A stretch of DNA of 62,331 bases, filler included, from Dugesia japonica (GCA_001938525.1; 6 parts of 6 records of this genome joined end to end with filler, not necessarily neighbours in it), one strand, 5' to 3'; positions 1 through 62,331 are shown, counted from the first letter of the whole stretch. Notes: generated from the sequence alone by a model not told the origin. Numbers and translations are program-made.

Positions 1-54
1 TCACTATTTTACTGTTGGAGGTTATTGAAAACATTTGCTTTGATTCAATTGATA

Positions 55-310
55 ATTCATTTAATATAAAAGCTAAGATCAAAATTTTGGTTTTATTAAT
101 TGATATTGGATAACAAAAAAAAGTCAAAAGTCAAAAACAAGTCAATTCCTGACGAAGACAAGGTCGAAATATCGATTTTTTAAATCCAATATCAATTAAT
201 AAAACCAAAATTTTGATCTAGGCTTTTATATTAAATGAATTCTATAAAACGATTAATGGTTATGTCCAACAATTATTCTCGCAATAATTGCAATTGTAAA
301 TCAATTAATA
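55..310 (+). mobile_element. Short non-autonomous Penelope-type/retrozyme-like repeat with an inverted duplicated arm
   Basis: 55-111 is a near-perfect inverted copy of 184-240. Hammerhead core at 149-173. The 3' tail (ATGGTTATGTCCAACAATTATTCTCGCAATAATT) recurs near 8395, 15905, 18650 and 42935. Confidence 0.7.
144..178 (+). ncRNA. Minimal type I hammerhead ribozyme (PLE-type)
   Basis: CTGACGA-A-GAC-AAG-GTC-GAAA-TAT-C: conserved core boxes, 3-bp stem II, palindromic stem III (ATAT), imperfect stem I (AATTC/GATTT). Confidence 0.65.
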
Positions 311-488
311 ATAGAAAAATAATAGGATGCATATATCAGTAGTCGCCATCTTTAGGAATTTTACGGCCCATTAAAATAATTATTTTTGATCGTTCAGACC
401 AATTATATAATAATATTTGTTGATAATTGATAAATAATTCCTCAATAGTCTTTAATTTAAAGCACTCACAAATCTGTAACCTTTAAAC

Positions 489-892
489 CATGGATGGCCA
501 ACCCAAATAATCTTAAGGACCACTTTGGAAATGCATCATAACTCCAAAGGCCGCATATAAAATTATAACCCCATATTAGATTAAGACACATTACAGAAAT
601 TTTTTGGAGTGAAAAATTGTAACACAATAAGTTATTATTGTGTTTACTATTATTCTAACATGTAAACTAGATGTAAATTACAAATTTTATTTGTGTAATT
701 TATTGAAATTTTACACGCCTATTTAAATTATTAATTTTTACGTAGATTTCTAAAATTTTAAATGAACATGTGATGGTTCATCACACATTGGATTTCATTA
801 CGTTTAGCAATTATAAAAAAATATATTTTGTAAGTGTGAATCTCGCGGGCCGAAAAAATTTTCAAGGCGGGCCACGTGTTGGCCAACCCATG
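489..892. mobile_element. hAT (Charlie-like) MITE
   Basis: TIRs CATGGATGGCCAAC / GTTGGCCAACCCATG, subterminal GGCCGC motifs, degenerate 8-bp TSD CTTTAAAC/CTTAAAGC. Confidence 0.7.
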
Positions 893-3486
893 CTTAAAGC
901 TATGGGCCGCTGAAAAATAATAATAATTTCACTTTGTACTCCACTGTGATTAGTGCATTTACAATGTATGTATTTTCAAATTGATTGATTTGCTGTGTTT
1001 GTCTTAATTATTTCAACTTAAGAATTTCAACGTGTATGGGAACAACACGTTTTTGTTTTATTTGATGTCAATATTTATTTAAATTGTAAATAATTTGATA
1101 ATAATTATTATTGGGGTCGTGACAAATTTTTTGATGAAAATTGTAAAATGTTTATAAGGCACTATTAATAAGAATTTTTATTAAAAATGTCTTTAGAAAT
1201 ATAAAAACAATTGTAAAGGCAAAAAAGTAATTTTATAAGCGAAAATATGAATAAATGTGACAGAATAAAAAATGTCATTTAAAACACATCTAGTATAGAA
1301 AATATTCTATATATTTTATTATAGATTCCAACAATATAATATAAAACGAAATATATTTCATTATAAAAGGCTTTTTTCTGGTAGTTGAATTATAACATAA
1401 CTTGTTTATCGTGCAATATATTTGTGATTAGTGTGAAATTATTTTTAAATTGAACGTTACATTAAACAAAGTGGATGTAATTGTTAGTGTAATTCTATAT
1501 TGTTGAAGATTAATAAGGTTGAATATTAACAAACTTTTGTGCCTTAAATTAGGACGTGAAGTTACAGTCGCAACAAATGACCGAACTAAATTAGTTGGGA
1601 GTTCATAAAAGGATTTTATCAACAATGTTTAAACAGAATGCCGACCGAGAAGAAATAGTGTACCAGAGTCGATAAAATAATGGCCTTCGTGAAATACATC
1701 AAAAGCGCCACTGAATAAACTATAATATTTGTGAATTAAAACAGTTATTATATGCATATATATCATATTATTATCAATCACATACTTCAATTACAAAAAC
1801 AGATACATACAATTATGAATATTAATTGGTCGTAAATGTGGTGTGTTAGGATAAATGTCGACGACGGTGTAGTTTCAATAATAGTACTTTAAAGTTTAAT
1901 AATTTCATTAAATAAAGTTAAGTTGTTTTTCAAAAGAGATGTTATTTAAACAAATCATAATTTTTCAAAATTTCAATTTAAAAGTAGAAATTGGAATAAA
2001 TTTAAGTATTGATAAAATGTTAAAATTCAAGTACTTTATTATTTGATTAAAATTATTTATTTAATTAAAATCGTTAGCAAAATCGTCATACTACTAATTA
2101 AAAAAATGTATTTATGAATTTCAAATATAAATTTATAATAAAATAACACAAATAATAATTATTCTTCTAGTTAAAATTATAACCAATTTTTATTAGTTAA
2201 TTTTTTTGCGATTATTTAATCATAAACAAAACCTTTTAAAAGATGTTATGACATTGAGTATTGATTTTGGTCAAATTATTAACAGGTTAAGAGATGTTAT
2301 AAAAATGTTTAAAAAAAAATCATTAAAGCAATCTATTTTGCAACAAAATATAGTTCATAAAATAGGGAAAAACTGAAGTTAAAATTGGACATCAAAACAA
2401 GATGGAATTCTTTGATTGTAATAATTTGACGATTATTTTTTACCAAGTTTTAACGATTATTTTCAATATTCTTCAAAAAATGCAGCAATTTCATTACACC
2501 TGTCTGTACTCTCAGTACAATATAATTATTTATCTTTTTCTGATGTCCCGTACGTTTGAAAAAAATTAAAACCCCCCTTCATATATTCCTGGTTACGCTA
2601 CTGTATATACATATATAATATATAAGCTACAAATAATTATAAACAACAAATTACGTACAATTAACAAATACAAAATCTATTTAGAACCTTGGTTTCAAAT
2701 TTAGTTATAAAATATTCGAAAATAAACGACACAATATGTAGTTTTGATGAATGAATTTAAACTTAAACGATGCACATAAACAGTCGTCCGTTAAAAGTGT
2801 CATCAGCGCCGCTGAAATTACCTGTTATTGAACAATTGGATAAATTGTGTATTCGTAATGCATAAGCCAAAAACACACACTAACATAAAGACAATCCCCA
2901 CTCAGATTCTTAATTATAAGCTCACATAAATTTACATTTTAAATATTGTTTGTTTTTGACAAAAAAACATCAAATATAACTTTTATATTATACTGTTGTA
3001 AAGAAAAATTTGTAAGTTGATTAAATCCAGTACAAGATAAATATTAATAACAACTAATTAAAATAAAACAAGAATAGAATTTATTAGAATATTTTTGCAA
3101 TGTTGATATTAAAATTCAAACTATCAGATTTTGATTAATCACGTTCGTATATTTAATTTCCTCGCAATCAGTCCAATCTATATTTAAAAATATAGATTAC
3201 TATTATGGTCATTTCTTAATTTAGTTATTGATTTCAGTTTGTTATCAAGCTTCTTCAAAATTTAATAAATCTAACTTAAATATTGAATACAACTAAATCA
3301 TAAATAGTTCTACTAATTTTCCATTTCAAATATTTTTCGAAAATTATAATGTCAGATATTCTTTTAATTTACTAAATTTAAATAAAATTAAGTTTTATAT
3401 ATTACTTATATTTTAAAAGATTTTATTTTTACGATTTACTAACTGTTCTTAAACATCATAACCGTGTAATTCATTAATATGTGAAT

Positions 3487-3801
3487 CAGGGTTGCGCAAC
3501 CTGCGGCCGTGATCCATGGGTTTGGTGGTCGTGAAAAATTTCAATGTTGTGCTTAAATCTTTATTCATCAAATATAATAAACAAGCTATAAAAAGTTTTT
3601 AATTTAGCTCATTATCAAAACCAAAGCAGCCATTGATTTTCGTACTTACCTTAAATAAAAAAATTGATTACTTGTATTTAAATATTTATTAAGTAGTATT
3701 AAAATTAATTTTTATAAGATATCGAGAAGTTTGGGTTTTATATTTGAAAANNNNNNNNNNNNNNNNNNNNNNNNNNNNNNNNNNNNNNNNNNNNACCCCT
3801 G
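3487..3801. mobile_element. hAT MITE
   Basis: Left end CAGGGTTGCGCAACCTGCGGCC, right end ACCCCTG; partly gapped. Confidence 0.55.
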
Positions 3802-4694
3802 CTATAAATATTACAACTAATGAATATTAATCATTACTTTTCGTAATTGATTTTCAAATTAAATAATTCATAAAATCGATTTTATTCATTTTACATTTAC
3901 CATTTATTATGAAAACTACATTCGAATAACTGTAATAAATAGATTTCACAAATTGAAATAATTTCTCAAAAGAATTTCAGACTCATTTCATTTTTACAAC
4001 TAAAAATATATTTTCTATATGGTAGAAAAAATTTTCAATTGTTTTTATAAATAATTTTAACTGTTGACATCATCTACTAAAACGGTTCTCAATTTAATTG
4101 GATAAATCGAATCAACAAATTAATTTCAAATAAAAGAAACATGTACAACCAAAGTACTATCTATTTAGTAGTTAAATAATTCAAATAATAATTAGTTCAG
4201 TAATATAATGCTGTGTTGTTTTTTTTAACTTGGAATAAATTTCAAAAATAATTTTATCAAATGAAGTAAGAAAATATTATATATATTTATATAGAGAAAA
4301 TCATAGTGGAATTTTCCTTTGTAATAATAGATTCTTCATATTTTTATTTCACATTTTCATTATGTAAAATAATAAGATTAATATTTAAATAATAAAAATG
4401 AAATAAGAATTTATACTAATTATTTTATTATCACATGGATTTAAATTTCTAAATATCTTAATGTTAAAATTATATAGATTGAAATTCATAATTTTTATTG
4501 AAATTATANNNNNNNNNNNNNNNNNNNNNNNNNNNNNNNNNNNNNNNNNNNNNNNNNNNNNNNNNNNNNNNNNNNNNNNNNNNNNNNNNNNNNNNNNNNN
4601 NNNNNNNNNNNNNNNNNNNNNNNNNNNNNNNNNNNNNNNNNNNNNNNNNNNNNNNNNNNNNNNNNNNNNNNNNNNNNNNNNNNNNNNNNNNNNN

Positions 4695-4754
<60 letters not shown>

Positions 4755-4764
4755 CATTATTATT
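4695..4764. repeat. (ATT)n microsatellite next to a gap
   Basis: Direct reading; explains the poly-I/poly-Y ORFs. Confidence 0.95.
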
Positions 4765-5129
4765 AGTTCTTTTAAAAAAAAATTAATCTTGGCGGTAATT
4801 CATTTTTAAATAATGAATGCATTTTGTAAAGTCTAAACTTTGATATCTAGTTACTGTTTTAATTATCAATAATTAACTTAAACGTCAAGTTGTTGTCTAA
4901 ATTAATTAAATTTCCCGAGTATTTTTATTTGATAAATAAAATCGAAAGATGATTCAAATTGTTTGTATCAACTGAAGAAATTTAATTCAATTTCAATAAT
5001 TGTTTGTTTCTATTAATTGAGGTATCTCTAAATAAATACTTAATTTAAAACTCAATTGCTTAATAATTAAAATTGATTTTTAATATAAATTATGGACTTC
5101 CATTTACTAGATTTTCATTAAATTTTATG

Positions 5130-5592
5130 TATGGTTTTGGGATTTTTTGAAAAAAGACCTAGAAAAAAAATTTATTTATAAAATACCTAAGAAAAATGTA
5201 TACAAAAGTTAAATAAAAAATTATTTAATAATATCAATCTTTTAATTATTCAAATCTCGTGTATTACATATCTATTTTATTATCCCAAAAATGGAAAATG
5301 TAAACGAAGAAATTCAAAGATTCCCAAATCCACCAATTTAGCAAGAGATATAAAATGTAGTATTTGTAAAGAAATTGAACATAATCGACGAGCTTGTCCA
5401 AGGCAGATAAACCATTAATTTATATTTTTATTTTTAATTGGTTTTTGTATATATATATTCTTAGGTATTCTATAAATTCCAAAAATTTTCTTAGGAATTT
5501 TATAATTATTTTTAGCTATTTTATAAATTCTATAAATATTTTTAGGTATTTTATAAAAAAATTCTTTTTTAGGTTTTTATCAAAAATCTCAT
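5130..5592 (+). mobile_element. Long-TIR (Mutator/MULE-like) non-autonomous remnant with a zinc-knuckle fragment
   Basis: About 5139-5190 is an imperfect inverted copy of about 5542-5590. Internal 5341-5410 reads ARDIKCSICKEIEHNRRACPRQ (CX2CX4HX4C). Confidence 0.5.
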
Positions 5593-6259
5593 GGTTTTTA
5601 CAAAATACATTTGGCATTGTTTAAATTATTTANNNNNNNNNNNNNNNNNNNNNNNNNNNNNNNNNNNNNNNNNNNNNNNNNNNNNNNNNNNNNNNNNNNN
5701 NNNNNNNNNNNNNNNNNNNNNNNNNNNNNNNNNNNNNNNNATATTTATTTTCTCTGAAATAATGACCTTTATTTATTTGTTTGAATTTTGCAATTGATAT
5801 ATTTATTTTAGAAATAATTCTCTGTAATAAATGAAACAATAAATTTTAAAAGCAATAATCAAATTATAACTTTTATTAACAAGTTATTAAATTAATTATT
5901 AATTAAATATATTAAATGAGAATTTAAACATTGTTTATTCAGAAAATAGAATAAATATTAATTTTGTTTTAAATTTTTAATAGAATCTGTAGTTTTTTTA
6001 GAAGTGCTAAATTTATCATAACTTGACATTCCAGTTTAAAAAATTAGTACGTCAAATTTAAATTTTATTTAATAAAGTTAAATAATTTAATATTTTTTAA
6101 AAAGACAACATATTAATGTTTGTAATTTTAATTATTTTAGAAATATTTTCCTATTTACTTTATCACTTGATTGAAATTCTGATTTGTAATTTAATTTTCA
6201 ATGGAAATACAACTGATTTTATTTATAGGAAATAATTCATTAATAATTTGGTTTTCATA

Positions 6260-7500
6260 AACCCTTAACTGGTGACGAACAAATTAATAACATAACTGGT
6301 GACATGGTGTATTTTTGACACCATTTTTGGCCGAGTCTGTTATAACATTTTTATGCAATAAACTCAGTCCTTTTGCAAACAAAGAGCTGGAGAATTTGTG
6401 TTTTAGCCAAAACTATTTGTTTCAAACAATCAATTGTTATTGTTCAAATCTTTTAGAGTAAGAATTATTATATGAAGTCATGCCGAACATATTGTAAAAC
6501 ACCGCAATTGACAAACGACAAGCAATCATTTTAGAGAAGTAACAGTGACGAATCTGATCAAGACTATCTACTCCAGCTTTTGTAAATTGTATCACAATAA
6601 AATTTCAGGTTTTCCAGTTTCTTGGTTTATCTTAATATNTCAATGCTGAGAATTGAGAAGTGCTTTTTCTTTGAATTGTACTTTACANTGATAAATTTNT
6701 CGTAGAGCATGAACTTCATTTCCTTTTCAACACTTTTTAAAAATTAGAATTCAAGAGCAAAGAGCTTTTTGTTTACAATTACAAAGTCATTTTGTGTTAA
6801 AGTAAATATTTTGCCAGAAACCAAGTAGTGAAAATGTTTTTAAAACACAATTTTCTTTACCAATGTATTTTTTTACAATTTCGAGTTAAACGTTGTTTNN
6901 NNNNNNNNNNNNNNNNNNNNNNACTTCATTTCTACAAAGTTATGATTAAATAAACATTTGGAATGAAATTCTACTTCAAAATGTAATAAATTACTTGTTA
7001 GCAATCAGCTGGTTAGTTGGGTTGTAAGATTTTCTTGTATGTCATTTGTCTGATTGATATCAGTTTATCATTTCAGTCTTGTGCTCTCTTACTATTAGAT
7101 CTACTAGAAGCCATGAGTTTCTTAAAGTAATTGCGAGATATCTTTTTCATGATCAAAATCTATCTTTTTAAATTTTAAATTTTCTGTTTAGATAAATTTA
7201 TTTGTCCAACAGATAATCTCATCAATTATCTCACTAGTCAAAAAATTACTTAAAAATTCATTGAAGTTTACACCAACTGCAGAACTCTCTTCGAAGATCA
7301 GTGGCTTCACATGAATATGTTCTTTTGAGAATTATTTCTTTCAGTTCCATTATTCATATTTGGATTCAAAAAAGAAGATTTCTGATGTATCTTCAATACT
7401 TTGCTACGATAGTTCTCTTACACATCTTCAATGTTAAAAGACTCATCAACTATTTCATATAAATCTCCAGAATCATTCAACCAGTACCTAATCAAAACTT
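6260..7500 (-). mobile_element. piggyBac transposase remnant
   Basis: Minus strand reads ENIFTT (DNxFTS motif) and QETGKPEI..YN/TKAGVDSLDQ. Terminus-like TAAACCCTTAACTGG near 6258. Confidence 0.75.
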
Positions 7501-7697
7501 ACATTATTTATTTGAATAAAAGCAATCGTTTTTTCTACATGAGTTTTTCACAATTTCAACCCCAAATTACATACTACTTTGGTAACCAACATGAGAAGTA
7601 ATACAACACCCTTTATACTCATCAAAATTAACTCTTACATACTACCATGGCCTCAGATCACCTGAAAACATCTGGGTACACAACGATTTTATGCCTT

Positions 7698-7935
7698 TAT
7701 AATAATAATAATAATTATAAAGATAATAATCATAATAATGATAANNNNNNNNNNNNNNNNNNNNNNNNNNNNNNNNNNNNNNNNNNNNNNNNNNNNNNNN
7801 NNNNNNNNNNNNNNNNNNNNNNNNNNNNNNNNNNNNNNNNNNNNNNNNNNNNNNNNNNNNNNNNNNNNNNNNNNNNNNNNNNNNNNNNNNNNNNNNNNNN
7901 NNNNNNNNNNNNNNNNNNNNNNNNNNNNNNNNNNN

Positions 7936-7986
<51 letters not shown>

Positions 7987-8008
7987 TAATAATAATAATA
8001 ATAATAAC
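7698..8008. repeat. (TAA)n microsatellite spanning a gap
   Basis: Direct reading. Confidence 0.95.
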
Positions 8009-8519
8009 CTTGAATTAAAGCTTTGATAAATCTCTGAAACTGTATTTCAATAAAGTTTTGGTCCTGAATAGATTTTCAAAAAAAATACGTGAAATAATAA
8101 ACTGAATTTTTGTTAAAGTTAATTAATCATCATAAAATAAATCAATTCATCGATTTTCTAATATTATATTTAATTAATAAAAAAATTCTTGGTAATCATA
8201 AATCATTTAAATTATTTGTCAAATTTTTTCTTGTTGCACTACAAATCACCAGTCACTTTGCAAAGCTTTCAGTGGTGGTTTCACTGAATATTTTTAACGA
8301 TTTACACTATAAATGAGTTTATAGTTTACACTATAAATNNNNNNNNNNTTTACACTATAAATGAGTTTATAGTTTACACTATAAATACAATTGGCAGAAT
8401 AATTGTTGGACTTAATCACATTGATAAAATTTCAATAAATTAAAAAGTTTAAATCAAAAATTCTTATTATAAATCCAAATTTTCGTCGATAGATGTCAGT
8501 TATCAGTGCTTTTACTTAC

Positions 8520-9058
8520 TGCGCACTAAACCAGTATTTTCATAATAAAACCCCATGTTTTCCATTAAACCCATATTTCCCATTAAACCTATATTTTCAA
8601 TGTTGAGATCAATATTTTTAATGATGAGATCCGTATTTACCACGTTGAACTATTATTCTTTAACAATGTATCTGAATATAAGATATTTAAAAGAAAAATA
8701 AACCCATAAATACCCAAGAGCAAGCAGGAAACCAAAGAGCAAGCAAAGAAGCACAAGGATAACCAGCATATCATAATAGGTCTAACTCAGTCTTATTGTC
8801 TTCTTTTATTATTGTATGACACTATTTAAAGATTACTGAAGTGAGGTCTACGAAAATATGTATTAAAACGAAAAAAAAATAGTGAAAATATGTTAAATAT
8901 AGCTAAATAGTGGTAAATAATAGAAAAGGATGGAAAATAAGGGAAAATATAGCTAAATAGAGGTAAATCAGGAAAATATAGAGAAAATGATCAAAAATGA
9001 CTAAAGTATGGGAAATGGTAGGAAAATAAGTCAAAATTGATAAAAAAAAGTAGACAAA
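8520..9058 (+). repeat. Dispersed non-coding repeat, copy 1, with internal ~10-bp and ~21-bp tandem units
   Basis: Matches 31850-32420 in reverse complement (for example CTCAGTCTTATTGT, GAGCAAGCAAAGA, ATATAGCTAAATAGTGGTAAAT). Confidence 0.7.
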
Positions 9059-9158
9059 NNNNNNNNNNNNNNNNNNNNNNNNNNNNNNNNNNNNNNNNNN
9101 NNTTAATTAATTAANNNNNNNNNNNNNNNNNNNNNNNNNNNNNNNNNNNNNNNNNNNN
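9059..9158. other. Artificial contig spacer N44-TTAATTAATTAA-N44
   Basis: Exactly 100 nt with stops in all six frames; five identical copies in the window. Confidence 0.95.
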
Positions 9159-9299
9159 TAAAAATATGACAAAATATGGTAAAAAGTGACGAATTGTGTA
9201 TAAATTAAACATATTAAATGACTATCTATATAGAAATGCAGAAATATTAGTGACTAAGCTTACTCTATTAAATATTTTATATGACCAAACCAATATTTT

Positions 9300-9622
9300 C
9301 TATATTCCCAAATAAAAAGCCTGAAAAATTTTACCAACTAAATATACAGGAAAATTTGTAGCCACTTAATCCTATTACGTAAATTTTCCCGGCGATGAAA
9401 TTAATCTCATGACATAATTTGTGTGCAAATTATTTTCCCAACTAAATACACAGGAAAATATGTAGCCACTTATGTAATAATTCTCGCGACAAGATTAATT
9501 ACATTATGCAACGCACACAAATGTGTGCCGCCGCCTATTTACATTAGAAAAATTTAAAAACAGTTATGTCATAATCCGATTACTGAATGTGTGCTGGCTA
9601 CGACTCCTACTATCTATTTACT
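9300..9622. mobile_element. Polinton/Maverick terminal segment (right end)
   Basis: Ends CTACTATCTATTTACT, 14/16 identical to the terminus at 48678. A ~35-bp subterminal direct repeat occurs near 9334 and 9438. Confidence 0.55.
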
Positions 9623-10330
9623 TATTCTTCATTGATAAATCATAAATAGTTTCTCCTGCTAAAATTACTGCTTCACTAAGTTATTTATATTGTGGGAATA
9701 TTGTTTTTATCAAAACCTCTTTCTCTTTTGCTGTTGATTTTACAACTGTTGAATAATCTTCAATTAATTTTTTTTAAAATTTAGGATCTTGTTTAATTAT
9801 TTCCATTTTATAATCCATTTTTATTAGTTTTATTTTAACGCTTTAGTTGTCTTCGCACTATGATAGCACTATTTATGTGAGTCAAATGATTTTTGAATTT
9901 CCTCTTCAACTGCTCCAGCGGCTTGATTATTTTTTTTTCTTGTGGTTTTCGGTTTTTCAGTTAAAGATATTTTTGTTTTAGATGGAAGAATTAATTCAAA
10001 CCTTTTTTTTGAACATTAAAAAAAAATTACCATATTGATCTTTTTCATTTTCCCTAGATTTTTCGTTATAACAATATTTTATTCTATGAAATTGTTTTCT
10101 TTCAGGTTTTAAATTTAAGTCTCGGAGAATTTTATTTAGAGCTACGATTGATATTCTAATTTCTTTATTAATTACTAAATTATTTGTATTAGGATTTCTA
10201 GATTTTATTTTTTATATTTTGCAAGTATACAAATCTTTTGTGATTTTAAAAATAAACTAGAATCAAAGTTGCTAGCACATTTCAAAGTTTCATCAATATT
10301 ATCATATGTTAATTTTTCAAATGAAAAAAT
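9623..10330 (-). pseudogene. Decayed basic orphan ORF, probably a Polinton gene
   Basis: Broken frames read KSRNPNTNNLVINKEIRISIVALNKILRDLNLKPERKQF and KPKTTRKKNNQAAGAVEEE. Lies between terminus-like ends. Confidence 0.4.
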
Positions 10331-10339
10331 TAAAAAGAG

Positions 10340-10680
10340 AAATGTTATTTTACATTTCTAGATTTGTACCTGTTCTTTTAAAGAATAACATAGAATGAGA
10401 AGAGAGAATTTTAGATTTTAGATTTTCAACCTGTTCTTTTAAAGAACACCTCCCTCCTCATTTTAGATTTTGACACGAGTTGGTGGCAATTTAAAAACAG
10501 TCATGGGACATAGGAAGGTGTGATTTTAGGATTTTTAATAACGATCTGGCTTAGAAAAACACACACGGTAGATAGGAAAGTTAAATATTTTTTCTCTGGA
10601 TTTTGCATTTTAAAAACAGTCACGTTACATTGGAAGGTTCAAAGGTTTACCTGGCTCTAAAACGTCTTTTTTCCACTACT
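10340..10680. mobile_element. Possible Polinton terminal segment
   Basis: Reiterated motifs (CCTGTTCTTTTAAAGAA x2, TTTAAAAACAGTCA x2). Ends CCACTACT, the reverse complement of 5'-AGTAGT. Confidence 0.35.
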
Positions 10681-11019
10681 TATATATTTTCTAATAAAAT
10701 ATACAAACCCTCTCCTCTTTGATTACTTTTTATTATATTCTATAATAAAAAATTTATATATCAATGGACTCCCCTCCCTGATATTTTTCTAAACTACAAA
10801 TATCACAAAAACTCCCCTCATTGCTTCTTTTATCATGTTAATTGAATATATATCATAATTTAGTTATGTAGGCATAAAATATATATTACGTTGTGGTATT
10901 CTATGAAATTAATTTCATTTGTCATTGTTCGTTAAATATAATACGTTGCAGTATTTTAACAAAGTATATATAAAACAGCTAAATTAATTTTTTGTCTTTT
11001 ATTAATTGAAAACTAAATT

Positions 11020-11525
11020 ATGAACAACAACAACCAAATGATATCGAGAGGAGTAGAGATCAGTCCATGGAATCTCTCACAGGAAACGAATGATGAAGAA
11101 TGGTCTGCACGATTTATGGAGTTCTTGCCACAAAATATTCAGAATCAAATCCTTTTAATTATTTAGCTCAATTAGTTACAACGATGGAAGCAAGCTTTAG
11201 AGCACAACTAGAGTGGAGCAATGTAATAAGGAGCCTTCGTCATCACAGCAATCATCAATCATCAGTTATAAGGGATCTCGAAACAATTGATCTTCATTAC
11301 CTGGTCAAAAAAACAACACAAACATGTTCGAAACTGTCAATGGACGAGCAAAACCCATTTACGACTCTTTTTGATTAATATCAAAATGCATTGCCGGTAA
11401 AAATAATACAAAGTAATAATCATTGTTCTGAACAAGAAATTGTGGCCCACAGAACTCATATGACGATGAAAGAAATACAGGAGATGATGACTGAAATTAA
11501 CAATAACAACATCAATTTCATGTAG
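11020..11525 (+). pseudogene. Orphan ORF A (frameshifted, one internal stop)
   Basis: MNNNNQMISRGVEISPW.. shifts into track ORF 11100-11378 and continues past its stop to ..NNNINFM*. Coding-like composition against AT-rich flanks. Confidence 0.5.
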
Positions 11526-11847
11526 TTGTACATATTAATTTTTGTAATTGCTTTATAAATATATTTGTTTTATAAATATATTTGTTTTTATTAAATATAG
11601 TTTCATTTAAAAAGTTATAAAAATGTAATAATAAAAATAATAAAAAATAATAAATTTATAATAAATATTGTTAAATAAAGCTATTAAAAAGTTTTAATAC
11701 AGACATGATGCAAATGAAATGCACAGACAATGCAGACGCAATACTTATGTAATAAATAATTTAACTTTTTGATCAATTAAATCAATTAAAGAAAATAGAA
11801 TATAAGTAACTGTCATAATTTATTTTATCATACATTATTTTGAAACG

Positions 11848-12566
11848 ATGAATAAAAACTCTCAGTACATTGCTGTTGAATCAACAGTGTTGATGATGAA
11901 AGAAAACCAGTTGAAGATGCAATTGAGGAACTGGATACATATACTGACGATGGAAGAAAAGTCAAATACATACTAGGCCTAATGAGACGATTTAGAGGTT
12001 TGCTTGACTTTTATAGTTAATTTGATGAACAAGATTGAATGAGACAAAATTCAAGAAAATTAACTAATGAAGACATATTTGGTGAGAAATTACAATACAA
12101 TGAAGAAATATTTGGTGAGAAAATACGAAACAATGAAGGTTTCCTTTTGGTATTGTATTACTACTTTATTAATTTTATCTACTTGAAAGAAATTTGCATA
12201 GTACGGTTACATACCACGGTTATGAAATAGCATTTCTCAAAAAACATAAATCATTTCTTCTATCAGATGCAGTCGAGTTGCAAAAAGTTAAATTTGTTTA
12301 CCACATATCGCAATTAACAGATAAAAATATACAAATCTTGAAAAATGAATTGAGTCAAATTAATGCGGAAATGGAAACAGACATTTCAATGAAAATATCA
12401 TTTTACATTTAAGCAACAGATTTTAATTGGTATGATACAACTGGAAATATACGTATTCCTACACAAGTTGGTACGGTTAAAATAAAGCTTTTATTTCAAG
12501 GATAAAAAACAAAAAATAGAATAAGATTCCCCGTATGGAAATTGTTAGACGTGTTTGATTGTTAAT
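11848..12566 (+). pseudogene. Orphan ORF B (decayed)
   Basis: Consecutive frames ..VEDAIEELDTYTDDGRKVKY.., ORFs 12039-12230 and 12194-12412, then read-through ..FNWYDTTGNIRIPTQVG..PVWKLLDVFDC*. Confidence 0.5.
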
Positions 12567-12771
12567 TATTATTAGAACATGTTTTTGTTGTTGATGTTTT
12601 ACAAAAAAATAATTTTTATATAATTGTTTTTATTTAGCATGATTTTGTAATAAAGAAAAACTAAATCCAAAATATTTATTAAAAAATTAATTTAACAATC
12701 ATTTGAATAATAATCGCTGTCATCATCATCATCATTATCATCATTATCATCATCATTTTATAGCCAACAAT

Positions 12772-13331
12772 ATGGATAAATATCTACGTGATTGTAGACA
12801 TTTAATTTCTGAAAAAATTATAAAAGTGATTCCAGAACATAAATACCATCGAAACAAATTCGAAAGATTAAGTGACTGGGAAATGTTAAAATAAAGATAT
12901 TTATTAGAAAAGGATATTGAAAGAGGAATTCATGCTTTAAATCAAGTAAGGTAAAATAATGATAATAAATTCAAATATTATTTTTACAGGTTCAATTGCT
13001 AGAAATGTTGTTACACGAAAGAAAAAAACGAAGAGAATCTCCATTTCCATATCGAATGGGTACCACATCAAATGTATCGAAAATTGTTGAAGGATTGGCC
13101 TTTGCGCTCAAACTTAGAATTTCGACTCCACTAGTTAGTATAATAGAACATATGCTGAAGAAATGTAATGCAGAAAAACCATACGATCCGCGGGAAACAG
13201 TTCAACAGCAAAAAATATTTAATCTTCAAATAGTATCGGATGCATTACAGTCACTGAAAGGATACGATTTACATCGAGTTGGAGAAATTGGAGATTTAAG
13301 TAATAATATTAATAATAATAAACAACTTTAA
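12772..13331 (+). pseudogene. Orphan ORF C, two exons (12772-12945, 12990-13331), one internal stop
   Basis: A 44-nt GTAAGG..TTTTTACAG intron (12946-12989) joins the two track ORFs in phase 0. Confidence 0.6.
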
Positions 13332-13847
13332 TATTACTTTAGTTTGCCGTTTCAATCATCTAATAATTGAAGACGATAGTGAACATCATCAATGAAGTTT
13401 AATATAAATAAATATAGAAAAATATTTTATTATCTTTTGAAAATTATAATTATAAAGTTTACTAAAAATAGTTGAATAAAATATTTTTAAAAATAATACA
13501 AATTTAAATTAGTTATCAAACACCATGTTAAAATGATATTCAAAAAAATATTAAAATAAAAAATAAAAATTTCATATTTCACAAATTTTTATTTATATTT
13601 CTACTAATAAAAATATTTAGATCCCAATACAAAATTAATTTTCAAAAAGAATTAGTAGAAGTCACTCAAAACTGTGGGAGAATTCTAGGACTTGGAACTT
13701 TGAAACCTTATATCGTCACAACTACTCAAACTAAAAAAATTGTTAAAAATATTATTAAAATCTGCATATCATTCTATATTTTTTCATATTTTAATATTTA
13801 CAAATATTCATAAAAATTATTTTATTTTTTCCTCCCTTCCTACTACT

Positions 13848-14830
13848 TGTTATTATTATTATTATCATTATTATTATTAATAATAATATTATTGTTAGAT
13901 AAATATATCAAAAACGATGGCAAATGTAAGAAATAAAGAACGCCATTTAAAATAAAATTGTTATATATATTTGACGGATCAACCGTCATCATCAGACAAA
14001 AATGAAAAAATGAGTTTATTCCGTCTATATTATTTAAACAAAGATTCAAGCAATTATACTGAATATAAAATAGCTATAATTCTTAATTTTATTTAATTTT
14101 AACCATTTTTAAAAAACAAATTAATTTTTATTCTTATAAAAAATTGTCTGTTATAATATTTTATTAAAATTACTATAAAAATCAAAGTAACTCAAAAAAA
14201 CGTTTTTCAAAAATATTTAAAATTTTTTTAATTTTAAAATATATTCAAATATTTTTAAAACCTAAAAAAATAATAAAATTAAAATTCATTTGTAAAAATA
14301 CAATACAAAACTTATAAAAATCCAGAAAAACATGAATATATAATAAAATTTCAAAAATTAAAAAATTTGTTTATATATAAAAATTTTAATTAATTTAGTC
14401 GACAGAGCTGTCTGTACAATAATGATTGAATTATGAAATCTAATCATTAATGCCTCATACAGCATTCTCTCCTATTAATTTTAAAATGGCTTAGACAAAA
14501 TTTTAAAATTTGCAATTTCAACATTCGCAATACATTTACTTTTATTTTTATTGTTATGCTCAGCAATATTACCACCACCACTTAAACAATTATGCTCTTG
14601 AACCCTTGTAGTACAGAGGTAACGAGCAGTCTCTCTAATGTATGTGGCACCACACTCATTGCATTTAAATTGATAAACAAGGTTTGAGCACAATCCAATT
14701 GGTGTATGGGATTTATTAACAAAGCTTTTAACAATCTTATGTGAAGTAGAAACAATTTTAAATGAAGGAAGATCCTTAGCAAATTAGAGTGCAATATTTG
14801 TATTGATTTATTATGTACAATAATTTAACA
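13848..14830 (-). mobile_element. 5'-truncated Penelope-like retroelement: GIY-YIG endonuclease, pseudo-LTR and (AAT)n tail
   Basis: SNLVYQFKCNECGATYIRETARYL..RVQEH..IAEH..NFKILS..LYEALMI matches the PLE GIY-YIG/CCHH pattern. Hammerhead and microsatellite tail follow downstream. Confidence 0.85.
13958..13999 (-). ncRNA. Hammerhead ribozyme of a Penelope pseudo-LTR (G of GAAA missing)
   Basis: TTGT-CTGATGA-T-GACGG-TTGAT-CCGTC-AAA-TATATATA-ACAA: perfect stems I and II. Lies 3' of the GIY-YIG ORF. Confidence 0.7.
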
Positions 14831-15103
14831 GGTTTATTAGATTATATAAACCTATAAAAACTCTAAATAACTTAAAATTATTGTATAAATACCTTCTAAG
14901 AGTAAATAAATATTCATAGAAACAGTATAAAACATTAAATCTCTTATAATCTTTATAAGACTATATAAATATTTTTTAACAAATAATTTTTAAATAATTT
15001 GTAATAATGTTTATTAAAATTGCGTTTTTGTCTTAATCTTATTAAAATAAAGGAAAAAATAAGTCAGCATTCAATTACATATATTTCAACCTTTTAAAAA
15101 AAA

Positions 15104-15703
15104 TTACATTAAATACAACACATGAGCAATCGTTATATAATAAAACAATCTTTTATAATTAATAATTTTAGGTTGAATATTTCTCTTCATATTTCTGTTA
15201 AATTCGTTTTCTATAAAATATTTTATCTGTTTATTTTTAATTGTCTTATAATTGTCAGGTCCAATAGTCATCCCTTGTAATGATTCAACATAGAGTTTTT
15301 CTTCTTCTTCTCTTTCGTATTCTTTAATAACTATGAAATCATAATTTAATTTTGACAAATGCTATGCTAAAATTGATTGCGACTTATTTAATACCACAAT
15401 TTCTTCATTTTTGTCATAAAAAGTTCGTCCTCTCTTGTTCCTAAAAATCTTTAATAAATAATTCGATTGGGCACAGCATAGCACTAAATATTTATTTTCC
15501 GTTTCTTTGGCTTCTGCGACCATTACATAATAACCAATTACACTCATATCATTCAGATTATAAAATGGATTTGTAATTGAATCCAACAAATTCTTCTTTA
15601 TTAGGTTTTTAACATAGTCTTTATTTCCAAGATGATAATATTGAGATACCGGAAACTTGTAGTTACTTATTAATAAACATGCATTAAGTTCAATCATAAT
15701 AAT
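15104..15703 (-). pseudogene. Orphan ORF D (~197 codons, one in-frame stop)
   Basis: Track ORFs 15362-15697 and 15104-15358 share a frame separated by one TAG. Preceded by acceptor-like TTTTGTTCTTTTAG. Confidence 0.5.
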
Positions 15704-15869
15704 CTAAAAGAACAAAAGTAAATAATAATTTAAAAATTAAAAAATAATAAATTTTTTTTTCTTTAGATAATTCACTGTTTTTGTAAATTAATTTTGAAAG
15801 TGTGATAAAATAATAACATTTGAATAACATAATTAATCCATTAATGAGGAAGATTGGGTTTTTATGGAG

Positions 15870-15995
15870 TTTATTTAATTATTTTACATTTGCATTTATC
15901 GCGTGAATAATTGTTGGACATAACCATTGATCGTTTTTCAGAATTCATTAAAATAAAAGCTTCGATTAAAATTTTTTAAATTTGATATTTGATAA
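15870..15995 (-). repeat. 3' part of the hammerhead-repeat family, truncated at the LTR
   Basis: Reverse complement aligns to about 195-310. Confidence 0.7.
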
Positions 15996-15999
15996 CAAT

Positions 16000-17155
16000 T
16001 GTTGGGGTGAAACGGCCAGTCTAGAAGAAAATAAGACCGGGGGTCCCTCGCCATACTGTTTAAGACGAATATTAAAATAATCAGCAGTAGAATAAAATAG
16101 TCAACATTACCAAAATCGGAAAGAAAAGCAATTACGAGGAATCATTGTAACTAAAATAGCGAAAGAACCAGTATCAAAAAAGAAAAGAAAATAGATCGGT
16201 AGATCTCAGACCAACAAATCAACATTCATCACCATCAATAATTATGAAAATTATTATAATAATATTAAAATACAAGAAAATGGACAAAGGAAAATAATTA
16301 ATTCTTATAAAATTATTAATTAAATTTCAACGAAAAATGAATTTAAATTAGTCCAAAATTTTTTTATCACGAATAACTTCGTTCAGAAAAATCATAAAAG
16401 TTAGTACTAAGAAAAGCCGAACAGAGGAAGTATAAGAGCATCAGGATTGCACAACAGAAAAATCACATCTCCACCAGGAAGCTTTCTGCAAGGGTTCAAA
16501 GTCTGTCAAGAAAAGAAAAATAGAACAAAGATAGAAAAATCACATGGGGATCTAAAGATAGGCACCAATAAGAAACCAAAATGTGCAGTAAATTCTAAGA
16601 AAATTGGCAAAAACACCAATCACCGACCAGAATTTTGAATTAAAAATAAACAGCCAATGAGGACGATGTCGAGATGCATCGCAAAATGGTATAAAACCCC
16701 CCAAAGTTTAGACGAAAACAAGTCAATTTTACGAAATTCACCTGCTATTTATACGTGTAAGCCTGCATTTGAAATAAGGAAAGTTTCTATTGTGGAAAAT
16801 TTGCGATAAATCCAGATTCTGATTAAAGCGTAAGCTCAGAATTAATCTCATTTATTCTCTCACCTAAATTGTTACGAAATTATAGCAGAAGACAATTTGT
16901 GGGAAATGAAAAAAATTGTGTTAGTAAATCAGAAGCTACTAAACTTCACACCGTATTTCATCGTTTTGTCAAAGGAACCCGTTGCAGAATTAATTTACCG
17001 ATTTATCAGTAAGTCGAGTTTATATTTTTGTTTCATAAAATTATTTTGTGACAAATGTTGTAAATAATTAATAAAAAAATTAATAGTGATTTTCATTATT
17101 CTCTATTATAAATGACATGGAATAGCTCATTAACACATTGGTAGTGAAGGGATGA
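16000..17155 (+). mobile_element. LTR (16000-17135) followed by a primer-binding site
   Basis: TGTT..AACA termini, TATAAAA near 16690, TGGTAGTGAAGGGATG 3 nt after the LTR end. Confidence 0.65.
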
Positions 17156-18696
17156 TATCATAAATAGACACACTATCTCGATCAGCATAGTATCATTGTT
17201 TTGTTGTAAGTAACCATAAAGTGTTGTCAACATAAAATTTGCAAATTTTACATTTGTTTATTTGTAAAAAAGGAGGAAAATTCAGTAGGCAAACGCCACA
17301 TGCAGTTTCTCGATGTCACTAATTAACAAGTTAGCAATTAACGCGGTAAATGATGCACAGAAGAGACAAGGGATCAGAAGTGGTGCAATCGATCATGTCA
17401 GCAATCATCTATCAACTCCATTACACACCATTTTAATTTTCGTTTCCAGCTACAAAGTAGTCTGTAATCACATCAGTTGTGTCTGTCTGTTCGGCATCGA
17501 ATTAATCAAATAAAGCGATAATACACCGTGATAACCACGCAAACACGTTGAGTGGTAATTCAAACCCTGAAAATACTAATGATATTTTAATTAATTAAGA
17601 TTATATTAATTTGAATGTCGCTATTATCAGTGCTCTCGAACATAAATATATTTTTTTTGCAAGGGTGTCTCCAAGGGCAAAATTAGAGTAATAATAGTTA
17701 TATGGTAGTTATTATATAAAGACGAAAAGAATATTAAAGTACCTAGTTAATACACAGCAGTTCCCACTTTATCGATCCGGATTATTATTAATAATGTTAT
17801 GGCTAACGATTTTGTCAGTGTCATGGGTATTAACGATTTTAATATGATCATTAATCTCATTAGGGTATCTTTCGTCTAAGGTCATTGATTTTTGGTTTAG
17901 TCATGGTCCAAATCATCAACAACACTAATACTAAACTAGGAATCAGCATCATTACTAGACGCATCATTATTATTATCCCTATTATCGATAGTATCACTAA
18001 TACTGTTATTGCCATTATTAGTATTGTTAGGCTTAATATTAATTATGGTTATCATCAACTTATAATAACTTTGCTATAATCATTGTTAGTATTATTAGGA
18101 TTATTCTTATTATCCGTTTATCATCACGATTATTATTATTATTATTATTAGTAATATGATTATGAGTTGTAATATCCTTATTACTAAATACCACTATAAA
18201 TTCCTTTATATCACTATCATCCTCGTGGGGACTATCATCAAAAGTATATACTTGGATCTACGAGAGTTAGGAGTCTTTACTATAGGCAATTTTCATCGTA
18301 ATGGCTATTTCCTGGATAGTTAAATAATATTAAATATGTTAAAGGAATTATGTCCGACGTATTGGCAAAGACTCTACAGATAATACAACAAGAACTCGAG
18401 CAATAGCGCAAACGTCAACTGAACGGTCACCTTATAGCCCCAAATCTCATCCTGCATCCAGACGAAATCGATCTCAGTTGCTTCATTGAACTCTTCCCCT
18501 TAGCGAAAAGTATCCAGGTGGACTTAGATGTTGAGTCGTGACTTAAATTTGTATTTTAATGACGATTACGGATAAATACAATATCTTAGCGCTGTTATCT
18601 AAATCTTGTTTTATTTGAGTTGCATTATTAATTTTATAATTACAATTATTGTGAGAATAATTGTTGGACTTAACCATTGATCGGATTTGAGATTTC

Positions 18697-18796
18697 NNNN
18701 NNNNNNNNNNNNNNNNNNNNNNNNNNNNNNNNNNNNNNNNTTAATTAATTAANNNNNNNNNNNNNNNNNNNNNNNNNNNNNNNNNNNNNNNNNNNN
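18697..18796. other. Artificial contig spacer
   Basis: N44-TTAATTAATTAA-N44. Confidence 0.95.
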
Positions 18797-20171
18797 AAAT
18801 GATAGTGATATATTGATGAATAAATATGATCTAGAAACAATGAATATACTCATGAATAATTGATTAAATTATTTCACAATTATTGAATTGAAAATGATAT
18901 TAAAAAAAAAATTTTCACGTTACTTAATGTCATATATCAAAACCATTAAATGGTTCACTTATCTTATCTCTTACTGTCACAATTGATTAAAAGTGAAAAT
19001 TTATTCAGTTGTAATTAAAGAATAATTATTTTAAAAAAACTTAATCATCAAATATATTTTCGGATAAATTAACTGATAAAGATCAAGATTTCGCCTTAAT
19101 GGTAACTTTTAGTATTCACTGAACAAATTATCATTTGAAATGTTTAAAGTACAATATATATATGCGTATCCGACTGAGATTAGAGAGCTCTATTTATATC
19201 AATTTTGTATTAACAAAACCATAATAAATTCGTGGAATTTGATTTGATAGATTCATTGTTATCATTATTATTTATTTGAAATCATAAATTATTAACCATG
19301 GTAATATTTTCCTGTTTTTCAAAGTGTTAATTTTTCCACTGAAACTATTATATTATGATTCTTCTAAATAGAACACTTAATTGCTCATATTACATTTCTA
19401 TTTATTTTGAGAATTGTTTAATATGATTTGCAAATTACTGAGATTTGTATACATTTCTTATACCTGAATATTCTTATGCATTTTCTTAGAATTAATGACT
19501 GTGTTCTTACATTTTCTAATAAATTGCATATTTGTAAAACATTAATAATATCAAAGAATCCAGTTTCTTGCTGAAACAAATGAATTATATTTATGATATA
19601 ATGTGGCATAATGTGTCACGGTATGCATCAAATAAATTGTGAAAATATTTCATTTAGTTTCAATGAACTATAAGGAAACTTTCTTAAATATTTTATTAAA
19701 ACTGAAACAGATATTTCAACACATAAATTTCCATTAGTATTTTTGCAGAATCATTATTCATAAGGAAACCATAATGAATAACTTATCACGTGGGATTGTT
19801 GAAATAAAATTTCTTTTTTTCAGATTTTCACGTTACATATTTTTAATTTTGGAGCCAATTGAAGTTAAGTTGACGTTTACTTTTCATTAATCATAAATTT
19901 CATGTAATTTCGTTTTACAATTTTTTATGTCATAACTTTTTAAAAAATTATCACAAATTTTTTCCTTTAATGTAGTTTCTCAAACTAGATTTGGTTGTGT
20001 AATTTAACTGATTTAATCTAAATTTATCGGAATTATTTCAATAATATATTTATGATTTAGGAAATAAAGTACTAAATTAATTGATATCTCTGTTTGTTTA
20101 TTAAAAAATATATTTTGCTTATTACTTAATAAATTATTCAGGATTACAGTCACATTATTGAGATAGATTTA

Positions 20172-20358
20172 CCGTATTTTTCGGGCTACAGACACACCAA
20201 AAAACAACATTTGGGTTAATAAATCATTTTTATAAATCATTTTTTGTACAAATATTTAAAAATTATTTAAGAAACAATATAAAAAACACAAAATTGCGCC
20301 TTATATGTGAACTTTTCATTAATTTCTTGTGGTGCGCCCTATATCTTGAAAAATACGG
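20172..20358. mobile_element. Tc1/mariner-superfamily (pogo/Tc2-like) MITE
   Basis: TA|CCGTATTTTTC .. GAAAAATACGG|TA. Confidence 0.85.
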
Positions 20359-22116
20359 TAATTAATATTCAAATATAAATAAAAAAGTATTTTTTTAAAA
20401 ATAAATTTTTTGAAATACGTAATTTATTAAAAAGGATTTTTTTAGAGCTAAATAAAATTAACAAATTTCACAATAATTTAATAGATGACAGTGATTATAA
20501 AACTACTGCAATTATAAAAATACGTATTTTTAACACTCAAGTACTTTGCCTACTTTATAAACGAAATTCAGGTCATTGGGTGCTGAACACCCGGGATATT
20601 TATTCTTTGTTTTTAATGGAAGTAACTTTTATTTTTAATTACATTTATACTTAACATTTAATATTTATACACCAAATTTTTTTTTATAGATATTTTATTA
20701 ACTTATGTACAAAATATGTTTTGCATCCACATTAATCATCCGAAGAATCTGCAATCTCCATTCTTTAGTTATTGTCGAATAGGTGTAGTTTTATTGAAGA
20801 AGCCACTCAGATCCTGAAACCAGCTTTAACTTACACAGTGATACACAAAAATAGATCATAAATAGAAACTAGGCACATTATATAAACACAAACCTTTCGC
20901 GAATAAATACAAGTTTTTTAATCAGTTTGATATTACAAATTGTTAGTATGGTTTGCCAATTTTTTCACCCGAAGTTAATAACTTTTTCGCCTCATTTTTC
21001 AATTGAAATACATCATTTAAATGAATACATTTAGATTAAATTTCCTAAATTAAATATTTAATAAATATAAAACAATAAATTTATTAGTTATTTAATAAAT
21101 CAAGTTTTCCTGGTGATAAAATAAAAGAAAATAAATGAAATTCTATCTGTTTGCGATTTATTATGTTTTTAATTATTAGTTAATTATTGTTAATTTTATA
21201 ATTATTATTAACGTTAGTGGTAAAAGTTTTTTGATTTCAACTTCCATAATATATTCATAATTTGATAGAAAAGTGCTTTCGTGAAATTATGTAAATAGAT
21301 GAATTGATATTGGTGTAAATGTCACTTTTCAATAGTCTTTTGGTCGCCGTAATTTTGATATTATATATTGATACTTTAATTTTACTGTATTGTTTTTTTA
21401 TATTCATAATTTAAATTTATTGTTAATTTTGATTTATTAAATATTTTGAGAACTTAATTAAAAGTAAAATGTCGTTTCTTATATGGTAACATTGATGTTT
21501 CATTGAAACATATAATTTATAAAGTCATGAGATATAAATGATTAAATTAATTAGAAGGAAAATTTGATGATTACTCAGAAATGAGAAATTTCCTAATCTA
21601 AATATTATCAAGCACAATTATAAATAATAAGCACATTAAACCGAATTTAAAGTTATTTTTTTTCATCAAAAACTTGTCAAAGAAAATATGTGGTGTACTA
21701 TAAGGTTTTATTCTTAAAACCGATAATTACATTAAGTAAAGTATTTTGCGAATTGCGAAAATCAAGTGATAAATATATTATTCGAGAAAATTTTGACGAA
21801 ATCAATAATGCCGAATGTTATAAAATTCTATAGATCTTGTTGTCCATTATAATCGTGGTCTTTATTTTTGTTTATGTAATTGTCATAAATTGAATTTATT
21901 TATAAAACGAATGCTCAATGTCGATCCTGTAAGAATTAGTTCATGCCCTACAACATTTTTCAATTAATTTTATAAAATAATTTTTTAGGTTTTCATTAAT
22001 TAATACATAATTGAAAAAAATAACAATTTTAAAATAATAATAAAATATAATAATAAAAATTTTAACACTAATTTTAAATAATTTCAAAATATATTTTAAT
22101 ATTCAAAATTTTAATA

Positions 22117-22839
22117 CAGTAACCTCTCTATATAAGCAACTTCCATATAAGAAAAATTCTGTATAAGCAGGTTCTATATAAGCAAAAATTAGTATTCCTT
22201 AATTCTAAATATTGATATTCCTCTCTAAAAAATACATGACAAACGAGTTAATTATTTACAGAATGGTACAAACAAGTATTTGTTCCACTCAACATCTACA
22301 GTCCAAACAATTTCCTGTTAGGGTAATTTGTTATGGTTGATAGAGCGACTTGCTATGGCACTGAAAATATGTGATGTTTTTTCCACCAAATAACACTTCT
22401 TTATTGGACCACTGGACCAAAATGTGATCAAATCACAGATAGCACCTCCTTACTACATTGGGTGCATTAACAGAAACAGATTCAATAGTCTCCGCTTTGA
22501 AAAGAATTAATTTAAAGGGCGTGGTATATTTAACTATTCAAACATGGAATCAGATCCCTCAATCATTAATTCAAATTTTATTTAGCCATTTGTTTACGTC
22601 AATTGAAGAGATCGAATTTAGTACATTTAGCTAACTGCTCTAGAGAAGAAAACAACACCCCACTGTCCCAATTATAGAATTCGGTTTTCAGATGTAGTGC
22701 TTGTAGTGAGAATGAAATCATGAAATGGTCAGATGGGTTTCTACTCGACTAAATATTTTTTTAAAAATGGCTTATAGAAAAATTTTGGTTTTTTAAAAAT
22801 TGGTTCGGTCGAGGTGCTTATATTGAGCGGTTGTTGTGT
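22117..22839. mobile_element. Tigger/pogo-like non-autonomous element
   Basis: TA|CAGTAACCTCTCTATATAAGCA with repeated TATAAGCA; degenerate inverted copy TGCTTATATTGAGCGGTTGTTGTG. Confidence 0.5.
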
Positions 22840-25800
22840 TACAATATTTCAAGGCGTGAACAAAAATTTCAAATTAAACTTGAAGTAATTAATAAATTTT
22901 TTTGGAAAACGTCGAAAATATTAATTTAATCAATATATATTAATTGAAATTTGTTGTACACCATCGATTTTCAAAGTTTGAAAGAAATTCGATATTTCAA
23001 TATTTAAGAGTAATTATTCCTCTCTTAAAATTTAATTTTAATTTACAATATTTACAAAACAATTGTTATAGCATTGATTTTAGTTTATCATTTAACTTAT
23101 CATTTTTAAAAACACGTATGTCATACTATGACAATCGTAGTTTATTGAATTTTAAATTAACATAATTTAAAATTGTTCGAAAGCCAGAGTTTGAAGATGT
23201 TGGAATTTCATGATTTTAATCAATTCATAAACATGATAATAGGATAACCTAATTATACATTTTTGTCGATATGGTGGTTTGTTTGCAATAATAATATTAA
23301 TATTAATATTAATATGGGCATCACTTGATGGACAATGACAATCATCGCTATCCTTTATTGGTCTATATAAAACACTTCAAATCTACTAGAACATGATTGA
23401 TTTAACAGCACGCTTTATTTTATAAATTTAATTTAATTGAATAAACGTTCACTTGGAATTAAATATATATTTAAATACTGTTGCCAATGTTTTTCATTTG
23501 CAAATACTTTATCAACTTAGTTTTGATGCTTTTTATTTCTAATTTTACATTCAATTTATTTAATCGGTTATCGACTACTTTTTTTGAAATTTCTGCTTAG
23601 AATCTTTTATTTATATAGATTATATTTTATAACGGTTGATAAGTTTAGAGTTACACTTAATATTTACCTCTATAATCTACTAATCCGAAATATTTCATAA
23701 CCTATTTTTAAAAAAAATTTTGGACTTAATATATCACTGAAAAAATTACCCATAAATTTATGTGTTTTACAAATTTCTTTGTGATCGAAAGAGTTGTTTT
23801 ATACATAGTCTGTTAGTAGAGAATATTATTTAAAAATATTATAATATATACTAGCTTCAAAAATATAATTAAATATTAACATTATATTTTGTTTGAAACA
23901 TATTGTTCGGAAAATTAATCGGTCGAGGAATTACTTTGTGCTGAATTATTAAATTTATTTAGTGGAATTATTTTGGTTTATTTGATATTTACATACATGG
24001 CTCTATATACTAACGAACGTTCATTAAAAGTTAATATGATTGCGTTTTCTATTCATTATTAATGAAAAATGTGGTTAGGTTGTTAAATATTTATTAGATC
24101 TCATGGCACAAGAAAATAGGATAGAATATGGTTTCATAAAATTGCACTTTTGCATTAAACGGTTTCAGGCCACTGTTCTTCAACAATAAGTAACGGATTA
24201 ATTGATTTGTTACTGGCTTTGTTTTAATTTGAACTGCACTATATCAAAATAAAATTAATTTTAATGTATTTATATATATATATATATATATATAAACGGA
24301 TGGGTTGGTTAAAATAGTTTATTCTAATAAAAAGTAATTAAATCAATAAAAGCACTTATTATTTTGGTTTTCATTATACAATAATATTGCGATTTGGTTC
24401 TAATTCTAGCACATTAAATTGCCATTAAAATTTTGTTATTAACAATGATCATTGTGACTCCAGTAAATAATTTCTCATGTAAACAATTTATTTGTGGTTT
24501 ATGTTATAATTGATTTAACAATATTATAAATAATAATAATAATTGTCTGAAATAACGAATTTATTCTTTATATTTCATTATATAATATTCATAATTTTGC
24601 TGTGTATTCCAGACATTAAATCTGTACATTAATTTTCTTCGGATTGATTGTGTAGCTTATTTTGTCAATATTTTTCATTTAAATATTAGAATTCCTACAT
24701 CATTTTCAATGTTTACATTGAAGTTCATAATCGTTATTATTTCATTTTTATTTGCGTTTGTGTTATAAACTTTTAACATAAATTTTTCTAAAGGCCTGAA
24801 ATAATTCCATGATTGATTCATAGTCAAATGTAAAGATTTACAGTTTTGATGGTGTTGAAATTTNNNNNNNNNNNNNNNNNNNNNNNNNNNNNNNNNNNNN
24901 NNNNNNNNNNNNNNNNNNNNNNNNNNNNNNNNNNNNNNNNNNNNNNNNNNNNNNNNNNNNNNNNNNNNCGTTTTTAAGTACAAATCATGTTCCTTATTAC
25001 TTGATTAGCTTTTCCAAAGCCTAATAGTGAAGCTTAGAATTATAATCGAAAATAAAATCGTATTGCCACGTCGTTGTGTTATTATTTACGTTATCATGTA
25101 AAATATAAATTATTTTCGTGAAATACTGAAGTGTTTTTTTTAATTTGTAAATTTATTCGAATTTAATTTCATTAATTTCTATTGTAATACAATTGTATTT
25201 ATTTTCCCATCAAAGAAAAAGTTCTAAAAGCTATTTTTATATAATATTATGTTTACAAATAAATAAATCAAATGAAATCTTATTTTCTGCAAAATATTGA
25301 AATTTTAATAAAGTATTTATGTTTGTTTGCTATTTTATTAATATTTTTACAAATTAAGAAAAATGTTAGTTACCAAATTAACCAATAATCATAGTTTGAT
25401 GGAGAATTCAAAATGTCCCATTCAAGCTGTACTATTTTTTACATATTCATTTCCACATTCCATTAAAAAATAAGCAGGACAGATTATGTTACATTTTTTT
25501 AATTCCAATTTTCTCAATTTTTATCACTAGCTCATAATCAATAACTTCTCCATAATCATTCTTTGTTACTGTTGAAAGTTGACCATACAAAATAAATTTT
25601 TATGTATAAAATTATGAAATACAACTCATTTACAACTCGTAAGTGCAATATTAATTGTTATTATAATAATATTGTATTTTATATTATTTTATTAGTATTT
25701 TTTAGTTTTTTCATTTCAACATCAAAGATTTTTTAAATGACAAACGACTGTCGTATTCCGATATTTTATCTTATTTATTTCAACATGTTTTCATTATGAT

Positions 25801-26230
25801 CAAATTTTTGTGAAAATTCTTCCTTAAATGAAAATATACAATCGTAATATATATCTCAGTGATGAAAAGTACTTCTAAAAATTACTTTCTTAAGATATGA
25901 CTACTTTTCTCACATTTAAATTACCATTTACATTGCTACATTCAACTACAAACCTCACTGAACGTCTACACATTTTGGACACCATTCTTCAATATTATCA
26001 AATATATAAATAAAAATTAAGTCGGTTGATTGAACATAATAATTAAAACATTTTTAAACCAACATTTGTTTTCATAAGTCTGAAACATCTTTTCTACAGT
26101 ATTCATTCTTTCCAATTATTTTTTCTGTTATTTTTCTTCCATTAAATTCCTATTGTGTATATTGTTGCGTATATATAGAACGCTGAAAAAATTGATATTA
26201 AAGTAATTTTTTAATTTTGGTACTCTAGAC

Positions 26231-26840
26231 CAGTGGTCCCCAACCTGTGAGCCGTGGCCCTTATCAGTAAAAAATTTCATAATTAATATTTCTGAATTTA
26301 TCTCGAGGTTGGGATACTTTGCTTAATGAGACGATGTTAACGATAAATAAGAAAACATTCAAATTGTATCAAAAAAGGAATATTGAGAAGGTATATGTAA
26401 ACTAAAGCTTTAGACTGTTAAAAATACAGTCGAACTATAACTAAAGTAATTGGAAGTGCGTAATTTTTCTTCTATCGTTCAATACCATTGTTTTATATTT
26501 TATGTTTTATGTTTGATGGTATCATAATTTGACCTTTTTATGTTGATATAACGATTCCACAATATAATATAAATTTTACTAATAAATGTCTATAAAATGG
26601 CTAAACATCTATTTGTATGATGATATCACACTTTATATTTCTTTTTGAAATTAATAAAAAATCAAAAGCTATTCTAAAATTTATTAAAAAATATTTAAGA
26701 TATTTTAAATGTAAAGGTATGTTTTGAGAGTTTTTGGTTAATAAACACTGCCATAGAGCAATGTTTCTCAACTAGTGAATCGCGTTAGAAATGTTTTACA
26801 GTTTACTGGGCCGCGGTGCGTTTTTGGTTTGGAAACACTT
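26231..26840. mobile_element. hAT (Charlie-like) MITE with perfect 8-bp TSD
   Basis: CTCTAGAC on both sides; TIRs CAGTGGTCCCCAACC / GGTTTGGAAACACTT. Confidence 0.9.
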
Positions 26841-26994
26841 CTCTAGACAAACAATAAATGTGTTTATTCCCGTTGATTCACTATTTTAACTATCCTTTTT
26901 TATTTGAACATCTTTATTTTGTGTGCAATAATTGTTTGTTGAAAATATCTTCTTCTAATAACGCTCATAACAAATCCATCAAAATTCTCCATTG

Positions 26995-27387
26995 AAGAAT
27001 TAAATACAACATTAATACACCTACTTCTGTTTTTACGCGATTCTAAAAAAATATTGCACTCTATTTTCACATGGATTAAATTTTTGTATTTAAAACAATT
27101 TTAGTGAGAAAAAATATATAGGTGCTTGTTTTAACATTTTTCTAGAAATAAACACTAAATCCTATGATACGAAAAATCTAAGACACTCTTATACAGGAGA
27201 TTTCCCTTATTTATATTGAATACTAATAAGTAAATAATTACTTAAAATTAAAATATTATAAACAAATCTTTCATGAAAACTATTCTGTAAGTAAATACAC
27301 TTTATCATTTTTTAAACGCGAGCTGCCACGGAACGCATCTATTGCGTAAAAGCAGAATTAGGTGTATTAATGTTGTATTTAATTCTT
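26995..27387. mobile_element. MITE with ~45-bp inverted repeats
   Basis: AAGAATTAAATACAACATTAATACACCT is a perfect inverted match to 27360-27387 and extends inward imperfectly. Confidence 0.75.
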
Positions 27388-27589
27388 ATTTGATTGATAG
27401 AAAAATATTTCTTTTGAAAAAGAATAAATAGGAAATTACATTTTTTATAACAATGCCATATTTTTTCGGATTATTATCAAGTATTACATTAAATCTATTT
27501 TAAAAACGTATTTAGCGCATTTTAGATTTTTTTTAAAGCTTTTATTAGTATTTATTACCTATTTTTATTTCATTTTCCAACCATTATAG

Positions 27590-27885
27590 ATGTTAGGTGA
27601 TACTTACTCGCCAAACTTTACCATATCCGAGTGCATAAACAATACGAATGAACAACTAGCGAAACCCGATGTTAAAAGTATTGGTTTGGATCAAAGTTTT
27701 GAAGATCAGTTACTTTCAAAACTTCCTCAAATTGTTGCTATCGAACGAGCAAGTATTCAATACCAAGTTATTGATCAAATCTATCCGAGTCTTTCAAAGT
27801 CATTTCAAAATTGTTTCAATAGTCCGGTTTTGGATTTGTTAGTCGTGGTTCTCGATCCAAATAAATTGGTATCGTTTTTTCAAGG
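27590..27885 (+). CDS. Probable isolated internal exon of a host gene (possibly the S1-S2 loop/S2 start of another Kv channel)
   Basis: Open 296-nt frame between a pyrimidine-tract TATAG acceptor and a GG|GTAAAA donor; higher GC than flanks. The product guess is weak. Confidence 0.55.
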
Positions 27886-28227
27886 GTAAAACTATTTCAT
27901 TTGTTTTCATAAAATTTATAATAAATAATTATCATATTTTCATAATTGATTGATTTGGTAACATTTCTAATTTTTCAATTTTTGTTCTATTTGTAAATAC
28001 TCTTAATTGGTTTCAATACTATTGGTCAATTTTATAATATTCATTGTAAGAAATAATCTATATTTATAAATGATTTCTTGTTTTCAATCGTTTTGTTAAA
28101 TTTCTGAATTTTATTTTCATTTAACTCATTGATAACTGAATTTACAATTATTAAGAAGATAAACTAACTAGTACTTGGAAACAGCCTCAATAATTAACTG
28201 ACTAAAAATATTCTTGTTGCTTTTAAA

Positions 28228-28327
28228 NNNNNNNNNNNNNNNNNNNNNNNNNNNNNNNNNNNNNNNNNNNNTTAATTAATTAANNNNNNNNNNNNNNNNN
28301 NNNNNNNNNNNNNNNNNNNNNNNNNNN
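28228..28327. other. Artificial contig spacer
   Basis: N44-TTAATTAATTAA-N44. Confidence 0.95.
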
Positions 28328-28662
28328 GAAAAATTTTCAAGAAAAAGTATGAGTCATCAAAAAATTCAAAATGGCCGGAGGGTGGGGGGTAGGGGGAGGG
28401 GAGGGAAGGGGTAGGGAAAGGGGTAGGGGAGGGGTAGGGTGGAGGGTAGGGGGTATCTAAATTTCTTTGTTCTGACATTGAAAATTTTTTGAAAAAAAAG
28501 TGGGCGGGCAAAAAAAAGTGTGCGTGTCCAAAAAAGTGGGCGGAGAAAAAGATAAAAAGTAGGCGGAGTCCAAGAAGGAGCGGAGTCCAAAAAGTAGGTG
28601 GGCAAAAATGGGGGGTATCCCCCCCGAGGGGCCCCGGTTTGGTGCGCTCATATCTACCTACT
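28328..28662. mobile_element. Polinton terminal inverted repeat (right end) abutting a pPolB gene
   Basis: Ends GTGCGCTCATATCTACCTACT, 19/21 identical to the 48658-48678 end. G-run tract and repeated AAAAAGTGGGCGG units. pPolB begins mid-motif at the next base. Confidence 0.75.
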
Positions 28663-30110
28663 AATATGCATAATACAGATTATAAATGCTTTATATATAG
28701 CATACTTACAGTGCTGAAGTATATTAATGTTAAGAATTATCGATCTAAAAAACATAACGGTTATTTAAATGAATTAGCATATGATGAGCTAAAAATGCCG
28801 ACAAAGTTCATCAATATTTCAGAATTTGAGAAGAAATATAATTTATCGATAACAATGTGTAAATTTAATAAAACTATTGATAAACAAGAAAATGAAATTT
28901 TTTATAAAAAATCATATGTGGATATCATTTTCAGAACAAAAAACCCAAATGGACGCCTTATAATTTTCTTAGTTTTGGAAAATGATCAAGACTTACATTA
29001 TACTGCAGTGGTAAATTTGGATCGATTGCTGAATTTAGTTGATTGAACACAAAAAATCCAAATTAGAAGAAAATGGTGTATCAAGTGCTTACATGGTTTC
29101 AAGACTCAATCCAAGTTTAATCGTCATGTAGCTCTATATACATCAAATACAGAGAAGACAATCTTATATAAAATGCTCGAAGAAAAAAAATTAAAATTCA
29201 AAGATTATGTAAAATAAATAACACCGGCTTTCGTAATATATGCAGATATTGAAGCTGTTCTTGTAACAGAAATAGATAGTAGTTTAGTAAAACATGTGCA
29301 AATTACTATAGAAGGTTTATTGATTCCATTATTGGATACAACAATTAAATGCAAGTACTATTCGCTTTCCGGTACAAACTGTATAATTGTATATACAAAC
29401 TGTCCTTACAATGCATTGCTAAGTTATAACTTATCACACACAATTAGAATGGAGTTACATGTTGTTTTTCATAACTTTAAAGGTTATGACTTACATTACA
29501 TAATTAAATATGCGCTCAAGTAATTTCCGCATTGGAATCTCAAACCAATTGCATAAATAACTGAAAAGCTTTTGGCAGTGTTTGCAAATGTTAGAAATCA
29601 CATCACTGTGCGATTTATTGATTAATTCCAATTTCTCAGTTCCAGTTATATTAATATTGACAAAATCCCTTGAATGCTTGTCAATAATATCAACTAAATT
29701 TCCACATGGTTAACAAAGCAAAGATATATTCCCATATAAATTTGCAACTTCGTATAAAATGCTTATAAATCAAACCGAGTTACCAGAACAATAGCCAGAA
29801 ATAACAAGTGGAGAATAGAAAATTGCAAAGTTGTCATGGATAAAATCGAAAAGAAATAACTTGCTGGAATACATGATGTATTATATGAAGCTAGATATAC
29901 ACTTGTTGGCTGGTTTCTTTCAAACATTCCGTAAAAAGCATTTGAAGAACATGGATTGGAGCCACTACGATTGGTTTCATTACCATAACTGAGCTGGTGA
30001 AGTGTTCTCAAGTCGAAGGATAGACCAATAGAATTAATCCAAGATGCTGAAACAAATCGTTTATTTGAGTTAAAAATTTGTGGAGGAATGACTTTTGTGA
30101 ATAAACATTA
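28663..30110 (+). pseudogene. Polinton protein-primed DNA polymerase B remnant (copy 1)
   Basis: NMHNTDYKCFIYSIL, ISEFEKKYNLSI, LHYTAVVNLDRLL, exo I YADIEA, exo II VVFHNFKGYDLHYII, RFID.FQF, ICGGMTFVNKH; many stops. Confidence 0.9.
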
Positions 30111-30214
30111 AAAAAACATAAACAAAATTGGAATTCAGAGAGATATCCGAACAAAGTCTATGATTGTTTTGGAATAGATATAAAAGCTATAATCAAAGTT
30201 TATAACAATAATAT

Positions 30215-31068
30215 TGTCGGGGTTTACACGACACTTGGACTCCAATTTCAATTCAATTCAATTTAATATCTGATCAATAGGTTACGTCTCTGTCAATTTA
30301 GTTTCCAAAATAAGTTATAATTACTATAAATTGAATTGAATAAAATCTTCAAATAAATTTATTGATTCAACAAAATTTCTACACAAAAACTTTCACTCTA
30401 AATCCCGAAAATACTTCACTCAAAAACTCTCACAACACTTCTGAATTTTACCAATAATGCATTCATTTATATAGCACTTTTTATGCACACATAATTATGG
30501 ACTTTACACAAATTTCTAACAATTAATTGTATCAACCAATAATAATTCAATACACTCAAAATTGACTTTACAAATATTCTCCAATAAAATATCTCATCCA
30601 TAAGACAACTATCCAATCAAATGATTTGGTCAAATCGAAACTCCACTGGTCGCACACAAACTCTAAATTTTCGCTATCAAAATTGTTAGTAATCTCTATA
30701 TATCTTATATCTAAAATATTTTCTGTTCAAATTAATTATTTCATTTAAATTTAATTATTGAGAGTTTTCATAATGTATTTTGCTCGCTTTCTCATCTACC
30801 AAAATAATTTCGCATTATTAATGATGATTTTAGGTTTTTAGATTTTATTTGAATTTATATCAATTATCAATTTATGTTTTCCCTTTTAGATACACTCTTA
30901 TTATCATGAATCAATTTTAAATTATTTATTTCATTATTTTTATTTTACATAATTTATTTTTACAATTTTATTTACAATATTATATACATTCAAATTTACA
31001 TTAATAATTTTATGATATATGTTTTTGTAATTTAAATTTATATTTTATTTTATTTTTTAACTACTACA
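30215..31068 (-). mobile_element. Solo LTR (gypsy-like) with 4-bp ATAT TSD
   Basis: ATAT|TGTCG..CTACA|ATAT. Minus-strand TATATAAA (~30470) followed ~110 nt later by AATAAA. Confidence 0.75.
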
Positions 31069-31849
31069 ATATGAAAAAAGAAATTTGGTTATGTGAAAAA
31101 TGAAAGTCTGTAATCCTCAAACAAATAATTGAAGATTTTATTGAAATTCAAATGTAAATGATGAGATCTGAATAAATATTAGTCATTACTTTGTTGTATT
31201 ATCATGTGTTTATTATTTAATGGTTATTTTTATCTGAGTATCAAACATAGTGATTAATTTTCCTCGGAAGAATCACTTGATTTTTCAAACTTTTTTATAA
31301 ATGATTTTATAGTAATTTTCTGGTTTAATGTTTAAATGGTTCTTTCTTAATTTCTCTCTTTTAACTAGATTNACCATCTTTTGCTCTATTTTACCCTATT
31401 CTCCACAATTTTCCATATTTTACCCAGTTTTGGTCGATTTTAGCCGATTTTCGCATAGTTTGCCCGATTTTCTGACATTTTGCCTAATTTTCTAATATTT
31501 TACCGGATTTACCCATATTTTCTTTATATTTATGTATTAAGTTTCAAATGATAATAATAACTTATGGTTTATTTTATTGAATAAAGGATTAAGTCTATTA
31601 CTATTTCAGCTCAGTATAGGTTTCAACATGAAAATAATAAGTTAATCTTGTGAAAAATAGGTATTCTATTTGATAAAATCCTTTATATGAAAAGAATGAG
31701 TTTCATCATATAAAAATTTTGAACTTATCACAGAAAATACAAATTATACCATTAGAAAATATGAGTTTGGACATAGGAAATATTTAATAGAGTAAATCTA
31801 GTCTCTAATTATACTGCATTTATTCTATACATAATCATTTAATATGCTT

Positions 31850-32420
31850 AATTTGTCTACTTGTTTTTTATCGATTTTTACTTATTTCCCTCCATTTTCC
31901 ATACTTTAGCTATTTCACGTCATTTATCTTCTATTCTCGTAATTTACCACTATTTAGCTATATTTTCTCTCTTTTCAATTGAGATTTAATGCATACCTTC
32001 ACTTAATATTTTCAGAGACCTCTTTTAACTTACCTTTAAAGAGTGTCATATATTGATACATGAAACAATAAGACTGAGTAATAGTGAGTAAGAGTTTATA
32101 TGACATGCTTTTTATTTAAAATAATATAACTATTTCAGATTATTTTAATTGTCTGATTATTCTTCTGCATCTTTGCTTGCTCATAGGCACTCCTGATTGC
32201 TCTTTAGTTTAATGGGTTTCTTTTTCTTTTAAATATTACATCATCAGTAACATTGTTAGAAAATAAGAGTTTTACATAGAAAATACTGATCTCAACATTA
32301 GAAATACTTGATTCGACATTGAAAATATTAGTTTCAACAGATAAATTTATGGTCTCATAATAAGAACAAAAATTTTAACAAGAAACTATGGGTTTTATAA
32401 TGAAAATATTAGTTTTATCA
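31850..32420 (-). repeat. Dispersed non-coding repeat, copy 2
   Basis: Reverse-complement match to 8520-9058. Confidence 0.7.
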
Positions 32421-32734
32421 TTGAATATAAGACTATTAAATTAAATATATTCAATACACTACATTATGATTTATTGATATTTTCAACAATAGACCAACAC
32501 TGAAGCAAGCAAGTAATACCTATTCTATTTTTCTGATCCAAACTAGCTTTCGCTTGATTTTCAGTAAGTTTCTTTGCTATAAGTTAGAAAAATGATAAGT
32601 AAAGATAAGAGTGAGATTGTAGCTAACCAGCATTTATTCTAACTCCGACCCCGCAGAACCTTCAGACAGGAGGTACAGATATCGGCTAGTTTTAATGAAC
32701 AACTAGCTACAACGACAAACTAGCTATAACGAGA

Positions 32735-33000
32735 TTTAATCAAAAATTTTATAGTAATCGATAAAATTATTTGAAATTTCATAATAGTCGATAAAGATTT
32801 TATGAAATTGCACAGCAGTCAATACAGATTTTATAAAATTGCATAGTAGTCGATAATTCTTTCAAAATCCTATGTAAAAGAATGGGAAAATAAATCTGAA
32901 AATGACTGAAAATATTTTATGAAATTGCACAGTAGTCACAAATTATTTTATGAAATTTTTTAGAAGTATAAAAAGATTTTATGAAATTTACATGAAGTAT
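32735..33000. repeat. ~31-bp degenerate tandem array
   Basis: Unit approximately GATTTTATGAAATTGCACAGTAGTCGATAAA, about 7 copies. Confidence 0.8.
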
Positions 33001-33733
33001 TCCAAATAAATGCACAATATGGTGTATTACATACATAGTTCAAGTCTACTACAAATACAGTATGAGTACATTACAAGTGTCATTCACATGACATTCTAAT
33101 ATTACTTAAGAAAAGGAATACATGGAAATTATTGATTATAATACTAACAAGTTTTAAATTGTTAATTTTTTAAATGGTTTCAATTCTTAATAGTAGAGAA
33201 TATCTAAACATACACAATACAACAGCTCTTAACAAACACAGCTCTCCCTATCATCAAGTAGTACCATACACAATACTCGATATCATCAGGTCTTAACATA
33301 TATAATACTCGATATCAAGTCTTAACACCTATTCACCTATTAATCATATACTTGTAATATTATTTCATTTAATCATTAAAGTTCTAATCAATCATTAACC
33401 TTTTAAATAAATTAATTTATTCATTTAAATATTTTAATTAAAATATTAATTAATTAATTAGTTAATTATTAGTTAGTTAATTAATTAACTGTAATAATAA
33501 ATATCTTTTGAACTAAAAATTACACTGACAAATCTTGAACATTCTTCGTGATAATTTATCCTAAAATATTCAAACATATTAAAGGTACTTAGATATGAGC
33601 TTATCAAAACAAGCTCCTTTAATTTTTCTACTTTTTAATAAAAATTTCCGTTTATACTTTTAGTAATTGTGACAAATTCAATAATAATAACCAAAAGCAA
33701 ATACACCTAAAATCTAATTTACAAAATATCTAT

Positions 33734-35164
33734 TCATTTATTACAATAAATATCTTTTAAAAGTCTAATTACACTGTCAATTCTTGAACACTGTTCTTCG
33801 TAATTTATTCTAAAATTTCTACAAACATTTTCTAAATTAATAATAGCTTTTAATGTAATATCAAGTTTCGACTGAGTGAAATAACCAGTATTTATTTTAC
33901 TATCAAAGTTATCAAATTTAACTTTCAGTTTTTTGATTGTGTATCTCATGTTTTTTAAAGCTTTCTTTAACACTAAACATTCGACCTTTGTCTTAAATTG
34001 GCCTCCATTATAGTAACGATTCAAATTAACAATAAGATTTCTTGATTCATTTTGATTATATTGAAAACTGGCGAATTTTGCTTTGATGTCTATAATTTCA
34101 GATTCTATTTCTTCTGAAGGATATACGTTTTTCTTTTGATTAATTAATTCTGAAGATAACAATAAACTTTGAAGATAGTAAAAACAATATTTCAATTCTT
34201 TATTTATAAATTTTGATTCTAAAGTCAAATGAGTATTTTCTTCGTTTATTTCTATAGAACATTTTTTTCTTGGTTTTATTATTTTACTAAATATCTTTGA
34301 TAACAAATTTTCTATTAAAAAATCTGCATTATTTAAATCTTTGAAAGCAAATTTCATATATTTTATTTTCATCCTTTGATAATCTTTTAATAAAAAATCA
34401 ATAATTATTCCTGTAAAATAAATTTGTTGATTGTATAAATTATCGCATTTTCCGAAATATTTTGAAATTATTTCAATATAATTCCACATTTCAGTTCGAT
34501 TAATTTTATTTTTTAAATACTCGCCGATTTTTGATTGAATCTTAGATATTAAATCAAAATAATATTCATTAAATTTGTGTAAAGTTCTGAAATTATCAAT
34601 CAATTGACTAACTAATTTTAAAATGTTTCTGAAGAAATTTTCGGAATTAAATTGGATCGATAACATATCCGAATAAATATATTCAATTTCTTTTAAAGAA
34701 TGGTTTGTCACTTTTCGTACCTTTTTTGCTGAGCAATTATTATTAAATTGTTTTGATATTTCATAAACGTTCTCATCTGAAATTTATATACAGTTATTAT
34801 CAGGCAGCACCAGTTCTGTAAATGATTTGAATCTTTTATCGATTTTCGATTTGTAATATTGACTTTTGAAAATTGATTTGTTAATTTCTTCACAAAAACT
34901 TATAACGAGTGGTTCAATTTTAAAAAATTCCAAAGATAATTTAAGCTTATTATGATTTAAAACAATATTATGATCAAGTGACGGATTTTTAAAGATGATT
35001 GATTTAATATCTAAACGATCAAATGGGCATCTCATGTTTTTTTGAATTAATTTCATTTAACATTCAACACAAATCACCTGATAGCATTTTTCTAAAATTA
35101 CAAAAGTTTTATCTTCATAATCCTCACAACAAATTAGACAAATATTTTCATCATTTTTTTCCAT
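33734..35164 (-). pseudogene. Intronless N-terminal RING-finger protein (~476 codons, two in-frame TAA)
   Basis: MEKNDENICLICCEDYEDKTFVILEKCYQVICVEC*MKLIQKNMRCPFDR. ATG at 35164 and track ORFs 35056-34784 and 34711-33734 share one frame. Confidence 0.75.
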
Positions 35165-35970
35165 TTTGGTATAATTATTAAAACAAATATTTACAAATAA
35201 AAGGTTATTTTATTAAATTATTATTTACAATAATGCTATTGGATATTTATTTAATTAATAATATTGTTTTTATTTCTAATATAATTGATTTAATTTGAAA
35301 AATAATTGAAATTTTGAAAATCAAAGAATAATTGTTATGAAATATTTCTGACAGATTATCTATAATCTTCATGTATAAAATTTAATAAATGACAAGAATT
35401 CTGATATATTATGATTATGTATTCAACTATGTATTCTTTTAAACAAATGAAATTAATTAAAATTATTCAATAAAACCATATAAAAACTTGTCAGATCATT
35501 TATTTTGAATTATCAGATCAAATCAATGAAGTTTCTCAATTATTTCTCTCATTAATCATTGAAATAATTACAGTAAAATTTGTAAAATAATCGATATTAA
35601 TAATTGATTTAGAACTAATATATTGTTCAGCAATATTTCCACTAACCAATCAATGATGTCCTGAAATATTGAAGAGATTGTGTAAATTATATCCAATATA
35701 TGTGAAATTACACTCATTATATTCATATTTATAACAATTTCAGAATACAGAAATATAATAAAAACATTATTTCTAAATATTGGAACACGTTTTAAAATTT
35801 AATAGATAAATCAATAAATATAAGAAATTTATAAATTTTTAATCTTATGAGGTTCAAACAAGCATTTGAAGGTCTCATTGAATTATTTAAATTAATATGA
35901 ATTGTTGAAGAGAATACACAATATAATTTTAATATGTAGTATCATTTAATTTGATTTTAAAAATTTGATT

Positions 35971-37232
35971 ATAAATGACAATTAACCCGTTGATAGATGC
36001 AACAAGGAAATAAATTTTAAAATAGTGTATCCATAGAAAAATAAGCGCATTAAAAGAAACAATGAACAATGTGCGACAACATTTATATATTATCTAAAGG
36101 AAGTAAGATTTACTAGATGAGCGCTATCTAAATAATTACATTATAAAACACTAAATTTGAAATATTAATGAGAAAATACATAATTGAAATCCAAATTAAA
36201 TTATATATTTAAATTTCTAGGAAAATTAAAAAATATTTAACAGCACGCAAAAATAAATATAGACGAGATTAAAATTTAAAAGGGAAATTTTAAAAATTAA
36301 ATTTAGAAAATTTTAAAATTATCGCAATAAAAATTATTAAAATAATTTTATTTTATTATTAATTGAATTAATATATATCTTAGAAAATTATTTGGTATTT
36401 ATAAGTTTGAAATTAAAAATATTGTTGTAAAATAAGCAATGTTAAGTTAAGTGAGGATGAACTCAATTTATAAAAATTCAGTCTAGTATTGAATCGTTAT
36501 ATGAATATTATTTGAATAGGTAAAAATAAATCTAATGCGAACGTGGATATTTCTAATTTTAAAATGTTTTCTAAACAATTTACAAATTATTGGAAGAGAG
36601 AATTGAATAAACATGAAATGATTACACAAACAACTATTTCGATTTGGATTATTTTGTAAAATTTTCTAATAGGTTTTTACTAGGTTTTATTTATTTTATG
36701 TCTGTAACTTTTTAATAAAATTTCAAAAAATTTGGAATTTTTATTAGTGGTTTAAAATTTTAATAAATATTTTAAAACTTTTTAAAAAAGAAAAACACTT
36801 TTTTTAAATTAGGAAATTTTTTGATTAATTAGATTTTAAATATTTGCTAATAAATGACAATTAACCCGTTGATACATCTAGCAAGGAAATAAATTTAATA
36901 ATAAAAAATAATAAATATGTAATAAAATACTCGCATTTAAAGAAACAATGAACAATGAGCGTAAACATTTACATATTTATAAGAGGCAATATCTACTAAA
37001 TGTGCTTTATCAAAACAGTTTCATTATAGAACACTAAATGTGAAATATTAATGAGAAAATACAGTATTGCAATTCAAATTAAATCATTTTTTTTATATTT
37101 AAATTTTTAGGTAAATTAAAAATATTTCACAACACACAAAAATAAATATAAACGATATTTAATTTTTTTTCGCAATTTAAAAAATTAAATTGAGAAAATT
37201 TTAAAATTATTTCAAAAAAAATTAATAAAAAT
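35971..37232. repeat. Diverged ~380-bp direct repeats (35971-36350, 36850-37232)
   Basis: Shared blocks ATAAATGACAATTAACCCGTTGATA, AAAGAAACAATGAACAATG, GAAATATTAATGAGAAAATACA. Confidence 0.85.
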
Positions 37233-39416
37233 TACCGTTTAATTAAAAATTTAAAAATGTGGATAAAATTTAGTAATTTGTTAAGTTATTTTACTAGGTT
37301 TCATGTTGATTCGGTGCAGTCAAAACAATCGATATTTGGGAAGTGTTTTGCTAAATTCTATTTAGAATCTGCGAATTTAATTTAAAATTTTTACAGTCAT
37401 CTTGTTGAGAACATTTTAACTATTTGTTATTGTTATACTAATTTTCTATTTGATTTATAATTGTTAATTTTGTGTCGAAGTTGTCGTTTTAAATTTTAAT
37501 TATTTTTCAACTAGTTTGGTTTTAACTAAAATTTTATTAGGTAATTTGAGGTTGTAAATTGTTTGTTAAACAAATATTATATCAAAGATTTATAAATAAT
37601 ATTTGTATTTTCAGAGTTAGATATATTTTAAAAAGAAGGTTACCAATTAAATTTATAAAATTTACTTTCGAAAAGTTAACAAAAATTTAAAAATTGTAAA
37701 AACTAAATTCGAAAATAACTTTATTTAATTTAAATTAATCGCCAAAAGTTAAAACAAATGAATAATTCGTATTGGCCCCACACGAAAATGTTCAATTAAT
37801 TCTGAACCAAATTGAAAATCTTTCTGTCAATGGAATTCTGAAAACTTTGTTAGTGGAGGAGGAAATTTTATAAATATTCCTTTCCTTGTAATATTAAATT
37901 AAGTTAATTTAATTTAGTTAATTAACTGAATATTTGTGTTCTGCAATAAAAGAATCAATTATCTAAAATTTGGCATATTTATGTAAAAAATTAAATATTT
38001 AATAGAAAATGTATAAAAATCCCATTTAAAAATTTTTTTTATGTAAAATTTTTATTATTTTAGAAAGAAAAAAATTTTTAGTTTTATTTCATTAAAATAA
38101 GATAAGGCTTCGATCAAAACAAAATTTATTTGTAAAAAAAGTTCAAATTTTCGACANNNNNNNNNNNNNNNNNNNNNNNNNNNNNNNNNNNNNNNNNNNN
38201 NNNNNNNNNNNNNNNNNNNNNNNNNNNNNNNNNNNNNNNNNNNNNNNNNNNNNNNNNNNNNNNNNNNNNNNNNNNNNNNNNNNNNNNNNNNNNNNNNNNN
38301 NNNNNNNNNNNNNNNNNNNNNNNNNNNNNNNNNNNNNNNNNNNNNNNNNNNNNNNNNNNNNNNNNNNNNNNNNTATATTATACTTAGAATTTTTTAATTT
38401 TGATTTTTGATTTTTTTGTATTTTTTTTATTTAAAATTTTCAAAAAAAGCCCATTTTGTTTTGTACTTTTATGAAAATTTTTTTAAAAATTTTTATTTTG
38501 TTTTGTGTTTTTAATACATATAATTTATGTTAAAAATATTATTTTTTTTAAAAATTTCTTTATTAAAATTCATTCAAAAATGAACTANNNNNNNNNNNNN
38601 NNNNNNNNNNNNNNNNNNNNNNNNNNNNNNNNNNNNNTCTTTATTAAAATTCATTCAAAAATGAACTAATTTTACATAATATTATAAAATTAATTTTTTT
38701 CTGAACTAAAATTTTTTTTTTAAAATTATTTTAAAATTAGTATTAGGACAACTAATTAATATATTTAATTAATATTATTAATATTATACTTAATTAATAT
38801 TATTAATATTATACTTAATTAATATTATTTCGTTTTTTTAAATTTTTTATATAAAAAATATATTAATTTTAAAAAAATTTATTTATAGATATTTATATAG
38901 ACTTTTTTTTTAAATCAAAAATATCTCTTTTTTTAGTTTTATTAATAAGAAAATTCTTTTAAAAATCTTTTTATTTTTTGTTTAAGAAATTTCTGTCCAC
39001 ATAAGAAAATTCAAATATCAATATTCATACCAGAGTAGGGCTGCCAGGTAAAACCGTAAAAATTACCGGACAAAATTTTGAAGTGAAACCTTTTAAAATA
39101 AAACTAAATTTTAAAATAAAATTATGCTTTTTTATTTTTTGTATATTTTTTGTATATTTTTCATTTTGGTTTTGGGAAGTAGCTTTTAGCAGTTTTCATT
39201 TTTAGAAAATATTTCTCTTACATTTTGCCATGTATAAGGGATATTAAAGAAGATACAATATTCGCTTTTAACTAAATTCAACGACATTCGATTTCATTCG
39301 TTGGTTCATAGATTGGTACAAATATATTAATACAATTTTAATACAGTAATTTTTATTTACCAATATCGATTGATTTTCGATTGAACTGACTTGAGTTGGA
39401 TAGATTATCTCCAGCA

Positions 39417-39850
39417 AGTAAGGGGATAGTAACGCACGGCGCCACTTTGAAAATTGGGACAATTTAGAGGAGCTCCCACCCCGAAGGAGGGGCTCGGAAG
39501 CACATTACGATTGTCCTGGTTATTTTTTTCTAAAATTTTTAGGATCAAAATTTTTTGATTGGATCGTTTTTTATGATTGGATCATATTTTTTTGATCCTG
39601 GTGGCGTGTTTATTTTTTAATTTTAAAATTTGTGTGTGTTTGTGTTGTTAAGATGTTTTTTTAAAAGTAGGTCAAGTTGAGTTTGTGTGTGTGTTTGTTT
39701 TTGTGTGTGTGTAAGAGTGAATTTGCACTCGAAGTGGAGCTGGAGATCTTGAAAATAATTTTTTTGAAGTTTTTAAGATTTAGTTGTTGTTGGACAAAAA
39801 TTTGGTCTATATATTGTTTAAATGACTTATGAGGTTGGATGGATGGTTTG
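39417..39850. mobile_element. Polinton terminal segment (left end)
   Basis: AGTAAGGGGATAGTAACGCAC, 17/21 identical to the reverse complement of 48658-48678; adjoins a truncated pPolB. Confidence 0.65.
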
Positions 39851-39929
39851 TCCTAGAAGTGTAATTTGGCACGGGGACAGTCGTATGAGTTATCGTGGGG
39901 TTTTATTTGGAGGCTGTATTGTAAATTGC

Positions 39930-41483
39930 GACCACATAATGCTATACTTAAGTATATGATGTAAATCATATCCTTCAAATTGTGAAATAGAGCGGGTAGT
40001 TGTACATTTATTCTTCGGCTTAGATTGCATTTACTACAAGCTGCTCCAATATACTTTATGGTGAAATGATCATGATCACGAACCATGTTGTTTATAGGAT
40101 ATTTACATAAGTGAATATTTATAGAAGCAGCAAATAATATTTTTTATGTCAATGTTAATGCATTCATTTTCTTTTTTCCGTTGGTTTGATAATAAGGGTT
40201 AACAACATTATTGTTTACTTTTTTTACTGCCTTTAAGACATCAAATACACAATCATTTCCAATAAACTGACTGTATTTCACCTAGTTGGTAAAATTATTT
40301 ACTAATAGGAGTCCAGCCAAAATAAGTAAATGTTTCTGGAAATGTTTTTCATCGGGAGCCAATACTGATTTAAAATCAGCATATATCACAAAAAGAGGAG
40401 TTACTGTTTTTGAGTAATCTTTGAACTCTAAATTTGTTTTTGTCGACATAGTGTATAATGTGGTGCCCATCTGAATTTTATCACAAATTGGTTCATGAGT
40501 TTTATAAGCCATATTATCTCGGAATTCATTAAGACAATTATGGTACCACGTTGATCAAATTCATACACCATTCTTTTTCATATCTCAATTCATTAGTCTG
40601 TTTAGATTCATTACTGCGGTGTAATGAAATTTGTTGGTATCTTCTAATAATAACAGATAAATTTTCCTACTCTGACTACTTTAGACCTGTGAATTATGTC
40701 TAAATTCTAGTGTTTCTTAACAATATCATTCTCATCATCTACTATTGAATTCTGATTCCACAAAAAGATACTAATTGATAGTTTGGGATTTCTTTTCTCA
40801 AATTTGGGTATGTTCACCAACTTCATTGGGATATCAACTTCATCAAAATTTAACTCTGACATCTATTTTTGATAATTTTCTACTCGATTCCTATGATTTT
40901 TATCAATTGCATTTTCTTTGATAATAGCAAGAATACTATAAATAAAACATAAATTGTACTTGTTCTTAACATTGACTATTGCTTTTTTCTTAGAAAAGTT
41001 GATAGGCGTTGGGATGTAACTTTTACCGGAAAGTCTTATAATACCAGATACCTTGGTAATTTTGAAATTTATTTCTAATATGCGGTTCAGTATCCAACTT
41101 GAATCAATTTCGTTTCGTATTGCAATTTTATCGTTTAATGCTTTTATTCCTTCTTCGAAAAAAGTATAGTTTAAGGAGACAGCACGGTTTGATAATCTGT
41201 AAGTTTTTGTTACTTCATCTTTAATAAATTTCACATTGATTCCGAATTGAATTTTAACATTTTAAAATTCCTCTATGGTTTTAAATAATTGTTGAATCAA
41301 AGAATTTGGTAAAACAATTTCTGATGTATTCCACTTTGATATATCGATTTTAAATATCTGATGACATCGGTATAGATCCCCTTCAATCAACACATCATCA
41401 TTTAGAGAGCTACCAACAATCATTCTTTTTTCTTCATCAATAAACTTTTGTAATATATCATCACTTTCATCCATTTCATTCAC
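39930..41483 (-). pseudogene. Polinton pPolB N-terminal half (copy 2) with endonuclease VII-like Zn finger
   Basis: LSGKSYIPTP..KKAIVNVKNKYNLCFIYSIL, exo I YADFKS, VRDHDHFT.KYIGAACSKCNL, exo II LFHNLK. Clearly homologous to 60890-62065. Confidence 0.92.
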
Positions 41484-41567
41484 TATATTTTTGTTATTAT
41501 TGTTGGGATTTTAGGATTTATTATTTTAAACCTATGCTACTCTCACAATTATCTTGGTATGATTACC

Positions 41568-41667
41568 NNNNNNNNNNNNNNNNNNNNNNNNNNNNNNNNN
41601 NNNNNNNNNNNTTAATTAATTAANNNNNNNNNNNNNNNNNNNNNNNNNNNNNNNNNNNNNNNNNNNN
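41568..41667. other. Artificial contig spacer
   Basis: N44-TTAATTAATTAA-N44. Confidence 0.95.
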
Positions 41668-42110
41668 TAATGAGACCATAAGAATGTGATCCATCATGAG
41701 CTTTTCAAACCTATTCATAGGGAAATTGAACCAAGATCAGAAAATTCGTCTGAGGCAGACATGGCGTGAAAAACGATCAGAGTGTTAGATAGGGCAATAT
41801 AAATTCATTTTTGTGCTTAACAATGCCTGGCTTTACGTCACAAAAGAAGTTCAGGAAATTTTAAAGAAACGTAATTGTAAAATGTTAATCAAACCGGCTT
41901 AGTCACNAAACTGTGTCTCTTCAGACCTATTATCTGTTTTGGTTGATGAAACACTCACTTATTGAGAAACACTTCCAATTCTTCGAATAAATTGAAAAAT
42001 GAGTCATTGGCTGGTCAACCACTAAAGATGCAGATGTTTTTGTTGCGGAATTCATTAGTTTCTAAAAAATGAGAGAAAGTCATTGATAATAATAGCTAAT
42101 ACTTTGAATA
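41668..42110 (+). mobile_element. mariner transposase C-terminal remnant
   Basis: NNAWLYVTKEVQEIL..KPA*S.NCVSSD/YYLF resembles HDNARPH..HPPYSPDLAPSDYYLF. Confidence 0.7.
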
Positions 42111-42699
42111 ATGGATTCTTTTTTGATTTGTATTTAAATAGATATAAAATTGTAGAACATGCTCACTTTCAACGCACGTATCAATAATCAAGCTGCGAGT
42201 TACATCATGTTTTCAAAAATACTAACGTTTATTCTACATAAAAATGATGTTGGTTTACAATTATTTCAAGGTGTCGTTTTTTTCAAAATATAAATTCATA
42301 CCACTATAACTTGTATGCACTCTGTAATAATTTATACACGCTTTGTAACTCAAGTNNNNNNNNNNNNNNNNNNNNNNNNNNNNNNNNNNNNNNNNNNNNN
42401 NNNNNNNNNNNNNNNNNNNNNNNNNNNNNNNNNNNNNNNNNNNNNNNNNNNNNNNNNNNNNNNNNNNNNAAGTATAGAAAGCACAAATAAAATTTATTAT
42501 TTTTTTTAACATAAGAATCTGTATTTTAAAATTTATGTTTATAATCAGTTTAAAATTGTAATTATATTTAGTAAATTCTAATTTATTTTAAAATCACTTT
42601 TATAATTATTACTAAATCCATATTAATTAAAATGTGTCGATCAATATTTAATTATATTTGAAGTAAATTGCTTAATTATTCCGATAATTCTTATTAAAC

Positions 42700-42975
42700 G
42701 ATTTTTTAATTTAATTAAATTTAAAGTTTTTTTCAAAATATTGTTTTTCTATTTTTATTTTTTTTGTGGTTCTTTATAGTATTTCAAATTTTCGACTTTG
42801 TCTTTGTCAGAAATCGAAGGAAAAGTGGAAAATTCAAAATACTACCAAGAACTAAAAAAAATAAATATAAAAAAAGAAAAACAATATTTTGATTGAAGCT
42901 TTTAATTTATTGAAATCTCAGATGCGATCGATTTTTAAGTCCACCAATCATTCTCGCAATAATTTTACTTGTAAA
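42700..42975. mobile_element. Second fold-back copy of the hammerhead-repeat family
   Basis: Minus strand CTGACAA-AGAC-AAA-GTC-GAAA-ATTT (~42786-42809) between inverted arms; family tail at 42920-42975. Confidence 0.65.
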
Positions 42976-43589
42976 ACTATATTTTATTAATAATTCCATA
43001 CATGAATTTTTTTAGATTTGTATTCATTTCTATACAATTGTAATACACTGTGTAATTAATAAGAATAAATACAATTATTATTTATTATCTCGTTATATCG
43101 TACTTTTTCTCACATCTTATAAACTAAGTTATAACTCTACTCATCATATATTCAATAATTTTATATACATAAATAATATTGTTAAAACAATTAATTATAT
43201 TTTTTTCTTTGAATTGCCAAAAATAAAAGTCATTCTACGATTGTTCGGACTAATTGACTAATTATAATTGTTAGAAAATATTAATTGCAGAGTTAAATTT
43301 TCTGATTTTTTTACTGGGATTTTGGAAAAACAATTGAATATAAACTANCGCAAAATAATTTGAAAAGAATTTAAATTAAATTGCTAAAAAAAGATGATGA
43401 AATTATATTTCGTATTATCGCAGTATTTTTTTTAGAAAGAAAATTTGAATTTTTAAATTTTAAAAATGTAGTTTAGAAATAAAAGTTAAAATTCAAAGTG
43501 GAAATAGCAAAACAATAGCAAAGTTTGTAAAGATAGGGTTGAATAATCCAAACGTTTCCCAGTATTATTTGTACATCTCTACTCCATAT

Positions 43590-43826
43590 CAGCGTTTCCC
43601 CAATTTTTTTGACCGCGGCTCGGTACGAGGTTTTAAAAATTTTTTGCAACCCGCTTTCTGAAAGAAAGAACCATATAAGTAATTAAAAAATTAATAATTA
43701 TATTTAATTAAAACTTTAGTAAATGAAGTAAGCTTTGTTTCCACAAATTTTATCTTTAATGCTGTTTGTCATCACATAATAATTTAAATGGTGCTGGGCC
43801 GCGACACACACTTTAATAAAACGATG
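43590..43826. mobile_element. hAT MITE
   Basis: CAGCGTTTCCCCAA..CCGCGG and GGGCCGCGACACACACTTTAATAAAACGATG ends. Confidence 0.55.
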
Positions 43827-43880
43827 TTCTATATGATCGGGATATAATACTTATAATAAGATCTATACTTAATCGCATAT

Positions 43881-43886
43881 ATAATG

Positions 43887-43950
<64 letters not shown>

Positions 43951-44000
43951 NNNNNNNNNNNNNNNNNNNNNNNNNNNNNNNNNNNNNNNNNNNNNNNNNN

Positions 44001-44067
<67 letters not shown>

Positions 44068-44072
44068 AAATA
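43881..44072. repeat. (TAA)n microsatellite
   Basis: Direct reading. Confidence 0.95.
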
Positions 44073-44209
44073 ATGGTTTAATAAACTTTAATTTAATTTA
44101 TTCATTTAAATAATAAATAAATAAAAATTTTAATTTAATTAAATATTATAGTAACTATTATATTGTAATTTAATGGTAAAAAATAGTAAATGTACATTCA
44201 TTTATTTAG

Positions 44210-45463
44210 ATATGGGCTGCTGTACTACTAGGGCTAATGATTACTTCATTTATGTGTTTCTGTCTCTCTACACATGAAGAGTTTCGTAAAAAAACTCGAC
44301 GACACTTAAGCTATAATAATAGCAGTATTTGCAATAAAGAAAATATTGAAAATAACAGAAAGATTAGGCGAGACTGTACCACAGAACCTTTAACTGCTTT
44401 GGTACTTTTAGATGTTTTGCTCAATATTATATTTACTGTAGAATTTTTTCTCAAATTATTATTAGCCCCGTATAAAGCAAAATTTCTCAAATCTTCTATC
44501 TCAATTCTCGACATTTGTATTATGTCCTCATATTGGATTTATACTACACTTTTCTATTTTTACTATTATTATCCATCCGCTTTAAACCAAAATCTAACTC
44601 AGGATGCAACAATCCTTTGGGCATTGAATGTCTTATCAATGACCCAATCATTAAGAATTCTTAGAATATTTAAGATATCAAAAATTTCACGCGGACTTCG
44701 TGTTCTTATGCTCACTATAAAAAAGAGTATCCCCGAATTGGTGCTTCTTGCGTTTTTATTGATGAATGGAATGTTTCTTTTTTCTTCTCTTATTTATATG
44801 GCAGAATACAAAGAGAGTTCAACATTTCCGGATATACCAAAGGCTTTTTGGTGGTCAATTGTAACTTTGACTACGGTAGGATATGGAGACAGTTATCCAA
44901 GAGGTGGTCCAGGGTATTTAGTTGGTTCTATAACTGCAATTTGCGGTTGTATACTAACTGGATTAGCCATTCCAATTATTGGTAATAATTTCAATACATA
45001 TTATATGTATATGAAAAATCAGTTGAAAGAAGATAAATATTTAAAAGAGCTTGAAAAAGACATGTCTCATTGTGCTAAAACAACAAAAATAAATGGTCAT
45101 AAAGGTGTAAATAAAGGAAAATGTGCTGTCGTAAATAAGGATTCGTCTAATAATTTTATGTTTCGTCGAAAATTTACAACTGTCGAATGTCCGTTATTTG
45201 CAGCCAATTTAGCTGGGCTTCCAAGACCAATGTCTGATGCAGCAATTCAAAATAAAAGCCCTGAAACTAGTGTTACATCCAGCCAAATACCAGTTATTGA
45301 TCCTTCTGATGAGATGATCGATGGATCTATTGTTAGTTTTAGTAAGCCAAGCAGTACTACGCAAAAAGATGAAAATGATTGTGGAGAAATTAATATAGCG
45401 TTCAGTTCATCTTATAATACTGGTCTTGATCAAAACAAAAAGCAAAGAGAAGATTATGTTTAA
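44210..45463 (+). CDS. Voltage-gated K+ channel, Shaw/Kv3-like; terminal exon encoding S1-S6 and the C-terminus
   Basis: Acceptor TTTATTTAG then IWAAVLLGLMITSFMCFCLSTH (S1), FTVEFFLK (S2), LRILRIFKISK (S4), FWWSIVTLTTVGYGD pore, S6. Intact frame; the T1 exon is not in this contig. Confidence 0.95.
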   Translation: MWAAVLLGLMITSFMCFCLSTHEEFRKKTRRHLSYNNSSICNKENIENNRKIRRDCTTEPLTALVLLDVLLNIIFTVEFFLKLLLAPYKAKFLKSSISILDICIMSSYWIYTTLFYFYYYYPSALNQNLTQDATILWALNVLSMTQSLRILRIFKISKISRGLRVLMLTIKKSIPELVLLAFLLMNGMFLFSSLIYMAEYKESSTFPDIPKAFWWSIVTLTTVGYGDSYPRGGPGYLVGSITAICGCILTGLAIPIIGNNFNTYYMYMKNQLKEDKYLKELEKDMSHCAKTTKINGHKGVNKGKCAVVNKDSSNNFMFRRKFTTVECPLFAANLAGLPRPMSDAAIQNKSPETSVTSSQIPVIDPSDEMIDGSIVSFSKPSSTTQKDENDCGEINIAFSSSYNTGLDQNKKQREDYV

Positions 45464-45859
45464 TCAATTACTAAATTGATTTATTTTCATTATATCATTT
45501 AAAGTATTGTCTGCCATTATTGCGCATTATTCTTTTTTTTTGATAAAATTTATTTATTTAACAAAGATTGTTTATGAAAGAAAGAGATTTTTTTGAATTA
45601 GTAAAACAAGCTGTTTTTGTGGATGTGAAATATAGTTATTAACATATTTTAGTTATTTCAATATTTTATCAAATTTTTATAGGACATAGACAAAATAAAC
45701 CAAAAAAATACACATTAGCTGTTTAGATGACCTTTTAATCTCAAATGATAATGCTTCTTAAAAATCTGTTACCCAGAGAAACAAACTATATTTAGTTTAA
45801 AATACTAGATCCTCAGTTTTTGTTTTAAAGGTCTTATTTAAAAACAACAATTTATTTAA

Positions 45860-46180
45860 TCAGCAATGAAGTATCCATCCTGTTCTATTACTTGTTTCCA
45901 ACGGAAAACCACGTTTTAAGTTCTTTTGCTGAAGTAATTTCTTTCTTAGAATCAAAAAACTCGATGAATCCTTCTGAAACACCATCGTATTATTGAAATA
46001 TTTTACCAGAAAGGAAATGGTACATAGACCGAAATAAAAAGTAGTTGGACGGTGTTAGTCCTCGAAAATATTGTGGATTAGGGAAAATATCCTAGCTAAA
46101 TTTCCTGATTTTCCAGAGAATCACTTTTGCGGTGTGCTACATGGCATTATCTTGATGCAAGATAACGCCTTTTCTATTAG
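45860..46180 (-). mobile_element. mariner transposase C-terminal remnant
   Basis: HQDNAM*HTAK and PNPQYFRGLTPSNYFLFRSM. Confidence 0.75.
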
Positions 46181-46299
46181 CCAAATGCAATAAAAATTTG
46201 TTGTCTTTCTTTTTCTAGTTGTCATTTCATGTGCATTCTCCCAAACACTAAAAAATATTTTTTTTCCTTAGACGTTCAGTTTTGGAGTTGATTTTGAAG

Positions 46300-48502
46300 T
46301 TTGGCCGAATAACAGATGGATAAAAAGATGCACTGAAAAGATTGTATTTCTCGGAAACCGGAAATTCTAAATAAAATCTTAAATCATAGAAAACTTTATA
46401 AGGATATAAATAAAACGATGAAATTTTAACTTAGTTATTCTTTATTTAAAAAAGAACTTTGAAAAAAATGAAAATTAAGGGAAAATTTTATTTCGGGTTC
46501 CTGCTAAAATTTGCCGGTAAAAAAAGTATAAATAAGCAGTAGTTTTTCATTTATTTTAGGATAAAACTAATATGAGTGCTTCAAAACGATATAAAAGAAG
46601 CATTGTTTGAGAGTAGTTTTGTGATTGATGGAGAAAGTATTCACTTAGCAAGATATAATCTCTGTAACGAAAGAATTACACGAGGATTAGCCGGAAAAAC
46701 AAGAGATTTTAGTACTACTCTTTTGATGTATCACCTTAATGAAAAACATCCATATGTTCATAAAACAATTGAAAGTGGCAAATTATCAAAAAAGCTCGAC
46801 GAGAATACTTCATCAGGTAGTTCCCAGAAAACTATATTCCAATGTTTTGAAAAATCAATTCAGTGGTCAATTGATTCTCCTCAAGCAACCAAAATTCATT
46901 TTTTAAATTGGAAAGATGATAGCTTTGGATATTTAGCCATTGCAAATAGTTGAAAATGCTTTCAATTGTTGCTTAATAATTTGGAACCAAGATATAAAAT
47001 TTTTTCGAGAAAATATATTTCAGAAAATATTCTACCTAGTTTATTTGATAAAATGAAATCAAATATTTCGAATGCATTAAATGGTATCAGAAATATTTCA
47101 TTTTCTGCAAACATGTGGATTGCAAGTTTTTCAATTCAATCATTTATGTGTCTCACTGCTCATTGGATAGATGATGTTTTTAATCAGAAATTTGCTGTTT
47201 TATTTTGTGAGCATTTTNNNNNNNNNNNNACATCTGATAATATAGGCGCATCATTCAGAATAATTATCAAAAATTGGTCCATCAAATTATCCGACTGTCA
47301 TACTATTTTACACGATAATGGTGAAAATATAAAAAAAGCTTTTCATTGCTTAGAAATTTCACAAAGTTTTTGTGTTGCGCATACTATTCAATTAATTATT
47401 CATTATGGTTTTAAAAATTAGTAGGATATTCAACAGATTTAATCAATTATAAGAATGTTTGTTGGGAATTTCAAGAGTTCTACATGTTCAAGTGCTAGAT
47501 TGAGAGAAATCCAGCTAAATTTGCATCTTTCTGCTTTACAACTAATTTAAGATGTTGNTATTAGATGGAATTCAACATTTTATATGATATGCAGATTTCA
47601 TGAGATAAAGAATTCCATAACTATATTTTGTTCTGAAAATGAAAGGGTTTCAAATCTAACTGCAGCTCAATATTAATCGAGGACCTTATCAATATATTGA
47701 GTTCATTTGAGGAAATCACCCGTGATTTATCAAAAGAATGTGCAACAATTTCGATAGCTATTCCTGCAATAAGAGCACTTAGTCTTTTGATGTCGAAACC
47801 TTCAACAAATAATTCAATACAATCATAAAAGAACTCTTTTAAGGATTCAATTTTGAGTCGATTTTCAAATTTGGAAGATCTTGTATCTTTAATCGCTACC
47901 TGTCTTGATCCAAGATTTAAAATGAAATTTTTTCAATCAAACGAAACAAAATTTACTATTAAATCGAAAATTCTGAATACTGTTGGATATAGCACTGATT
48001 CTGAAATATTTCATTCAAATGAAGAAAAGAAACATAAAGTCGAGGAAAATGATATTTGGGGTTTCCTTGATGACGTTAATGATACAATTATTCAAAATAA
48101 CTTCGGTCAAAATGATACAGAAAATGAAGTGAGTATTTATTTATCTGAAAACTCTAAATGAAAATATATTCGATTGGTGGAGACATAATTCCAAGAGATT
48201 TCCATTTTTGTACGAGGAAGCCCAAAACTATTTATCTGCTCCTCTGACCACTGTTCCACCTGAAAGAGTATTAAGTTCTGCTGGTGATGTAATAAGTAAA
48301 CATCAATCAAGATTATTACCGGAAAATGCTGAAAAATTAATAATATTGAAGGTTAACATGAAATATGTCGATTAATTTTAATTTAATAAAAATGAATTTT
48401 TTATTTAAATTTATTCCGGTTCCGGTTATCCGTCGGAAATATATTTTAGCCCGAGAATTTTAGGTTCCAACGGAATAGAAAATATTTCATTCCGCCCAAT
48501 CC

Positions 48503-48505
<3 letters not shown>
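46300..48505 (+). mobile_element. hAT (Ac/ZBED-like) transposon with a decayed transposase (46576-48375)
   Basis: BED finger remnant, SFMCLTAHWID, HDNGENI, CVAHTIQL, RWNSTFYM, CLDPRFK, WWRHN..RFP, PERVLSSAG, RLLPENAEKL; right TIR CCGCCCAATCCCTA. Confidence 0.92.
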
Positions 48506-48532
<27 letters not shown>

Positions 48533-48536
<4 letters not shown>

Positions 48537-48678
48537 TCATACTGATCTAGAAAAACGATGATTCATTGTCTTTGTTCTAGTCATCGATGAGTCATACTTA
48601 TGACTCATTGTCTTTGTTATAAAAGTTCTTTGTCTAGGGGGGAGAGCGGGTGATCCAGTGCGCTACTATCTACCTACT
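48533..48678. mobile_element. Isolated Polinton terminus fragment
   Basis: Ends GTGCGCTACTATCTACCTACT; contains three TGA(G/C)TCA motifs. Confidence 0.65.
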
Positions 48679-49104
48679 ATATGTATTGTGATGAAATTGA
48701 AAACACTCTTTTGCTCTCTGTTAAGGTGGGCTGAATTTTATTAACCGAATATGGTTTGTAATATTTCCAGTTGACTCGCACATTTGTATTTCCTTCTGAA
48801 TTCGTATTTTTTTGAACTGATGTATTTGTTTTTTCATGTTTGGAAAGACTTTAAATGGCCTCAGCCAATCTATTTTTTAGATCAATTTCATTCACAATTT
48901 CTTCAGGTTCTTTTTATGTGCTACCTTCATATGTAATTGTGCTGATTGCAAAAATACTCTGTTCTACATCTTTTCTTGAATAAACAACGAAATACAGATA
49001 AATAATCGTTGTATCCTTTAAGGCTCAATTTTCCAATTTCTTTAATATAGTCAAATATTACTGATTCAGGTTCTAAATGATATGGCAATAATTAGTATTA
49101 ACAT

Positions 49105-49973
49105 CGTACCGATTAAACTTTTATTGATAATTAAATAAATTATTGTACTTTGATTGTTACATTTTGATTTATTAAACAAAAATTGACATTACTTTTTAAA
49201 CAACCTAATATTAAAAAATTCATTTTAAAAATTTTCTGTATTTAATGCGGCTTGGTAAACGCCATTAATGTTACGCGTTGTCTCTACTTATGATTTATTT
49301 TGCTTGAACTTGTAGAGCATGCAATTACGCTAATATTGTACTGATGATTTGAAGATGAGTTTTCGTACTGAACCAATTTCTCATCACCAGTTACAATAAA
49401 ATTAAGAAAAGAAGCTTTATCGTGTTGAATAAACAATGAATTACATATGGGTTATCGTTGCACATCATTCCCTTTAAGGTTTCTTTTTCAATTGCCTTTA
49501 GATTTTCCAATATTGTTGATCTTGGTGACTTTAATTCCTTTTCCATCTCGTCCGGGGTCATCATCTTCTACCAACAAATTGTAAAGAACTTAATTGCCAA
49601 TGGTCTTCCTGATCTTGGCTTATTATTCAATGAAAACGTAGCAAAACATCTTCTTAACTTCATTTCATTCAATGCAGCTTGGTACACGCCATTATTGTTG
49701 CACNTGACTCTGATGCTGATTTATTCTGATAGAATTTGTAGCTCGTGAATTTGCACTACTAATGCACTGATGGTTTGAAAAGGGTTATTTGTTAATGTTA
49801 AAGATATTTTATTTTAAATTTTCAAAAATAAACAATATTATTTACTTTATTTAAACATTTGAGAATAAATAGGATTAACTTCGTAACGATTATATTTTCA
49901 TTGATAATTAAATAAATTATTGTATTTTGATTTATTAAACAAAAAACGGACATTAGTTTTTGGACGACCTAAT
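49105..49973 (-). mobile_element. mariner 5' half plus a duplicated 5' end
   Basis: Minus strand LNNKPRSGRP and FLNFIVTGDEK. About 49125-49210 repeats directly at about 49900-49973, ending ACCTAATA. Confidence 0.8.
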
Positions 49974-50738
49974 AATATTAAAAAATTAATTTTTAAAAAT
50001 ATTTGTCTTTAAATCTATTTGATGAATAATATTCTGGAATTATAATTTTAAGTTATTTTTCTGAATCTATTTTACTTAATTAATCATCAGTAGTATAAAT
50101 AAAGAATAATAATTCAATAAAAGCTAAATTAAAATAAGATAATTGAAATAATTTTCTCGTGTTCAATACTGAAATATTTTATTTAAACAAACTGTCCTAA
50201 CAAGGCCTATATTGGTTTACTTNNNNNNNNNNNNNNNNNNNNNNNNNNNNNNNNNNNNNNNNNNNNNNNNNNNNNNNNNNNNNNNNNNNNNNNNNNNNNN
50301 NNNNNNNNNNNNNNNNNNNNNNNNNNNNNNNNNNNNNNNNNNNNNNNNNNNNNNNNNNNNNNNNNNNNNNNNNNNNAGTTAATTAGAAAAATAAAATANT
50401 TTCTCAACTGAGAATATATGTAAATTCATTATATGGTCCACCATAAAAATTTTTCGTTTTTAAAAAAAGTTGGTTATTTGTTAACCGTGAAATGTTATTC
50501 TAACATTTGTTAATATCAATATTAATATCTTATTTACAACAAATATAAATGAAATATTAAAGAAAAATCATATAAATTTGTTTATTTATTACGAAATTCA
50601 AATAGGTCCACCAATTTAAAATTTGATTTTTTGATTGATTTATATAAAATATAATTATTATCAAGTTAAAATATAATAAATTAATTATATTGCATAGTTT
50701 TTAACACAAAAATATTTATAAAAGTTAGGCTTTCAAAA

Positions 50739-51520
50739 ATGAGAAGAAGAAAGTCATTGTCCAAGGTGGGAATTAATTCAATCAAAGCGTACAGAGATTG
50801 TGGACTGATAAAACGGGAAAACGGTAAGAAATTTGGTGTATCACACAATGTGATCAATAATTACTTCAAATTAAAGAAGAATTATGGGTGAAATTGTAAA
50901 CCGCATGGTAATAAGAAAGTATACTCGATAACTGAACGCCACATTTTCCGTAATGCTGTCAATAATCAAATGAGTGCTGTAGAGATAAATGCCCAAATGA
51001 ATTTACCAATTACTACAAGACACACACAACGAATTCTGCAACTAAATTCACTAAGAGTTTGATGTAAAAGAGTTGAGAAACCAAAATTGACTGTCAGACA
51101 TTATGAGGCTCGTTTGGCTTTTGCATATGGCATATAGCTTGGAGAAATGAATAGCAAAGTGTTCGCTTCACCGATGAAAAGAAATTTAATCTGGATGGAC
51201 TAGATGGTTTTTAATATTATTGGTGTGATCAAAGAAAGGAGCCTAAAATGTGTTTCAGTAGAAATTTTGGGGGCGGAACAGTGATGGTGTGCAGTGAGTG
51301 GGCAGCATGCAGTCCTAACCTTAATCCTGTAGAAAATTTGTGCGGAATTATCACCAGACAGGTTAACAGTTGTTGATGACAATTTCAAATCGTTTCGGAG
51401 CTCAAAGCTCATATTAATGAATCATAGGAGTAAATGACACGGGAGAACCTTGTTAAATCTATGCCGCAACTCATTTTTGAATTGATGTTAAATAATATAA
51501 GGCAAGTGAAATATCAGATA
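50739..51520 (+). mobile_element. Tc1/Tc3-like transposase remnant
   Basis: FTDEKKFNLDGLDGF*YYWCD..RNFGGGTVMV and CSPNLNPVENL. Confidence 0.85.
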
Positions 51521-51659
51521 AATGTTATTCACCTTTTTGATATTTTTATGATGTATTTTGTTCGTAAAAAGTTTTTTAAAAGAAATTTTGTAGATTAGTC
51601 TTCAAAGCAACTAGAGAGAGATTCACTCTTTCATAAATTATCATATTCAGCAATGAAGC

Positions 51660-52338
51660 TCATTTTTAGTTAAATGACTTTGCAAATAAGCAAAACTTTC
51701 TGACTTAGAGTACGAAAAACCCGCATGCTGTTTTGGAACAATCAATACAAAAAGTAATAGTTTGGTGTGGTTTATTGTCTGGGTGTGTAATTGGAAAAAA
51801 AACGGCTATTCAGTTACCAAAGATAGAGAAGGTTACAGGAACATGATTTCTGATTTTTTGTGGAATGAATTACAAGATTTTGATTTAAACAAAAGGTCGT
51901 TTCAACAATATGATGCAACATGTCATACATCTCATGGTTCAAGAAAATGGTTCCTTGGCCAAAAAATCACAAAATAAGCCGATGAAGACTGACCAGAAAA
52001 TCAGGTAATATAACTCCGTTGGACTTCTTTCTTTGAAGTTACGTTAAATTATTCGTTTATAGTAAGAAACCTTAAACACTCAATGATTTGAAAACCAGCA
52101 TTAATCGTAATTAATAGGTAGAATTAATGCTGACTTGTGTAAAAAATTGACCAAACCTTAGTGTTTCAAAATCGCATTTTAAAAGGGTTCCGAGGTGGTT
52201 ATTTACAAGAAAAAAATTGTTTTATTAAAAATGTTATGAATCAATATTTAATACAAATATAAATAACATTGATTTCTTACACCATTTCTGATTTTTATTT
52301 CAAATTAAAAATATGTAGTTGTTATTTGATAACTCTAT
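51660..52338 (+). mobile_element. DD41D (rosa-like) Tc1/mariner remnant
   Basis: YRNMISDFLW..SFQQYDATCHT and ITPLDFFL*SYVK..VY..KP*TLNDLK. Confidence 0.75.
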
Positions 52339-53057
52339 ATAAACAATTAAAGACTTTTCCATTTTCGTAAAAGTAAATTTATTAATTTAGCATTGTATTC
52401 GTATTTAATATATTCAACTGTCCATCGTATAGTGATTATTTCCGATTTATCTAATGATGTTAAAATGTAATGTGTTCGATTTCGCTTATTATGAGCACTG
52501 CTAAAGCCATCATTGTTAAATATGTTTATTTTTCTTGAAATCGTTCATGTATTTGGGATAGGTCTTCCAGTGAACGTTTCTGCGAATGCAACTTGAATTT
52601 CTATAACAGTTTTCCCGTTATTTCGGCATTTCACTATCCGTATTTTTGCAATAACCGTATACATAAGTTTAAAATTTTCTTAATAATTAAATATAGCATT
52701 TGAAAAAAACCGATAAAAAATTCTAATTATTATTGCACGTTAACAAAGAAAACAAATATGTGTGTTTCAAAAATTTCAGGATTAACAATAAAATATTTGA
52801 AATTAAAGATTAAATTGATTGCTTAAAATTCATCATATGTTTCTACCCATGCTTAGGAAAATTGTTCACCTTCTCTTTTGTTGCTAAGAGAGATATTTTG
52901 AAACTAGTCTTCAATGAAGAGGTTTTATAATAGTCTGTTAGATTTCAATTCTCGAAGGTTTCTTCTAATTTATGGACATTCTGGGTCTCTTACTATCAGA
53001 AATTTTTGTAAAACTAAATATAAGGCAGTGCTTTATATATGGAAAAATACGACAATA

Positions 53058-53157
53058 NNNNNNNNNNNNNNNNNNNNNNNNNNNNNNNNNNNNNNNNNNN
53101 NTTAATTAATTAANNNNNNNNNNNNNNNNNNNNNNNNNNNNNNNNNNNNNNNNNNNN
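53058..53157. other. Artificial contig spacer
   Basis: N44-TTAATTAATTAA-N44. Confidence 0.95.
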
Positions 53158-53759
53158 ATTTTTAAAATCCATTTCGTGTCTTATTAATTTATTTCAACTA
53201 GTTTTAACTTATTGTCATAAATTGTGATTCTTATTATGGTTTTATTTCTATTTTTAACATCCAAACCACTTTCTTGGTGTCAAATTATTTACCTACTTTC
53301 TGTTATTTATCCTCCCTGTTTTTTTTCTTTGGTCTGTAGAGATGGAATTCTTATTCGACTATTTTGCGTTGTTTTACCTATATAATGTTTCTAAGCCAAT
53401 AATAATAATAATAATATTAATTAGAACAATATTTTTGAAGACCTTTTTGGAGGGAAATTCAAAAAAATATTTTGGTTAGAAGTTTTTCATTTCAATGGAA
53501 GGAAATCTTTTTAATATAATTAAATTTAATTAAATTAATTTATTTATGTTAGAGATGGGGCAGTCTTGATATTTTGCATGGNNNNNNNNNNNNNNNNNNN
53601 NNNNNNNNNNNNNNNNNNNNNNNNNNNNNNNNNNNNNCGTGATTTACAGTGTATGTGTGTTGCATCTGAGTTGCATACGTATTGCATTTACTAATAAAAA
53701 TTCATAGTCAAGTCATTTTTAGTGTTTTTAATATTTAATTATAAACTATATACTAAATT

Positions 53760-54409
53760 ATGAGTAAAAAAGAAAACAAGATAGAGAGATTAAGAAATGA
53801 CACAGTCTATCAAATTGTAGAACCTAGTGGTAGCGGGAAAACTTTACTTGTATGTCATTTATTGAAATCAAAGTTATTCAAGTCTAAATTTAAAAACATA
53901 TACTAACATAGGGGTGCTGATGAGAAGCATGGTTTGAAAAAATCTAAATTTTGTAATATTAAAATAAAAGTCATAAATAGTTTTGATTCTAATTGGAGTA
54001 AAAGATTAAGACCAAGTGATGTTATTGTTGTTGATGATCTGTATCATGAGGCAAATAAAGAAAAAGATTTCAATAATTTATTCACAAAGATATCGAAACA
54101 CTGTAATGTGACAGTTATATTTATTACTCAAAATCTATTTCATCGAGGAGGTAGTCATAGAACTCGCAATTTAAACGTGCAATATTTGGTTCTATTCAAA
54201 AATCCTAGAGATCAAACTGTTGTTAATTTTCTAGCAAGACAAGCATATCCAAATAACATAAATTTATTATTGAATCATTTCAAGATGCAACAGAAAAACC
54301 ACATGGATATCTATTTCTCGACTTTACACAACAATTTCCAGATGTTTATAGTGTGAGAACAGATATATTCAACCCTAATGGTATCACAGTATATAAGAAA
54401 AATAGGTAA
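53760..54409 (+). pseudogene. A32/FtsK-like packaging ATPase
   Basis: Walker A (E)PSGSGKT, Walker B VIVVDD, VIFITQNLF, YLVLFKNPRD, frameshifted PHGYLFLD; one stop. Confidence 0.93.
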
Positions 54410-54429
54410 TTTTTATAATATTATATAAA

Positions 54430-54772
54430 ATGCAAAGTTTAAGAACATTGTAATTGATTCAGTTACTAATGGTGATGTTGTTAAACATCGAAAATGGTTG
54501 GTTTTGAAGAAAAAGTCAAATCAATCTTATAAGGAAAAATCTCATTAGAAACAATCTCATCAGAAAACGTATGGAAATAAGAAAAAACAATTGAATAAGT
54601 TTTAAAAAACTTTAAAAAAAGATGGAAAGAAATTGGAAATGAGAGATGAAAGATAGATATCACATAAGAAAACATATGCAAATAAGAAAAAGGAATTGAA
54701 TAAGTTTAAAAAACTTCCAAAAATTACTAGAAAAAAACCAGAATTTATGAATGGAAAATGGATATCATTATA
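54430..54772 (+). pseudogene. Small Lys/Glu-rich Polinton ORF ending KWISL*
   Basis: Position after the ATPase, ATG start, internal duplication AAATAAGAAAAA..ATTGAATAAGTTT. Confidence 0.45.
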
Positions 54773-54809
54773 AACAACTAACTGGTATGTCTTTNTTATT
54801 GAAATAAAA

Positions 54810-55140
54810 ATGAAATTAGAAATAAGTATTCCGTTTTTTACTGCTTTGATTAAATTATCACAATCAATGAGAATGAGAATTTTGGAATCATTTCCAATAT
54901 ATGTTATTGATGATTTACTTAAGATTATTGTAAATATTGTTCATGGTAATGTAAATTTGAGCAAAGGTTAAAAGGAAACGTTGAAAAAACAGAAAAACCT
55001 TACTATCGCTTGTAAATACTAAAAATAGGAGATTGATGAAAAAAAGTAATACGAAATAATCAAGGTAGTAGATTTATAGCAGCATTACTAACAATTGCAT
55101 TAGCAGCATTAGGCTTAAATCATTTCAAAAAAACCATTGA
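54810..55140 (+). pseudogene. Polinton core-like protein with a C-terminal hydrophobic peptide after a protease site
   Basis: MKLEISIPFFTALIKL..RMRILE..IVNIVHGNVNL..NNQGSRFIAALLTIALAALG resembles the NIL.GNV.L..QxGGFL pattern of Polinton ORFs. Confidence 0.65.
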
Positions 55141-55225
55141 AGATTTTGATCAATATATTAATAAACAATAGGTGGATTGCAATCATTACCTAGTTTTCAC
55201 TTGAAATTAGCATCGAATTGTTGTA

Positions 55226-56281
55226 ATGGAGAAACTAAAGACAATATAGACGGATCCATAAAACCTAGCAGGTTTTCGAGGCGTAGACAAATTGATGAAA
55301 GCATCACAAAAAACAAAAAGAAAGACCAAAAAGTGGATTTAAGGACAACCAGCATACAGCCTGAACAAGCCGATGTTGAAAAGATTTCGAACAAGAGCAT
55401 ATCAAACATATGGTATTGATGATTTATAGCAAATGGATCTAATGTATATGATTTCATATTCAAAAATTAATAAAGAATACAAATATATTTTGACATGTAT
55501 TCAGTAGATTTACAAGAGCTGTTCCTGTTAAATCAAAATCTGCTAATGATATGAAACCAGCAATCAAGTCAATGTTTAAAAATGGACATCCAGATAATTT
55601 ACAAACGGATTTGGGTAAGGAATTTTACAATTCCAAGGTGAAACAACTTATAAATAATCTATCCATAAACCATTATAGTGTATTCTCTCAGTATAAAGCT
55701 GCAGATGTAGAGAGATTTAATTGTACATTGAGAGATGCATTGAAAAGATACTTTGTACATGTTGGTAATTAAACTTGGATAAATGTTTTACCGAAACTTA
55801 TTCATAGTTATAATAATTCTGTTCATAAGGGATTAAATGAAGCAAGACCGGTTGATGTAAATACAAACAATCAACTAAAGTTAGGGTTATCACGTAAACA
55901 TTCAAAAGCAAATAAAAGACCAAAGTATAAAGTTGACAATCATGTGAGAATCTCAAAAATACCTGCTTCACGATTTATCAAGAATTTCAATAGTAATTGG
56001 AATGATGAAGTTTTTCAAATAACAAAATTAAACACTAAACAATTTCGGTCATGCATAATATTAAAGATTATGAAGATAATATTGTTCAAGGAAAGTTCTA
56101 TGAATAAAAATTACAAGTCATTCCACCACCAGAGATATATAGAATAGAAACAATAATCAAATATAAAGGAACTAGAAAGAATAAATAATACTGTGTAAAG
56201 TGGCATGGATACGAAAAACCAAGTTAGATATTAGCATCACAAATAGTCAATCAGGAAAAAAACTTTGATGAAATCGAGTAA
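55226..56281 (+). pseudogene. Retroviral-like (rve) integrase with C-terminal chromodomain
   Basis: AGFRGVDKL, GIDDL*QMDL, YKYILTCI, LQTDLGKEFYN, KAADVERFNCTL, YNNSVH, VRISK, QGKFYE, VKWHGY. Confidence 0.95.
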
Positions 56282-57297
56282 TTTCTATACGCTTTTACCT
56301 AGTAATAGCTGTCCACTTATTTTACCTGAGAATAATGCTAGTAAATTCATTGTCGAGCTACAAAATCTAATTACTATGGATTTTAGTTGGGAAGTTTCCA
56401 TGATGAACTTCACCTTTCTATATTCACCATTTCCAGTATATAGCAAGTCAAAAATTGAATATATGACTGCAAAAAATATATTGAAAACATAACTGTAACA
56501 ATAAATAACAAAGAAAAACACATAGTGTTGATAAAAATAATAAATTTGAAATATTTGAAAATAATCTCATAAGATTTTATTGTAATTTTCCATATGTTGT
56601 AATATTTGAAGATGCACATATCGCACACTCATTTGGATTAGTATTTAAATCTAACAAATTATCAAAGTAATTTGGTCATATCTATACAAACTTTACAAAT
56701 GATGACACAGTACAAAAAGTAAAAATTAAAGTAGCTTAAACAGTGGTTAATTATCATACTTTTCAGTTTAAAGATGATATATACATATCAGAATTGGAAC
56801 AATTCAGTAAATATTTGACCAAAAATTGTACTCAAATATTTAAGAAATGTCTTATAAATGCGGATAAATATTTTGAATTTGAGCTACAAGATGATGTCAA
56901 AAAAGGTGTATTTGATAATGTCTTGACAAGAACATTGGGATTAGACAAACAACAATATTCTCCTCTGGATATGATAGGAGGTGAGTTCAAAGCTATTACC
57001 AAATCAAAAATAATGAACTTACATCAGCAGATGTTCATCTTTAGTAGTCTTGTTGAACCTTTAATTGCAGGTGATGTTAGTGTACCTTTATTAAAATCAA
57101 TATAGATAGAAAAGCATGAAACTGATGAAGTAGTGCAAATTATAGTCGAAATTCCAATGTATTTACCTATTGCAACATCATGTATAAACAATATAGAAAT
57201 TAATATACGCGATAATAACGTAAAATTAATCAAGTTTCCAAAACATTCAAAAACCCATTTACCTTTACATTTTAGAAAACTAAATAATGAATCCTGA
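56265..57297 (+). pseudogene. Minor capsid protein (penton)
   Basis: N-terminal FYTLLPSNS..PENNASKF..WEVSM; C-terminal FIFSSLVEPLIAGDVSVPLLK..MYLPI..IEINIRD..LHFRK. Confidence 0.85.
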
Positions 57298-57460
57298 TAT
57301 TTTTTCAATGTATAATACTAGTCAAATAGGTAAAGAATTACCTTACATTTTTTGAAACAGTAGGTAGGTAGATGAATAGTGGGTAGATTTGCTTTACCGA
57401 TTCTTTAACGTATTGGTTCTTTTTGTATGAAATCAGCTCAGGATGTACTAGCTAATGACG
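57287..57460 (+). pseudogene. PZ/cupiennin-like core protein remnant
   Basis: MNPDIFSMYNTSQIGKELPYIF..KQ*VGR*IVGRFALPIL*RIGSFCMKSAQDVL: QxG motifs followed by an amphipathic helix, between penton and hexon. Confidence 0.55.
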
Positions 57461-58300
57461 GAATAATACTACCAACATGGAAATCTAATGCATTAGCTAA
57501 ACTTGGAAGTTGTACTTTCGAAGATGCCTTTCCTATGAATTCAATTTCTGAATCACAAAGTGACATAAAGTTTTTTATAAATGGATCTCAAACAGAATAT
57601 TTGGATTTGAATGATACTTTATTGTATATTAACTTGAAGGTGGTTGATAAGGCTTGTAAAGATTGGACTGACACTCATGAGGTAGTTTCTAGTAATTATA
57701 TGTTGCATATGCTTTTTAAGGATGTAATTCTTTCGTTTAATAATTTCAAAATTGTAGGTGGAAATGGATCTTATCTTCACAAAGCAATAATTGAAACTAT
57801 AATAAATTAAAATGGTGATAGTAAGAATATATGTCTTGCAACAATGGGATATGGATCAGAAGCAGATAGAAAAATGTCTATTAAAATATCAAAACAATTA
57901 GCTCTATGCGGTTCATTACAACTCGATTTTATGGATCAACCGAAATACATTATTCCTATGTCAACGTTCATATTCGAATCTACAGCCCATACATCTAAAA
58001 ATGTATTACTAGATGCAAAATTAATGGTTAGACGTGTACGCGTTGAACCATTAGTACTAGTTGCTCATCAAATAGGACTAAAAAACAAAATACTGTTTAT
58101 CCAATAGAAACAAAGAAGTCGTTGCATTTGCAATTATTAAAGATAGTTTTTATAAGGAAAAAATCTTTGGTGATCGTCGATTACCTAGCTTTATTCTGGT
58201 TACAGTTCAAAGTGGTGAACAATATAATAATAGCTATAAAAACGCGAGTTCAACATTTCAAAATATAGATGCTGGTACATGTTATGAAGTAAATGTTATT
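57460..58300 (+). pseudogene. Major capsid protein (double jelly-roll, PY), internally deleted
   Basis: IKFFINGSQTEYLDLNDTLLYINLKVV, NYMLHMLFKDV, YLHKAIIETIIN, DFMDQPKYI, AKLMVRRV, IFGDRRLPSFIL. Confidence 0.85.
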
Positions 58301-58335
58301 ATATTAATGATTTTTACTTTAATAGTACTATTCAG

Positions 58336-58944
58336 ATGGATCGGATGCTTGGATCAGCATGGTTAGGTGTTTATGCGTTATATAAACTTCCAAAATATAT
58401 TCCAGTAAACAATGCCTTAATTGTCAATACTCATACATAAAATCTAGGTGGAGAACATTGGATAGCTGTTTACAATAAACCTGCTCAAATACTACTGGGT
58501 TGGCAAGAAAGTAATAGGCGAATATTTAAAGAAATAAAAGTCTTAAAACAATATGAAACAATATATAATTTTATTAAATAATGAATTGACCATTGTTTTC
58601 AAGGACCTGTTCTCATCTTCCAGGAAGCAAAAGAATTCCTCGTTCATAAAATTCCGTGGGTTTATCAGGATAAAATCACAACAAATCGGATTTGACATCG
58701 TCATCATTAGTATAAATTTTTGAATTGGATTGGACGTTTTTCTTGGATTGACGTGTTCAATTACTTTCTTGCCAACCCAATAGTATTCGATCCATTAGCA
58801 TTTTATTATCCATCAATGTTGGTGTAACACTTATCAAAAATTTAAAAGCCAATAGTCTACAATGAAATCTGATATCAAGATCCATTTACAACTACATGTG
58901 GTCAACACTGTTTATTATGGTTGAAAAAACAACATTGCACTTGA
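58336..58944 (+). pseudogene. Adenain-like cysteine maturation protease interrupted by a mariner element
   Basis: LGVYA..LIVNT..GEHWIA..[insert]..VFDPL..YQDPFTTTCGQHC. Removing 58495-58782 restores the frame. Confidence 0.92.
58495..58780 (-). mobile_element. Internally deleted mariner (mellifera-like TIRs) with TA TSD
   Basis: TA|CTGGGTTGGCAAGAAAGTAAT..ATTACTTTCTTGCCAACCCAA|TA; minus strand FYERGILLLPGR*EQVLENNGQF. Confidence 0.92.
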
Positions 58945-59892
58945 CAATNNNNNNNNNNNNNNNNNNNAAAAAATAAATGTCTTTTATTGAAATGAAATCT
59001 TTGTTATTTATTAAAACTAAGAATAAAAAAGAATAAAATGAAAATATTTATTTATAAAATATTTGTAAGTAATATGCTAATAATACATGTTTTTTTTATT
59101 ATTTGACACAAATTATCCAAAAAAATAAAATTAATTTAAAAAACCTCAACGTAATATGTCTGTATTTTTAAAAATTGATTTCAAATACTGAAACGTAATA
59201 TGTCTGCAATATTTTAAATACATTTGTCATTTTAAAATGCACACATACTCGAATTTGATTAGTTCGATTTGATTGTCTAGATTTGAAAACCTTGGTAAAA
59301 TTTATTATTATTCATCACAATTTCAAATTATTTTTAGAAAACATATGAGCAATTCAAGAGAGCTTTAAGTAATTTATTATTATTTTTAACATTATAAACT
59401 TTTATTTTTTGAATAAACATGAATTCATATAAACAAAAAGAAAGAAGATTTATTTAAACTATGAATGCTGTAAGATTCTTATTATTTATTATTAATAAAT
59501 TTTTTATGTAATTTAAAATTTTAACGAAATGCGACAGAAGTGAAGGATCTCAGATGATCGTGAATGGAGATTCCCGTTCTTTTATTTATAGTTCTTTTTA
59601 TTTTATTATATTTTTAAATATTTATTTAAGTTAAATTTTAATAATAATTTCTTTTTATAAGTTAAATTTTAATAATAATTTCTTTTTATAAGTTAAATTT
59701 TAATAAAATAAAACTGTTATGTTAATTTATTATGAAAAACAAATATGCTATGTTCTATGTTATGTTCCATAATAATATGATAATATGAAGAAATGTTCTA
59801 TATTATCAAGAAATGTTCTATGTTATGAAGAAGACGAAATGCTCTATTTTTTTTTAAATGAAAAAGTTCTATGTTTTTATCATTTTTCTGAA

Positions 59893-60240
59893 AACATTGC
59901 ATCACCAATATGATTTATTTTGGAAAATTGCAACGCTAATGAGATTTTGTAATACAAATTGGATCGTCAATGAGATTTTATTTTTAATTTTGCGACACTA
60001 ATGAAATTTCATATTAAAAATTACATCGGTAATGAGATTTTTTTATTTAAAATTGTAACGTCAATAAGATTTTATATTTAAAATTGCAACACTAATGAAA
60101 CATTTTATTAAAAATTGCAACACTAATGAAACATTTTATTAAAAATAGCATTGGTGATGAGATTTATTTTTAAAAATTAAATCGGTAATGAGATTTTTAA
60201 AAAAAATTTCATTACTAACATGATTTTTTTATTAAACATT
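59893..60240. repeat. 31-bp tandem array inside the Polinton
   Basis: Unit AAATTGCAACACTAATGAAACATTTTATTAA, about 11 degenerate copies. Confidence 0.85.
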
Positions 60241-60354
60241 ACCACTTTTATACGTTTTTTTAATGGAAAATACCATAGCTAATAAATTTTTTTTAAGAAG
60301 AAAAATGTTAAAATCATTATGTTATTATTATTATATTATTATTAATTATTTTAG

Positions 60355-60542
60355 AACATTGCAAATTATACAATCATTGCGCAAGTATGATTCATAATGG
60401 TGACTGTCATAGTATTATGGAAGGATACTATGGCCAACGGTTTTATGGAAAAAATTATTTTGTGTGTCCTAATTGTAAGGTATTAGACCTAAACAACTAC
60501 TCAAGATTTTATGACACATCAGAAACACTTGTCTTGTTTTAG
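60355..60542 (+). CDS. Small Cys/His-rich exon or ORF within the Polinton
   Basis: After a TTTTAG acceptor: HCKLYNHCASMIHNGDCHSIMEGYYGQRFYGKNYFVCPNCKVLDL..VLF*. Confidence 0.4.
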
Positions 60543-60577
60543 TAAAAGTAAAATAAATATATTAAAATAAATATTAG

Positions 60578-62331
60578 GTGGATAGTGAGTTTTTTGAAGT
60601 ACCAGTAAATAAGAGAATTACGATAGAAGAAATAACAGTTAAGGATGATGATATTGAAGAAATAATAATCAAGGATGAACCAGTTGAAATAATTGTTATT
60701 GAAGATGATGTTGAAGAAAAAATAATCAAAGATGAATCAGTTGAAAAAATTGAATATGTTGCTGGAGAAATTATCAATTTGGATCTAGAAGAAGAAACAG
60801 CTAATATTGTACAAGAAGAAGCAATAAATAGTGAATCTGATGATTGAAACAGTTTTGAAATAATTGATGAACTTGATGAAGAAGATATCATGTTACATAA
60901 GCTCGTTGATATTGAAGAGAAAAATAATCAAGTTGGTGGATTGATAATTAAAACTGAAAAGGATATCATGTTACAACAATTTATGGATGCAGAAGAAACG
61001 GAAAATAATAATCAAATTGCTGGATCAGCAAATAATACTGTAAAGAATGAAGTAATTATAGAATCGGATTTTTATCGTTGTCATAGGATACTTAAAATAG
61101 ATAATTCGAGATGGAATTGTCTTGAAATAATGTTACCAGAAGCTATAGTAAACAAATTATTTCAGACAATGAAAGAAATGAAAAAAGTTAAAATTCAATT
61201 GGGGATACATGTAGAGTTCAAAAGAATAATAACAGCTGCTGATGGAGAAGAATTTGAGATTAAAACCTGTAGTATATCAAATAGAGCCGTTGCATTAACT
61301 GATAACTTTTTTGAAGATGCGATCAACCAATTGAATGAGAAAATAACAATACAAAGCGAACTAGGCTCCAGTTGGATGTTGAACAGAATACTTAAAATTA
61401 ATTTCAAAATTAAAAAGGTTGCAGATATATGTCGACTTTCAGGAAAAAGCTATATTCGAACACTGGAAGATGTTAAAAGGAAAGAAGTAATTAAAAACCT
61501 CAAAACGATGATAATTACGGTTTTATTTACAGTATTATTGCTATCACCAAAAGTAATCAAGTTGGGCAAAGGAATAAAAACCAAGTAAGATTACATAAAA
61601 AATACATGTCGGAGCTTATTTTTGATGAAGAGGATATGCCGATGAAACTGATTGATATACCACAGTTTGAGAAGAATAATTTAGGACTATCCATCAGTGT
61701 CCTATCATGGAATCAAGAATTAGTGGAGGAAGAAGAAGATGAAATAATCATGAAACAGCCAAATTTGGATATAATACATCGTTCAAAAGTGGTAGATGGA
61801 GAGAAAATATATCTGTTATTGCTGGAAAATAACAACANATTTCATTACACNACAGTAATAAATCTAAATCGACTAATGAATAGGAATAATAAAAAGGAAA
61901 GTGTTCGAATTCGATCAACATGGTGTCCTAACTGTCTCAATGGTTTCAAAAATGAAGTAGCATATGAAAAGCATGAACCAATTTGTGAAAAGATCCAGAC
62001 AGGTACTACAATGTATACGATGCCAACAAAGAAGAACTTGATTTTTAAGGATTATTCAAAAACTCTGCGCTTATGTAATTCAGCAAAGAAGCTGATAACA
62101 TATACATTAAAAGCCGGATTTAAGAAAACGAAAAAAATAGATGATGATTTAATTGCTGTTCTTCTCAATAAGGGAATAGCTTACTTAGATCGGCCGAGCC
62201 ACATTGGACAAACTGTACTTGACCTCTCAAAATTGAGAATGTACAAACTTCAGTACTTTGAGTTGGACAAATATAGGAAGGCATTTCAATGTAAAATTAA
62301 TATTGTAGCCGGCGATGCAGATAGTGTTTTC
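60578..62331 (+). pseudogene. Polinton pPolB (copy 3) with an acidic N-terminal extension and a large internal deletion
   Basis: 60578-60847 is in frame with 60890 (one TGA). GSSWMLNRI, LSGKSYI, IPQFEKNN, WCPNCLNGF, FKDYSKT, then a jump to RPSHIGQTVLDLSKLRMY..AGDADSVF (motif C). Confidence 0.93.

What the first reader, a model, noticed from the sequence alone, without database searches (positions are those of the whole stretch)
53760..62331. Near-complete endogenous adintovirus-like Polinton with full virion morphogenesis module
ATPase, small ORF, core-like protein, integrase-chromodomain, penton, PZ-like protein, hexon, adenain, repeat array and pPolB are all co-oriented. Most are fragmented in the ORF track by stops and frameshifts. 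The element class is known, but with the other copies and termini this indicates a diverse, probably uncatalogued capsid-encoding virus lineage in this host.
Basis: partly seen in the sequence, partly recalled or inferred. Interest (0 to 1): 0.7.

Follow-up and report, generated by a model that had tools for sequence, protein, structure and literature searches.

The report
Decayed capsid-encoding Polinton in a flatworm
This is a broken, integrated copy of a Polinton, a virus-like jumping element of a kind already described in planarians, and it is mostly ordinary apart from a small overlapping gene, likely membrane-anchored, that its relatives share.

Summary
The gene set and order are real. 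ATPase, core-like protein, integrase-chromodomain, penton, PW-position gene, major capsid protein (MCP), protease and pPolB each match intact environmental relatives. Close relatives of the MCP and penton fold as double and single jelly rolls.

'Near-complete' overstates it. The MCP covers 64% of a relative. The pPolB lacks about 530-600 residues (exonuclease and most of the palm). The protease is split by a roughly 290-bp insertion, and no termini are present.

The host is a flatworm. Capsid-encoding planarian Polintons are in print (Polinton-1_SM and -2_SM, Krupovic 2014), and near-identical DNA is highly repetitive in this species' runs. Identity to those named families could not be tested.

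Two oddities remain. The pPolB is co-oriented here but convergent in 6 of 6 relatives that carry both genes.

The scan earlier noted Polinton ends elsewhere in this genome, not this capsid module. Verdict: a dead copy of a Beta-type adintovirus-like Polinton; low interest.

The parts
53760..54400 (+). A32/FtsK-like packaging ATPase, broken (2 stops, 1 frame change; first Walker A glycine not kept)
   Evidence: 65% and 50% identity to L002 ATPase, which hits Pox_A32 at E 1.8e-6; motif
54430..54770 (+). Lysine-rich small ORF with a 105-bp duplication, broken; likely a basic core protein (inferred)
   Evidence: Repeat; no clear hit; L004 has a lysine-rich ORF at this position, L002 and L022 have short repeats there
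54810..55127 (+). Core-like protein with a C-terminal GGF-type hydrophobic tail (Cupiennin/PM-like by position; that label is recalled), broken
   Evidence: Aligns with 7 relatives; Atlas clusters at 0.94-0.95 include Preplasmiviricota; Adeno_PX only at 0.79, a lead
55168..55419 (+). Small ORF overprinted on the integrase 5' end; Met-Gly start and Cys pair in relatives; start not kept in this copy
   Evidence: Alignment with 4 relatives; same frame offset in 11 of 12 relatives against 1 of 128 controls; window offset is the same
55226..56281 (+). rve integrase with C-terminal chromodomain, broken (8 stops, 2 frame changes in aligned parts)
   Evidence: Pfam rve E 4.5e-4 and Chromo E 6.5e-3 on window pieces; 52-58% identity to L017
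56268..57291 (+). Penton (minor capsid protein), broken
   Evidence: 46% and 32% identity to P0069; the P0069 model (pLDDT 88.7) matches mavirus, Sputnik, PBCV-1 and adenovirus vertex proteins
57287..57507 (+). PW/GasderminX-position protein, N-terminal 76 of about 118 residues, running straight into the MCP frame
   Evidence: naming by position
57502..58279 (+). Double jelly-roll major capsid protein, truncated at both ends
   Evidence: 65-67% identity to P0001 over residues 25-289 of 406; P0001 model pLDDT 88.8, Z 27.0, rmsd 3.6 over 360 residues to a PBCV-1 capsid chain
58330..58932 (+). Adenain-type maturation protease in two pieces (His part, Cys part), 4 stops
   Evidence: Peptidase_C5 E 0.043 on the window piece and E 1.1e-7 on relative L012; 51-54% identity to L033
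58488..58787 (.). About 290-bp insertion with inverted ends, mariner-like by recalled end sequence, inside the protease gene
   Evidence: 28 of 30 bases complementary; skipped by contigs in 4 of 4 DNA runs, and longer relatives of the insert exist elsewhere
58949..59900 (.). 19-N scaffold gap and AT-rich spacer (18% GC)
   Evidence: Two listed contigs bridge the gap (X7 record 30, X11 record 16); composition
59912..60208 (.). 31-bp tandem array, about 9 copies, upstream of pPolB; likely regulatory (inferred)
   Evidence: TRF; CpG observed/expected 1.72; among the deepest bins
60357..62331 (+). Protein-primed PolB: N-terminal Cys-rich region, acidic stretch, OTU-like domain, large internal deletion, motif C; cut by the window end
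   Evidence: 35-64% identity to L022, L005, L002; jump of 531-602 residues; OTU cysteine position not kept in this copy

Best explanation
This is an integrated, decayed copy of a capsid-encoding Polinton in a flatworm chromosome, likely of the Beta adintovirus type, and its broken capsid and polymerase genes cannot yield full-length proteins. Shown: gene content and order, the breaks, jelly-roll folds of close relatives, and a very repetitive family in this species' DNA runs. Inferred from established Polinton biology: an ancestor was inserted by its chromodomain integrase and copied by protein-primed PolB from terminal repeats. It would have built an adenovirus-like particle (MCP faces, penton vertices, ATPase packaging, protease maturation of small core proteins). 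After insertion this copy decayed by point changes, internal deletions and a later transposon insertion.
For: Same order and strand, ATPase-core-integrase-penton-PW-MCP, in all 9 related loci that carry these genes. MCP relative at 65% identity is a double jelly roll (Foldseek E 1.8e-17; VIA Z 27). Penton relative matches mavirus penton at E 3e-9 and vertex proteins at Z 11-14. 19 stops plus deletions. 31,000-42,000 contig pieces laid per run in three runs of organism A, about half at 90-95% identity, all 30 bins covered. Beta-type signs: the 3 closest pPolBs have no PF03175 match and carry an Endonuclease_7 insert; Cupiennin-like and GasderminX-position genes are present and no PLA2 domain was seen.
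Against: pPolB orientation differs from 6 of 6 relatives that carry both genes, so the two halves may not be one element. No termini or target-site duplication are visible. Beta assignment rests on Pfam behaviour of relatives and gene position, not on a tree with named adintoviruses: the 20 relatives looked up had no informative names. The penton link is only 32-46% identity to the folded protein. A short-read assembly of so repetitive a family could be a mosaic of copies.
Confidence: 0.88

Rival explanations
1. Two elements or a rearranged one: the capsid module and the array-plus-pPolB come from different Polinton copies, or from an inversion, so the co-orientation is not native.
For: pPolB is convergent in 6 of 6 relatives with both genes. 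In L002 and L022 it starts within about 550 bp of the contig end. An exonuclease-like ORF (label recalled from its motif; no Pfam hit) follows the protease in 19 loci and is absent here. Earlier scan notes place tandem arrays near Polinton ends in this genome (unchecked).
Against: No end motif pair in the spacer. The spacer has the lowest depth, unlike a high-copy terminus, yet is covered in 4 of 4 runs, and the N gap is bridged. None of the 15 listed joints (of 621) changes strand. L002 and L019 also lack the exonuclease-like ORF there. Same-strand modules are known in Xenopus tropicalis Mavericks. In 10 of the 30 flatworm rows I saw (of 748) in Jeong 2023, the integrase lies 4.5-7.6 kb upstream of pPolB as here, but integrase strand is not given and those may be another pPolB class.
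Confidence: 0.35
2. A member of a non-autonomous deletion family: the MCP and pPolB deletions predate amplification, and the shortened element was spread in trans by intact Polintons.
For: Large internal deletions remove exactly the polymerase core and part of the capsid. Non-autonomous Polintons are catalogued, e.g. Polinton-1N1_DR.
Against: The protease insertion is not shared by many copies. No listed joint or contig shows the deletions as shared or unshared, and the pPolB junction lay outside the stretch laid. Another pPolB fragment in the window keeps part of the region deleted here (39940-40674).
Confidence: 0.2
3. An assembly mosaic of several copies of a live family: the breaks are partly artefacts and an intact or extrachromosomal virus exists in this host.
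For: Fragmented assembly with many N gaps and extreme repetitiveness. Planarian Polintons are de-repressed on PIWI loss (passages).
Against: One 159-nt contig matches the window letter for letter across the broken PW-position gene (X1 record 7). Breaks are spread over nearly every gene.
Confidence: 0.1

Closest known systems
Polinton-1_SM and Polinton-2_SM of Schmidtea mediterranea (Repbase; Krupovic et al. 2014, PMC4028283 Table S1)
   Same: Flatworm host group; MCP, penton, ATPase and protease all scored present; 14.9 and 15.9 kb.
   Different: This copy is 8.6 kb, broken and without termini. Sequence identity to these families and their gene orientation could not be tested; the host species is not shown.
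Beta adintoviruses (Starrett et al. 2021, PMC8502044; family renamed Eupolintoviridae, PMC12451622)
   Same: OTU-bearing pPolB divergent from PF03175, rve integrase with chromodomain, FtsK, adenain, hexon, penton; Cupiennin-like and GasderminX-position genes.
   Different: No flatworm is among the maps listed in their Fig. S2 text. The PW-position protein is short in close relatives (about 100-140 aa). A gasdermin fold was not tested.
Vertebrate Mavericks (Barreat and Katzourakis 2021, PMC8097293)
   Same: Integrase-penton-PW-MCP-protease module in the same order.
   Different: There pPolB and ATPase form a second, usually opposite-strand module with PM and PZ. Here the ATPase leads the capsid module and pPolB follows it.
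Unnamed metagenomic Polintons L002, L004, L017, L021, L022, L025
   Same: Same module order, 46-55% MCP identity, same overprinted ORF.
   Different: Intact frames; convergent pPolB where present; TBP-like and exonuclease-like accessory ORFs not seen in the window.

Membership tests
Polinton/Maverick | [quoted passage not shown] | tested here: met
   Remnant at 35-64% identity to full-length relatives that carry Exo I-III, Pol B and Pol C motifs. The window keeps only motif C.
Polinton/Maverick | rve integrase | tested here: met
   Pfam rve on the window piece; E 1.6e-11 on the relative at 52-58% identity
Polinton/Maverick | Terminal inverted repeats, end motifs and 6-bp target-site duplication | tested here: inconclusive
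   None seen; the left side meets an N gap and the right side is the window end
Eupolintoviridae (Adintoviridae) | Double jelly-roll hexon | tested here: met
   By a relative at 65% identity; the window's own copy is truncated and was not folded
Eupolintoviridae (Adintoviridae) | Single jelly-roll penton | tested here: met
   By a relative at 32-46% identity, E 1e-28
Eupolintoviridae (Adintoviridae) | FtsK-type ATPase and adenain | tested here: met
   Pox_A32 and Peptidase_C5 on relatives; His and Cys motifs seen in the window
Eupolintoviridae (Adintoviridae) | OTU domain at the pPolB N-terminus | tested here: inconclusive
   Motif level only: Cys and His patterns in relatives; His kept and Cys position not kept in this copy; no fold test
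Eupolintoviridae (Adintoviridae) | Animal host | tested here: met
   All 7 named hits (of 17) of the K+ channel exon 8 kb upstream are flatworms; N gaps lie between it and the element
Beta adintovirus | pPolB divergent from PF03175 | tested here: met
   No PF03175 hit in the 3 closest relatives; a weak one (E 7e-13) in the distant L061
Beta adintovirus | GasderminX and Cupiennin genes, no PLA2X | tested here: inconclusive
   Genes at the expected positions and no PLA2 hit, but no comparison with named reference proteins
Beta adintovirus | Clusters with the Terrapene exemplar in a pPolB or hexon tree | not testable with these tools
   No named reference sequence was returned; the tree has unnamed rows only
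Polinton-1_SM / Polinton-2_SM | Nucleotide identity to the Repbase family | not testable with these tools
   No Repbase and no host genome held

The most novel reading that the evidence does not exclude
The host carries a massively amplified, so far unnamed Beta-type Polinton family with a native single-strand layout, and this clade encodes an undescribed small lipid-anchored (myristoylated and palmitoylated) virion or entry protein overprinted on the integrase start.
Probability: 0.25. Interest if true: 0.5.

Novelty: new member of a known kind. Interest (0 to 1): 0.25.

Why it matters
The locus itself matters little: decayed Polintons are common, and capsid-encoding ones are known from planarians. 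If the overprinted Met-Gly/Cys-pair ORF is a real protein, it offers a candidate for how these non-enveloped particles reach or cross membranes, a step not worked out for Polintons to my recollection. A very high-copy family in a laboratory flatworm, where Polintons are PIWI targets, would make questions about Polinton particles observable in existing data.

Tried and rejected
No host genome was held, so copies and termini could not be mapped. Six-frame Pfam scan of the whole element gave only weak rve and zinc-finger hits. Pfam barely sees the MCP family: 2 of 44 members hit DJR-like_dom. A PDB sequence search with a relative's pPolB found nothing useful. IMG/VR scans with MCP, overprinted ORF and integrase found no relative. 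The Atlas gave no usable hit for the overprinted ORF. No RNA holder was listed for the stretch; this is no evidence, and expression stays open. The MCP tree (quick method, 50 rows, all unnamed; 11 of 16 chosen loci dropped by a length filter) puts the window nearest P0001 in a 16-row set at 97% SH-aLRT but names nothing. Literature searches with no paper: Maverick+Platyhelminthes+capsid; Polinton+overlapping+integrase+myristoyl; Polinton+endonuclease VII+pPolB. The Starrett supplement is cut as stored; the stored part has no flatworm names, and its unread 'Adintoc' sequences may include the overprinted ORF. The Koonin 2024 review was not held. Facing poly(A)-like motifs after the protease were rejected as evidence: the DNA is 82% AT. 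Summed contig depth was not used as a copy number.

Full report
Observation. The stretch 53760-62331 is AT-rich (28-30% GC in coding parts) and has no long open frame. Pfam on single-frame pieces gave weak hits for rve, chromodomain, a P-loop and adenovirus protease. A search with the MCP-like frame returned 44 proteins of 392-431 aa, the best at 65% identity. These led to 72 metagenomic loci. Their ORFs map onto the window gene by gene: ATPase, core-like protein, integrase-chromodomain, penton, PW-position gene, MCP, protease and pPolB, all on the + strand. All 9 loci that carry ATPase through MCP have the same order and strand.

Folds. I folded natural relatives, not the window's broken genes. 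P0001 (MCP relative, 44-row alignment) gave pLDDT 88.8. It matches iridovirus, PBCV-1, Sputnik, faustovirus and mavirus capsid proteins (Foldseek best E 1.8e-17; Z 27.0, rmsd 3.6, 360 residues). Top named BFVD hits include a bracovirus-associated protein and adomavirus LO7. P0069 (penton relative, 35 rows) gave pLDDT 88.7 and matches mavirus penton (E 3e-9) and PBCV-1, Sputnik and adenovirus vertex proteins (Z 11-14).

State of this copy. Aligned parts hold 19 stops and several frame changes. The MCP matches residues 25-289 of 406, so most of the second jelly roll is gone. The PW-position gene runs into the MCP frame after residue 76 of about 118. The pPolB covers 33-36% of three relatives. 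It jumps from just before Exo I to after motif B, a gap of 531-602 residues in all 26 relatives that hit both sides. The protease is split by a roughly 290-bp insert with inverted ends, which contigs in 4 of 4 DNA runs skip. No termini are present. The copy is dead and not near-complete.

Host and family. The K+ channel exon at 44210-45463 has 17 hits, 7 of them named, all flatworms. The best two hits are unnamed. With about 25% GC this suggests a planarian (inference; an earlier scan note says the same). Twenty runs from 10 studies hold part of the stretch, most labelled organism A. In three runs of organism A, 31,540-42,011 contig pieces were laid, about half at 90-95% identity; a run of organism B gave 1,978. 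The family is therefore highly repetitive and diverse. The window also holds two other pPolB fragments, 38-63% identical in protein.

What is in print. Krupovic 2014 (first part of the text and Table S1 read) lists four S. mediterranea Polintons, two with MCP, penton, ATPase and protease. Jeong 2023 (passages and 31 supplement rows) counts 748 integrase-linked pPolBs in 8 of 73 flatworm genomes. PMC8532177 (passages) reports planarian Polintons as PIWI targets. A Dugesia genome preprint (passages) reports Maverick expansions. Starrett 2021 (first two of six parts, passages, part of the supplement) defines Alpha and Beta types and has no flatworm mention in the main text. The ICTV 2025 summary (passages) renames the family Eupolintoviridae. 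Barreat and Katzourakis 2021 (one section and passages) gives the PW/PZ naming. PMC11071308 (passages) describes the OTU domain of pPolBs. PMC6431247 (passages) added nothing specific.

Type. The three closest pPolBs lack a PF03175 match and carry an Endonuclease_7 insert. The module has Cupiennin-like and GasderminX-position genes and no PLA2 hit. By Starrett's criteria this is Beta-like, but no named reference could be placed in a tree. The polymerase class is large: 2,723 representatives at E below 1e-30.

Oddity 1, orientation. In 6 of 6 relatives with both MCP and pPolB, pPolB converges on the module; here it is co-oriented. The N gap is bridged by two listed contigs, and the spacer is covered but shallow in 4 of 4 runs, which does not look like a terminus. 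Same-strand layouts are known in Xenopus. Ten of 30 flatworm rows seen in Jeong 2023 fit the spacing, with the caveats that integrase strand is not given and the pPolB class may differ. I put a native layout at about 60-65%.

Oddity 2, overprinted ORF. A short ORF that starts Met-Gly and has a Cys pair runs into the integrase start in the same alternative frame in 11 of 12 distinct relatives. The same pattern occurs at 1 of 128 starts of five other genes. The pattern was set after seeing the integrase cases, 8 loci were skipped for lacking the 5' end, and many loci come from related samples, so this is not 12 independent events. The window has the counterpart at 55168-55419 in the same frame offset, without the start. 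Myristoylation and palmitoylation are predicted from the motif only. I found no description, but could not read the Adintoc sequences.

Mechanism. Shown: content, order, breaks, folds of relatives, repetitiveness. Inferred: integration by the chromodomain integrase, replication by pPolB, an adenovirus-like particle in the ancestor, then decay. Untested: expression, particles, and the role of the 31-bp array.

Verdict. A real but ordinary decayed Polinton, a new or already named member of a known kind. Interest 0.25; the overprinted ORF is the lead worth keeping.

Noticed in passing
window 28450-30108 (+) and 39853-41468 (-): Two more decayed pPolB fragments, 38-63% identical in protein to the focal copy, each beside a contig-join spacer; the second keeps the Endonuclease_7 insert.
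   Followed up: partly
window 44210-45463 (+): Voltage-gated K+ channel coding stretch of the host; all named relatives are flatworms.
   Followed up: yes
window 46576-48375 (+): Decayed hAT transposase with BED finger and dimerisation domain.
   Followed up: no
window 51690-51977 (+): Fragment that resembles a Tc1/mariner-type transposase by a recalled motif; no Pfam support.
   Followed up: no
window 33734-35056 (-): About 440 codons with a single stop and no Pfam family; one of the longest frames in the window, origin unknown.
   Followed up: no
window 12194-12559 (+): Weak match (25% identity, E 7e-5) to an accessory ORF of the related Polinton L022:1256-1822.
   Followed up: partly
window 32744-33000; 8585-9025 with 31885-32334: A second 31-bp array and a pair of inverted repeats 23 kb apart, possibly ends of another large element.
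   Followed up: no
window 9059-9158, 18697-18796, 28228-28327, 41568-41667, 53058-53157: Five 100-base blocks of 44 N, 12 letters and 44 N; likely artificial contig joins, so long-range order in the window is uncertain.
   Followed up: partly
L022:5616-7684: Two penton-like genes in tandem in one relative.
   Followed up: no
L022:225-719, L022:2420-2866, L017:952-1260: Related Polintons carry accessory genes for a ubiquitin-conjugating enzyme, a TBP-like protein and a dual-specificity phosphatase.
   Followed up: no
window 14481-14783 (-): Weak GIY-YIG-like fragment, E 0.23, possibly from a Penelope-type element.
   Followed up: no
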